The notes beneath the pieces were generated by a model. That model was not told where the DNA came from and made no database searches. It saw only the letters and a list, made by a program, of their open reading frames with translations. Of a DNA stretch of 64,000 nt, positions 1 through 64,000 are shown piece by piece. Made by a program: the position numbers and the translations under genes. Within the stretch, counting starts at the first letter, position 1. Every line of letters begins with the position of its first letter. Origin of the DNA: Chrysemys picta bellii (lineage: Eukaryota); contig NC_088791.1 of the NCBI RefSeq assembly GCF_011386835.1, positions 352,284,001-352,348,000 of the forward strand, in the 5' to 3' direction.

Positions 1-435
1 AATACTTCCTAGATGGAGCTTCTATAAGGTGGGCACATAACTGGTTGGAAAATCATTCCCAGAAAGTAGTTTTCAGTGGTTCATAGTCAAGCTGGAAGGG
101 CATAATGAGTGGAGTCCCGCAGGGATCGGTTCTAGGTCCGGTTCTGTTCAATAGCTTCATCAATGATTTAGATAATGGCTTAGAGCATACACTTATAAAG
201 TTTGCAGATGATACCAAGATGGGAGAGGTTGCAAGTGTTTTTAAGGGTAGCATTAAAATTCAAAATGATCTGGACAAACTCAATTTAAATGTATACCCCA
301 AATTAAAAAAAACATAGTAGAGGACCAAAAAAGTGCCACCATGGCTAAATAACAAAGTAAAAGAAGCAGTTAGAGGCAAAAACACATCCTTAAAAAAGTG
401 GATGTTACATCCCATTGAGGAAAATAGAAAGGACC
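1..435 (+). mobile_element. CR1 LINE ORF2 fragments (RT region plus a short linker piece)
   Basis: ORF 105..317 reads [37 protein letters not shown], the CR1 [14 protein letters not shown] motifs; degenerate and truncated. Confidence 0.9.
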
Positions 436-630
436 AGAAATGGCACAGTTAATAGGAATAGGGGAGGAAAAAGATGATGTTGGGGAGGACACTTCCAGCC
501 AGGTCAGTGGACATGCATTGACCGCAGCCTTAGACAGCATCCAGAATGCATTCATCCAGGGAGTGTCTATCCTGGCCCATGACACAAATTTTGTTCAGAC
601 AATACAGGGAGACCAGATGATCAGTCATGC

Positions 631-1218
631 CTAAGGTAAAGATTTTGTCCCAGTTATTTTTAGTAAAAGTCACGGACAGGTCATGGGCAATAAACAGAAA
701 TACATGGAAGCCCATCACTTGTCTGTGACTTTTACTAAAAACAATGGAGCGGGGGACTGACGGGGCAATTAAAGCCCAATCAGGAGGATGAGAGCCCAAG
801 ACCGGCTTAAGGATGGGGGGAGGTCTAGCACCTACTGCTAACACAGCTAACAGCTCTATGGCCCCTGCTGCCGCCCCAGCAGCTGGAGCTCCATGGTCCC
901 CACTGCAGTCCCCGTGTTGCAGAATTCCAGAGCCCCTGCTGCAGCCCCAGTGTCACAGATCTCCAGAGCCCCCGCTGCCAGTAGCAGCTTGGAGCTTTGG
1001 GTCCCCCCCCCCACGGTAACTTGGAGCTCCGGGTCCCCCAGCCACCAGCGGTTGCTGAGATCTGCTGTGGCCTTGGCAACCCATGGCAGCTAAGAACTCG
1101 GGGGTCCCCTCTGGCTGACAGCTCGGTCTCCATCATCCCGGGGCTGAAGTGGAAAATGTCACAGAGATCTCTGACAGTCACAACATCTGTGACTTCCATG
1201 ACATAATCATATCCTTAG
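631..1218. mobile_element. Non-autonomous DNA transposon (MITE, probably hAT)
   Basis: Imperfect ~19-bp TIRs: ctaaggtaaagattttgtc (631) and gacataatcatatccttag (ends 1218). GC-rich interior with no coding similarity. Paralogous copy near 26670-27225. Confidence 0.7.
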
Positions 1219-1499
1219 CCCTGCCTGTGAACAACTTGCTGTGGTGAATGGGGAAGTGGTGGAACCCCAGTGACTGAGGCAGTGGCCACACTTGCTCCAG
1301 ACAGTAGAGTTGCTCACCACTGGGCTCAGAGTGTCAGCTGGTGTCATTAGGCGCTAAAGGCTGGCATGTTGTTGCCTCGGTAGTGCTGTCGAGGCTGCTC
1401 AGTGCTTCTGTCCTTGGAGATTGAGTGTTATCAGTATTCACAGATAAGGTAACCTGCTAGTTCAGCAGACCATGATGTTACTCATAAAGAAAGACCACA

Positions 1500-2208
1500 G
1501 GCATGGTTCAGTGACAAAGGGACCCTGCAGGTTTATTGCCATCTAGGCATAGACCTAGCTCCCTAGTTATGAGCCAAATGAGTGTATGGAATTCCTCTCC
1601 CAGGTGGTAATACCCCAAGAAATCCTTATTGATCAAGGACCTAACTTCACTTTACAATTAATGAAAGAACTTTGTGATCTACTGAAGGTAAAGACATTAA
1701 GAACTTATGGGTTTGTAGAGCAATTTCACAGAACTTTGATGGCAAGATTAAAGAAGTTTGTATCCTCAAATTCCAAATGCTGAGACCAACTCTTCCCCCA
1801 CTTCCTTTTTGCTATCAGGAAAGTGCCTCAAGCCTCCAAGTTTTCTCCCTTTCAACTGCTGTCTGGGAGGCAGCCTTTAGGCTTTCCAGTCCTGCTTGGA
1901 GAAACATGGGAAAGCAAAGACCCCAGATGATGAACATAGTCCAATACATTCTCAAATTAGGCAAGCACCTCAAGACTTTGTGAGCATTTGCTAGAAGAAT
2001 TTTGCTAAATGCATAAATGGGTACAAAAGAAGGTCTATAACAAAGAGGTCCAGCCATGAGTGTTCAAAATGGGTGATTCAGTGTTATTGTTATTGACAAG
2101 TTTGCTGTTCAAATTACTGGTTCAATGACAGGGACCATTTGAGGTAGTGAGGCGTGTGGGCCCCATCGACTATCAGGTCCAGCACCCAGATTAGAAAAAG
2201 GGTACTCA
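1500..2208 (+). mobile_element. Gypsy (Gmr1-like) integrase remnant
   Basis: ORF 1586..1783 IPQEILIDQGPNFTLQLMKELCDLLKVKTLRT..GFVEQFHRTL matches the rve core (TDQGxNFTS...GLVERFNRTL); frameshifted. Confidence 0.85.
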
Positions 2209-2209
2209 G

Positions 2210-2915
2210 ATAAGAACATAAGAATGGCCATACTGCGTCAGACCAATAGTCCATCTAGTCCAGTATCCTGTCTTCTGACAGTGGCCAATGCCAGGTGTTC
2301 AGAGGGAAAGAACAGAACAGGACTATTATTGAGGGATCGATCTCCTGTCATCCAGTTCCATCATCTGGTCGTCAGAAGCTGGGGACTCCCAGAACATAGA
2401 GTTGCATATCTGAACATTTTGGCTAACAGCCATTGATGGACCTAGCCGCCATGAATGTATCTAGTTGATTTTTTAACCCAATTATACCTTTAGCCTTCAC
2501 AACATCCTCTGGGAATGAGTTCCACAGGTTGACTGTGTGTTGTGTATACTATTTCCTTGTGTGACCCTTGGTTCTTGTGTTATGTGAAGGAGTAAACAAG
2601 ATTTCCGTATTCACTTTCTCCACACCATTCACAATTTTATAGCTCTCTATCTTATCCCCTCTTAGTCGTCTCTTTTGCAAGCTGAAAAGTCCCAGGCTTT
2701 TTAATCTCTCCTCAGATGGAAGCTGTTCCATACCCCTAATCCTTTTTGTTGCCCTGCTCCGTAATTTTCCATTTCTAATATACCTTTTTTTAAAAATGAG
2801 GTGGCCAGAATTGCATGCAATATCCATGGTGTGGTATTTATATAGTGGCATTATTGTATTTTCTCTATTCTTATCAATCCCTTTCCTAATGGCTCCTTGC
2901 ATCAATTCACTATCA
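2210..2915 (-). mobile_element. CR1 3' end (ORF2 C-terminus plus 3'UTR)
   Basis: ORF 2549..2905 [34 protein letters not shown]; terminal ttcttatgttcttat repeat on the minus strand at ~2210. Confidence 0.9.
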
Positions 2916-2919
2916 AGTC

Positions 2920-4100
2920 ATTTGGCCTCAAGAGTGTGGCAGTGATTTTCAGAGGCTACTGGGCTGGATATTACAAATTCATGGGCAGTATGCAGTGGTA
3001 TGCAGCTATGATCAATTGAAAATGGTTTTTGGTCCCGTATCTTGTGGCAGCATTCCCAGACATGGTGCAGATGACAGTACATTACACACAGAAAAAATAG
3101 CCATTGGGAATTGCTAGCCTGAACAGTCTGCAAGGCTCAGTTTGCCCTGACAATCTGAGCCCCTGTTATTGGCTAATTATTTCTTCACTCCCGGGGGAGG
3201 CTCTCAAGCTGGAGTTCTCCAGGGTCTATTTTCTGCTCTTCCCACTGCTCATGGAGCTGAGGGAATTGTCTGGGAGTCCAGCCAACCAGAGAGTTTTCAG
3301 GAACTGTACAGGGAAATCATAAAAGTCGCTGCCCAGCATGCCGAGTGTCAGACATGTGAGAATCATACACTGATCCTTAGATCTCTACATTCCTGTCTCA
3401 GTTAGGACATTTTGTCTCTCTGCTGCGTGGGATTTCGGTGAGTTGCCTGTTTCTGTATTAAAGTTAGTGCTGAGGGCTCAGGAAGAGTTCCAAGGTTCAA
3501 ATCAAGAACCATCTGGGCAGGAATTCACCAGCACGGTGACTTGAACTGTTTAGTATTGTCAGAAACACCAAGGGATTTACCTGGTAAAATTGGAACTACA
3601 AATGTATTGAAAATTGATTAGACAAATAATTGTTTTTAAGATCAGTTCCTTGTCTCTTATTGTGTCCTTCTATCTGTCTCAGTAGCTTCCTTTATTGGGC
3701 TGTGAGTTTTTTTCTATGGTTCACTCAATTTTTCCAATTCAGCACCTTCATTGCCCTTTTAGGAAGTACAGCCAAGGACCCTGCAGTTGGTATCTGTGTT
3801 ACCAAAGGGTTCACAACAAGAATGGGTCACACAATGGCCAGATTCTGCTCTCACTTTCTTCCATTAGTGGGTCACTCCAGATTGCCACTGGCATCCCTGA
3901 GAGCAAAATCAGGACCTACGTGTTTTGGAATCACTAACTTTCATGCCCAGTCTCACAACACTGCATAAACTGGGTGTTTCCTTCAGACTCTCTCAGCACT
4001 TTGTCAGAATACCACTCTCTGTAGTAGTAGGACCCGAAGCTGTGATTTGTGAGCTGGGAGCCAAAAGTTAAACACTAAGAGTAAAATCTTGATCCCTTTG
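2920..4100 (+). mobile_element. Gypsy (Gmr1-like) RT/RNaseH remnant, copy 1
   Basis: Direct paralog of 16080-17320 and 30860-31695; the 16080 copy encodes GYWQIPL...FGLH..ATFQR (Gypsy RT). Heavily degenerate. Confidence 0.75.
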
Positions 4101-5514
4101 AGATCAACGGCAAAACTCCCAACACGGCCAGGACTTCACCCTAAATCCACATATAAGAACTTAAATAATTGGCCTCATTTACACTGGTGATGAGCCTCCG
4201 GTGACTTCAGCTGGAGTGGTCGCATGGCCTCTGAGGACAAGAGAGCTCGTTTGGACCAAAGAAGAGCTGACAGGAGAGAAGAGTTGCTGAAATTTCAAAC
4301 TCAGAGGTTTAAAGGTTTAGAAAAATTAGGATAACAATTTTCTTCAGGGAGGGAGAGGGGTTTGCTCACTCTGTGCCCCTGCATCTCTGGTTCTTCAGCG
4401 GACGAGAAGCACCAAAAAGCAGTAAAACTAAAGTATGTTTCTGGCTTAGAGGAAAGCAGGTGCTGCTGCAAATCTCACCAGGGGAGGTCCAGGAACACAC
4501 AGTGTTTGAGTGTGTTTGGGAGGACGGGGGGACAAAGGGATAAACAGCATCCAAATCACAGTGGCATGGAGCCCTGAAACTGGGTGATATAGGAAATGAA
4601 CATCCTGCCTAATGCACAGACCAAAGAGGAATAATGAGGCCTACTGGGGAAGAGGGGTGTCTCAGACAGTGACATAACATGGACCACACAGTAGCAGATT
4701 GTCTCTGACACCATCCACCATATGGACCATCTGACCACCTGTTAGCAATCCCATTACAGCTTCATGGTAACATCAGCAATTGCCAACACAGAAACACTGC
4801 CTCAGGAAGGGTTGTCCAGGTTCCTAACAGGCTGCAATGTAAAAGCTTTGTTTTGTTTTGAGGAAGAGTTACTCACGCTGGCTACTTTTAGTCTCCATGT
4901 CCTCTCTCCCTCCCACCAGGTCTGTCCCTCTCTCCTTCCCTGCACAGGCTGAGCCGCCGCTGGGGTTCCCTTTGCCAGAAAAGCAGTTCAGGCTGATCTC
5001 CCCCTTTTCCCTGGTGCAGGCAGACACTGAGTTTAACCTCGTCTGAGGAGATATTTCCGTGAGCTGTCGCTGTGGGGTCTGGCACCTGGTTTTGGTCCTG
5101 GGTGAGGGGTATTGCTGTGTGGCAGGGCTAGAATTTGTGGGGGTGAGGGGCCTACATGGAAAAGTGGTCAGCACTGTGGGTTGTGTGGTAGGGAGCGGGC
5201 TGTTCACAGACAGGAGGGCAGCACTGTAAGATGGTGGGGACAGGTAGGGGATTTAGAGGCAAGCAGTACTGCGGGGTTGTGGGGGCGTGGAGCAACATAC
5301 ACAGGGACAGGTGGGCAGCGCTGTTGAAATTAAATTTTTCTTTGTGATTGTTAGCTTGGGCCAGTCTCAGGGTCTCTTTACCTTGGCAGGCCACAGAACT
5401 GTAGCCCGGGTGTCACAACCTTGACTCAGTTCTGTTTCCAACTCAGTCCTGTATTCCTGTCTCTCGTTATGTAAGTTCAGGCATTTGACTGGTGAAAAGA
5501 ACCGCGGAGCTTTG

Positions 5515-6920
5515 TGTGATTCTGCACCCCATATTCTACATAGAGATATTATTATGATATGATTATAGCATAATTATGATACATTTTATGCAAGATGAGT
5601 CATGTAAAATGCCATTGGAAAAGTTATGATTTTCTGAATAGGGTTATCCTATTTGTGTGCATTGATCCCTGGAGGGAAGCTCTGGGGCACCCCCTTATGC
5701 TGGGGGAGTCCAGGGTGACCGCTGCTACTGGGGGCTCTGGGGTGCCCACTGGTGATTTGGCATTGGGGGAGACCTAGGACCACTGCTGCCCCTGCTGGCA
5801 GGGGGTGACCCCGCCGACCCTGGACTGTGGCAGCCACTGCTGGTGCAAAGCAGCCCAGGACCCCCGTGATGGTGCTGGTGAGGGCCAGCCTCGCTGGCCT
5901 TGGATGGCAGCAGCTGCTGCTGGGAGGGGCCAGCCCCATCACCCAGAACCTCTGCACTGCTGCTAGTGGGGGGCGGCCTAGGACTGCCATTGTTGCAGTG
6001 AGGCTGACCCTGGGGCCACCTGAGCTGCTCTGGTGATCCTGGGTCAGTTGCACCTGGCGGCTGCAGAAGTCATGGACCTCCGTGACAGACTCACAGCTTT
6101 ACCTATAAGTCATGGATGCTGTGACTCTAGAAGGCCATATGACCAGACCACATAACTCTGGACTCCATATTGGTGAGTTTGTACTTTTCCCACAAACCAG
6201 TCTGGGAACCAAGTTTTGAAACAAAGTTTTCCCATCATGCGCTAAAGCTATATAGGGCAGGGAGTGACATCGTCATTGGTTCTTCACTCCCCAAAGCAAA
6301 GCAAATGCAGCTTGTGCCTTGAGATTCTGCCAGACTGCTTATATCATCAACCAGGTGAGAAACTGCCGGTTAATAATTAGTCTAACTACTGTGTTAAGCT
6401 TAGTTTGTTTTCTTTATTTCCTAGGTAATATACTTTGATTTGTTTGCTAGCCCTTATAATCACTTAAAAACTATCTTTTGTAGTTAATAAACTTGGTTTT
6501 ATGTTTTAATTTAAACCCAGGATGCCTTTAAGTGAAGTGTATGGGGGTAAAATCTCAGCTTGGTAACCAGTGTGCATTGTCCAACTCACAATGAGAGAGG
6601 GGAGAACCAGGTAAAAAATTCATACTAGTCAGAGTTTGGACCAGAGCAGGACAGTACAGCTCTGGGGTCCTAGGCTAGAGAGCTGGTGATTATTTTGGCT
6701 GTAGCCTCTCTATTGTTGGTTCATGCAGTGGCTGGTCAGATAACCTGCGTGTAACTGCAGCTGGGTGTGTCCCTGCCTGTGTGAATGCTGGTTGAGTGTA
6801 AGACCAGGAGAAGGTCTATAGCCTGTCAGAGCAGCGCACTGAGAGAGGGAGCCCAGGCTGGTGAGTCAGAGGAATCTGTGGTACCCCCAGACCAGGTTGC
6901 ACCCTGGGGGAAACATCACA
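5515..6920 (+). mobile_element. Solo LTR with internal MITE (~5640-6135)
   Basis: Termini tgtgat...atcaca; exact 5-bp TSD ctttg at 5510-5514 and 6921-6925; internal AATAAA. A same-family 5' end lies at 24921 (-). Confidence 0.8.
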
Positions 6921-8247
6921 CTTTGTTCCTCAGCTGCTTCAATCTCATCATACCCTGACCCCTTGTGTGTCCTCTCCTTCACCAGGTGAGACTGCCCTGA
7001 TTCCAACAGCACACTGCTCGCCAGTGTCATCTGCATGTTCCCCAGTCATCCCTGGCTCCCACAAACTCCAAGACGCCTCATACTCCCCACAGCTCTTCCT
7101 CTGCAGGGGGTGAGGTGTCTCCTATCACATCTGCTCCCTTGGCTGAGGGGTAATCACTGGCTATGTCTCACCAGTGAGAAATTCCCACAAACACTTGGTA
7201 AATGCCAAGGCAGGCATCTGTATGGCTTTTCTTGTTAACCCATACATATCACGTGGTGCTTCAAGGCTGCTACGTAGGAACAACTCACAAGCAGAGAAGT
7301 TTGCACATTATATAATGAGAGCGGGCAACTCTGGGGCATGTGAACCTAGATAAATACAGCTGCCACAAGCATGAGCCACTAGAAGCTGACTGAAACAGTG
7401 GGCCACTGGGACACAGATGTTAAACCCAGGATGATTTGGGACCATTTGCTAGCCAGCTCTGTTTCCCATTAATGGCGAGGGGTGTACATTCATTCCTCAG
7501 TGTGGAGATTTTATGGGGTCAAACCATTATTTTTGTCACCTAAACGTTCATCCATGCAGTGCCTCATGGCATACGCACCTAGTGTAACATTTCCAAGGCA
7601 CCGAAGTCACATGAGAATTTCTCCCTGTAGGGTTAAATTCAACACGATTATGAATAGAAAAAAAGGCACGAGCTTGCAGGCAAAATGTCTCCAGTTGACT
7701 CCTGGGGACATGTTTGTAGATTCCAAGGCCAGAAGGGACCGTTGTGATCATCTATAACACAGGCCTGAGAATTTCCTCAAAATTATTCCTAGAGCAGAAT
7801 TTTTAGAGAAATGCCCAACCTTGATTTAATTATTCTCAGTGATGAAGAATACATGAAGACCATTGGTAAATTGTTCCAGTGGTTAATTACTCTCACCATT
7901 AAAAATGTACACCTTATTTCCAGTCAGGGTTTCTTTACCTTTAACTTCCAGCCATTGAATCATGTTATACCTCTGTATGCTAGGTTGAAAAGCCTATTAT
8001 AAAATATTGGTTCACCATGTACCTAGTTACAGACTGTTATCCAGTCACCCCTTTACCATCATTGGTAATTAAATAGCTTGAGTTCTTTGAGTCCATCCCT
8101 ATAAGGCAATATTTCTAATCTTTTACTAATTCTGATTCTTCTCTGAAACCTCTTCAGTATATCAACATCCATCCTTAATTGTGGACACAAGAACTAGATA
8201 CAGGTTTTCAACAGCAGTCACAGCAGTGCTGAATACAGAGGTAAAAT

Positions 8248-9353
8248 AGAGACAAGCACCTACAAGATCTCTATCAAGCATTCTTAAAACTACAATACCC
8301 ACCTGCTGAAGTGAAAAAACAGATTGACAGAGCCAGACGAGTACCCAGAAGTCACCTCCTACAAGACAGGCCCAACAAAGAAAATAACAGAACACAACTA
8401 GCTGTCACCTTCAGCCCCCAACTAAAACCTCTCCAGCGCATCATCAGAGATCTACAACCTATCCTGAAAGATGATCCTTTACTCTCACAGAACTTGGGAG
8501 ACAGACCTGTCCTCGCTTACAGACAACCCCCCAACCTAAAGCAAATACTCACCAGCAACCACACATCACTGAACAAAACCACTAACCCAGGAACCTATCC
8601 TTGTAACAAACCCCGATGCCAACTCTGTCCACATATCTATTAAAGTGACATCATCATAGGACCTAATCACATCAGCCATACCATCAGGGGCTCGTTCACC
8701 TGCACATCTACCAATGTGATATATGCCATCATGTGCCAGCAATGCCCCTCTGCCATGTACATTGGCCAAACCGGACAGTCTCTACAAAAAAGAATTAATG
8801 GACACAAATCTGACATCAGGAATCAAAATACTCAAAAACCAGTGGGAGAACACTTTAACCTGTCTGGTCATTCAGTGACAGACCTGCGGGTGGCTATATT
8901 ACAACAGAAAAAATTCAAAAACAGACTCCAACAAGAGACTGCTGAGCTAGAATTGATATGCAAACTAGACACAATCAACTCCGGTTTGAATAAGGACTGG
9001 GAATGGCTGAGCCATTACAAACATTGATTCTATCTCCCCTTGTAAGTATGCTCACACTTCTTATCAAACTGTCTGTACTAGGCTATCTTGATTATCACTT
9101 CAAAAGTTTTTTTTTCTCTTAATTAATTGGCCTCTCAGAGTTGGTAAGACAACTCCCACCTGTTTATGCTCTCTGTATGTGTGTATATATATATCTCCTC
9201 AATATATGTTCCATTCTATATGCATCCGAAGAAGTGGGCTGTAGTCCACGAAAGCTTATGCTCTAATAAATGTGTTAGTCTCTAAGGTGCCACAAGTACT
9301 CCTGTTCTTCTTTTTGCGGATACAGACTAACACGGCTGCTACTCTGAAACCTG
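8248..9353 (+). mobile_element. 5'-truncated Penelope-like element (GIY-YIG endonuclease end plus terminal repeat, family A)
   Basis: ORF 8716..9027 VIYAIMCQQCPSAMYIGQTGQSLQKRINGHKSDIRN...HFN is a GIY-YIG domain; terminus gtctctaaggtgccacaagtactcc; 11-bp TSD agaggtaaaat at 8237-8247 and 9354-9364. Confidence 0.93.
9222..9261 (+). ncRNA. Minimal type I hammerhead ribozyme-like motif (Penelope terminus)
   Basis: GCAU-CCGAAGA-A-[GUGGGC UGUA GUCCAC]-GAA-AGCU-U-AUGC: stem I GCAU/AUGC, stem II 6 bp, palindromic AGCU stem III. Core has C at position 4 instead of U. Confidence 0.65.
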
Positions 9354-10199
9354 AGAGGTAAAATTACTTCTCTACCTCTCCTTCAGATTTTCCTGCTTAT
9401 CATCCCAGGATCACACTGGCTTTTTTCACCACAAGGTCACACTGGGAGCTCATGTTCAGCTAATTATCCCTTTATGCCCACAAATCTTCTTCACAGCCAT
9501 TGTGCTTCCCATAATATCCTCCCATCGTGGAAGCATTGCCTGAATTCTTTGTTCCTAAATATAGATATCTACATAACTCTATTAGAACACACATATTATT
9601 TGCTTCGACCCAGTTTACCAACCAGTTCAGATTGCTTTGAATCAGTGATGTGTCCTCTTCATTATTTACAATCCCACAATTTTGTGTCATCTGCAAACTT
9701 CATCGATATCCAGGCATGAGAATGGTTAGGAGCTGAGTTGTTGCCACATGTCTCTGCTTATACTTGTCAGGTAATATCTGTAACTTATGTCTCAGACAAA
9801 GCTGGTTGCCTGCATGAAAGTGTCTCACCAAAAGAAACATGGGAAGCAATAGAGGTGCAGGCCTGTAGCCCTAAATACCAAGACCCTTGTGCCCCTCATG
9901 CCCATTCTGTTGAGCACAAAGTCATAGCCCAGCATTAAAATGACTGTTTCCCTGGGGGAAACTTGGCTCTTTTCAATATAGGTCCATCTAGTCCAGTGTC
10001 CTCTGACAGGGACAGCCCAGATGTTGCAGAAGAAGTTGTAAGAAACCAAGCAGTAGGTGGATTCAGGGATGACCTAACCGTCCCTGAGGGTGTCACCAGC
10101 AGCTACCTCTTGGCTTGTGCCCTGAAATACGTTGGTGTATAGACATTCCAACATATGTATTTAACTGGAACTATTGTAACTGGATAGTCTTACTATCCA

Positions 10200-10990
10200 T
10201 CTAAGTCTCCCAACCCTTCCTGTTTCTCATTTACCTCAGGGCCTCAAATACCTCTTGTGGCAACGAGTTCCTCAGTCTAATTAGGCATTGAGTGAAGAAA
10301 TCATTTTTTTCCCATTGGTTTTGAATTTTCCACATTTCAGTTTAATTTAATGTCCTCTTGATATTGTGTTATGAGACAGGGAGAACACATTCTCGATCTA
10401 CTCTCTACTAGTCAGTATTTCATAGACTTTTCTCATGGCCCTCTAATATACCTCCTTGTTAAGGTAACAATCCCAATCTTTCCAACCTATATCATTAGAA
10501 GAGTTTCCCCGGGCCCTTGATCATTCTTGTTGACCTTGCCTGAACCCCTCTATTTCTGTAATAACCTGTGTGAGAAGGTTGCCCCATTCTTCAAAGAGGA
10601 GGCCAGAGGAGCATGAAATATTGACTGATCGGTCTCATGGCATTGTATTTCCTTTATGATTTCCCATCCCAGTCCTCCTGGATCCCAATGTTTTGCTTAG
10701 TTTCTGTCCATACTTCCACTGTGAGCAGGGTTTCACAGAGCTCTGTACCATGACACCCAGGTCACTGTCCTGAGTTCATACAGTTAAATTAGAACCTTGT
10801 AGGCTGTTTGAGGAATTCAAGCTTTTTCCTCCAATGGTTGTGCACGTTGCAGTTATTGACATCGAAGTTCATCTGCCATCATGTTGCCCATTCACCTTGC
10901 TTGGTTAGCTCCCTCTGAGGACTTCTCTGGACTTCACTATGACCTAAATAATCTGGTGCCATCTGGAAATGTTGTCACCTCACTGTTCAC
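10200..10990 (-). mobile_element. Old CR1 remnant upstream of OR52-like gene 1
   Basis: Degenerate CR1 ORF2 sequence; direct paralog at ~34480-35260 and partial paralog at ~17325-17450. Confidence 0.7.
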
Positions 10991-11065
10991 CACCATTTCT
11001 AGAGTGTTAATAACTATAAAATATTTATTGTACTATTTGTTATAAAGCATGTAATCCCACTCACT

Positions 11066-11085
11066 GTGCTTCTCTCACTTCACAG
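11066..11085 (+). promoter_or_regulatory. Splice acceptor for the OR coding exon
   Basis: Polypyrimidine tract plus cacag, followed by 44 nt before the ATG at 11130. The same motif and 44-nt spacing recur at 17517 and 35353. Confidence 0.75.
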
Positions 11086-11129
11086 ACACCTTGAGCATTT
11101 CTGTGCCCAATCAACACATAGACCACCTC

Positions 11130-12068
11130 ATGGCAGATTTCAACCTCAGTGACTTGGACCATTCATCATTCATCCTAGCGGGAATCCCTGGCCTGGAAGC
11201 TGCTCACCTCTGGATTTCCATCCCTTTTTCTACGTTCTACATTATTGGCCTGTTTGGAAATTTCATGGTTCTGTTTGTTGTAGGCAAAGAGCAGACCCTA
11301 CATGAACCAATGTACCTGCTGCTTTGCATGCTGGCGCTCACAGAAATTTTTGCATCTACTTCCATTGTGCCAAAGGCACTGTGTATATTTTGGTTCAATT
11401 TGAAAGGAATTACTTTAGGTGGCTGCCTCACCCAGATGTTCCTCCTTCATGCGGGTTCTGTGACACATTCAGCCGTCCTCGTGACAATGGCCTTCGATCG
11501 CTATGTTGCCATATGTAACCCTCTGAGATACGCCACCATCCTCACCAATGCACGAGTAGCTAAACTAGGGCTTGTGTGTTTGATAAGAGCTGTTCTCTTC
11601 GTTCTGCCCCTGCCCCTGCTCCTGAGCAGGCACCCATTCTGTGCCAACCGCATTATCCCCCATACGTACTGCGACCACATGGCTGTGGCAAAGATGTCAT
11701 GTGGGGATATCACAGTGAACAGGATGTATGGCTTAGTGATAGTATTTATAGTCCTTGGGTTTGACCTGACATTTATTGCCCTGTCCTATGGACTGATCAT
11801 CAGGGCCATCCTCAGAATACCCTCCAAGGAAGCCCACCAGAAAGCCCTCAACACCTGCACAGCGCACATCTGTGTGATGCTGATGGCTTATCCTATCTTC
11901 CTTTTCTCCACTCTGACATACCGATTCAGTCAGGGCATTGCTCCCTACGTACACATCATCTTGGCCAATCTGTATTACCTCCTCCTTCCTATGCTCAACC
12001 CTATTGTTTATGGTGTCAAAACCAAAGAGCTTCGTGACAAAATGCGCAAATACATCTGCGGAATGTGA
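11130..12068 (+). CDS. Class I olfactory receptor, OR52-like (312 aa), intact
   Basis: Motifs LHEPMY, MAFDRYVAICNPLRY, HTYCDHMAVAKMSC, KALNTCTAH, PMLNPIVYGVKTKELR; N-terminal NLS glycosylation site. ATG chosen by alignment with the 35398 paralog; the track's 11091 start is TTG. Confidence 0.95.
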   Translation: MADFNLSDLDHSSFILAGIPGLEAAHLWISIPFSTFYIIGLFGNFMVLFVVGKEQTLHEPMYLLLCMLALTEIFASTSIVPKALCIFWFNLKGITLGGCLTQMFLLHAGSVTHSAVLVTMAFDRYVAICNPLRYATILTNARVAKLGLVCLIRAVLFVLPLPLLLSRHPFCANRIIPHTYCDHMAVAKMSCGDITVNRMYGLVIVFIVLGFDLTFIALSYGLIIRAILRIPSKEAHQKALNTCTAHICVMLMAYPIFLFSTLTYRFSQGIAPYVHIILANLYYLLLPMLNPIVYGVKTKELRDKMRKYICGM

Positions 12069-12542
12069 TCACCTAGGGCCACTGATTCCAAACCTCTGTG
12101 ACAAGAGGGGTAAAGGAGATCTCCTCATTAATCAATGGTGCTCTGTCCAGGTTTGGTTGAGCTCACCATTGTGTAAGTTCACAGTCTTAAAAGCTCCTCA
12201 CACCTAACATCTTATCACTCTATCACCAAGCACTGCTCTCTCTGTTGCTAAGTTCCCTCTCTCTGACCATCACCTGATCTCTTTCAGTGTCATCCATCAG
12301 CCCCCACCTCCACACATCCTGTCACTTCACCTTTCTTTGACTTCCAGACCACCAGAAGATACTGCAGCTTTCTGAAGCACGGAGGCTTCCCATTAGACCC
12401 TGTGTGAACAGCGTTCTTGATCAGTTTGATGAACTAAAGCTATGCTTTCTGATAGTCAAAAAAAAAAGAAAGCAACTATAATATTGAACTTCTTTATCAT
12501 AAGTACAGTGATCCGGTGAGCAAAATTTCCCTGAATTTAATA

Positions 12543-12749
12543 AAAAGCAACAGAGGGTCCTGTGGCACCTTTAAACTAACAGAAGTATTAGGAGCATAAG
12601 CTTTCGTGGGTAAGAACCTCACTTCTTCAGATGCAAGGCATCTTACCCATGAAAGCTTATGCTCCCAATACTTTTGTTAGTCTTAAAGGTGCCACAGGAC
12701 CCTCTGTTGCTTTTTACAGATTCAGACTAACACGGCTACCCCTCTGATA
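12543..12749. mobile_element. Penelope (family B) terminal-repeat hairpin insertion
   Basis: Inverted plus forward copies of ...gcttatgctcccaatactt(c/t)tgttagtcttaaaggtgccacaggaccctctgttgc; 13-bp TSD cctgaatttaata at 12530-12542 and 12750-12762; absent at the paralogous sites near 18925 and 36797. Confidence 0.9.
12594..12634 (-). ncRNA. Minimal hammerhead ribozyme-like motif with canonical CUGAAGA core
   Basis: Minus strand reads GCAU-CUGAAGA-A-[GUG(A)GGU UCUU ACCCAC]-GAA-AGCU-U-AUGC. Confidence 0.75.
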
Positions 12750-13539
12750 CCTGAATTTAATATGTCCTTACTTTAGGAAGCCTGGAAGATAAACCAAATG
12801 TTTCAGTTGGAAAGTGCTAATACAGGAACTCTGCTGCAGGAATTGAGGACATTCTAGTAGAGTTGTGAAACTTTGTGTTTTTAAGAACTGGACCGTGTTA
12901 TCCTAGATTTGAGGGTCTGTGCCCCAGAATGTGATCAAGCCAATTACAACCATAGGGGGTGCACTCATTCACTATGAATTAATAAAAGAGAACACCACAT
13001 AGTTAAGGGTTAATTGGAAAGCAGGCTTTTAGATGCAAGGTTAAAATCTAGCTGGCAGTATCTGCTAATCAGAATGGGAGGAGTGGACAACAAGAAAATA
13101 AATTAGAAAGAAAGTAGATAAATGGATGTAAACCTTGAGTCTAGATGCCTATGATATTAGAAGTTTTTTGAACGTTAGGGAAAGTGATGGGGTCACTATG
13201 ACCTATGTGTTTTGTAGAAGTTATAAAAGATTAGCTAATACAGCGTACTTTGGAGCAGTCCTCTGAAGGCATCTTGAGAGACATTTTTCCTGAATCCCTT
13301 TCTCCCTGGTGGGTAAGCAACTGACCACTGTGAACCTGCTGTTAATTACTCAATACTGTTCCAGAAGTTAGGTAAATATCTGGAATGATCTAAACCTAGT
13401 GCTTATGTCTGTGTGTGCTTAAAATCGAATAAACTGCAGTGTTAGACAAGAGCATGTTTACTTGCATTTAATCCTTGATCAGATAGAATTGCTGCTTGGG
13501 GTGAAAGAGTTAAGTTGAAAAACCTGTGTAACGGACTGC

Positions 13540-13738
13540 TGTGTTAAACTATGAAATTGCCGTGGAAACCAAAAACTTACCACTTTGTACAGTTGATTTT
13601 TATAGTTGCTTTCAGCTGAAACTTTCAAAATGCACACTAACTATTCCCGTTGTCCAAGGCATCAAATTTAGGTGTCGAGATTTCATCTTGGACTTTGTGA
13701 AAGAGATGAAACAGAGACTGCCATCAAATGTCCAGGTG
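13540..13738 (+). mobile_element. hAT transposase fossil (unit 1 copy, truncated)
   Basis: ORF 13541 reads ..KFRCRDFILDFVKEMKQRLPSNVQV; paralogous to 19095ff and 37640ff. The 19095 copy continues into an LPFSNAVVER dimerisation motif. Confidence 0.65.
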
Positions 13739-14483
13739 TTTAGGAAACACTATTTTACTAGGAGGGTGGTGAAACACGGGAATGGGTTACCTAGGGAGGT
13801 GGTGGAATCTCCAACTAATTCAACTCAAAATATGGACATTGACTACTATCGTTGAATGCATTTAGAAAAAATAATAATGTAATGGTCTTGTAGTTTTTAC
13901 ACTACATATGTTTTGGGCTCCATTTGGCTATTTTACACTGTTACTGGCCATTTTTAAAAAACACCTGCCAACCCTCAATTGGGTTACAAGTACCAGTATT
14001 GGGGTTTTAATTTTGAATTTGATTGTCATCTCTTAGCTTTGTTGCTAATGTAAACAAACTCCTGCTGTGGCTTGTGGGTTTTTTTTTTTTAAATAAATCA
14101 AATCTCTACTAGGTATCTAACAAAAGCTTTCCTTTGTTACTTGAAATATGGACCAATGTGGTAATAAAAAACAACAACAACATTTGTTTCAAGAAATACA
14201 TTTAAGTTGACTTGGGCCACATTTCGATTACTTTTTAAGTGACTTGGGGCTCTTAATGCAGTTGAATTCTGACAAACCTGAGCAGCACCTCAAGTGGAGC
14301 TGGAGTCAGCGCAGCAGCAGCTGGAAACACAAGGGCCAGAGAAGCAGCCCAGGAGGCAGAGATGTGCCAGAGCCAGAACTCGTTTGTAGGCAGAGCAGCA
14401 GTCCTCAGGGCCGGCTCTAGGTTTTTTGCCGCCCCAAGCAAAAAAAATTTTGGCTGCCCCCGTCCCAGCCATGGGCTCCTCGC

Positions 14484-15310
14484 CGCACCCCCCTGCCGCC
14501 CCAACCCTGGGCTCTTCCCCACCATCCGTACCCCCCTGCTGCCCCAGCCCTGGGCTCTCCCCTCCCAACCTGCACCCCCCTGCCACCCCAGCCCTGGGCT
14601 CTCCCCTCCCAACCTGCACCCCCCTGCTGCCCCAGCCCTGGGCTCTCACGCCCCCCACCCGCACCCCCCTGCCGCCCCAGCCCTGGGCTCTCCCCTCCCA
14701 ATCTGCACCCCCCTGCTGCCCCAGCCCTGGGCTCTCACGCCCCCCACCTGCACCCCCCTGCCGCCCCAGCCCTGGGCTCTCCCCTCCCAATCTGCACCCC
14801 CCTGCTGCCCCAGCCCTGGGCTCTCCCCTCCCAGCCTGCACCCCCCTGCTGCCCCAGCCCTGGGCTCTCACACACCCCACCCACACCCCCCTGCCGCCCC
14901 AGCCCTGGGCTCTCCCCCACCACCCGCACGCCCCAGCCCTGGGCTCTCCCCCACCACCTGTACCCCCCTGCCGCCCCAGCCCTGGGCTCTCCCCTCCCAA
15001 CCCACACTCCCCTGCCGCCCCAACCCTGGGCTCTCCCCCACCACCCGCACCCCCCTGCCACCCCAGCCCTGGGCTCTCCCCTCCCAACCCGCACCCCCCT
15101 GCCGCCCCAGGCCTGGGCTCTCCCCTCCCAACCCGCACCCCCCTGCCGCCCCAGCCCTGGGCTCTCCCCTGCCAACCCGCACCCCCCTGCTGCCCCAGCC
15201 CTGGGCTCTCACGCCCCCCACCCACACAACCCCTGCCGCCCAGGCCTGGGCTCTCATCCCCCCACCATTGCCCCCCACACACACCTCCTGCCGCCCCAAC
15301 CCTGGGCTCT
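14484..15310. repeat. GC-rich minisatellite, ~44-bp unit, roughly 19 copies, inside a chimeric MITE
   Basis: Unit ~gccccagccctgggctctcccctcccaacctgcacccccctgct; ctgggctct recurs at 14550, 14594, 14638 and 14683. Flanked by a cagggccggctctagg MITE start (~14406) and a different MITE end (~15808). Confidence 0.95.
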
Positions 15311-16079
15311 GAGTGGCACAGCAAGGGGGCTGGGGGGTGGAGAAGGGGTAGGGGGTTCCGGGGGGGGCAGTCAAGGGACAGGGAGTGGGGGGGCTGGATG
15401 GGGCAGCGGTTCAGGGGGGGCAGTCAGGGGCAGGGAGAAGGTGGGGTTAGATGGGTCAGGGGTTGGGGGGGCAGTCAGGGGGGACAGGCAGCAGTTGGAT
15501 AGGCATGGGAGTCCCAGGGGGTTTGTCAGGGGACAGGTAGGGGGTGGGTCCTAGGGGGGTAGTTGGAGGAGGTCTCAGGAGGGGGCAGTTGGGGACAACG
15601 ACCAGTGGGGCTTAGGGGATGGGGTCCTGGGAAGCAGTTGGGGCAGGGGTCCCGGGAGGGGGTGATCAGGGGACAGGGAGCAGGGGGGTTGGATGGGTTG
15701 GGGTTTCTGTGGGGGGCAGTCGGAGGGAGTGGATGGGGGCAGGGTGGGGCTACCCTCCCTCCCCGTGGAGTGTCCTATTTTTTGAATGTTAAAATATGGA
15801 ATCCCTACTCACAGGGCATCTCTCCATTCACCGCAGGCTGCAGCATGAGGTCTCAGCATCCTCACTCCCTCCCCCTCTTTCCTGTTGCTAGTGGCCAAGC
15901 GACTGCTGGGAAATGTAGTTCTTTCCCTGCTCCAGGGCTGGCTCTCTAGGCAGGGAGCTAACCAAGGAACTACAGCTCCCAGGGCCCCCTGTTGGTTCTC
16001 AGCTCCCAGGCTGGATCCCTGCCGCCCCTGCAAATGGGCTGCCCCAAGCATGTGCTTGCTTTGCTGGTGCCTAGAGCCG

Positions 16080-17320
16080 CCCCTGACAAATGGATACTGG
16101 CAAATACCTTTGATACCAGAATGCTGGGAGAAGAAAGCCTTTTCCACAACCTTTTCGTTGCATGAATTCAGGATCTTTTCATTTGGCCTCCACAGCGTAG
16201 CAGCGACCTTTCAGAGGATGATAGACGGAATATTCTTGGGCGGTACACTGCTATGATCCGTAAAAAATGGTTTTTGGTCCCTTATCATTTGGCAGCATTC
16301 CCAAGCACGATGCAGATGGTGGTACATTACACAGAGAAAAAAAAAAGCCATCATCAATTCTTAGGCTGCACAGTCTGCAAGACTCAGTTTGCACTGACAA
16401 TCTGAACTCCTGGGATCAGCAAATCATGTCTTGACTCCCAGGGGAGGCTCTCAGGCTGAAGCTCTCCAGGCTCTATTATCTGCTCTTCCCACTGCTCACG
16501 GAGCCAAGGGAAATGTCTGGGAGTTCTGGCCAACCTGAGAGTCTGGAGGGACTGTACGGGGTAACATAAAAGTCGCTGCCCAGCACGCCGAGTGTCAGAC
16601 GTGAGATTCATACACTCATTCTCAGGGCTCTGTCTTCCTGTCGCAATAAGGAGATTTCCTCTCTCTGCTGAGCGGGATTTCGGTGAGTTACCTCTTTCTC
16701 CATTAAAGTTAGTGCTAAGGGCTCACAAAGGGTTCCAGGGTTCAAGTCAGGAACAATCTGGGCAGGAATTCACCAGCACAGCAACTTGAACTGTTTAGTA
16801 TTGTCAGAAACACCAACAGATTTACCTGGTAAAATTGGAACTACCAATATATTGGAAATAGTTTAGACAAATATTTGTTTTTAAGATCAGTTTATTGTTT
16901 CTTACTGTGCCCTTCTATCTGTCTAATTGTCCCAGTAACTTCCTTTTTTGGGCTGTGTGGTTCTTCCTCTGATTCACTCAAGTTTCCAATTCAGCAACTA
17001 CACTGCCCTGTTAGGAGGTGCATCCACAGCCTCTGCACTGGATATCTGTGTAACCAGAGATTTCACAACAAGAATGGGTTGTACACTGGCCAGATTTTTC
17101 TCTCACATTCTGCTTTCAGTAGGTCACTCCAGATTGAAATCCACCCGGCTTTTGAAATCCATGTCTTCCATGTCTGGTCTCAGAACGCCACATAAACCAT
17201 GGGTTTCATTCAGACTCTTTCATCACCCGAACAGAATAGCACTCTCTGTATCAGGACTCAAAGCCATGAGTATCACAGCTCAGAGCTGAAAGTTAAACAG
17301 TAAGAGTGAATCTTTTCCCA
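16080..17320 (+). mobile_element. Gypsy (Gmr1-like) RT/RNaseH remnant, copy 2
   Basis: ORF 15885..16256 contains LTNGYWQIPLIPECWEKKAFSTTFSLHEFRIFSFGLHSVAATFQRMID (Gypsy RT motifs). Confidence 0.85.
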
Positions 17321-17561
17321 TTGAGATTGCCTATTCACCTGGCTTGGTTAGCTCTCTCTGAAGCCTTCTGTGGACTTGAATATGACCAAAATAATCTCGT
17401 GCCATCTGTATATGTTGCGACCACACTGCTCAACACCCATTCTAGATTGTTAATATTTGCAATACAGTTTGTTATAAAGTGTGTAACCCCCCTCGCTTTG
17501 CTTCTCTCCCTTCACAGGCACCTTGAGCATTTCTGACCCTGATCGACACATCGACCACCTC

Positions 17562-18500
17562 ATGGCAGTTTTCAACCTCACCCACCCTGAAGCTTCAGAA
17601 TTCATCTTAATGGGCATCCCTGGCTTGGAAGCTGCTCACATCTGGATTTCCATCCCTTTCACTACTTTCTATAGTATGGGCCTGTTGGGAAATTTCACGC
17701 TTCTGTTTGTTATAGGCAAGGAGCAGACCCTGCACAAGCCGATGTACCTGCTGCTCTCCATGCTGGCGCTCACAGAAATTGGCACGTCTACTTCCGTCGT
17801 GCCAAAGGTGCTGTGCATATTTTGGTTCAATTTGAAAGATATTACTGTGGGTGGCTGTCTCACCCAAATGTTCTTCCTTCATGCGGGTACTGTTATGCAT
17901 TCAGCCATCCTTGTAACAATGGCCTTTGATCGCTATGTTGCCATATGTTACCCTCTGAGATATGCCACGATCGTCACCAATGCACGAATAGCTAAGCTAG
18001 GGCTAGTGGGTTTGATAAGAGCTGTTCTCTTCATTCTGCCCTTGCCACTGCTTCTGAGCAGGCAGCCATTCTGTGCCAACCACATTATCCCCCACACGTA
18101 CTGCGACCACATGGCTGTGGCAAAGTTGTCGTGTGGGGACATCACAGTCAACAGGATGTACGGTTTGGTAATAGTATTTGTAGTCATCATGTTAGACCTG
18201 ACGCTTATTGCCCTGTCCTATGGTCTGATCATAAGGGCTGTCCTCAGAGTATCCTCCAAGAAAGCGCACCAGAAAGCCTTCAGCACCTGCACAGCCCACA
18301 TCAGTGTGATGATGATGTCTTATCCTTCCTCCCTCTTGTCCACTCTGACATACCGATTTGGTCAGGGAATTCCTCCCCATGTTCACATCATCTTGGCCAA
18401 CATGTATTACCTTCTCCTCCCCATGCTCAACCCTATCATTTATGGGGCCAGAACTGTAGAGCTTCGTGAGAAATTGCTTAAATACACTTGCAGAATGTGA
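17562..18500 (+). CDS. Class I olfactory receptor, OR52-like (312 aa), intact
   Basis: LHKPMY, MAFDRYVAICYPLRY, KAFSTCTAH, PMLNPIIY; acceptor cacag at 17513-17517; close paralog of the 11130 and 35398 genes. Confidence 0.95.
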   Translation: MAVFNLTHPEASEFILMGIPGLEAAHIWISIPFTTFYSMGLLGNFTLLFVIGKEQTLHKPMYLLLSMLALTEIGTSTSVVPKVLCIFWFNLKDITVGGCLTQMFFLHAGTVMHSAILVTMAFDRYVAICYPLRYATIVTNARIAKLGLVGLIRAVLFILPLPLLLSRQPFCANHIIPHTYCDHMAVAKLSCGDITVNRMYGLVIVFVVIMLDLTLIALSYGLIIRAVLRVSSKKAHQKAFSTCTAHISVMMMSYPSSLLSTLTYRFGQGIPPHVHIILANMYYLLLPMLNPIIYGARTVELREKLLKYTCRM

Positions 18501-19094
18501 TTGCCTGGGCCACTGACTTTAAGCCTTCATGACAAGAGGGTGAAAGGTTATTTCCTAGTTAATCAAAGGTGCTCTGTCCTACTTTGGCTGAGCTGAGCAT
18601 TGTGGAAGTTCAGAGTCTGAGAAGCTCCTCACACCTAGCTTCTTATCACTGTATCACCAAGTACTGATCTCTCTATTGATGAGTTCCTTCTCTCTCACCA
18701 TCACCTGATCTCTTTCAGTGTCACCTATCAGCCCCCACCTTTACGCACCCTGTCACTCGGCCTTTCCATTACTTCCAGACCAACAGAAGATATGACAGTT
18801 TTCTGAAGCAAGGTGGCTTTCCATTATACCCTGTGTGAACCGGTATCTTGTTCAGTTTGACAAACTGAAGCCATGCTTTCTGATAGCCAAAGACAAATTA
18901 AGCAAGTATAATGCTATAATATACCTGATTTCCCTACATCCAATCCTTTAGGAAACCTGGAGGATAAAACAGGAAAGCTGCTGCAGGAATTGAGGACATT
19001 CTACTAGAGCTTATTGGTGAGAGTTCTGAAACTATGTGTTTCTGAGAAATGGACCGTGTTACTCTGAATTTGAGGGGAATTTGTGAAACAGAGA

Positions 19095-19594
19095 TTCCCA
19101 CTATATGTCCAGGTGATTGAATCGCTAGCATTACTAAGTTTTTCATGACCTAGATTGGCTGATGTCTCATTTTTGCCATTGTTTTGTGGAGACCTTGGAA
19201 GGATGGAGCAGCAGAGGGGAGTTTTGCCTATGGTTCACTGGCCTCATACTCAAGACAACCAAGTAGACCAGTTTTGAGTTAAAGGTCTGTTACTGTGGAC
19301 AAAGACTTTAGTGAACTTGAATTCTTTGCTCTTTTATGGTTGTTGCTACCATTTAGCAATGCTGTAGTTGAAAGACTGGTTTCTCAGATGAACGTGATAA
19401 AAAACGAAACTGTGCAACAAGATACAAGAGGAACTTTTAGAAAACATTCTTCATGTTAGAGGATATATACAACAATACAAAATCAGTTGTGAAGAGCTTG
19501 CACCAATTAAACAAATTATTGAACTGGTCACTGCTGATATGTATGACCAGCAGCAGAAGCATTTTACTTCCAACAAAGACACTGAAGAGGAAAC
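19095..19594 (+). mobile_element. hAT transposase fossil, C-terminal dimerisation region
   Basis: From 19340 it translates LLLPFSNAVVERLVSQMNVIKN, then (frameshift) ..LLENILHVRG, the typical hAT LPxSNAxVERxFS motif. Confidence 0.75.
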
Positions 19595-19985
19595 AGACTC
19601 CAACGAGAGACTGCTGAGCTGGAATTGATATGCAAACTAGACACAATCAACTCAAGATTGAATAAGGACTGGGAATGGCTGAGCCATTACAAACATTGAA
19701 TCTATCTCCCCTTGTAAGTATTCTCACATTTCTTATCAAGCTGTCTGTACTGGGCTATCTTGATTATCACTTCAAAAGTTTTTTTTTCTCTTACTTAATT
19801 GGCCTCTCAGAGTTGGTAAGACAACTCCCACCTGTTTATGCTCTCTGTATGTGTGTATATATATATCTCCTCAATATTTATTCCACTCTGTATGCATCCG
19901 AAGAAGTGGGCTGTAGTCCACGAAAGCTTATGCTCTAATAAATTTGTTAGTCTCTAAGGTGCCACAAGTACTCCTGTTCTTTTTT
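19595..19985 (+). mobile_element. Penelope family A 3' end
   Basis: Near-identical to ~8930-9315; 12-bp TSD tgaagaggaaac at 19583-19594 and 19986-19997. Confidence 0.92.
19894..19933 (+). ncRNA. Minimal hammerhead ribozyme-like motif
   Basis: GCAU-CCGAAGA-A-GUGGGCUGUAGUCCAC-GAA-AGCU-U-AUGC, identical to the 9222 copy. Confidence 0.65.
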
Positions 19986-21689
19986 TGAAGAGGAAACGGA
20001 GCCTTTTAGAGACTAACAGTAACAAAGTAATCCAACTCAAAATATGGACATTGATTACCATCATTGAATGCAATTAGAAATAAATAATACAATAATGTTA
20101 TTGTTGTTTTTATACTACATACATTTTGGGCTACCTTTGGGCTATTTTTAACACCCTATTTTGCCGTTTTTTGTTTGAAACACTTGCCAGCCGTCAATCG
20201 GGATTCAAATACCAGCACTGAGGTTTTGATTTTGCATTTGATCGTCATCTCAGAGATTTGTTGGTAATGTTGGGCTGCTGGGCCTTGTAGCTTCCTTTTG
20301 TTTTCTTTCCTTTTGAAATCAGATCTGTGCTAGGCAGCTAACAAAAGATTTCATTTGTTACTTGATGTATAGATCAATGTGTTTATTAAAATCCTTTGTT
20401 TCACGAAATAGATGGGGCTACTTTTAGGTTAGCTTTTAAGTGATTTGGGGCTATTAAAGCAGTAGAAATCTGGCAAACCTGATGCTGTACTTCAAACTGC
20501 GCTGGAGGCAGAGCAGCAGCAACCAGAAAAACGAAAAAGGTCCAGAGAAGCATCCCTGAAGGCAGAGCTGGGCTGAGGCCACAGAAGCAGCACTGAGCCA
20601 GAAGAGTTGGAGGGCAGAGCAGTGGTGCTGAGACAGAGATGGCGAGCTGTAGTTGGAGCAGACCAGAGCAGGGAGCTGGATCTGCACAAACCAGCTGCAC
20701 CAACTGGGCCACGGCTGAGCAACAGTGGGGAGCTGCAGGGCCAGGATGCTGGATGCCGACCACAAGTAACATGGCAGCTGATCACAATGAGCAGCTGGGG
20801 AGAGGAAGGTTGACCCATGTGTAGAGGGCCCAGTACAAGGAGACATCACCTGACAAGAGGGCCGTGAAGACTGGACTCAGAAGAGAGGATGTCAATCTGA
20901 TGTGGGCCAGATGCTGGTGAGAAGGGTCCTGCCACTTAGAGCCTGAGGGCATGTGGCCACTGCCAAAGCTAGTGTCTGACTTGGCAGTATCACCGCAGCA
21001 CAACCAGAGCGTGGCAGGTGGCCTGGGATGTGTGATGAACACACAGTGAACATTTCTTACATCCCAGATACTGCTGTTTGTCCGTGCGGGGTTCCTTGTT
21101 TCCTTGAACTTTCCCATTTATCCTTAATTTTCTTTCAGTCACTGTTTAATAAATTGTATTTGGTTTGAACTTAATGTAGTGATCAGTGGGTCAGGGAGGA
21201 GTCCAGTGTGAAGAGAGTATCAGGGGGTAGCTGTGTTAGTCTGTATCTACCCCGGAGTGGGGACACCCTAGCCACTGTCCTAAGTGACCATGATAAGACT
21301 GGGGTTTTAGTCTCTCAGGAATCCTGGACTCAGCCATGTCACCATTATGAGGACTCTTCCACACAGGAGAGTGGAAGGGGAGTCCTTGAGGTCTGGCAGG
21401 CCTTGGGGTAAAGGGAGTAAGAGTGGGAACTTAGACTCTTTCACTAGCCAGTTCCCCTGGGACAATACAAAAGCCAGGAAAGTTCCCAACAATAGTTCCC
21501 CACTTATATTAGGGAATTGTGAGAAAATGATGGGTTGGATTTTAGTGATGCATAAATAGATGTGTAATTTGTGATATCTTTAAATAAACGATAAAAGTTG
21601 AAATGTGTAACTTTGGGGACCACACCTTCTGTGTAAGGTAAATGTAACATCACTGCACTAGACGGTTTCCTAGAGACTAGTATAGTATA

Positions 21690-22190
21690 AAACCTTTTTC
21701 TGTTCTATTTTATTATGAGGTTAGAGCAGTAAACCAGACATTGTTTATTTGGCCTCTTGAACATATTTCATAACAAATGAAAGCTTGGTCAAGGAATTGA
21801 CTGCACAATTGATCAACAACCAGTATGAATCACTCCTTCCTCTTATATTTGGTATTTAGACAAAATGAAGATACACACAGGAATAATTCTCCTGAGCAAA
21901 AAAGGACAATGAAATTTACTAGCCTTCAGCATTAAAGAAATTAATGGAAAAATTTAGTTTTGTTTTTTTTTCATTTTGCTCCAAAGAAAGATTGGAACGG
22001 TAAATGCTGTTTCAAATTTCCTGCAATCCATAAAAAACAGACCTATGGAAAGCAGCAGAATTACTTCCCAAAGCCAGTGAACTTGTAGCTACATTTCAAA
22101 ATGAGTTAAGAGAAGCCAAACATTGAGCAAGTAAATTAACAAGAAAATGGGGCAGACAAATCAAGTCTGAAAAGAAGTGCTTGAGAAATG
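21690..22190 (+). mobile_element. hAT transposase fragment (ZMYM1-like)
   Basis: Inverted paralog of 45105-45590, whose ORF reads LKKLMENFSFIFLIVLQRKVLEIVNADSKPLQFKD (hAT-type helix region). Confidence 0.55.
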
Positions 22191-22689
22191 CAAAATTCAG
22201 GGGAGCAGCTCATTTTGTCGCAGACTAGGGAGGAGAGCAGACCTGCCACCGACATCTCTAGGGGAGATGAGCTGAGGGAAGGCAGAATTTCCCCCTGAAA
22301 AACTGCCCAAAGATCTCTTTCTAAGGGAAGGGAGGGCCTGCTGAAGGGACAGCCTGAGAGGGAAGCATTCATCTCTCATATGACTGCTGGACTTGATTGA
22401 TCCCCTTTATATGCTGTTTGGACTACCCCAGCAGGGGAGAGCCGTTGGTCTGAGCTGGCCAAACCACAGGAGGAAGCAGTTGCTGCCTGAGAGGAAAGGA
22501 GAATGACAGCACTACATGCAGCCACCAGAGGGTGCCTCGGGGTGAGCAGACACTCTTCACGCTGCCTACCCCAGACCGAGACCTTGTGGACAACGGCAGG
22601 GAGGTGGTAGGAAGTGGCCCAGGGATGGCCACCTTACATAGGCGGTGGGTATAATGGGCCAGGAGAGGCTAAACTTCCTCTGTGGTTGT

Positions 22690-24412
22690 CAAGACGGGCC
22701 TTAAAAACCTCTAAGAATGGAGATTCCACCACCTCCCTAGGTAACCCATTCCAGTGCTTCACCAACGTCCTAGTGAAATAGTGTTTCCTAATATCCAACC
22801 TAGACCTCCCCCACTGCAACTTAGAGTCATAGAATCATAGAATATCAGGGTTGGAAGAGACCTCAGGAGGTCATTGAGTCAAACCCCTGCTCAAAGCAGG
22901 ACCAATCCCCAACTTAATCATTCCAGCCAGGGCTTTGTCAAACCTGACCTTAAAAACCTCTAAGGAAGAAGATTCCACCACCTCCTAGGTAACCCATTCT
23001 AGTGCTTCACCACCCTCCTAGTGAAAAAGTTTTTCCTAATATCCAACCTAAACTTCCCGCACTGCAACTTGAGTCCATTACTCCTTCTTCTGTCATCTGG
23101 TACCACTGAGAACAGTCTAGATCCATCCTCTTTGGAACCTCCTTTCAGGTAGTTGAAAGCAGCTATCAAATCCCCCCTCATTCTTCTCTTCTGCAGACTA
23201 AATAATCCCAGTTCCCTCAGCCTCTCCTCATAAATCATGTGCTTCAGCCCCCTAATCATTTTTGTTGTACTCCAGATGTGGCCTCACCGATGTCGAATAG
23301 AGGGAAATAATCACTTCCCTCAATCTGCTGGCAATACTCCTACTAATGCAGCACAATATCCTGTTAGCCTTCTTGGCAACAAGGGCACACTGCTGACTCA
23401 TATCCAGCTTCTCATCCACTGTAATCCCCAGGTCCTTTTCTGCAGAACTGCTGCTTAGCCAGTCAGTCCCCAGCCTGTAGCAATGCATGGGATTCTTCCT
23501 TCCTAAGTCCAGGACTCTGCACTTGTCCTTGTTGAACCTCGTCAGATTTCTTTTGGCCCAATCCTCCAATTTGTCTAGGTCACTCTGGACCCTATCCCTA
23601 CCCTCCAGCCTATCTACCTGTCCCCCCAGCTTAGTGTCATCTGTGAACTTGCTGAGGGTGCAATCCATCCCATCATCCAGATCATTAATAAAGATGTTGA
23701 ACAAAACTGGCTGCAGAACCGACCCCTAGGGTACTCTGCTTGATACCAGCTGTCAACTAGACATCAAGCCATTGATCACTACCTGTTGAGCCTGAAAATC
23801 GAGCCAGCTTTCTATCCACCTTATCGTCCATTCGTTCAAACCATACTTTCTTAACTTGCTGGCAAGTGTCATGGAAAAACGTCGATACACGCATTGTGTT
23901 TTCAATCAAATCAGCCCGAGGCCCTTTATTGATTGCAAGCGCGCAGGGGGTGATAGCTACTGGAGCTGCCCCCCCCCCCCCCCCCCGAGTCCAGGGACGC
24001 ACAAGCTTTTTAAAGCTTAAAACCACCGACAAATTACACATACTGCCGTATTAATTATCATATTTGGAATACATTGCAAAATTAATACAGGTCAAAAGCA
24101 AAAAGAACAATCACCCTTCTTATTTGGCTTTTCTTGTTATTGTTATTCACAGTCTGGTTCGTTTGCGGTTTCACTTTTCTAACAGTGCTACTGCGGTTAT
24201 ATATTTCCTAAGCTTGGGCTATTACAAATTGTTCTGTTTGGGGATTTTTTCCCACTCTGACTCCTTCTGCCTCTTGTACATAGAAACAAACAGGATCTTA
24301 ATTCAAGGCCTGTAAGCAAGCTTGACCAAACTCAGGGTCTTGACTAAAGTTTAAGGCCTGCCAAATATTTCCTTCACACAAGGATACTGTGGGAGACCGT
24401 ATAAAAAGCTTT
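22690..24412 (-). mobile_element. Relatively young CR1 3' portion, with a partial second 3' segment at 22690-22823 and an LTR insertion
   Basis: ORFs [27 protein letters not shown] and [21 protein letters not shown]; terminal (attctatg)n read as catagaatcatagaat at ~22829-22844; CR1 sequence resumes at 24379. Confidence 0.92.
23867..24378 (-). mobile_element. Solo LTR (ERV-like), 512 bp
   Basis: Minus strand tgtgaagg...ccatgaca; AATAAA near its 3' end; exact 4-bp TSD caag at 23863-23866 and 24379-24382; interrupts CR1. Confidence 0.85.
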
Positions 24413-24921
24413 TGATATGAATTAGTAATTTCGCACCCTAGCTTCTGAAACAATCAGTCCACCATTTTTCCATGCACAGGCTAGAAATCCTTTTAGCCTG
24501 GGACCAGCACTTCCCCCAGTTCCGTCTTTGTTCCTCACATGTTTCCAGGAGTTCTCTTGTGTGGGAAGTGAGGCTTCTAGGTGATATCACACCTATCTTA
24601 TGTAGCTTTAGCCTATGGTGGGAATCATTTATTCCAAAATCTGTTCTCAGTCCAGCTTGTGGAGAAATACAGATATCCAGAATGGAGTTCAGTGTCATGT
24701 GATCTGGTCACATGCCCTTTAATGCCCTGCTGAGTCATAGCACCCATTACGTATAGGCTGTGTTGAACATTTTCAGGTGGGGCATAAGCACAAAAATAGG
24801 ATAATCATTTTCTGCAAATCATAACTTTTCCAATGACACCTAACAAGACATATCTTGTACAAAATGTATCATAATCATACATATTCATAGAACTATGAGG
24901 AATGTGGAGTGCAGAATCACA
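24413..24921 (-). mobile_element. LTR 5' fragment (same family as 5515-6920)
   Basis: Minus strand starts tgtgattctgcactccacattcc, matching tgtgattctgcaccccatattc at 5515. Confidence 0.65.
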
Positions 24922-24959
24922 ATGAGGTTATGAGGACGATCCCCTCCTAGGCCATTAAA

Positions 24960-25620
24960 AGATTCAAATGATAGCACATTAGAAAATACAATCCCAACTA
25001 TAGATGCCAAATGATGGGATCTAAATTAGCTATTACCACTCAAGAAAGAACCCTTGTGTCATAACAGATAGTTATCTGAAAACATCTGTTCAGTGTGCAG
25101 TAGCAGTCAAAAAAGCTAACAGAATGTTAGGAACCATTAGGAAACGGAAGACATAATAATACCACTATATAAATAGCACACCATGAAAATGCCGTGTAGT
25201 TGTGGTTGTTTCATCTCAAAAAAGATATATTAGAAATGGAAAATGTACAAAGAAGGGCACCAAAATTATCAGACATGTGGAACAGCTTCCATCTGAGGAG
25301 AGATTAAAAATATGGCCTTTTCAGGTTGGAAAAGAGACAACTAAGAGGGAGTTCAAAAATTACTAGATAAGTTCATGGAAGATAGGTCCATCAGTGACTG
25401 TTAGCCAAGTTATTCACGGATGCAACCCCATGTTCATATTTCCCAAGCCTCTGACTGCCAGATGATGGGAGTGGATGACAGGAGATGAATTCCTCGATAA
25501 TAGCCCTGTTCTGTTCTTTCCCTCTGAAGTACATGGCATTGGCCCCTATCAGAAGACAGGGTACTGGACTAGTTGGATCATTGGTCTGACCGAGTATGGC
25601 CATTGTTACGTTGTTATCCG
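24960..25620 (+). mobile_element. CR1 3' end, inverted paralog of 2210-2915
   Basis: Same CR1 segment joined to the same Gypsy flank (actcggataacaacgtaacaatggcc vs actcagataagaacataagaatggcc). Confidence 0.8.
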
Positions 25621-26330
25621 AGTGTCCTTCTTCTTCTCTGGTTGCTGGATCTCATAGACGACAGGCCTACTTGCCTCACTACCTCAAATGGTCCCTGCCA
25701 TTGAACCAGTAATTTGAACAGCAAACTTGGTAACAGCAATAACACTCAATCACCCAGTCTGAACACTCACAGCTGGACCCTTTTTTATAGGCCTTCTCTT
25801 GTACCTACTGTGCATTTAGCAATACTTTTCTAGCAAACGCCCACAAAGTCTTCAAGTAATTACTTAACTGAAGAATGTATCAGACTATAATTTATTGCCT
25901 GGGGTCTTTGCTCTTCCATGCTTCTCCTGTCTGTCGGGAAAGCCTCGAGGCTGCTTCCCAGACAGCAGTTCAAAGAGAGAAAACTTGGAGGTTGTGGCAC
26001 CTTCCTGATAGCAAAAAGGAGGTGGAGGAAGTGTTAGTCCCAGCGTTTGGAATCCAATGCTACAAAGTTCTTTAATGTCACCCTCAAAGTTCTGTGATAT
26101 CGCTCTACCATCCCATCAGTTTGGGGATGGTAGATCTACGTTCTTAATGGAAATACTCTCAGTAAATCACACTGTTCTTTCATTAGTTGAAATGTGAAGT
26201 TAGGTCTTTGATCAATAAGGATTTCTTGTGATATTACCACCTGGGAGAGGAATTTCATAAGCTCATTTGCTCATTTGGCTCATAGTCAGAGTGCTAGAAC
26301 TATGCCTAGAGGTCAGTAAACCTGACTGGC
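25620..26330 (-). mobile_element. Gypsy (Gmr1-like) integrase remnant, inverted paralog of 1500-2208
   Basis: Reverse complement contains ttcctctcccaggtggtaat..aagaaatccttattgatcaa.gacctaacttcac, as at ~1590-1650. Confidence 0.8.
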
Positions 26331-27659
26331 TGCCTTTGTCTCCGAACCGTGCCTGTGGTCATTCTTTATGAGTAACATTGTAGGTCTGCTGAATTAGCAG
26401 GTTACCTTATTTACTAATACTGATAACACTGGAGCTCCAAGGACAGAAGCACTGAGCTGCCTGAAAAGCATTACTGAGCAACAACTTTCCAACCTTCAGT
26501 ACTTAACAACACCTAGCTGACACTCTGAACCCAGGGGTGAGTAACTATACTGTCTGGAGCCAGTCGGTGACTGTTGTTCCTCCTGCCCAAGGTATGGCTA
26601 CTGCCGCAATCTCTGCGGTTCCACTACTTCCCCATTCACACAGCAAGTTGTTTACAGGCATGGTTAAGGATAAGATTATGTCACGGAAGTCATGGATTCT
26701 CTGATTTTCAGAGACCTCCATGACATTTTTCACTTCACCCCGAGGCAGCAGAGTCAGAGCTGTCAGCTAGTGGAGGGGGACGAGCTATCAGCTGACATTG
26801 ATGGTCAAGGACCCAGCAGCTCTTAGCCACCTCGGGTGGCGGGTGAACCTAGATCTCTAAGTTGCTGCGGGTGGCAGAGGCACTCAGAGCTCCGAGCTGC
26901 CATGGGCAGTGGGGACCTCGGAACTCTGTGATGGTGTGGCTGTGGCAGGGGCTCCGGAGCTCTTACCTGCTGGGGTTGCAGTGGGGGGGCATAGAGCCGT
27001 TAGCCTTGGTTGCAGCAGATGCTGGACTCTCCCCCATTCCAAAGTGTGGTTCAGGCTCTCATCCTCCCAATGGGGCTTTAATATTCCCCTTGTCAGCTCC
27101 CCCAACCCCATTATTTTTTATAAAAAGTCACAGACAGGTCAGGGGCTTCCGTGAATTTTTGGTTATTACTGAATGAGCTGTCCGTGACTTTTACTAAAAA
27201 TAACCATAACAAAACCTTAAACTTAGGCATGACAGATCATCTGGTCTGATCCTCATCCCTGAATTATGTTGCGGGGCAGGATAGCCACTCCTCAATTGAA
27301 CATATTCTGGATGCTGTCAAGCGATGTGGTAGTTGCAGGCCCACTGACCTGGCTGGAAGTGTCCTCCACAGAATCATCTTTTCCAGCCCTATTCCTACCA
27401 AATCTGCTGGTTCTACAAATACTATCACCGGGGTATCGGCCTCCATCTTCTCATTCAGCTGGTGAAGTCATTCACAACTTCACTAAAGTGCTTCTAGTCC
27501 CTCCCGTATATCACCAGAAAGGACAGATTTTGGAAATAATTTCCCAATGAAGTTTATTAAGGTTTAGCACAACTAAGTTTCCACGCAACAATTCCTTTAT
27601 TAGTCCAAAGGGAACTTTGTGCTGATTATATCCAAAATACAAGCAGATACGCACTTATG

Positions 27660-28830
27660 TGTTATATCCTAGAAACAATGCAGATATATGCATTAACTAA
27701 ATACTCACAACAAGATCAGGCTTGGGAAATACCTTCCCAGTATCCTGTGCTCCGACAGCGATCAATGCCAGGTGCTTCAGAGGGAATGAACAGAAGAAGT
27801 AATCACCAAGTGATCCATCTCTTGTTGCCCCTTCCCAGCCTTCTGGCAAAGAGAGACTAGGGACACTTCAGAGCATGGTTTTGCATCCCTGCCCATTCTG
27901 GCTATTAGCAACTGATGGACCTATCCTCCATGAAGTCATTTACTTCTTTTTTGAATCCTGTTATAGTCTTAGCCTTTAAAACATCATCTGGCAAAGAGTT
28001 CCAAATGTTCATAGTGCATTATCTGAAGAACTACTTCCTTTTGTTCATTTTAAACCTTCTGTCTGTAAGTTTGGTTTGGCAACCCCTAATTCTTGTGTTA
28101 TCAGAAAGAGTAATTAACACTCCCTTATTTACTTTTTCCACACCAGTCATGATTTTATAGACCTCTCTCATACCTGCCTTAGTCGCCTCTTTTCCAACCT
28201 GAAAAGATCCAGTCTTATTGATCTCTTCTCATACGGAAGCTGTTCCATACCCCTAAAAAATTGTGTTGCTCTTTTCTGAACCTTTTCTAATTCCAATATA
28301 TCTTCTCTGAGATAGGGCGACCAGATCTGCATGCAATATTCCAGATGTGTGTGTACCATGGATTTACATTGAGGCAATATGATATTTTCTGTCTTATTAT
28401 CTATCCCTTTACTAATGATTCCAAACATTCTTTTAGCATTTTTGACTGTCGCTCCACAATAGAGAGGATAGGTAAGGAATTGTGTCCCTAGCCTCTGTTT
28501 GTCAGAGGGTGGTGTTGGGATGGCAGGAGAGAGATCACTTGATCATTACCTGTTAGGTTCACTCCCTCTGGGGCACCTGGCACTGGCCACTGTCGGTAGA
28601 CAGGATACTGGGCTAGATGGACCTTTGGTCTGACCCAGTGCGGCCATTCTTATGTTCTTATTGAGTGGAAGTTTTCAGAGAACTTCCACAATGACTCCAA
28701 GATCTCTTTCTGCAGTGGTAACAACTAATTTAGACACCATCATTTTATATGTGTAATTGAGATTTCGTTTAACAATGTGCATTACTTTGTATTTCTCAAC
28801 ATTGAATTTCATCTGCCATTTTGTTGCCCG
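27660..28830 (-). mobile_element. CR1 3' portion containing an opposite-strand CR1 3'UTR piece (~28480-28660)
   Basis: ORF 28168..28428 LEKVQKRATQFFRGMEQLPYEKR; 3'UTR-type sequence on both strands. Confidence 0.8.
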
Positions 28831-28834
28831 GTCA

Positions 28835-28975
28835 TCCATCCTTTGCAGCTAGAAGTACTAGTTTCTCAGCTATGTTGTGTGGCTTACCAGCTTCAGCAAT
28901 GCACAAAGCCACACAGTAAGAAGCCTCAGTAACCTTCATGTTAAGAGTGCTGTACACATCAAGAACTATTTTTGT
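28835..28975 (-). mobile_element. hAT (Charlie/Buster, SCAND3-like) transposase fragment
   Basis: Reads KVTEASYCVALCIAEAGKPHNIAEKLVLLAAKD, matching the family motif EASYxVAxxIAKxGKPHTIGExLxxPA. Confidence 0.7.
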
Positions 28976-28984
28976 ATCCTGGTA

Positions 28985-29915
28985 AATCATTAATGATCTG
29001 GATGATGGGGTGAATTGCACCCTCAGCAAGTTTGTGGATGACACTAAGGTGTGCGTAGAGGTAGATATGCTGAAGGGATAGGGTCCAGAGTGAACTAGAC
29101 ATATTGGAGGATTGGGCCAAAAGAAATCTGATGAGATTCAACAAGGACAAGTGCAGAGTCCTGCACTTAGGATGGAAGAATCCAATGCACTGCTACAGGC
29201 TGCGGACCAACTGGCTAAGCACCAGTTCTGCAGAAAAGGACCTGGGGATTACAGTGGATGAGAGGCTGGATATGAGTCAGCAGGGTGCCCTTGTTGCCAA
29301 GAAGGCTAACGGCATTTGGCCTGCATTAGTAGTGGCATTGCCAGCAGATTGAGGGAAGTGATTATTCTATTCAGCACTGGTGAGGCCACATATGGAGTAT
29401 TGTGTCCAGTTTTGGTCCCCCCACTACAGAAAGGATGTGGACAAATTATAGAGAGTCCAGCAGAGGGAAACAAAAATTATTAGGAGGCTGATGCACATGA
29501 CTTATGAAAAGAGTCTGAGGGAAGTGGGCTTATTTAATCTGCAGAAAAGAAGAGTTGCTGGGTGGGAATTTGATAGCAGCCTTCAACTACCTGAAGGGGG
29601 ATTCCAAAGAGGATGGAGCTCGGCTGTTCTCAGTCGTGGCAGATGACAGAATAAGGAGCAGTGGTCTCAAGTTGCACTGGGGGAAGTTGAGGTTGGATAT
29701 TAGGAAACACCATTTCACTAGGAGCGTGGTGAAGCACTGGAATAAGTTACCTAGAGAGGTGGTTGAATCTCCATCTTGAGAGGTTTTTAAGGCCTGGCTT
29801 GACAAAGCCCTGGCTGGGATGATTTAGTTGGGGTTGGTTCTGCACTGAGCAGGGGGTTGGACTAGATGACCTCTTGAAGTCTCTTCCAACCCTAATCTTC
29901 TATGATTATATGATT
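28985..29915 (+). mobile_element. CR1 3' portion
   Basis: [20 protein letters not shown]...; [10 protein letters not shown]...; ends ttctatgattatatga. Confidence 0.9.
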
Positions 29916-30859
29916 ATATGATACAATCTATTTAGCATTTTAGGCTTAGTTTGTGGTTTTGTTTATTTGCTAGGTAATTTGCTTTGATGTATTTGCTAGC
30001 ACTTATAATCACTGACAATCCATCTTTCTGTACTTAAACTTGTTTTTTGCTTTATCTAAACCAGTGTGCCTTTGAGTCATGTGTTAGGGAAAATCTCAGG
30101 TTGGTTCACACAGGCTTGTTGCATATCCTCCTCACATCAAAGGTAGGGTGAACTCTGTTAATGAGCTTACATTGTACAGATCCTTGTGCAGTGCAAGACA
30201 GTGTATTTTTGGATTTATACTCTAGTGGGGGAGGAGCCTGGGGAGAAGGGAAATGAGCTGGTGTTTGCTGTTTCTATTTGGGTGGCTTAAGTAAGACCTC
30301 AAGTAACTCAGTTGGGTGTGTGGTGCCATCTTCTCTTGTGTTGGGTGATAACATGGTTGGAAGATGGAGAATCACTAACAAAGAATGAAAACAGGCCAGC
30401 TCAGCTGGATGGTTAAGGGCTGCTGCAGTTCTCACTGCTCTCAGACTGCATCCCAGGGGTGACAACTCATCACTCTGGAGCCCAAATTAGGTCTCCCAGG
30501 CACCTATGACACAAGCATGGTGGAAGGACAGTAGCCAGAACAAAAGATCCAGATATAGCAGTAGTTTGATTCCTTTACCACTGTGTTCTCACCCCAGCAG
30601 GGCTACCATCCCTAAATGGCCCCATGGCAACAGATCAGGGAAACTCTGTGGCTGTTCCCTCTTAAAATGTGGGTTACCATGTGAGATGAAGAGTGTGTGG
30701 AGCGGGCCCATGGTACTAGTTCTGACATAGCATAGCACATCCTGTTTCTGCATTGATTTCTGAAAGATCGACACAGTACTGAAATTGTATGCTTACCCAA
30801 TGCATAGAGCAGATTAACTATAAGAACAACTGGGAGCTGCCAGATAAATATCCACTTTA

Positions 30860-31695
30860 GACCTCACAAAGTGATACTAGCAAATACCTTTGACGCCAGA
30901 ATGCTGGGAGAAGAAAGCCTTTTCTATGCTCTTCTTCTTACATCAGTATAGGATCACTTAACTTCACCTCCACATGGTGGCAGTCACTCTTCAGAGGTTA
31001 ATCGACTGGATATTACAACTGCATGGACAGTATGCAGCGGTACACTGCTACGATCAATTGAAAATGGTTTTTGGTCCCATATCTTGTGGTACCATTCCAC
31101 ACATAGTACAGATGGCAGTACACTACACAAAGAAAAGAAAGCCATCATCAGTTGCTAGGCTGAACAGTCTGCAAGACTCAGTTTAAACTGAAAATCTGAG
31201 CCCCTGGTATTGGTGAATCATTTCTTCACTCCCAGGGGAGGCTCTCAACCTGAAGTTCTCCAGTGTCTATTTTCTGCTATTCCTGCTGCTCACAGAGCCA
31301 AGGGAATTGTCCCTGAATCCTAGCTAACCTGAGAGTCCACGGGGACTGTACAGATCAACCATAAAGGTTGCTGCTAAGGACACCAAATGTCACACATGTG
31401 AGATTGAAACACTGATTCTCAGGGCTGTGCCTTCCTGTCACAGTAAGGAGATTTCCTCTTTCCGCTCAGCAGGATTGAGGTGAGTTTCCTCTTTCTGCAT
31501 TAAAGTTAGTAAGGGCTTAGGAAGGGTTACGGGGTTCAAGTCAAGAACCATTTGGCAGGAATTTACCAGCACAGCAACTTCAACTATTTAGTATTGTCAG
31601 AAACATGAGCAGATTTACCTGGGTAAAATTCGAACTACAAATATGTTGGAAATAGTTTAGACAATAGTTGTTTTTAAGATCTGTTCCTTGTGCCT
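30860..31695 (+). mobile_element. Gypsy (Gmr1-like) RT remnant, copy 3
   Basis: Direct paralog of 16080-16920 (gcaaatacctttga..ccagaatgctgggagaagaaagcc); truncated by Penelope. Confidence 0.8.
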
Positions 31696-31699
31696 TACT

Positions 31700-34315
31700 A
31701 AAAGAACAGGAGTACTTGTGGCACCGTAGAGACTAACAAATTTATTTGAGCATAAGCTTCGTGGGCTACATCCCACTTCTTCGGATGCATAGAATGGAAC
31801 ATATATTGAGGAGATATATAGACACACACATACAGAGAGCATGAACAGGTGGGAGTTGTCTTACCAACTCTGAGAGGCCAATTAAGTAAGAGAAAAAAAA
31901 CTTTTGAAGTGATAAACAAGATAGCCCAGTACAGACAGGTTGATAAGAAGTGTGAGAGTACTTACATGGGGAGATAGATTCAATGTTTGTAATGGCTCAG
32001 CCATTCCCAGTCTTTATTCAAACCTAAATTGATTGTGTCTAATTTGCATATCAATTTGAGTTCAGCAGTTTCTCGTTGGAGTCTGTTTTTGAAGCTTTTC
32101 TGTTGTAAAATAGCCAACCGCAGGTCTGTCATTGAATGGCCAGACAGGTTAAAGTGTTCTCCCACTGTTTTTTGAGTATTATGATTCCTGATGTCAGATT
32201 TGTGTCCATTAATTCTTTTGCGTAGAGACTGTCCAGTTTGGCCAATATACATGGCAGGGGGCATTGCTGGCACATGATGGCATGTATCACATTGGTAGAT
32301 GTGCAGGTGAACGAGCCCCTGATGTTATGGCTGATGTGATTAGGTTGTATGATGATGTCACTTGAATAGATATGTGGACAGAATTGGCATCGGGCTTTGT
32401 TGCAAGGATAGGTTCCTGGGTTAGTGTTTTTGTTCAGTGATGTGTGGTTGCTGGTGAGTATTTGCTTCAGGTTGGGGGATTGTCTGTAAGCGAGGACAGG
32501 TCTGTGTCCCAAGATCTGTGAGAATGAGGGATCATCTTTCAGGATAGGTTGTAGATCTTTGATGCTGCGCTGGAGAGGTTTTAGTTAGGGGCTGAAGGTG
32601 ACAGCTAGTGGTGTTCTGTTATTTTCTTTGTTGGGCCTGTCTTGTAGGAGGTGACTTCTGGGTACTCGTCTGGCTCTGTCAATCTGTTTTTTCACTTCAG
32701 CAGGTGGGTATTGTAGTTTTAAGAATGCTTGATAGAGATCTTGTAGGTGCTTGTCTCTGTCTGAGGGATTGGAGCAAATGCGGTTGTATCTTAGAGCTTG
32801 GCTGTAGACAATGGATCTTGTGGTGTGTCCTGGATGGAAGCTAGAGGCATGTAGGTAAGTATAGCGGTCAGTAGGTTTCCGGTATAGAGTGGTATTTATG
32901 TGACCATCGCTTATTAGCACAGTAGTGTCCAGGAAATGGACCGCTTGTGTGGATTGATCTAGGCTGAGATTAATGGTGGGATGGAAATTATTGAAATCAT
33001 GGTAGAATTCCTCAAGGGCTTCCGTTCTATGGGTCCAGATGATGAAGGTGTCATCGATGTAGCGCAAGTGGAGTAGGGGCGTTAGCGGACGAGAGCTAAG
33101 GGAGCGTTATTCTAAGTTAGCCATAAAAATGTTGGCATACTGTGGGGGCCATGCAGGTACCCATAGCAGTGCCACTGACTTGAAGGTATATATTGTCCCC
33201 AAATGTGAAATAGTTGTTGGTGAGGACAAAGTCACAAAGTTCAGCCACCAGGTTAGCTGTGACATTATCAGGGATACTGTTCCTGATAGCTTGTAGTCCA
33301 TCTTTGTGTGGAATATTGGTGTAGAGGGCTTCTACATCCATAGTGGCCAGGATGGTGTTTTCTGGAAGATCACCGATGAATTGTAGTTTCCTCAGGAAAT
33401 CAATGGTGTCTCGAAGATAGCTGGGAGTGCTGGTAGCGTAGGGCCTGAGGAGAGAGTCCACATAGCCAGACAATCCTGATGTTAGGGTGCCAATGCCTGA
33501 GATGATGGGGCATCCAGGATTTCCAGGTTTATGGATCTTGGGTAGCAAATAGAATACCCCTGGTCGTGGTTCTAGGCATGTGTCTGTACAGATTTGTTCC
33601 TGTGCTCTGTAAGGGAGTTTTTTTAGCAGATGGTGTAGTTTCTTTAGGTAATCCTCAGTGGGATCAGAGGATAATGGCCTGTAGAATGTGGTGTTAGAGA
33701 GCTGTCTAGCAGCCTCTTGGTCGTAATCCAATTTATTCATGATGTCGACAGCACCTCCTTTGTCAGCCTTTTTAATTATGATGTCAGGGTTGTTCCTGAG
33801 GCTGTAGTTGGTGTTGTGTTCAGCATGGCTGAAGTTGTGGGGCAAGTGATGTTGCTTTTCCACAATTTCAGCCTTTGCATGTTGACGGAAGCAATCTATG
33901 TAGAAATCCAGTCTGTTGTTTCGACCATCCGGAGGAGTCCACGCAGAATCCTTTTTTTTTTTTTGTAGTGCTGGTAGGGGGGATTCTGTGGGTTAGTATG
34001 CTGTTCAGAGTTATGTTGGAAATATTCTTTGAGTCGGAGACGTCGAAAGTAGGATTCTAGGTCACCGCAGAACTGTATCATGTTCGTGGGTCTGGAGGGA
34101 CAAAAGGAGAGGCCTCGAGATAGGACAGACTCTTCTGCTGGGCTAAGAGTATAGCTGGAAAGATTAACAATATTGTTGGGTGGGTTAAGGGAACTACTGT
34201 TGTGGCTCCTTGTGGCATGTAGCAGTTTAGATAGTTTAGTGTCCTTTTTCCTTTGTAGAGAGGCAAAGTTTGTGTTGGAAATGGCTTGTCTAGTTTTTGT
34301 AAAATCAATCCATGA
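31700..34315 (-). mobile_element. Long Penelope-like element (family A): N-terminal region, RT and GIY-YIG, fragmented
   Basis: ORFs KADKGGAVDIM, YLLPKIHKPGNPGCPIIS, LATMDVEALYTNIPH, GTAMGT, RYIDDTFIIW, LYRKPTDR, YIGQTGQSLRKR; several frameshifts and stops. Confidence 0.95.
31750..31788 (-). ncRNA. Degenerate hammerhead-like motif (GAAA reduced to GAA)
   Basis: Minus strand GCAU-CCGAAGA-A-GUGGGAUGUAGCCCAC-GAAGCUU-AUGC; one core A missing relative to the other copies. Confidence 0.5.
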
Positions 34316-34470
34316 GGATCCTGTGGCACCTTTAAGACTAACAGAAGTATTGGGAGCATAAGCTTTCATGGGTAAGAACCTCACTTCTTCAGATGCCACC
34401 CACGAAAGCTTATGCTCCCAATACTTCTGTTAGTCTTAAAGGTGCCACAGGACCCTCTGTTGCTTTTTAC
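34316..34470. mobile_element. Penelope family B hairpin; hammerhead-like motif at 34356-34396 (-)
   Basis: Inverted arms at 34316-34373 and 34398-34454; minus strand GCAU-CUGAAGA-A-GUGAGGUUCUUACCCAU-GAA-AGCU-U-AUGC. Confidence 0.85.
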
Positions 34471-35397
34471 AAACCCTTCATGATTCTTAAATAGTTCATG
34501 GCCTCAACTACCGCTTGTGGCAATGAGTTCCTCAGTCTAATTAGGCATTCAGTGAAGAAAGCATCATTTTTATCTGTTTTGAATTTGCCATGTTGCAGTT
34601 TAATTGAATGTCCTCTTGATCTTGTGTTATGAGTCAGGAAGACCATATTTTCAATCTACGCTACTCTCTACCAGTCAGTATTTTATAGACTTTTCTCATC
34701 TTGTCTCTAATTCTTTTCTTTTGTAAGGTACCAATCCCAGTCTTTTCAATCTCTCTCCATGTAAGAGTTTTCCCAGATCATTGATCTTTCCCCTTGAATA
34801 AGCTCCTGTTCTGCAACAAGTTCTGCAACATCCTGTGTGAAAAGGGAGTGCAGAACTACACAGAGGTGTACAGAGGAGGGTGAAACATTGACTGACTGAT
34901 CTCATGGCATTTCATTTTCTGTATGATTTCCCAACCCACTACTCCTGGATCCTAATGTTTTGCTTAATTTTTTTCTGTGCTTTGACTTTGAGCAGGGTTT
35001 CACAGAGCTGTGTACCAAGATGCACAGGTCCCGGTCCTGAGTTCATACAGTTGAATTAGAAGCTTGTTAGGTGTTTGAGGACTTCAAATTTTTCCCTCCA
35101 ATGCGCATGCATTTTATAGTTATTACCATCAAAATGCATCTGCCAACATGCGGCCCATTCACCTGTCTTACTGAGCTCCCTCTAAGGACTTCTCTAGACT
35201 TGACTATGACTAAAATAAACAGGTGCAATCTGCAAATATTGCCACCTCACTCCTCACCCCCCCTTTCTAGATTGTTAGTAAGTATAAAATATTTACCATG
35301 CTATTTCTTATAAAGAGTGTTACACCCCTCGCTGTGCTTCTCTCCCTTCACAGGTAGCTTGAGCATTTCTGAGCTCGATTGATGCATCAACAACCTC

Positions 35398-36336
35398 ATG
35401 GCTGTTTTCAACCTCACCCCTTCTGACTCTTCAACATTCATCCTAACGGGCATCCCAGGCCTGGAAGCTGCTCACGTCTGGATTTCCATCCCTTTCTCTA
35501 TGTTCTACCTTATTGGCCTGTTGGGAAATTTCACAGTTCTGTTTGTTGTAGGGAAAGAGCAGACCCTACACAAGCCGATGTACCTCCTGCTCTGCATGCT
35601 GGCGCTCACAGAAATCATTACGTCTACCTCCGTCGTGCCGAAGGCACTGTGTATATTTTGGTTCAATTTGAAAGGCATTACTGTGGCTGGCTGCCTCACC
35701 CAGATGTTCTTCCTTCACATGGGTTCTATGATGCACTCAGCTGTCCTTGTGACAATGGCCTTTGATCGCTACGTCGCCATATGTAACCCTCTGAGATATG
35801 ACACCATCCTCACTAATGCACGAATAGCTAAGCTAGGGCTAGTGGGTTTGATAAGAACCATTCTCTTCATTCTGCCTCTTCCCCTGCTCCTGATCAGGCA
35901 GCCATTCTGTGCCAACCGCATTATCCCCCACACGTACTGTGACCACATGGCTGTGGCAAAGATGTCATGTGGGGACATCACAGTGAACAGGACATACGGA
36001 TTGGTGATGGCATTTGTAGTCATTGGGTTAGATCTCACACTGGTTGCCCTGTCCTATTGTCTAATCATCAGAGCTGTCCTCAGAATCTCCTCCAAGAGAG
36101 ACCACCAGAAAGCCCTGAACACCTGCACAGCCCACATCGGTGTGATGCTGATGTCATATCCTTCCTTCTTCTTCTCCACTCTGACATACCGGTTTGGTCA
36201 GGGCATCGCTCCCCACATTCACGTCATTTTGGCCAACCTCTATTTGCTTCTCCCCCCTATGCTTGACCCTGTCATTTATGGTGTCAAAACCAAAGAGCTT
36301 CGTGACAAAGTCGGCAAGTACACCTACAGAAGGTGA
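35398..36336 (+). CDS. Class I olfactory receptor, OR52-like (312 aa), intact
   Basis: LHKPMY, MAFDRYVAICNPLRY, KALNTCTAH, PPMLDPVIYGVKTKELR; acceptor cacag at 35349-35353. Confidence 0.95.
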   Translation: MAVFNLTPSDSSTFILTGIPGLEAAHVWISIPFSMFYLIGLLGNFTVLFVVGKEQTLHKPMYLLLCMLALTEIITSTSVVPKALCIFWFNLKGITVAGCLTQMFFLHMGSMMHSAVLVTMAFDRYVAICNPLRYDTILTNARIAKLGLVGLIRTILFILPLPLLLIRQPFCANRIIPHTYCDHMAVAKMSCGDITVNRTYGLVMAFVVIGLDLTLVALSYCLIIRAVLRISSKRDHQKALNTCTAHIGVMLMSYPSFFFSTLTYRFGQGIAPHIHVILANLYLLLPPMLDPVIYGVKTKELRDKVGKYTYRR

Positions 36337-38414
36337 TCACCTGGGGCCACTGACTTTACACGTGTGTAAAAAGAGGTAGCAAGGATATCTCCACATTAAT
36401 CAAGGGTGCTCTGTTCCAGTTTGGCTGAGCTCAGCATTGTGGAAGTTCACAGTCTTAAAAGCTCCTCAGCCTAACATCTTATCACTCCATCACCAAGCAC
36501 TGCTCTTTCTGTTGCTAAGTTCCTTCTCTCTGACCGTCACCTAATCTCTTTCAGCATCACCCAGCAGCTCCCAGATCCACACACTCTGTCACTCAGCCGT
36601 TCCATGCTTTGCAGAACACAGAAGATACTGCAGCTTTCAGAAGCAAGGTGGCTTTGCATTAGAACCTGTGTGAACAGCATTATTGATCAGTTTGACAAAT
36701 TGAAGCCACACTTTCTGATAGCCAAAAAAATATAGAAAGCAACAACAATGCTGACTTTCTTTATCATAAGTACACTGATTCTGTGAGCAAAATGTACCTG
36801 ATTTTTCTACATCTAGTCGTTCAGGAAGCCTGACGTATAAACTAAATGTTTCAGTTGGAAAGTGCTAATTCTGGAAAGCTGCTGCAGAAATTGAGATCAT
36901 TCTACTAGAGTTTATTAGTGAGAGTTGTGGAACTGTGGGTTTTTGAGAACTGGACTGGGTTACCCTGGATTCGAGGGGAGTGTACCCCAGAATGTGATCA
37001 AGCCAATTGCAACCATATGATGTTCATTCCACCATTACAAATTAATAAAATAGAGCACCACATAGTTTAGGGTTAATTGGAAAGCAGGCTTTTAGGTACA
37101 AAGTCAAAATCTAACTGGCAGTTTCTGCTAATCAGAATGGGAGGAGTGGACAGACAAGTAAACAAGTGAGAATGAAAGAACATAAATGGATGAAAACCTT
37201 GAGCCTAGATGCCTCTGATATTAGAAGTTTACTATAAGCCAGGGAAAGTGATGATCCAGTAGGGGTCACTATGACCTATGTGTGTTATAGAAATTATGAA
37301 AGATTAGCTCATACTGTGTAGTTGGAGGAGTCCTCTGAATCCATCTTGAGAGACCTTTTTCCTGACACCCTTTCTCCCCAGCAGGTGAGCAACTGGACAC
37401 AGTGAACCTGCTGTTAATTACTCAATTCCACTCCAGATCTTAGGTAAATATCTGGGATGTTTTAAACCTATTGCTTATGTCTGTGTGTGCTCAAATCTAA
37501 TAAACTGCAGTTTTAGAGAAGAGCATGCTTACTTGCATTTAATCCTTGATCAGACAGAATTGCTGTCTTCCCATTGATTTATTCCTGACAATGCCTGGAG
37601 TGAAATAGTGAAGTTGCCCCTGCTGTGGGTTCTGAAAACCGCAGGTAATAGAGTGCTGTGTTAAACTATGACATCACCGTGGAGTCCAACAACTTACGGC
37701 TTTGGGCAATCAATTTTGGAGTCACTTTCAGCTGGAAATTTCAAAATACACATTAACCATTCCTGTTCTTGGAGTTTGTGAAACAGAGGAAACATAGATT
37801 GCCACTAAATGTCCAGGTGATTAAATCACTTGCAGTACTAAGTGCTTCATGACCTAGATTGGCTGATATCTCATTTTTGCCATTGTTTCATGGAGACCTT
37901 GGACAGTTGGAGCAGCAGTGGATAGTTTTGCCTATGTTTCACTGGCCTGATACTGCAAATAATCAAGTAGGGCAGTTTTGTGTGGTGACGACGGAGGAAA
38001 GGAAACAGAACACTAGGTCTGTGGTAGCTGAAAAGCTCTTCTACTCTCAGGAACTTTTCTTGGGTCTTTTATTCTTTACACTTTCCTGCTTACAACGCTT
38101 CTCATTAGTACAAATCTTGCGCATAAAGAAGACATGCAATAGTCAGTTACATAAGATAACAGACCCATATCTTGTGCACGTGAAAGCTAGCTGCAAGGGA
38201 GACAAACAAGTCAGCCAAATAAATTCCCTAATCACAAACGCTGGGTTGAAGGCCACTCTTGCCTTGTAGCCATGGAAACAGTATGCCGTGACCATGGGCT
38301 GACAGTTTGGGAGCCATACATTCCTACAGTTTTGGGTTGAAGATCTCGAACATATGGCTGCCACTGTGGACAAAGACTTTAGTGAACTTGATTTGTTTGC
38401 TTTTTCAGGGTTTT

Positions 38415-39344
38415 CCACACCTTGTCCCTTTCAGATTTTGGAAGGCACTTCAGACTCTTAAACCTTGGTCGAGTGCTGTAGCTATCTTTAGAAATCTCAC
38501 ATAGGTATCTTCTTTGTGTTTTGTCAAATCTGCAATAAAAGTGTTTTTAAATCGAACAACATATGCTGGGACATCATCTGAGACTACCATAGCATGAAAT
38601 ATATGGCAGTATGTGAGTAAAACCATGGAGCAGGAGACATACAATTCTTCCCCAAGTAGTTCAGTCACAAATGTAATTAGTGCATTTTTTTTTAACTAGC
38701 ATCATCAGCGTGGAATTATGTCCTCTGAATGGTGGCCGAAGCATGAAAGGGCATACGAATATTTAGCATATCTGGCACATAAATATCTTGCAACGCTAAC
38801 CACAGCACTGCCATGTGAATCCCTGTTCTCACTTTGAGGTGACATTGTAAATAAGAAGCAAGCACTATTATCTCCCGTAAATGTAAACCAACTTGTTTGT
38901 CTTAGCAATTGTCTGAGAGATTGACTGAAGAAGAAGTAGAACTGAATGAACTTGTAGGCTCTAAAGTTTTATATTGTTTTATTTTTGAGTGCAGTTATGT
39001 AACTGCAAAATCTACATTTGTAAGCTGCACTTTCAAGATAAAGAGATTGTACTACAGTACTTGTATGAGGTGAATTTAAAAATACTATTTTTTATCTTTT
39101 TTACAATGAAAATATTTGTAATAAAAATAATTTAAATTGAGCACTGTAAACTTTGTATTCTGTTTTGTAATTGAAATCAATGTATTTGAAAATGTAGAAA
39201 ACATCCAAAATATTTATAATAAATTTAAATTGGTATCCTATTATTGTTTAATACTGAGATTAAAACTGTGATTTATCGCAATTAATCGAGTTAACTCAAA
39301 ACAAATTAATCACTTGAATTAAATGCAATTAATTGAGAACCCTA
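38415..39344. mobile_element. hAT element remnant (ZBED1/Ac-like), right end present
   Basis: Minus strand reads FKNTFIADLTKHKEDTYVRFLKIATALD; plus strand from 38727 reads EWWPKHERAYEYLAYLAHKYLAT...PCESLFSL*GDIVNKK; terminus ..aattaattgagaacccta. Confidence 0.8.
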
Positions 39345-40039
39345 ATTATCTCTGATATGAATATTAAGATTTAATTGAAGTTACTCTGGATTTACACTGG
39401 GGTAACTGAGATCCAGATCAGGTCCCAGGAGTTTGAATCTTGTGTAACTTAGTGGCAAGGAAAGAGAATTTCAGCTGCAGCCTATTGAATTCAATAGGGT
39501 TTAACATTCTCTCCTCAAAAGCTGGAGTATCCCGCCAATGCTGGTCTCCCAAGCCCACAAACAATAGCTGTGTCAGTGGCAGGCTTGGAAGACACCACAA
39601 AGCAGGAGACTTTCCCAAATAGCAGATGTGTGTATGTTTAGTCTATAAACGGCAGATAATCCACAGGCAGGAATAACTCAGTCTTTTAAACCATTCCTTG
39701 GTAATCCAGCCCCTTCCCAATGAAAAATAATCTCAATACTGAGCATTTATACAGCAACAGCACCAGGTCATAAAAACAAGCACCGTGAGTCAAGCCACTT
39801 ACTGGAATTGCGTCCTAGACAGAAATGAATGTGACATCCAAAGCACAGGAACTGCCTGTCTCAGGCTCATGTGGCAGTATATATATAATCTATATGTCTA
39901 ACTCCCTAATCACTGCAGGGTTTCCTGATCTCCACAGAAACTCTACAGCTGTGAATGCTCCTCTTCGTCTCATTACCTGCCACCTGGGTATTTATCTGTA
40001 TCTGGCATTTGCATGAGATATTCACTTTATTTACATCAC

Positions 40040-42070
40040 ATGGGGGCAGACAACTAAATACTGACAAATCTTTTAAGTGACTGCATACAAATGCAAGAAG
40101 TCTAAATACTAAGATGGGTGAATTTGAGTGCCTGGTATTAAATGGGGATATTAACATAACAAGCATCACAGAAACTTCGTGGAAGGATTGTAATCAATGG
40201 GATGTGGTAATACCAGGGTATGAATTATAGAGGAATGACAGAGTAGGTCGTGCTGGTGGGGGAATGGTACTATATGTGAAAGACAGCAGAGAGTCAAATA
40301 TAGTAAAAATCTTAAATGAATCAAATGTCCATGCTTGAATAATAGTACATCAGTAGGAATATACTACCAACCACCTGACTAGGATGGTGATGGTGACTTT
40401 GAAATGCTCATGGAGATTAAAGAGGCTCCAGAAATGGAAAACACATTAATAATGGGGGATTTCAACTATTCCCATATTGATTGGTTATGTCACCTCAGGA
40501 TGGGCTGCAGAGATAACATTTCTAGACACCATAAATGACTGCTTCTTGGAGCTGCTACAAGGGGAGAGGCAATTCTTGATTCAATCAAAAATGTGCACAG
40601 GAGCTGGTCCAAGAGATGAATATAGCTGAGCCATTTGGTAATAGCAGCCATATAACATCTACAGTAGCATTTAATTTCAGAAAGGGAAACTACAGAAAAA
40701 TTAAGAAGCTAGTTAAGTGGAAATTGAAAGGAACAGTCACAAGACTGAAATGCCTGCAAACTGCATGGAAGCTTTTAAAAAACACCATAATAGAGGCTCA
40801 AATTAAATATATCCCCCAAATAAAAACAAAACAAAACAGTAAGAGGACCAAAAAAAAAAAAACCTCTATGGCTATACAACAAAATAAAAGAAGCAGTTAG
40901 AGGCAAAAAGGCATCATATTACATTCTGAAGCTAAATCTACTGAGGAAAATAGAAAAAGCACAAACTCTGGCAAATAAAGTGAAAAAGTATAACCAGGCA
41001 GGCCAAAAAATAAAATGAAGCACAGCTAGCAAAAGAGACACAAACTAATAGCAAAAAAATTCTTAAGTACATCAGAAATAGGAAAGCTGCCAAATGATCA
41101 CTGTGGCCACTGGACGCTCAAGGTGCTAAAGGAGCACTCGAGGAAGAGAAGGCCGTTGCAGAGAAGTTAAATGATTTATTTTAATTAGTCTTCACTTCAG
41201 AGGATGTGAGGGAGATTTCCACACCTGAGCTTTTTTTTTTTTTTAGGTGACACATCAGGGGAACTATCAACAAAGGAGGCTTTGGAACAGGTTGATAAAT
41301 TAAACAGTAATACGTCACCAACACCAGATGGCATTTGCCCAAGAGGTCTGAAGGATATCAAATTGCAGAACTACTAACTGTGGTATGTAAATTATCACTT
41401 AAATCAGCCTCTGTGTTAGATGATTGGAGGATAGCTAACATGATGCTGATTTTTTAATAAGGGCTCCAGAGGCAATCCTGGCAGTTACAAGCCGGTAAGC
41501 CTAGCTTCAGCACCAGGCAAACTGATTAAAAGAACAGAATTATTAGACACATAGATGACCATGATATGTTGGGAAAGACTCAACATGGTTTTTGTAAAGG
41601 GAAATCACGCCTTATGGATCTATTAGAATTCTTTGAGGGGGTCCACAAACATGTGGACAAGGGTGATCCAGTTGATATACTGTACTTGAACTTTCAGAAA
41701 GACTTTGACAAGGTCCCTCACCAAAGGGTCTTAAGCAAGTAAGTAGTCATGGGATAAGAGGGAAGGTCCTCTCATGAGTCAGTAATAGGTTAAAGGATAG
41801 GAAACAAATGATAGGAATAAATGGTCAGTTTTCACAATGGAGAGAGGTAAATAGTGGTGTCCCCCAGGGGTCTGTACTGGGACCAGTGCTATTCAACATA
41901 TTCATAAATGATCTGGAAAAAAGGTGTAAACAATGAGGTGGCAAAGATTGCAGGTGATACAAAGCTCAAGGGAGTAAAGTCCAAAGCAGACTGCAAAGAG
42001 TTACAAAGGAATCACACAAAACTGGGTGACTGGGCAACAAAATGGCAGATGAAATTCAGTGTAGATACTA
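40040..42070 (+). mobile_element. Long degenerate CR1 ORF2 (APE endonuclease to RT)
   Basis: Near 40080 it translates ..TNARSLNTKMGEFECLVL..ITET (APE); gggggatttcaactat (MGDFN); later ccccaggggtctgtactgggacc (PQGSVLGP). Confidence 0.9.
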
Positions 42071-43759
42071 GCTATCCCCAAGAGGTGTCATCTCCTGCCC
42101 AACAAGAGAAGGCCCATAGATACCTGACAAGCCACTGTGGAACATCAGAGGACAAAAGATTGTTCATTGCTCCCCCCACACCCATGAAGAGGAGACAAGC
42201 AGTTGGCCTCATCGCAACAGCTTGAACTGAGGGGGAAAGGACTAAAAATCTCTGCTGAGAAGGAACTGTCTCTCTTTGTGCTGCTCGGATTCTGAGGGGC
42301 AAAGATTTCTAAGCATAAGCAAGGAATTCCCAGCTGCTTAGCCTGAGTTAGGCTGAATGGACACACAGAGATTGCATATTACAGCAGCTTCTATCTCCTT
42401 TTGGAACGTAAGACTGTAATTCATTGGTGTGTGTATATTGACCTACTCTAAACTTGTAAATAACTCACTTCTTTTTCTTGGTTAATAAATCTTTAATTTA
42501 TTTATTTGTTAATTTATTGTAGCGGTGTCTTCGGTGTGAGATCTAAGGTGCATTTGGGGTAAGTGACTGGTCCTTTGGGACTGGGAGTAACCTGAATATT
42601 GTGGTTTTTGGTGTAAGGGACCATCTATCACAAACTGGGTGGCAAGACAGAGAGTACCCCGGCAACTGTCTGTGACTCCATGTTAAGGCTATTGTACTGC
42701 TTGAAGGGTTCACACTGATAGTTGGTTGGTGAAATCAAAGTATAGAGTCACAACCACTTTGGGAGATGTGCCCTTCTCCTTAGCAGTGTTCCCTGAGGTT
42801 GATACTTACGCTCCTTAGCCACTTCAGTCAGCCGAGACATACTGTTTGTGCTTCTGTATTATTAGTGCCACATTTCACAAGCACACAGCCTCCCCCGACC
42901 CCAGCAATCACCCTGCACTACAGCCAGTGAGCAACTCTGCTGATGTAACAGTGTTGCTATCTCTCATGATTTGATATCAAGTCTCATAATATTTGATGTT
43001 TTTCTTAATACACCAACTCCTGGAGTCCTGGGATTAAGTGAGAATCTCAGCTGTAAAGAACACAGCAGTTCTCAGCCTTCTGGTTACAGAGGAAACCTTG
43101 AAAACATGACCCAGGTGCAACTTAATGGCCTAGAAACCAGAAGACACAATAAACACCACAGTACCTATTTTTGAGGCTTTTAAGCAATCTTATGATTTTT
43201 TGAGGTCTGACTCAAAGAATTCTAGTAGATTGGTGAGGCATTACCCTTTAGAAAAACCATGTTGACTATTCCCCAACAAATTGTGTTTATCTAGGTGTCT
43301 GACAATTCTGTTATTTTCTATAGTTTCAACCAGTTTGCCCGGTACTGAAATTAGGCTTACTGGCCTGTAATTTCCAGGGTCACCTCAGGAGCCATTTTTT
43401 AAAATTGGCGGCACATTAGCTACCCTCCAATGATAAACTGTCAAGAAGCAGATTTCGTTCTGGGGTGAGATTTCCCTCCCCACAAGGAAATTTCAAGTGA
43501 TTGAGTAAAAGTTACTGAGGTAACAGTGGTTGCATGTAACAATGTCTTTCTTCTGTCTTCTTCGGCAGCAACTGCCTCTTCCTGTGGTATGGCCTAACCT
43601 CCGGGAGCCAGCTTAGTCCCAGAGCTCTTCCCTGCTGGAGTAGTCCAAACAGCAAATAAAGTGGATCAATCAAGACCAGGCTGTCCCAGCAGCAGGCCCT
43701 TCTTTCCCTAAAGGAGGAACTTTTGGGCAGTTGTTCAGGAGGAGATTCTACCTTCCCTC

Positions 43760-45024
43760 AGATCATCTCTGATCACAGTGGACGAGAAGCTGGATATGAG
43801 TCTACAGTGTGCTCTTGTTGCCAAGAAGGCTGTCGGGGACTTTTTAACCCAGACGGCAAGGTTCGTTGTCTGACCGCAGAGTGAGAGACAGGCAACACCA
43901 GCAAGGTCCAATACAAGCTCTTTATTGAAGAGTGCACACAACAATAGAGAGCGGCCCGTCTCCAGAGAGAACCAGCCACGATTACAACAACTAGTGAGAT
44001 TATATAGACAGTTCCATCGCGTCATAGTTAAGCAACTTAAAACCCCCAAACCCCCCTTTACTAGTTAAAAGCTTCTAATATTCATGCATATCTATGTTCT
44101 TTGACAGTACAAACAGTTCATGATTCCTCAGCAGCTTCTTATCAGCTTTTTCGTCATGCACTAGAAAGTAGGGAGTTAAGAACAGAAACAGGGAGTGAAG
44201 ACTGCAAGTCTCCATATGTCCAAACAAACTGTTCCTAGTACATTTGGTACAAGAATACGGTCCCCCCCTTTATCTCATTCTTTGAAGCTCAAGCAAGCAT
44301 GTCCTCATGTTTCACAGAGAGACAGGAATGGCCCAGCAACTACAGTTAGCCTAACTTTGGCTAAGCTGGCCAAACAACCTGTTCTATACTCCATTTTCCT
44401 TGGACTTAACAAGGCTAATGGCATTTTGGGCTGTATAAGTAAGGGCGTTGCCAGCAGATCGAGGGACGTGATCGTTCCCCTTTATTCGACATTGGTGAGG
44501 CCTCATCTGGAATACTGTGTCCAGTTTTGGGCCCCACACTACAAGAAGGATGTGTAAAAATTGGAGAGTCCAACGGAGGGCAACAAAAATGATTAGGAGT
44601 CCGGAGCACATGACTTATGAGAAGAGGCTGAGGGAACTGGGATTGTTTAGTCTCCAGAAGAGAAGAATGAGGGGGGATTTGATAGCAGCCTTCAACTACC
44701 TGAAGGGGGGTTCCAAAGAGGATGGAGCTTGGCTGTTCTCAGTGGTGGCAGATGACAGAAGAAGGAGTAATGGTCTCAAGTTGCAGTGGGGGAGGTCCAG
44801 GTTGGATATTAGGAAACACTATTTCACTAGGAGGGTGGTGAAGCACTGGAATGAGTTACCTAGGGAGGTGGTGGAGTCTCCTTCCTTGGAGGTTTTTAAG
44901 GCCCGGCTTGACAAAGCCCTGGCTGGGATGATTTAGTTGGGAATTGGTCCTGCTTTGAGCAGGGGGTTGGACTAGATGACCTCTTGAGGTCCCTTCCAAC
45001 CCTGATATTCTATGATTCTATGAT
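43760..45024 (+). mobile_element. Young CR1 3' portion interrupted by a solo LTR
   Basis: ORF 44517..44936 [30 protein letters not shown]...; ends attctatgattctatga. Confidence 0.92.
43831..44411 (-). mobile_element. Solo LTR (ERV-like), 581 bp
   Basis: Minus strand tgttaa...ccgaca with AATAAA; exact 4-bp TSD aggc at 43827-43830 and 44412-44415 inside CR1 (gccaagaaggc|taatggc). Confidence 0.88.
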
Positions 45025-45104
45025 CTCCCTGGAACTGCCAGTAGCAGGTCTGCTCACCTTCCTGATCTAACACAAAATGGGCTACTCCCATGCCTTTTAG
45101 CCTT

Positions 45105-45590
45105 TCTCAAGCACGTCTTTTCAGACTTGATTTCTCTCCCCTATTTTCCTGATAATTTACTTGCTGAATATCTGGCTTCGTTTAACTCAATTTGAAATTT
45201 AGCTAGAAGTTCAGTGCATTTGGCAAGTAATCTACTGCTTTGTATAGATGTGTGTCTTTGAATTGTAGAGGTTTGGAATCAGCATTTACTATTTCCAGAA
45301 CCTTTCTTTGGAGCACAATGAGAAAAATAAAACTAAAATTTTCCATTAATTTCTTTAATGCTGGAGTCTCATAAACTTCATCAGCATTTTTGCTCAGGAG
45401 AATTATTTCTGTGGGTGCCTTCATTGTTTCTGAATACTGAATCTGAGAAGAAGGAGTGATTCATACTGGTTGTTGATCAACTGTGTAGTCAATTGCTTGA
45501 CCAAGCTTTCATTTGTTATGAAATAGGTTCAAGAGGCCAAATAAACAATGTCAGGTTTACTGCTCTAACCCCATAATAAAATCGCACAGG
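45105..45590 (-). mobile_element. hAT transposase fragment (ZMYM1-like)
   Basis: ORF 45203..45424; inverted paralog of 21690-22190. Confidence 0.55.
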
Positions 45591-45687
45591 AAACACTCAC
45601 AAACACGTGCTAGTAGAATGTTCCCAAATCCTACTGCAGTTCTCCTGTATTAGGACTTTCCAAATGAAATATTAGCATTTTCTTCCA

Positions 45688-45942
45688 GTATCAGAGGGGT
45701 AGCCATGTTAGTCTGAAACTGTAAAAAGCAACAGAGGGTCCTGTGACACCTTTAAGACTAACAGAAGTATTGGAGCATAAGCTTTCATCGGACACAAGTA
45801 ATGGAAATTTCAGAGGCAGGTATAAATCAGTATGGAGATAATGAGGTTAGTTCAATCAGGGAGGGTGAGGTTCTCTGCTAGCAGTTGAGGTGTGCACACC
45901 AAGGGAGGAGAAACTGCTTCTGTAGTTGCATAGCCATTCACA
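45688..45942 (-). mobile_element. Penelope family B 3' end, cut by the Harbinger insertion; hammerhead core deleted
   Basis: gtatcagaggggtagccatgttagtctg..aaaagcaacagagggtcctgtg.cacctttaagactaac is the family B terminus. Confidence 0.85.
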
Positions 45943-46305
45943 GGCCTGGTCTACACTACAAGTTTAGGTCGACTTTAGCAGCGTTAAATCGAATTAAGCC
46001 TGGAAACGTCCACACAACGAAGCCCTTTTTTTTGACTTAAGGGCCCTTTAAACTGGTTTCTTTACTCCATCTCCGACAAGGGGATTAGCGCTAAAATCGG
46101 CCTTTGCAGATCGGATTTGGGATAGTGTGGACGGAATTCGACGTTATTGGCCTCCGGGAGCTATCCCACAGTGCTTCATTGTGACCACTCTGGACAGCAC
46201 TCTCAACTCAGATGCACTGACCAGGTAGACAGGAAAAGCCCTGCGAACGTTTGTATTTCATTTCCTGTTTGCCCAGCATGGAGAGCACAGGTGACCACGC
46301 AGAGC

Positions 46306-48331
46306 TCATCAGCACAGGAAACCATGATGGAGTCCCAGGATTGCAAAAGAGCTCCAGCAAGGACAGAACGGGAGGATTGGGATCTGCTCGCCATATGGGG
46401 AGACGAATCAGTGCTAGCTGAACTCCATAGCAGTAAACGAAATGGCAAAATATTAGAAAAAGTTTCAAAGGCCATGAAGGACAGAGGCCATAACAGGGAC
46501 GCACAGCAGTGCCGCATGAAAATTAAGGAGCTAAGGCAAGCCTACCACAAAGCCAGAGAGGCAAATGGAAGGTCTGGGGCAGAGCCGCAAACATGCCGCT
46601 TCTACGTGGAGCTGCATGCCATTCTAGGGGGTGCAGCCACCACTACCCCAACCGTGTGCTTTGACTCCGTCAATAGAGAAACACGCAACAGGGAAGCAGG
46701 TTCGGGGTATGCGGAAGATGATGATGATGATGAAGACAATGAAGATAGCTCACAGCAAGAAAGTGGAGAGACCGGTTTCCCCAACAGCCAGGATATGTTT
46801 ATCACCCTGGACCTGGAACCAGTAACCCCCGAACTCACCCAAGGAGTGCTTCCAGACTCTGAGGGCACACAAGGGAATCTCTGGTGAGTGTACCTTTGTA
46901 AATATTACACATGGTTTAAAAGCAAGCGTATTTAATGATTAACGATTAATTTGCCCTGGCAATCACGGCCAGTACAGCTACTGGAAAAGTCTTTTAACGT
47001 GTATGGGGATGGAGCGGAAATCCTCCAGGGACATCTTCAGAAAGCTCTCCTTCATGTACTCCCAAAACCTTTGCAAAAGGTTTCTGGGGAGGGCTGCCTT
47101 ATCCCGTCCACCATGGTAGGACACTTTACCATGCCAGGCTAGTAGCACGTAGTCTGGAATCATTGCATAACAAAGCATGGCAGCATATGGCCCGGTGTTT
47201 GCTGGCATGCAGACAACATCCATTCCTTATCTCTCTTTGTTATCCTCAGGAGAGTGATATCATTCACGGTCACCTGGTTGAAATGGGGTGATTTTATTAA
47301 GGGGACATTCAGACGTGCCCGTTCCAGCTCGGCTGAACAGAAATGTTCCCCGCTGTTAGCCACGCAGTGCGGGGGGGGAGGGGTGAAGTGATCATCCCAG
47401 AGAATTATGTGTGTATGTGTGTGTGTGGGGGGGGGGGGGTAGTTGGGTTTGTGCTGCATGTTAACCCGGAAAACACAGCCCCTCCTTTTACATTGCAAAC
47501 CCATTTTAAATGGCCAACCCAATGGGTCCTTGGTATGGGAAATGAGGGCGCTGCTGTTTGAAACCATTCCCACATGTTATAAAGGTTAAAAAAGCCAAAA
47601 GACTGTGGCTTACCATGGCTGCCTGCAAGCCGAAATCTGTTGCCTGGCACTGCGTGAGTGATCTCTCATGCCAAACCGTCAGGACCTCAATATAAGAGGA
47701 AAAATGCGACCTTGTAATGAAAGCACATGTGCTGTGTAATGTGAACAGCAAAATTTAACGTGAAAGAGTGTACACATTGTTCTCTTAAATGTGTCTTTTT
47801 TAACCACCTGTCCCTTCTCCTCCACCAGCTGCAAATGTTTCTCCTTCGCAGAGGCTAGCGAAGATTAGAAGGAGAAAACGGAGGACTTGGGATGATATGT
47901 TCACAGAGCTCCAGATGTCCTTCCATGCTGAAAGAGCACAGCAGAATGCGTGGAGGCAGTCAATGTCAGAGTGCAAAAAAGCATAACATGAACGAGAGGA
48001 GAGGTGGCGGGATGAATCGCGGGCTGAACAGAGCAAGTGGCGGGTTGAAGATGATAGGTGGTGTCAGCTTGCAGACAGAAGGCAAGAGTCGATGCTCCGG
48101 CTGCTGGAGCATCAAACTGATATGCTCCAGTGTATGGTTGAGCTGCAGGAAAGGCAGCAGGAGCAGAGACCGCCGCTACAGCCCCTGTGTAACCAACAGC
48201 CCTCCTCCCCAAATCCCATTGCCTCCTCACCCAGATGCCCGAGAACACAGTGGGGGGGCCTCCGGCCACCCAGTCACTCCACCCCAGATGATTGCCCGAG
48301 CATCAGAAGGCTGGCCTTCAATAAGTGTTAA
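46306..48331 (+). pseudogene. Harbinger Myb/SANT-like DNA-binding protein gene (two exons, disabled)
   Basis: KRAPARTERE.WDLLAIWGDESVLAELHSSKRN...QCRMKIKELRQAYHKAREAN..CRFYVELHAILG; donor gtgagt at 46884, acceptor ccag at 47828; splice phases mismatch and in-frame TAA at 47984-47986. Confidence 0.8.
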
Positions 48332-48590
48332 AGTTTTAAAGTTTTAAACTGCAATGTGTCCTTTTCCTTCCCTCCTCCCCCACCCATCCCAGGCTACCTT
48401 GGCAATTATCCCCCTAGTTGTGTGATGAATTAATAAAGAATGCATGAATGAGAAGTAACAATTACTTTATTGCCTCTGCAAGCGGTGCTCGAAGGGGGGA
48501 GGGGAGGGTGGGGTGGTTGGTTTACAGGGAAGTAGAGTGAACCAGAGGGGGGGAGCGGAGGGGTTCATCAAGGAGAAACAAAGAGAAGTT

Positions 48591-49893
48591 TCACACCATA
48601 GCCTGGCCAGTCACAAAACTGGTTTTCAAAGCTTCTCTGATGTGCATCGCGCCCTGCTGTACTCTTCCCTGAGAGGGAAGCCCTGGTGCCTGGCTGCGCG
48701 TAATCAGCGGCCAGACGATTTGCCTCAACCTCCCACCCCGCCATAAATGTCTCCCCCTTACTCTCACAGATATTGTGGAGTGCACAGCGAGCAGCAATAA
48801 CAATGGTGATATTGGTTTCACTGAGGTCTATCCGAGTCAATAGGCTGCGCCAGCGCGCTTTTAAACATCCAAATGCACATTCCACCACAATTCCGCACTT
48901 GCTCAGCCTATAGTTGGACAGGTCCTGACTACTGTCCAGGCTGCCTGTGTACGGCTTCATGAGCCATGTCATTAAGGGGTAGGCTGGGTCCCCAAGGATA
49001 ACAATAGGCATTTCTACATCCCCAACGGTTATTTTCTGGTCCGGGAAGAAAGTCCCTTCCTCCAGCTTTCGAAACAGAGCAGAGTGCCTGAAGACGCGAG
49101 CATCATGTACATTTCCCGGCCATCCCAAGTTGATGTTGGTGAAATGTCCCTTGTGATCCTCCAGGGCTTGCAGCAGCATTGAAAAGTACCCCTTGTGGTT
49201 TATGTACTCGGTGGCTTGTTGCTTCGGTGACAAGATAGGGATATGGCTTCCGTATATCGCCCCACCACAGTTTGGGAATCCCATTGCAGCAAAGCCATCC
49301 ATTATGACTTGCACATTTCCCAGAGTCACTACCCTTGATATCAGCAGGTCTTTGATTGCCCTGGCAACTTGGATCACAGCAGCCCCCACAGTAGATTTGT
49401 CCACTCCAAATTGATTCCCGACTGACCGGTAGCTGTCTGGCATTGCCAGCTTCCACAGGGCTATCGCCACTCGCTTCTCAACTGTGAGGGCTGCTCTCAT
49501 CCTGGTATTCTGACACTTCAGTGCAGGGGAAAGCAAGTCACAAAGTTCCATGAAAGTGCCCTTACACATGCGAAAGTTTTGCAGCCACTGGGAATCGTCC
49601 CACACCTGCAACACGATGCGGTCCCACCAGTCTGTGCTTGTTTCCTGGGCCCAGAATCGGAATTCCACACCATGAACCTGCCCCAGTAACACCATGATTT
49701 GCACATTGCTGGGGCCCGTACTTTGTGAGAGGTCTATGTCAATTTCCTCATCACTGTCATTGCCGCACTGCAATCACCTCTTTGGCTGGTCCTGGTTTTG
49801 CTTTGGCATGTCCTGGCTCTGCATATACTCCAGGACAATGCGCGTGGTGTTCATAGTGCTCATAATTGCCGTGGTGATCTGAGCAGGCTCCAT
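48591..49893 (-). pseudogene. Harbinger (HARBI1-family) DDE transposase, disabled
   Basis: FPNCGGAIYGSHIPI, HDARVF, LGDPAYP, VECAFG.LKARWR. ATG at 49893 is followed by an in-frame TGA (49776-49774); the first catalytic Asp is TAC/Tyr (49254-49252); frameshift near 48660. Confidence 0.92.
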
Positions 49894-51403
49894 GATCCCA
49901 GTGCTATGGCGTTTGGTCTTAAAAAATGCGTGAAACTAGTGTCTGACAGAGGGAGGGAGGGGCGACTGACGACATGGCTTACAGTATAGGGAGTTAAAAT
50001 CAAGAAAGGTGGCTGTGCATCAGGGAGAAACACAAACAACTGTCACACAGAATTGGGCCCCCAAAGATTGAACTCAAAACCCTGGGTTTAGCAGTCCATT
50101 GAATTCATGGAGGGAGGGGGAAGCAAATGAATACAGAACAAATCTATTTTTTACATCTTAAGCTGGCAGCCAATGGTGCAGCGTGACTGATAGCCCTCGG
50201 CATCTTCTGGGTGCTTGGCAGAAAATACTGGGTGCTTGGCAGAAAATAGTGCATTACGACTGATAGCCGCCATCATCATTGGGAAGGCAGCAGAATACGA
50301 CTGGGGGACATATGGAGTTTCAGCCATCATCTGATCAAACTGCTGTATGACGATGACGGATACCAGTCATAATATATGAGCATGGCCGGATTCACTCTTC
50401 TGGGGTCTCTGCATTCCATTAACATTGGCCAGGCACTTCAGCTTCTCCTGGAGGGTTTTCTGGGGGCCAGAGTAAATCACTGGAAGCATTTGGTAACAGT
50501 GAGTTAATAGAGCCTGGTTTTGAGTGAATTTACACATGAAACTCTGGCATTAAATTAAGGATCTGACCCTAAAAAATTGTCCCATATGCTGGAAAGAGGC
50601 AGTTGCATAACTTGAACTGTCAGGGGCGCACAAAAAAATAATTCATGTAATGAAGCTATAAAATACATTTAAAAATAGCTTCAGTGCAGGACAGATAAAT
50701 ACGACTGTTTTCACCATGCACTTGCTATGTTTTTACACACATGGCATGATACAGTGGGACACACTCAGAAGTGGAGGGCCAAAAAGGGTGTCTGTGTGAA
50801 GGGTATAACAGAGTTCAAAAGAGAACTACATAAATTCATGGACGATGGATCACTTGATGATGACCTGTTCTGTTCATTCCCTCTGGGGCACCTGGCCTAA
50901 GCCACTGTCAAAGACGGGATACTGGGCTAGATGGACTTTTGGTCTGACCCAGTATGGCTACTCTTGAGTTTTTATGGTCTAAGGTCACAATTTTAAAATC
51001 ATATAGTGCTCAAGTAGGCTGTGGTATTCACAGCCACAAGGTATCAATGGGGCCAAGAGCTTAGCAGGATTCAAAGATGGACTGATTAACCAGAAAATCC
51101 AATTACAGTAGAGGATTGTTTTTAAAAAGTTTTGGAGAGGCTCTAAACCTTCCTGATTTAGACCACAAAATAACTCTAACTAGTGGGTCTCATAGCTGCC
51201 TAATTAGGGCTTCTTCCACCTTCCTCTGAAGCATCTAGACATATCCACTGGTTACTGGATAGATAGACTTCAAGTCTGATCCAATCTGAATAATCAGATT
51301 CATGTAAATCCAACAGTATGTTTTTGCTTATCTATCTTGAGCTCTGGGAGTCTGTAGGCTTGCACTGAAAGCAAAATGATTTATTGCTAAATATCATCTA
51401 ATC

Positions 51404-51423
51404 TCCTCTTATTTTTCTTTCAG
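51404..51423 (+). promoter_or_regulatory. Splice acceptor for the OR coding exon
   Basis: ctcctcttatttttctttcag, followed by 40 nt before ATG 51464. The paralog has ..ttttcatttag (AG at 62694-62693, -), also 40 nt before its ATG. Confidence 0.75.
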
Positions 51424-51463
51424 GAAGCACATTTCAGAACTCCTCCGACCTGCCCAGTACATT

Positions 51464-52399
51464 ATGTCAGCTGTCAATGACACCAAATTAAAATCTGTAA
51501 TATTCCTTCTCACTGGGCTACTGAGTCATGGAGACACACATCTCTGGATTTCTATTCCTTTTTGCTCGATGTATGTTATTTCGACAGTAGGAAATTCAGT
51601 CATTCTGTTCATTGTAAAAACAGATCCAAGCCTCCATGAGCCCATGTACATTTTCCTTTCCATGTTGGCCATCACAGACCTTTGCATATCGATAACCACC
51701 ATACCCACGATAATGGGCATATACTTGTTTAACTCTAGGGAGATCAGCCTCGGTGCCTGTTTAGCCCAGCTCTTCTTCATCCACTTGCTTCAGTGCATTG
51801 AATCCTGTCTGCTGCTGTTCATGGCCTTTGACCGCTTCATTGCAATTTATAACCCTCTGAGATATGCTTCCATCTTAAACCTGCCGAGAATAACCAAGAT
51901 GGGACTGGTGGCTGTGGTAAGAGCGATGGTCATAATACTTCCACTTCCCTTTCTCCTGAACCGGTTCCAATACTGCCGAGTCAATGTCCTCTCCCATTCC
52001 TTCTGCATGCACCGGGAGGTCATGAACATGGCTTGTTCGGATATCAAAGTCAGCATCATCTATGGTTTGTTTACTAAACTCTTAACAATGGGGTTGGATT
52101 CACTACTCATCTTCCTCTCTTATGTGATGATCCTCAAAACAGTGCTGCGCATCACCACCTACAAGGAGTGCCTGAGGGCCCTGAACACCTGCGTCTGCCA
52201 CCTCTGCACCCTGCTGCTCTTCTACACACCAGAGATCAGCTTGACTGTGATACACAGCTTTGGGAAGGACTCTTATCCCTTACTTCTGATTCTCCTCGGA
52301 TACATCTCCCTGTTTCTCCCACCAATGATGAACCCAATTGTGTACAGCGTGAAAATCAAACATCTTCGTGTGAAGATAATCAGGGTATTCATGAAGTGA
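51464..52399 (+). CDS. Class I olfactory receptor, OR51-like (311 aa), intact ORF
   Basis: LHEPMYIFLSMLA.TDL, MAFDRFIAIYNPLRY, RALNTCVCHL, FYTP, PPMMNPIVYSVK; N-terminal NDT site. Confidence 0.93.
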   Translation: MSAVNDTKLKSVIFLLTGLLSHGDTHLWISIPFCSMYVISTVGNSVILFIVKTDPSLHEPMYIFLSMLAITDLCISITTIPTIMGIYLFNSREISLGACLAQLFFIHLLQCIESCLLLFMAFDRFIAIYNPLRYASILNLPRITKMGLVAVVRAMVIILPLPFLLNRFQYCRVNVLSHSFCMHREVMNMACSDIKVSIIYGLFTKLLTMGLDSLLIFLSYVMILKTVLRITTYKECLRALNTCVCHLCTLLLFYTPEISLTVIHSFGKDSYPLLLILLGYISLFLPPMMNPIVYSVKIKHLRVKIIRVFMK

Positions 52400-55036
52400 G
52401 GGGTCAGTTCACCACCTGGGTCCAGTGACATGGGAGATGTAAATCATGGGCCACCTCTTCCATACTGGACCGCTACATCCAAGATCACATGAGTTATTGA
52501 TCTCTACTATAAAGAGGGGTTCAGATGGGGTTTAAGACTGGTGAAGGGGGACAGGAATGGTGATGGAGGACTGGGCAGTGGGGGAGTGAGACCAAGGCAG
52601 GCAGCAGCATTTACAGAGTGACTTTTTGTGGAGAGCCAGGGGATCGGTTGGATGTTGGACGAAAAACGGTCGTATTAGTGGCCGCTCCGACCTCACAATT
52701 CATGTCGATAATCAATAAAGAGAAGGGATGTGGATGCTGTTTCCCATTAGACCTGGCCTGTCACTGTCCCTTCTCTGGCTATACATCCAAGGACTATTCA
52801 AGGGGCACTGTCACTCAGTCTTCCCATGCACACTCAGCCAGATGCTTGTGTCTGAGTGGTGTCAGGGACATAACTAACACAGGAGAGCCAGGAGAAGCCT
52901 TTCAGGCAAGGCCCCCATTAATGGCTTTGTGCACACCACACCTGCTCAGTCCACTCCCCACTGAGGCAGGGCAGAGCTGCACGTGTGAGTAATGGTCTGA
53001 CACACAGGAGTTGTGGTAAGAGACTCAGGCCTAGGTTCCCTCCCGGTCAGATCCATCTGTGCTGCCCCAGCAATGTGAAACAGAGGAAACTGGTCTCAGC
53101 TCAGGCCCAGCTAGCTCCTATCCCAGCCCAGCCCATTCAGTGTAGGGTGACCACCTTTCCAAAAGGCAAAAGCAGCACACAGGCTGGGAGCCTGGTCCCC
53201 TTGGTGACCCTGCCCCTGCCCCTCTTCTTCCCCCTGGAGGCCCCACGCCCTGCTCCTCCTCCTCCACTGAGGCTCCACATCCTGTCCAGTCCAGAAGCCA
53301 GAGCCAGGCCATAGAAAGAGCTGATCAGGGAGCCGGAGCCTCTGTGAGGAGCCCCAGATCCTCCACCTCCCCTGGGCAAGGGACTGGGGGGACAAGAGAA
53401 TGCCCCAGCCTATGTCCCTGCCCCTCAGGACGCATCCCCAGAGCAAGTGGAGAGACTGGGAATCCCCACAACAGCCTGGGCTCCTGGGGTAGCTGTAACC
53501 GTGCTTTTTTGGGTCACAACTGAAAATATCAAATTCAGGACAAACTGCTGAGAAATAGGGGAGAGAGACCCCGCAAAGTCTCTGGTCGTGGTTATTCTCC
53601 TGTGAGATATACCAAGGATGACCACAGTGAGTGGGGTGAGGTGAGGGAGAAGAGAGGGGCATGGTAAAGGAACTTTTTGTTGTAGAACTCAAGCATATGA
53701 GGTAGAAAACACTGCCCCACATGCACTGTTCTGCTCACAATTTTATGTTTATGAACCCTGCTTGTGGCATTTTCCCTAATTAATATCGGATGACTTCCCT
53801 CCTTTAATTAAAAGTTACTTTCCTACCCTCAGATTTTGTGCTTGCAGGTGGAGAAGTATTGCCTTTCAGGGGCACCAAGGGGTGGGGTGTAATTTTCCCA
53901 GTTTACTGGATGGGGGCTCGAGCTGCTTCTCTGTTGTATTGTTGAAAAGGAACCCCTAGAGATTGAAGGCGGCCCTGGTTGCTGCTGCCTCTACTTGGCA
54001 GAAGGAGGGCATCTGCCAAGCTCCATTGTAAAACCAACTGGGTTGTTTGCTCAACACTGCTCCTGTTGGGAAGCTGTTCCAGAACATCCCTCCTCAGATG
54101 GTCAGAAACCTCCTTCTCCTTTCCAGCCTCAGTTTGCTCCCGGTCAGTTTGTCCCCATTTGTTCTTGTGCCAACACTGTATTTTAGCTTCAGGAGCTTAT
54201 CTCCCTCCCTGGTGTTTACTCCCCTGATATATTTATAGAGGAATTGGATCCCCACTCAGCCTGCCTTGTCTTATGCTAAACCTGCCAAGTTCTTTCAGTC
54301 TTCTCCTAAACCAGGCCCTCCATTGCCCTGACCATGCTCTGCAATTCCAGCCTGAATTCTTCTTTCTGGAATAGGAGTGACCAGAATTTTACACAGTTTG
54401 CCAGAGTAGGTCCCATCAGGGTCTGGTATAAGGATATTAATACTTCCCTTTGTCCTTGACACATTCTAGGATCTCATGTGCCTTGTTCACAGCCGCATCA
54501 CATCGATGTCCCACAGTCGTCGTTGGACTGACTAACACACCCAGGTCTTTCCCCTCCTTTGCTGTTAACAACTTACCCATGGTATATAAATAGGAGTGTA
54601 ATGAATAGAAGTAGGGAAGATTGAAAGCTGAACTGATGACAGTGTACAAGCACTTTCACTGGGATGAAATAGGAGCTATTAACAGGTTCTTTAATCTAGC
54701 AGGGAAAAGTATAACAAGAACCAATGGCTGGTAACTGAAGCCAGAAAAAAAAATACAATTGGAAATGAGGCACCCATTCTTCATAGCAAGGATGCTTAAC
54801 CAGTGGAACAAACTCCCAAGGGAAGTGGTGGATTCTCCAGACATCCCCATATGAAGTTTGGATGCCTTCCTGGAAGATATGTTTTAGATTAATACAAGAG
54901 GTGGTTTAGTCAAACACAAGTCATTGTGCTCATTATGGAGGTAACTGAGTAAAATTATGCAGGACGTCAGATGAGATGATCTTATAATTCCATTTGCCCA
55001 TAAATTCTATGAATCTATGAATAATTTTCTTGAGTG

Positions 55037-55906
55037 TGTTAGGATATAGATATTCAGGCCTGTTTGCAAAGGCCTATACTTTAAGAATTTAGCTAGTTAC
55101 AAAAGTATAATAGAAAGAGTTAAAATCACTGTCTGCTGGTATAACGGTCTTTTCTCACTGTGACAGTCTAAGGCCTTGTTCTAAGCCTAAGGCCTTCGGC
55201 TAAGCAGCAGAGGCAGCCATAAACTGAAAAGTGTATGGTCACATCCTTACATTTCAAACTAGTCACATGGAAATAAGGTGCTATTGGGCTGTTAGGAAAA
55301 CAATCCTGTCCTAATATTTTTATCACCTCCAGAGAAATGTAAGAGCCTAGAAGATGTAAAAGGAAACTTAGTTTGATAGCATCCTGTCTGGCAAGAACTC
55401 ACTTATCAATAGCTGGGATGTAAAATCCTCATTTCTGTATTGTTCTATCACTGTAGTCTCTACTTCCCTATTGTTTGTCTGTATAATCTCTGTCTGATTC
55501 TGTGATTGATTCTGTCTGCTGTATAATTAATTTTGTTGGGTGTAAACCAATTAAGGTGAGGGTATATAATTGGTTAAATAATCATGTTACAATACGTTAG
55601 GATTGGTTAGTTAAATTTCAGTAAAATGATTGGTTAAGGTATAGCTAAGCAAAACTCAAGTTTTACTATATAGTCTGCAGTCAATCAGGAAGTAAGGGGG
55701 GGATGGGAACAGGGACTCAGGCAAGGCTCTGTGGTGTCAGAGCTGGGAAGGGGGACACTGAGGAAGGAACTTGGAATCATTGCTTGCTGGAAGTTGACCC
55801 CAATAAACATCAATTGTTTGCACCTTCGGGCTTCAGGTATTGTTGCTCTCTGTTCATGCGAGAAGGACCAGGGAAGTGAGAGGGTGAAGGAATAAGCCCC
55901 CTAACA
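55037..55906 (+). mobile_element. Solo LTR, 870 bp
   Basis: tgttag...ctaaca terminal inverted repeat; exact 5-bp TSD gagtg at 55032-55036 and 55907-55911; AATAAA at ~55802. Confidence 0.9.
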
Positions 55907-55911
55907 GAGTG

Positions 55912-56645
55912 GATCATTATCTCGGATGCAACATGAACAAGTAGCGACTCTGAATGCTGATAGGCAGTCAGCAAGGACATATGCTGGCCAAGAAGAATCA
56001 GGATTGTCACAATAAAATTCTGATATATGGTCTCTTTACCCTCTAAACTGGGTCTTTGCCTGTCATGACAGGTGAAGAGAAAGTAATTAGGGAATTGTTA
56101 TTTACTCTTTCTCATAACAAAAAAACTAGGGGTCATAAAAATAAATTAATAGGCAGCAACTTTAAAAAAAACATATTTCTTCACACAACACACAGTCAAC
56201 CTGTGGAACTCCTTTCCAAAGGATGTTGTGGCTTCCAAGACTTTAAAATGGTTCAAAAAAGAACAAGTTAGGAGGATTAATGGAGGATAGGTCCATCAAT
56301 GGCTATTAGCCAGGATGGTCAGGGACGGTGTCCCTAGCCTCTGTTTGCCAGAAGTTGGGAATGGGTAACAGGGGATGGATCACTTGATAATTGTCTATTC
56401 TTTCCATTCCTTCTGGGGCATTTGGCATTGGCCATTGTAAGAAGACAAGATACTTGGCTAGATGTAATATCAGTCTCACCCACTGATGCATCCGACGAAG
56501 TGGGCATTCAGCCATGAAAGCTTATGCTCCAATACATCTGTTAGTCTTAAAGGTGCCACAGGACTCTCTGTTGCTTTTTACAGATCCAGACTAACACGGC
56601 TTCCCCTCTGATACAGTCTCACCCAGTATTGCCATTCTTATATTC
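55912..56645 (+). mobile_element. CR1 3' end with a small Penelope insert
   Basis: ..ggaggataggtccatcaatggctattagccaggatgg.. 3'UTR ending gccattcttatattctta. Confidence 0.8.
56483..56613 (+). mobile_element. 131-bp Penelope family B terminus carrying a complete hammerhead-like motif (56488-56527)
   Basis: GCAU-CCGACGA-A-GUGGGCAUUCAGCCAU-GAA-AGCU-U-AUGC; 12-bp TSD cagtctcaccca at 56471-56482 and 56614-56625. Confidence 0.85.
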
Positions 56646-58930
56646 TTAATTATCCCACTCTTAGAGTTTGGAACAACACCCCATCTCTGCTAAATGCTCA
56701 TCACCAAGCAGATCTGACTCAGTCTCTTCCCTTTGGGTACTCATGACCAGAGTTATAAACTCACCTGCAGCCTCCTTAAAACAAGTAGGTTTAGGAGTAA
56801 GGAGCACAAAGCTTTAAGAAATTGGTTTTAAAATAGCAGACAGCTGTCACACATCTACAATATCACTGAAAGCTAAGGTAGACAGGCTTTGCTCTGGAGA
56901 TAGAGAAACAAAACTGGTCCAACTTAAATTCTTTCAGGAAGCCAAGGAACTCTTGGGACCCAGCTTAGTTTCCCTATGTCTCTGACAGCATCTTCCCATC
57001 TGTTTGCCCCTTTCCTGTGGAAGCAGCTTTTGCTGAAACCTGTGTGAGGTTGGCCAACTCGCCATTGTGCTCAGCCGTCTCCATGTTACAGGGCCAAGGC
57101 GTGAAGCTGACCTCTGCCCTCAGACTGCTGTAACTGGTGCTCCTTTCTCCTCAGTTAAATCCATTCAGACTGTGTAGCTTGCAAACACTGGTCCGCTGAC
57201 TGTGCTGAACCAGTTGGAATCCCTGTGATGCTCCAATACTCCCCTCACTGTCAAGCCTGAGCACCACACATTTGCCATGAAAACCAAGGGGCTGGACTCA
57301 TGGGGCATCACAGAATCCAGTTTTTACCGGAGGCTCTGGTGAGAACCTTTTGTAGAGAAATGTCAGAGGTGTTGTTCGTGAAACCCTGAAACAGCCCCGA
57401 TCTTAGAGACTCAGAGTATCTGAGTACCTTGAATGTATTTATCCTCTCTGCAAGGCAGGGCTGGGGTACTATCCACCTGAGTAGAGGCTCAGAGACAACC
57501 AATGGCTTGCCCATGGTCACAGACGACAAGGGAATTAAACGTGCCTGTCCTGAGTCACAGAGCAGTGCCTAGACCACAGCCCCAGGCTTCCAGCCATCTG
57601 AGTGGTGACAGGCCGGGATAGAATCTCTGCTGCACCTGCAGAGCTCCCCCTCCCGGCCATGCTGTACAGAGCGGGGATGGCAAGGAGCCAGTTACAGAGG
57701 TTTGATTCTCTGGCTTGTTCTCCCCCTGCCTCAGCAGAGTTTAGAGCAGCCTGGGCACTTGGCTAACCTCTGCCTGATTTTAAAAGCTTCAAAGAGCTCA
57801 GCACACTCTGGCCATCTTCCTGTGGATCAGGGCCCCCACAGAGTGCACCCTGGGGGCTTGAGGTAGCCCTACAGACACCCTGCCCTTCCCTCTAAGGTTC
57901 TTGCAATGGCTTACTCTCAGGCTGGAATATTCAAAACAAGAGCTCCCATTGAGGGGTCACATTTATTCAGTCTTCTCCAAAACACAAGGTCTCCTACCCT
58001 CCAACTTGACCAGTCTGATTTACTCATGAACACCCTAACATCCTTGCTGCTGGTGTCAGCATTGCTTCAGACTTTCTGCAAACCCTTTTCCCTTGAGCCC
58101 CTCCCCGCATCTCTTACCACTAGGCCCTGCCCCCTGCTGATCCACTTCCCCTGAGGCTCCACCTCCAGGCCATGCCAGAGCCAGGCCATGGTAAGAGCTA
58201 CTGTGATGTTCTTTGATCAAAATATGACCATATACATCACTTTTGCAACCACTGTTATATATTTGCAACACACTTGGACAAAATGTGGCATGTAAGATGT
58301 CTATGAAAAGGTTATGATTTGCTGGTTATAGCTGTGCTAACTGTATGCATGTATCATTCTTGTATTTGAAAGTATAACTATTGGCTCTATACCTGGATTT
58401 TAAATGTTTGCTCCTGGGGTAATGCCCACAAACTAGTTAGTCTGCAAATCTTGGAGGGATTATTCAAATTAAGGGCTCATCAAGAAACACTTAACTGACA
58501 ATGGACCATGGGAGACGCCCATCTACACGGAATGGACTGTCCTGCAAATGTACTGTCCGGGTATAGGTAATGGTTTCCTGCTGTGACTAAGAAAAATTAT
58601 GATGGACATGTGATTGGCCATGTGATTCCAAACCCCCACTTGTCACCTGCAATTTTCCACTGGCTGTGCTGAGGGTTTTGTTTAAAACAATGGGTTTCCC
58701 TCCACATGGCAGATGCTATAAAAGGTTGTAAAAGAAAACACCTCCATTTGGCTTCTTTCCTGCTCAAGCCTCAGAACAATGAATTGATACTAACGGGAGC
58801 ATTCTAACCAGTGGACTGAGGTCCTGCCAATCATTTTTAAGCAACTAGAGACTTATCAAGCCAGCAGCTTATTCCTTCACTGCTACAAACCCGAAATAAG
58901 AACTTTGCATTTTTTGTACGTATTTGACTC

Positions 58931-59510
58931 TGTAACAGGGTGCTGGCCAGGAGGCACTGAGCCAGGCCTCTGTTAGCCCAGCTCCAATTAAGAAGTATTA
59001 ATTGGGGCTGGCTGGGTATGCCACGCCTAATTAGTGAAACAGAAGCACCAGCGGGCCTTATTAGCCAGGGGACTATATAAAGCTGACAGGAAGGCAGCAA
59101 AGGTGGGGCAGTGGTAAAGAGCAAGGAAAGGGAAGTGCTCCAGGCTGTGCATCCCTGCTTGCTGGAGAAGCTAGCTGTCCTCCAGGTTGCTGGTTTGCAA
59201 CTGTCTGTAACTAGAAGGTGGTGGGAGTTGACAGTGTTGATAGGAGGGATAGCTCAGTGGTTTGGGCATTGGCCTGCTAAACCCAGGGTTGTGAGTTCAA
59301 TCCTTAAGGGGGCCACTTAGGGATCTAGGGCAAAATCAGTACTTGGTCCTGCTAGTGAAGGCGGGGGTCTGGACTCCTTGACCTTTCAAGGTCCCTTCCA
59401 GTTCTAGGAGATGGGATATCTCCATTAATTTAATAAAAGAAGCACTGGTGATTGCACTTGGAGGAGGTCTCTGACTGATTTGCTCAAGGGCAAGTGAAGG
59501 CCTTGTTACA
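58931..59510 (+). mobile_element. Solo LTR (LTR-C) nested in LTR-A
   Basis: Perfect 7-bp terminal inverted repeat tgtaaca...tgttaca; flanks gactc/ggctc (5-bp TSD with one mismatch). Confidence 0.7.
59243..59432 (+). mobile_element. tRNA-derived SINE with CR1-type tail
   Basis: A box tagctcagtgg (59250-59260), B box gagttcaatcc (59293-59303), then ..gacctttcaaggtcccttccagttcta CR1-like 3' end. Confidence 0.88.
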
Positions 59511-59929
59511 GGCTCCTTTAACCAATTATCAGTCTTCCCTTTCTTTCTTTCTTTATAAAAAAAGCTTTAGATTAGAGATAACAAAGGATTGGCATCATCA
59601 TGATTTTTGGGTAAGATCTCAGTTATATACTGACCTGCATGTGCGGCTGGTCCTTTGGGATCAAATGAACCAGTTATTACATTAAATTTGTTTTAAAGAT
59701 CCACTCATCTTTAAATCTAGTGTTTTGGGGGATATTAGGGCTGGAATATCTAAGGAAACTGCTTTTATGACTTCTTGTTAGCCATTGTGGTGAAACAGAA
59801 GTTAATTTTGTATTTCTGCTTTGGTATATCTCATGGGAGAATAACCACCAGTTTGGGGGTCTGTTTGCCCTGTTTCTCAGCAGTTTGTCCTGAATTTGGT
59901 ATTCACAGTTGTGACCCACCAAAGCATCG

Positions 59930-60582
59930 TGTGACAGACCTAGACCAGTGGGGTACAGGAGTCTGGTAGAGGGCAAATATACTGGTCACTGGATGAGTAG
60001 TTTCTGTTCCCTGAGTGACCAGAGCAGGGGCTGCACTAGAGCAATCAGGAACCTGCTAGAACCAGTTAAGGCAGGCAGGCTAATTAGGACACCTGCAGTC
60101 AATTAAGAAGCTGCTAGACTCAATTAAGGCAGGCTAATCAGGGCACCTGGGTTTTAAAAAGGAGCTCACTTCAGTTTGTGGTGCAAGTGTGAGGAGCTTA
60201 GAGCAAGAGAAGCAAGGAGCTGAGTGGGAGGGGGAGGACTGAGGAGCGCAAGCGTTATCAGACACCAGGAGGAAGGTCCTGTGGTGAGACTAAGGAAGGT
60301 GTTTGGAGGAGGCCATGGGGAAGTAGCCCAGGGAGTTGTAGCTGTCATGCAGCTGTTACAGGAGGCACTATAGACAGCTGGAGTCCACAGGGCCCTGGGC
60401 TGGAACCTGAAGTAGAGGGTGGGCCTGAGTTCACCCCAAACCTCCCAATTGATCTGGACTGTGGGTTCTTCCAGAGGGGAAGGTTTCTGGGCTGTTCCTC
60501 AACCCACATGGTGAATCTCTGAGTCAAGAAAATCCACCAATAAGTGCAGGACCCACTATGATAGAGGAGGAACTTTGTCACA
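59930..60582 (+). mobile_element. Solo LTR (LTR-B) nested in the 3' tip of LTR-A
   Basis: Perfect tgtgaca...tgtcaca ends; flanks atcg/atgg (4-bp TSD with one mismatch); empty site in arm 1 near 53500. Confidence 0.82.
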
Positions 60583-61716
60583 ATGGTTACAGCTACCCTG
60601 GGAGCCCAGGCTGCCGTGGGGATTCCTAGACTCTCCATCTTCTCTGGGGATGTGCCCTGACGGGCAGAGACATAGGCTAGGGCATTCTCTTGTCCCCCTT
60701 GCCCAGGGCAGATGGAGGATCTGCGGCTCCTCACAGAGGCTCTGGTTCCCTGATGAGCTCTTTCCATGGCCTGGCTCTGGCTTCTTCCTGGACAGGGGGT
60801 GGAGCTTCAGTAGAAGACGAGGAGCAGGGAGTGGGACCTCAAGGGGGAGAAAGGGGTCAGGGTCACTGAGTGGATCTGGGTCCCGGCCTGTGTCCCACTT
60901 TTACCTTTTGAAAGGTACACTCAATGTGCTGGGCTGGGATAGGAGCTAGCTGGGGCAGCACAAATAGAGCGCACGGGGAGGGAACCTAGGCCTGAGTCTC
61001 TTACCAGGACTCCTGTGTGTCAGACCATTACTCACACATGCAGCTCTGCCCTGCCTCAGTGGGGAGTGGACTGAGCAGATGTGCTGTGTGCAAAGCCATT
61101 AATGGAGGGGTTGCCTGAATGGTTTCTCCCGGCGCTCCTCTGTTAATCATGTCCCTGACACCACTCAGTCTCAAGCACCGGACTGAGTGTGCAGGGGAAC
61201 TCTCAGTGACCATGCCCCTTGAATAGCCCCGGTCCCCAGCTGGTGCAGTACCCATGGGTCATGCTGAAGTCAGAAATGGCCAGGACTGCTACAGCAGAAC
61301 AGCTCTGCAGCTTTTTTCATAGTCCTTGGATGTTTAGCCAGACATGGGACAGTGACAAGCCAGGTGTCATGGGAAACAGCATCCACATCCCCTCTCTTTA
61401 TTCACTATTAACAGATATTGTGGGGTCGAAGTGGCCACGAATATGGCTCTTTTTGGGCCAACATCCCACGGATCCCCAGGCTCTCCACAAAAAGTCGCTC
61501 TGTAAATGCTGATGGCTGCCTTCGTCTTCCTCCCCCATTGTCCAGTCTTCCTTCACAATCCCTGTCCCCACTCATCAGCCCTAGATGCTGTTTGAACCTC
61601 TCTATATAGTGGAGATCAGTAACTCATGTCATCTCGGGTGCAAAGGTCCAGGACAGAATAGGTGGCCCATGTTTTTCGTCTCCCATGTCACTGGACCAAG
61701 GTGGTGAACTGACCCT

Positions 61717-62652
61717 TCACTTCATGAATACCCTGATTATCCTCACGCGAAGGTGTTTGCTTTTCACACTGTACACAATTGGGTTCATCAGCGGGGGGAG
61801 AAGCAGGGAGATGTAGCCCAGGACAATCTGAAGTAAGGGATGAAAGCCCTTCTCAAAGCTGTGTACCACAGTCAAGCTGATCTCTGGTGTGTAGAAGAGC
61901 AGGAGGGCACAGAGGTGGGAGACACAGGTGTTCAGAGCCCTCAGGCACTCCTCGTGGGATCCGATGCTCAGCACTGTTTTGAGGATCATCACGTAAGAGA
62001 GGAAGATGAGCAGCGAGTCCAACCCCATTGTTAAGAGTTGAGTAAACAATCGATAGATGATGTTGACTGTGATATCTGAACAAGCCATGTTCATGACCTC
62101 CCGGTGCATACAGTAGGAATAGGAGAGGACATTGGCTCGACAGTAGTGGAACCGTTTCAGGAGAAAGGGAAGTGGAAGTATTATGACCATCGCTCTTAGC
62201 ACAGCCAGCAGTCCCATCTTGGCTATTCTCGGCAGGGTTAAGATGGAAGGATATCTCAGCGGGTTATAAATCGCGATGAAGCGGTCAAAAGCCATCAACA
62301 ACAGCAGAGAGGATTCAATGCAATGAAGCAAGTGGATGAAAAAGAGCTGGGCTAAACAGGCATCAAGGCTGATCTCCCTAGAGTTAAACAAATATATGCC
62401 CAGTATCGTTGGTATGGTGGTTATCAATATGCCAAGGTCTGTGACGGCCAACATGGAAAGGAAAATATACATGGGCTCACGGAGGCTTGGATCTGTTTTT
62501 ACAATGAACACAATGACTGAATTTCCTATTATTGAAATAACATACATGAAGCAGAATGGGATAGAAATCCAGAGATGTGCATCTCCATGACTCGGTAGCC
62601 CGGTGAAAAGGAATATTACAGATTTTAATTTGGTGTCATTGACAGCTGACAT
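61717..62652 (-). CDS. Class I olfactory receptor, OR51-like (311 aa), intact ORF
   Basis: Ungapped paralog of 51464..52399; MAFDRFIAIYNPLRY, RALNTCVSHL, PPLMNPIVYSVK. Confidence 0.92.
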   Translation of the reverse strand: MSAVNDTKLKSVIFLFTGLPSHGDAHLWISIPFCFMYVISIIGNSVIVFIVKTDPSLREPMYIFLSMLAVTDLGILITTIPTILGIYLFNSREISLDACLAQLFFIHLLHCIESSLLLLMAFDRFIAIYNPLRYPSILTLPRIAKMGLLAVLRAMVIILPLPFLLKRFHYCRANVLSYSYCMHREVMNMACSDITVNIIYRLFTQLLTMGLDSLLIFLSYVMILKTVLSIGSHEECLRALNTCVSHLCALLLFYTPEISLTVVHSFEKGFHPLLQIVLGYISLLLPPLMNPIVYSVKSKHLRVRIIRVFMK

Positions 62653-63952
62653 AATGTACTGGGAAGGTCCGAGGAGTTCTGCAATGTCCTTTCTAAATGA
62701 AAAGTAAGAGAAGATTAGTTGATATTTAGCAAGTAATCATTCTGCTCTCAGTGCAGGCCTACAGACTCCCAGACCTCAAGATAGATAAGCAAAACATACT
62801 CTAGGATTTACATGGATCTGATTAGTCAGACAGGATCGGACTTGTAGTCTATCTACCCCAGTAACCAGTTGCCATGTCCAGATACTTCAGATGAGGTAGA
62901 AGAAGCCCTGAAATAGACAGCTATGAGATAACAGATAACCTGCTCCCAGGGTGTTTCCCCCTGATACCCACTAGTTAGAAATACTTAGTGGTGTAAATCA
63001 GGAAGGTTTAGAGCCTCTCCAAAAGTTTTTAAAAACAATCCTCTACTGTAATTGGATTTTCAGATTACTCAGTCCCCCTTGGAATCCTGCTAAGCTCTTG
63101 GCCACATTGATATCTTGTGGCTGTGAATTCCACAGCCTACTTGAATACTGTATGATTTTACTATTATGACCTTAGAACATACAAACATAAGAGTGGCCAT
63201 ACTGGGTGAGACAAAAGGTCCATCTGTCTTCGACAGTGGTTTATACCAGGTGCCCCAGAGAGAATGGGGAGAACAGGTCATCATCAAGTGATCCATCACC
63301 TATGAATTTCTGTAGTACTCATTTGAACCCTGATACACCTTCACACAGACACCTTTTCTGGCTCTCCACTTCTGAGCATGGCCCCTTGTATCATGACATG
63401 TGTGTAAACATATGGCAAGATTATGGTGAAAACGGTCGTTGTATTTCTGTCCTGCAGTGAAGCTATTTTTAAATGTCTTTTATAGCTTCAGTATGTGAAA
63501 TATTTTTTTGTGTGCCCCTGACAGTACAGGTCATGCAGCTGCGTCTTTCCAGCATATGGGATACATTTTTAGGGTCAAGTTTTTAATTCAATAACAGTGA
63601 TATCAACTGCCTCCGGACAGACTTTCATGTGTAAATTCAATCAGAACCAGGCTCTATTAACTCACCCGTACCAAAAGCTTCCAGTGATATACTCTGGCCC
63701 CCAAGAAACCCTCCAAGAGAGGCTGAAGTGATTTGCATGGCCAATGTTGATGGAATGCAGAGACTTTGATCATCCTACAGGCTTCTCTTTATACCCCTGG
63801 GACCTGAATCCTCTGCCCATGCAACAGTCTGTAGATATTTGGAAAATTACAAGCTGACACTGACAGTTATTTCAGCTGGGCAGGAGAGGAGCTGGCATCG
63901 TAAATGGTCAGTACTTCAAACACGGGTATTGCACTAATATCCACTGAAGTGT

Positions 63953-64000
63953 ACAAAAAGAACAGGAATATGTGTGGCACCTTAGAGACGACCAAATTTA
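63953..64000 (-). mobile_element. Penelope family A 3' terminus running off the window
   Basis: aaaaagaacaggaatatgtgtggcaccttagagac is the reverse complement of the family A terminus. Confidence 0.7.

What the first reader, a model, noticed from the sequence alone, without database searches (positions are those of the whole stretch)
52013..62103. Apparent relocation of the carboxylate counter-ion: Arg6.59->Ser with Gln45.53->Arg in both OR51-like receptors
Seen: TM6 reads LTVIHSFG / LTVVHSFE (AGC at 52256-52258 and 61860-61858) where class I ORs have HRFG. ECL2 reads CMHREVM (CGG at 52013-52015 and 62103-62101) where OR51s have CxHQ(D/E)VM. The OR52 trio keeps its Arg (TYRF). Established: in OR51E2, R262 (6x59) is the carboxylate counter-ion and Q181 (45x53) hydrogen-bonds the same group. 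Inference: the Arg moved from TM6 to ECL2 before duplication, which could be a compensatory pocket architecture or a shift in ligand class. Both ORFs stayed open and ungapped despite dozens of substitutions, arguing against a dead ancestor. Both also share AIC->AIY after DRF.
Basis: partly seen in the sequence, partly recalled or inferred. Interest (0 to 1): 0.8.

Follow-up and report, generated by a model that had tools for sequence, protein, structure and literature searches.

The report
Turtle smell receptors with relocated arginine
Two intact turtle odorant-receptor genes belong to an old, conserved receptor subfamily that lost the arginine normally used to grip acidic odorants and carries an arginine on a neighbouring loop instead; whether that loop arginine took over the job is plausible but untested.

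Summary
ORF A (51464-52399, +) and ORF B (61717-62652, -) are intact 311-aa class I OR51-type receptors. Both have Arg (CGG) at ECL2 45.53 and Ser (AGC) at TM6 6.59, mapped without gaps onto OR51E2 Q181 and R262.

The pair is not unique. Both genes sit in one subclade (37 cluster representatives, six cryptodiran families) of the turtle-specific "OR51G2-like" expansion. Among 209 family members the 45.53/6.59 states are QR 135, RR 22, RS 28, RY 9 and RT 1. No gene lacks R6.59 without also having R45.53.

The loss of R6.59 traces to a single event: AGA to AGC, then Tyr or Thr from Ser. The one apparent second case is a recombinant. So the covariation rests on n=1.

Outside turtles, R6.59 is often lost without R45.53. 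Within turtles, R45.53 arose repeatedly while R6.59 was kept.

Changes that accompany the loss:
- S5.36I, a known contact of R6.59
- S6.55T
- new acidic residues in ECL3
- R5.39 in B

The whole family also has K5.43 and E/D6.51.

dN/dS is 0.19-0.39. Expression could not be settled.

Charge relocation is plausible (about 0.4) but unproven. This is a new variant of a known kind, of moderate interest.

The parts
51464..52399 (+). OR gene A: intact 311-aa class I OR51-type ('OR51G2-like') receptor
   Evidence: ORF. Pfam 7tm_4 at 6.5e-105. consOR51 at 1e-114 and OR51E2 at 1e-89. AF2 model pLDDT 87.9, TM-score 0.89 to 8uxv and 8f76. 98% identical to the Trachemys ortholog, dN/dS 0.19.
61717..62652 (-). 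OR gene B: paralog of A, convergent orientation, 85% aa identity
   Evidence: Pfam 7tm_4 at 1.6e-106. dN/dS versus A is 0.39, bootstrap interval 0.24-0.63. dN/dS versus the Chrysemys ortholog P0026 is 0.34.
52013..52015 (+). A codon 184, CGG = Arg at ECL2 45.53 (OR51E2 Q181)
   Evidence: One transition from the family's CAG (Gln). It is a CpG codon.
62101..62103 (-). B codon 184, CGG = Arg 45.53
52256..52258 (+). A codon 265, AGC = Ser at TM6 6.59 (OR51E2 R262)
   Evidence: Relatives that keep Arg use AGA, so this is one step.
61858..61860 (-). B codon 265, AGC = Ser 6.59
52055..52057 (+). A codon 198, ATC = Ile at 5.36. Relatives with R6.59 have Ser (AGC). B equivalent at 62059-62061.
   Evidence: Best discriminator of the subclade after 6.59 itself (I/V in 38/38, against S in 141 of the 171 others). 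One of only two fixed nucleotide differences. In active OR52cs, position 5.36 packs against R6.59.
52244..52246 (+). A codon 261, ACT = Thr at 6.55 (OR51E2 S258, which hydrogen-bonds the carboxylate). B equivalent at 61870-61872.
   Evidence: T in 31/38 of the subclade, against S in 155/171 of the others.
52268..52270 (+). A codon 269, GAC = Asp in ECL3. An acidic residue specific to the Ser-6.59 genes.
   Evidence: 25 of 28 Ser-6.59 genes have E267 and/or D269. About 1 of 171 R6.59 genes has an acid at these two sites. ECL3 spans 267-271 in the AF2 model.
61852..61854 (-). B codon 267, GAG = Glu in ECL3
62050..62052 (-). B codon 201 = Arg at 5.39 (OR51E2 G198)
   Evidence: R5.39 occurs in 12 of 209 genes, and 11 of those lie in the non-R6.59 subclade.
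52232..52234 (+). A codon 257, GAG = Glu at 6.51 (OR51E2 L254). Family-wide acidic pocket residue. B equivalent at 61882-61884.
   Evidence: E or D in 187/209 turtle-clade genes. L254 is listed among the ligand-contacting residues of OR51E2.
52076..52078 (+). A codon 205, AAA = Lys at 5.43 (OR51E2 I202, a chain-length selectivity site). B has Gln at 62038-62040.
   Evidence: K in 145/209. The 5.43 site determines fatty-acid length preference in OR51E1 and contacts the aliphatic chain in OR51E2.
50434..53572 (+). Arm 1 of the inverted duplication that carries gene A
   Evidence: Inverted-repeat pairs I1-I10, 84-92% complementary.
59856..63730 (-). Arm 2 of the inverted duplication that carries gene B
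   Evidence: The same convergent pair is present in Trachemys (L001) and Chrysemys (L002).

Best explanation
A and B are functional, selectively maintained class I (OR51-type) odorant receptor genes of an emydid turtle. They belong to one old subclade of the turtle-specific 'OR51G2-like' expansion. In that subclade the TM6 arginine 6.59 was replaced once (AGA to AGC, giving Ser; later Tyr or Thr in some copies). The replacement happened in a gene that also carries Arg at ECL2 45.53 (CAG to CGG). It came with Ser-to-Ile at 5.36, the residue that packs against R6.59 in active OR52cs. It also came with Ser-to-Thr at 6.55 and new acidic residues in ECL3. All of this is shown. The following is inferred: the positive charge at the pocket mouth is now supplied from ECL2 by the H45.52-R45.53 pair. 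That pair would bind the odorant's anionic group, close the ECL2-ECL3 gate against the TM6 hydroxyls and the new ECL3 acids, or do both. The receptor would then still sense anionic (carboxylate-type) ligands through a re-wired latch.
For: Position mapping is ungapped onto OR51E2 and consOR51.

States in 209 family members are QR 135, RR 22, RS 28, RY 9 and RT 1. None combines non-R6.59 with a 45.53 residue other than Arg.

The 37 non-R6.59 genes form one clade: SH-aLRT 83 and 94. With 8 trait sites removed, the tree that holds them together is 41 lnL better than the free quick tree, p-AU 0.83. The clade spans Chelydridae, both sea-turtle families, Emydidae, Geoemydidae and Testudinidae (species names).

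R45.53 is invariant in all 38 non-R6.59 genes. It was CGG, a CpG codon, in all 10 whose DNA was read. There are 0 changes at 45.53 over 2.1 substitutions/site inside the clade against 15 over 10.3 outside, giving P(0) about 0.05.

The only two fixed nucleotide differences between 9 subclade genes and 3 close relatives are R6.59S and S5.36I; none is synonymous. In active OR52cs, 5.36 contacts R6.59 and H45.52 also binds the carboxylate.

H45.52 is present in 57 of 60 R45.53 genes against 101 of 149 others.

Net charge over nine pocket-mouth sites averages +0.46 in the ancestral type, +1.45 in RR genes and +0.37 in the subclade.

ECL3 acids occur in 25 of 28 Ser-6.59 genes.

In OR51E2, Q181 touches both the carboxylate and R262, so a longer basic side chain at that site can plausibly reach the same spot.

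dN/dS is 0.19-0.39 and the gene pair is syntenic across species.
Against: The loss of R6.59 is a single evolutionary event. The only apparent replicate, P0095, is a recombinant: 10 of 150 differences from its sister in the N-terminal half against 29 of 161 in the C-terminal half, where it resembles the subclade. Its Thr codon ACC is one step from AGC.

R45.53 arose several times with R6.59 kept, and it is equally invariant in a 16-gene RR clade. It therefore has a role of its own.

The count of R-to-other reversals outside the subclade is between 1 and 3, depending on how parsimony is resolved, so the rate contrast is weak.

Elsewhere in class I, R6.59 is lost without R45.53: at least 11 OR51-like clusters and 29% of human class I ORs.

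Other basic residues could be the anchor instead: K5.43 in 37 of 38 subclade genes, and R5.39 in B.

In the published mechanism the ligand activates the receptor by pulling R6.59, and with it TM6, inward. An Arg on ECL2 does not do that by itself.

Confidence: 0.4

Rival explanations
1. Change of ligand class. The subclade gave up the TM6 carboxylate anchor and now recognises non-acid or otherwise different ligands. The pocket is defined by K5.43, E/D6.51, T6.55 and I5.36. R45.53 is a structural or gate residue that pairs with ECL3 or ECL2 acids, not a ligand counter-ion.
For: Several pocket and mouth sites changed together, not just the Arg: 5.36, 6.55, 6.58 H/Q, the ECL3 acids, and 5.39 in B. 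Nine genes have Tyr at 6.59 and no ECL3 acid, which suggests further functional divergence. The published activation mechanism needs R6.59 to couple ligand binding to TM6. 29% of human class I ORs lack R6.59. E/D6.51 and K5.43 already make this family's pocket atypical.
Against: H3.33, I4.57, L4.60, H45.52 and a hydroxyl at 6.55 all belong to the acid-binding pocket of OR51E2 and OR52cs, and all are retained. Net charge returns to the ancestral value rather than becoming neutral or negative. R45.53 is strictly kept.
Confidence: 0.3
2. Historical coincidence with no functional coupling. R45.53 was simply the allele present, as it is in about a quarter of related genes, when R6.59 was lost once. 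Both states were then inherited together by all descendants.
For: There is one event only. R45.53 is common and recurrent in the family (22 RR genes, roughly 5-7 gains). It is just as stable in an RR clade. R6.59 loss elsewhere shows no association with 45.53.
Against: No reversion of a CpG-containing CGG codon across 38 genes and 2.1 substitutions/site. The accompanying change at the known 6.59 contact 5.36, and the ECL3 charge gain, point to a coordinated remodelling of exactly this interface.
Confidence: 0.25
3. The genes are decaying or non-functional copies whose anchor loss is tolerated because they no longer work.
For: No expression evidence could be obtained. A has a degenerate N-terminal P-G-L-E motif.
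Against: The reading frames are open and ungapped in all ten subclade coding sequences read from six species, including this window's genome. dN/dS is well below 1. All conserved OR motifs and the class I R4.52-D5.50 pair are intact. The subclade has been retained and has expanded across six turtle families.
Confidence: 0.03

Closest known systems
Human OR51E2 (PDB 8f76), propionate receptor
   Same: Same fold (TM-score 0.89). 45% identity in the structure-based alignment, and the sequence alignment is ungapped. Shares H3.33, aliphatic residues at 4.57 and 4.60, H45.52, a hydroxyl at 6.55, the R4.52-D5.50 pair and the F-Y-x-P pivot.
   Different: OR51E2 has R262 at 6.59 as counter-ion and activation lever, and Q181 at 45.53. 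A and B have Ser and Arg at those sites. A and B also have Glu at 6.51 (OR51E2 has Leu), Lys or Gln at 5.43 (Ile), Ile at 5.36 (Val), and acidic residues in ECL3.
consOR51 (8uxv) and the mammalian OR51G subfamily ('OR51G2-like' is the annotation name of the turtle orthologs)
   Same: Best solved-structure match (E 1e-114; 58% identity in the Foldseek structural alignment). The ECL2 motif C-x-H-x-(D/E)-V-M is conserved.
   Different: consOR51 has Q45.53, R6.59, Met at 6.51 and Val at 5.43. The turtle genes form their own lineage-specific expansion; the best 120 hits of each of two searches (209 full-length family members kept for analysis) were all turtle proteins.
OR52cs (8hti), octanoate-bound consensus OR52
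   Same: Class I fold. In it the carboxylate is bound by R6.59 together with H45.52, and R6.59 packs on I5.36 and the 6.55 backbone. These are the same positions that changed together here.
   Different: OR52cs keeps R6.59. The window's own three OR52-type genes do too.
Class II OR activation latch: Y6.55 with D/E45.51
   Same: An ECL2-to-TM6 polar contact next to the odorant that couples binding to inward movement of TM6. It is the same kind of solution I propose for R45.53 with T6.55, S6.59 and the ECL3 acids.
   Different: The residues and polarity differ. Class II ORs have no conserved charge anchor for the ligand. A and B are clearly class I by sequence.
Counter-ion displacement in opsins (Glu181 in ECL2 versus Glu113 in TM3). 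From my own knowledge, not checked here.
   Same: A class A GPCR family in which the charged partner of the ligand sits on ECL2 in some lineages and on a transmembrane helix in others.
   Different: A different family, an acidic rather than basic residue, a covalently bound ligand, and experimental proof. Here the relocation is only inferred.
The known turtle class I OR expansion
   Same: Turtles gained class I ORs massively, and the genes cluster at one end of chromosome 1. The loci fetched here lie at 4.9 Mb of the Dermochelys chromosome and about 340-351 Mb of 348-360 Mb in Trachemys and Chrysemys.
   Different: Those papers count genes. None that I found describes pocket residues or the 45.53/6.59 states.

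Membership tests
Vertebrate class I (OR51/52-type) odorant receptor | 7tm_4 olfactory receptor domain and class A GPCR fold | tested here: met
   Pfam PF13853 at 6.5e-105 (A) and 1.6e-106 (B). AF2 model pLDDT 87.9. TM-score 0.89 to consOR51, OR51E2 and OR52c.
Vertebrate class I (OR51/52-type) odorant receptor | Conserved OR motifs: G-N in TM1, P-M-Y-x-F-L, M-A-F-D-R-F, the C3.25-C45.50 cysteines, F-Y-x-P, N-P-x-x-Y | tested here: met
   Read in the translations. C99, C181, D123, R124, F253, N290, P291 and Y294 are invariant or nearly invariant in the 61-sequence alignment.
Vertebrate class I (OR51/52-type) odorant receptor | Class I-specific intramembrane pair R4.52-D5.50 | tested here: met
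   R153 and D212 in A, B and essentially all relatives. The pair is described as class I-specific.
Vertebrate class I (OR51/52-type) odorant receptor | Closer to class I than to class II receptors | tested here: met
   E 1e-114 to 1e-89 for consOR51, OR52c and OR51E2, against 1e-40 or weaker for class II consensus ORs.
Vertebrate class I (OR51/52-type) odorant receptor | Transcribed in olfactory sensory neurons | tested here: inconclusive
   No run on record as RNA holds the gene. Four runs of unknown library type give only short, low-depth contigs inside the CDS. Family-conserved k-mers in low-coverage DNA would explain this equally well.
Carboxylic-acid-tuned class I OR using the OR51E2/OR52cs mechanism | Arg at 6.59 as counter-ion and TM6 lever | tested here: not met
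   Ser (AGC) in A and B.
Carboxylic-acid-tuned class I OR using the OR51E2/OR52cs mechanism | Polar helpers of the carboxylate: a hydroxyl at 6.55, His at 45.52, Gln at 45.53 | tested here: inconclusive
   T6.55 and H45.52 are present. 45.53 is Arg instead of Gln.
Carboxylic-acid-tuned class I OR using the OR51E2/OR52cs mechanism | Aliphatic tail pocket: H3.33, aliphatic residues at 4.57, 4.60 and 5.43 | tested here: inconclusive
   H107, I158 and L161 fit. 5.43 is Lys in A and Gln in B, and 6.51 is Glu, which is not aliphatic.
Carboxylic-acid-tuned class I OR using the OR51E2/OR52cs mechanism | Activation by carboxylic acids | not testable with these tools
   Needs cell-based assays. No fatty-acid ligand or model coordinates are available from the tools.

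The most novel reading that the evidence does not exclude
This turtle subclade is a natural case of counter-ion and gate relocation in an odorant receptor. The cationic partner of the ligand's carboxylate has moved from TM6 (6.59) to ECL2 (45.53). The ECL2-ECL3 gate has swapped polarity: Arg on ECL2, Glu or Asp on ECL3. TM6 is now coupled through hydroxyls (T6.55, S/Y6.59) and a repacked I5.36. Extant neighbouring genes (Q/R, R/R, R/S, R/Y) would preserve the evolutionary intermediates within a single gene array.
Probability: 0.3. Interest if true: 0.7.

Novelty: new variant of a known kind. Interest (0 to 1): 0.5.

Why it matters
R6.59 is currently presented as the defining anchor and activation lever of class I odorant receptors. 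This subfamily has lived without it for roughly the age of the hard-shelled cryptodiran turtles, remains under purifying selection, and keeps an Arg on the opposite side of the pocket mouth. It gives a ready-made natural experiment. Its close relatives show all four states (Q/R, R/R, R/S, R/Y), and in Chrysemys genes of all four states sit in one tandem array. Swapping one or two residues in cell assays would test whether acid recognition and TM6 activation can be uncoupled from 6.59. It would also help assign ligands to the unusually large, undeorphanised turtle class I repertoire, whose pocket (K5.43, E/D6.51) differs from every solved class I receptor.

Tried and rejected
1. A second independent loss of R6.59 (P0095 of Emys, R/T). 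Rejected. The protein is a mosaic: it is close to its Q/R sister over residues 1-150 and close to the subclade afterwards. Its ACC codon derives from AGC.

2. Tyr-6.59 genes as independent losses. Rejected on the codon path: TAC is 2 steps from AGC and 3 from AGA.

3. The worry that the clade is an artefact of the trait sites. Quick trees built from half-alignments, or without 8 trait sites, scattered the 37 genes. But the constrained tree is 41 lnL better than that free tree, p-AU 0.83. So the scatter came from a poor quick search and weak signal.

4. Expression. No RNA run on record holds the gene. Laying four runs of unknown type gave short, low-depth contigs confined to the CDS. I read this as conserved family k-mers in low-coverage DNA, not as transcripts.

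5. The 50%-identity representative search gave many fragments and fusions. It was useful only as a coarse survey.

6. Measuring distances from R184 to the pocket, D269 or E257. Not possible, because the structure tool returns no coordinates. No docking tool or fatty-acid ligand is offered.

7. Earlier scan notes. Nothing relevant.


Full report
**Observation.** The window holds two 311-aa ORFs with no stops: A at 51464-52399 (+) and B at 61717-62652 (-). They align without gaps at 263/311 residues and 90.8% nucleotide identity. A reads C-M-H-R-E-V-M, with CGG at 52013-52015, and V-I-H-S-F-G, with AGC at 52256-52258. B uses the same two codons at the mirrored coordinates. The phmmer alignment to OR51E2 (8f76) is ungapped across residues 12-309. 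It puts R184 on Q181 (45.53) and S265 on R262 (6.59); consOR51 shows Q and R in those columns. Two qualifications come from the same paper. Q181A does not abolish the response, and R6.59 is present in only 71% of human class I ORs.

**What the genes are.** Both are class I OR51-type receptors.
- Pfam 7tm_4 scores about 1e-105.
- The best solved relatives are consOR51 (1e-114), OR52c and OR51E2.
- An AlphaFold2 model of A has pLDDT 87.9 and TM-score 0.89 to those structures. TM6 ends at residue 266, ECL3 spans 267-271 and TM5 starts at 195.
- All canonical OR motifs and the class I R4.52-D5.50 pair are intact.

The two genes are the arms of an inverted duplication of about 3.1-3.9 kb at 84-92% identity. 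The same convergent pair, about 9-10 kb apart, exists in Trachemys scripta and Chrysemys picta. The closest database protein is 98% identical (Trachemys), so the genome is an emydid turtle.

**Family context.** The best 120 hits of each of two protein searches were all turtle "OR51G2-like" proteins of at least 73% identity, from hard-shelled cryptodires and softshells. This is the known turtle class I expansion. Among 209 full-length members the 45.53/6.59 states are Q/R 135, R/R 22, R/S 28, R/Y 9, R/T 1, and other/R 14. None lacks R6.59 without having R45.53.

On trees built without the two columns, 37 of the 38 non-R6.59 genes form one clade (SH-aLRT 83 and 94). It contains both A and B in separate sublineages, each with orthologs in other families. 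Quick trees from half-alignments, or with eight trait sites removed, scattered these genes. But the tree that holds them together is 41 log-likelihood units better than that free tree, p-AU 0.83. A single clade is therefore the best reading. It spans Macrochelys, Caretta, Dermochelys, Emys, Chrysemys, Trachemys, Mauremys, Pangshura and Gopherus (names). From my knowledge of turtle phylogeny, that places the origin before the split of the hard-shelled cryptodiran families, on the order of 100 million years ago.

**One event, not many.** Relatives that keep the Arg encode it as AGA. Ser is AGC, one step away. The Thr of P0095 is ACC, one step from AGC and two from AGA. Tyr is TAC, two steps from AGC and three from AGA. 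Every R45.53 read is CGG, against CAG for Gln. P0095, the only non-R6.59 gene outside the clade, is a mosaic. It differs from its Q/R sister at 10 of 150 positions in the N-terminal half and 29 of 161 in the C-terminal half (p=0.003). Against a subclade member the pattern reverses (p=0.007). It also carries the subclade's I5.36 and T6.55. The R45.53/non-R6.59 combination therefore arose once and was inherited or copied.

**What else changed.**
- The best discriminators of the subclade are 6.59, then 5.36 (Ile/Val in 38 of 38, against Ser in most others), then 6.55 (Thr in 31 of 38, against Ser).
- Between nine subclade coding sequences and three close relatives, the only fixed nucleotide differences are R6.59S and S5.36I. 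None is synonymous.
- In the active OR52cs structure, R6.59 packs on I5.36 and on the 6.55 backbone, and H45.52 shares the carboxylate. The co-changing sites are therefore a known contact set.
- 25 of 28 Ser-6.59 genes gained Glu at 267 and/or Asp at 269 in ECL3 (A has D269, B has E267). The Tyr-6.59 genes did not. R6.59 genes almost never have an acid at these two sites.
- B and ten relatives also gained Arg at 5.39, the OR51E2 G198 position that faces R262.
- The whole turtle family has Lys at 5.43 (145 of 209) and Glu or Asp at 6.51 (187 of 209). In OR51E2 these are I202 and L254, both of which contact the ligand.
- Summed formal charge over nine pocket-mouth sites averages +0.46 in the ancestral type, +1.45 in R/R genes and +0.37 in the subclade.

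**Selection.**

| Comparison | dN/dS |
|---|---|
| A versus B | 0.39 (bootstrap 0.24-0.63) |
| A versus Trachemys ortholog | 0.19 |
| B versus Chrysemys ortholog | 0.34 |
| A or B versus the sea-turtle (Dermochelys) gene | 0.28-0.31 |
| A or B versus the snapping-turtle (Macrochelys) gene | 0.43-0.48 |

The genes are maintained. R45.53 never changes within the subclade: 0 changes over 2.1 substitutions/site, against 15 over 10.3 elsewhere in the family, so P(0) is about 0.05. This holds although CGG is a CpG codon whose commonest mutation would restore Gln. The contrast is weak for two reasons. Reversals out of Arg elsewhere number only 1 to 3, depending on parsimony resolution. A 16-gene R/R clade keeps R45.53 just as faithfully.

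**Wider survey.** About 105 representatives of 50%-identity clusters cover both sites. Among them R45.53 appears only in one fragment of this same turtle family. At least eleven OR51-like clusters lack R6.59 while having Q or P at 45.53. R45.53 is therefore nearly confined to turtles, and loss of R6.59 does not generally require it.

**Interpretation.** Shown: an old, conserved, expanding receptor subfamily whose pocket mouth carries Arg on ECL2 and no Arg on TM6, with coordinated changes at the residues that normally cradle R6.59.

Inferred, and my preferred reading (about 0.4): the positive charge was first duplicated, giving R/R genes that still exist next door. In the Chrysemys array the order is R/Y, R/R, Q/R, B, A. 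The TM6 copy was then dropped. The H45.52-R45.53 pair now binds the anionic group and latches ECL2 to ECL3 and TM6 through the new acids and hydroxyls. This fits the OR51E2 gate model, in which Q181 and R262 bond across the ECL2-ECL3 gate.

The main rivals are a real change of ligand class (about 0.3) and mere co-inheritance without coupling (about 0.25). Decay is very unlikely (about 0.03). An ECL2 Arg cannot by itself pull TM6 inward as R6.59 does.

**Expression.** No run on record as RNA holds the gene. Contigs from four runs of unknown library type cover only short pieces inside the CDS at depth 2-14, while the unique flanks are empty. With roughly a hundred paralogs sharing conserved 31-mers, low-coverage DNA would give the same picture. 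I count this as no evidence either way.

**Novelty.** The genes themselves are annotated in related species, and the turtle class I expansion is known. I found no paper that describes an ECL2 arginine, a missing 6.59 arginine in a conserved clade, or the K5.43/E6.51 pocket. I rate this as a new variant of a known kind. It is a good, cheap experimental lead, not a demonstrated mechanism.

Noticed in passing
window 52076-52078 and 52232-52234 (A); 62038-62040 and 61882-61884 (B): The whole turtle OR51G2-like family has Lys at 5.43 (145/209) and Glu or Asp at 6.51 (187/209). OR51E2 and consOR51 have aliphatic residues there, lining the odorant's tail pocket. K with E/D co-occurs in 133 of 209 genes. 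This may be a TM5-TM6 salt bridge or a site for bifunctional (dicarboxylic or zwitterionic) ligands. It may matter more for ligand class than the 45.53/6.59 pair.
   Followed up: partly
window 62050-62052 (B, codon 201): B has Arg at 5.39 (G198 in OR51E2, which faces R262 across the pocket mouth) together with Gln instead of Lys at 5.43. R5.39 occurs in 12 of 209 family genes, and 11 of those lie in the non-R6.59 subclade. This is a second candidate replacement for the lost positive charge.
   Followed up: partly
L005:10001-10936 (Emys orbicularis, P0095): Mosaic OR gene. The N-terminal half is like a Q/R paralog and the C-terminal half is like the R/S subclade, with Thr (ACC) at 6.59. This is likely gene conversion or recombination between tandem paralogs, carrying the ECL2-to-TM6 segment as a cassette.
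   Followed up: yes
L006, L007, L009, L002 (Chrysemys picta CM062318.1, about 350.99-351.07 Mb): Genes with the R/Y, R/R, Q/R and R/S (B) and R/S (A) states lie in that order in one tandem array at 17-26 kb spacing between the first four, with A about 10 kb beyond B. Natural intermediates are therefore physical neighbours.
   Followed up: partly
window 46147-46887 (+) and 48568-49773 (-): A Harbinger/PIF-type DNA transposon with its two usual genes lies 1.7 kb upstream of gene A. One is a Myb/SANT-like protein (PF13837, 1e-14). The other is a DDE_Tnp_4 transposase (PF13359, 4e-29), as a 401-aa open frame.
   Followed up: partly
window 14483-15266: A GC-rich tandem repeat (44-bp unit, about 18 copies, 85% matches) lies between two OR52 genes. 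It produces the spurious 316-358-aa proline/glycine-rich ORFs on both strands.
   Followed up: partly
window 33117-33863 (-): A 248-aa ORF with reverse-transcriptase-like motifs and no Pfam hit at E<=0.001. Probably a decayed retroelement fragment.
   Followed up: no
window 51515-51535 (A, residues 18-24): The N-terminal class I motif (G-I-P-G-L-E in consOR51) is degenerate in this subclade: A reads G-L-L-S-H-G-D and B reads G-L-P-S-H-G-D. The significance is unknown.
   Followed up: no
window 51334-52515 versus flanks 50349-50742, 51137-51333 and 52516-52900: In four public runs of unrecorded library type, contigs cover only parts of the OR coding sequence and none of the unique flanks. Transposon parts reach depths in the thousands. 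The likely cause is family-conserved k-mers in low-coverage DNA, but low-level transcription is not excluded.
   Followed up: partly
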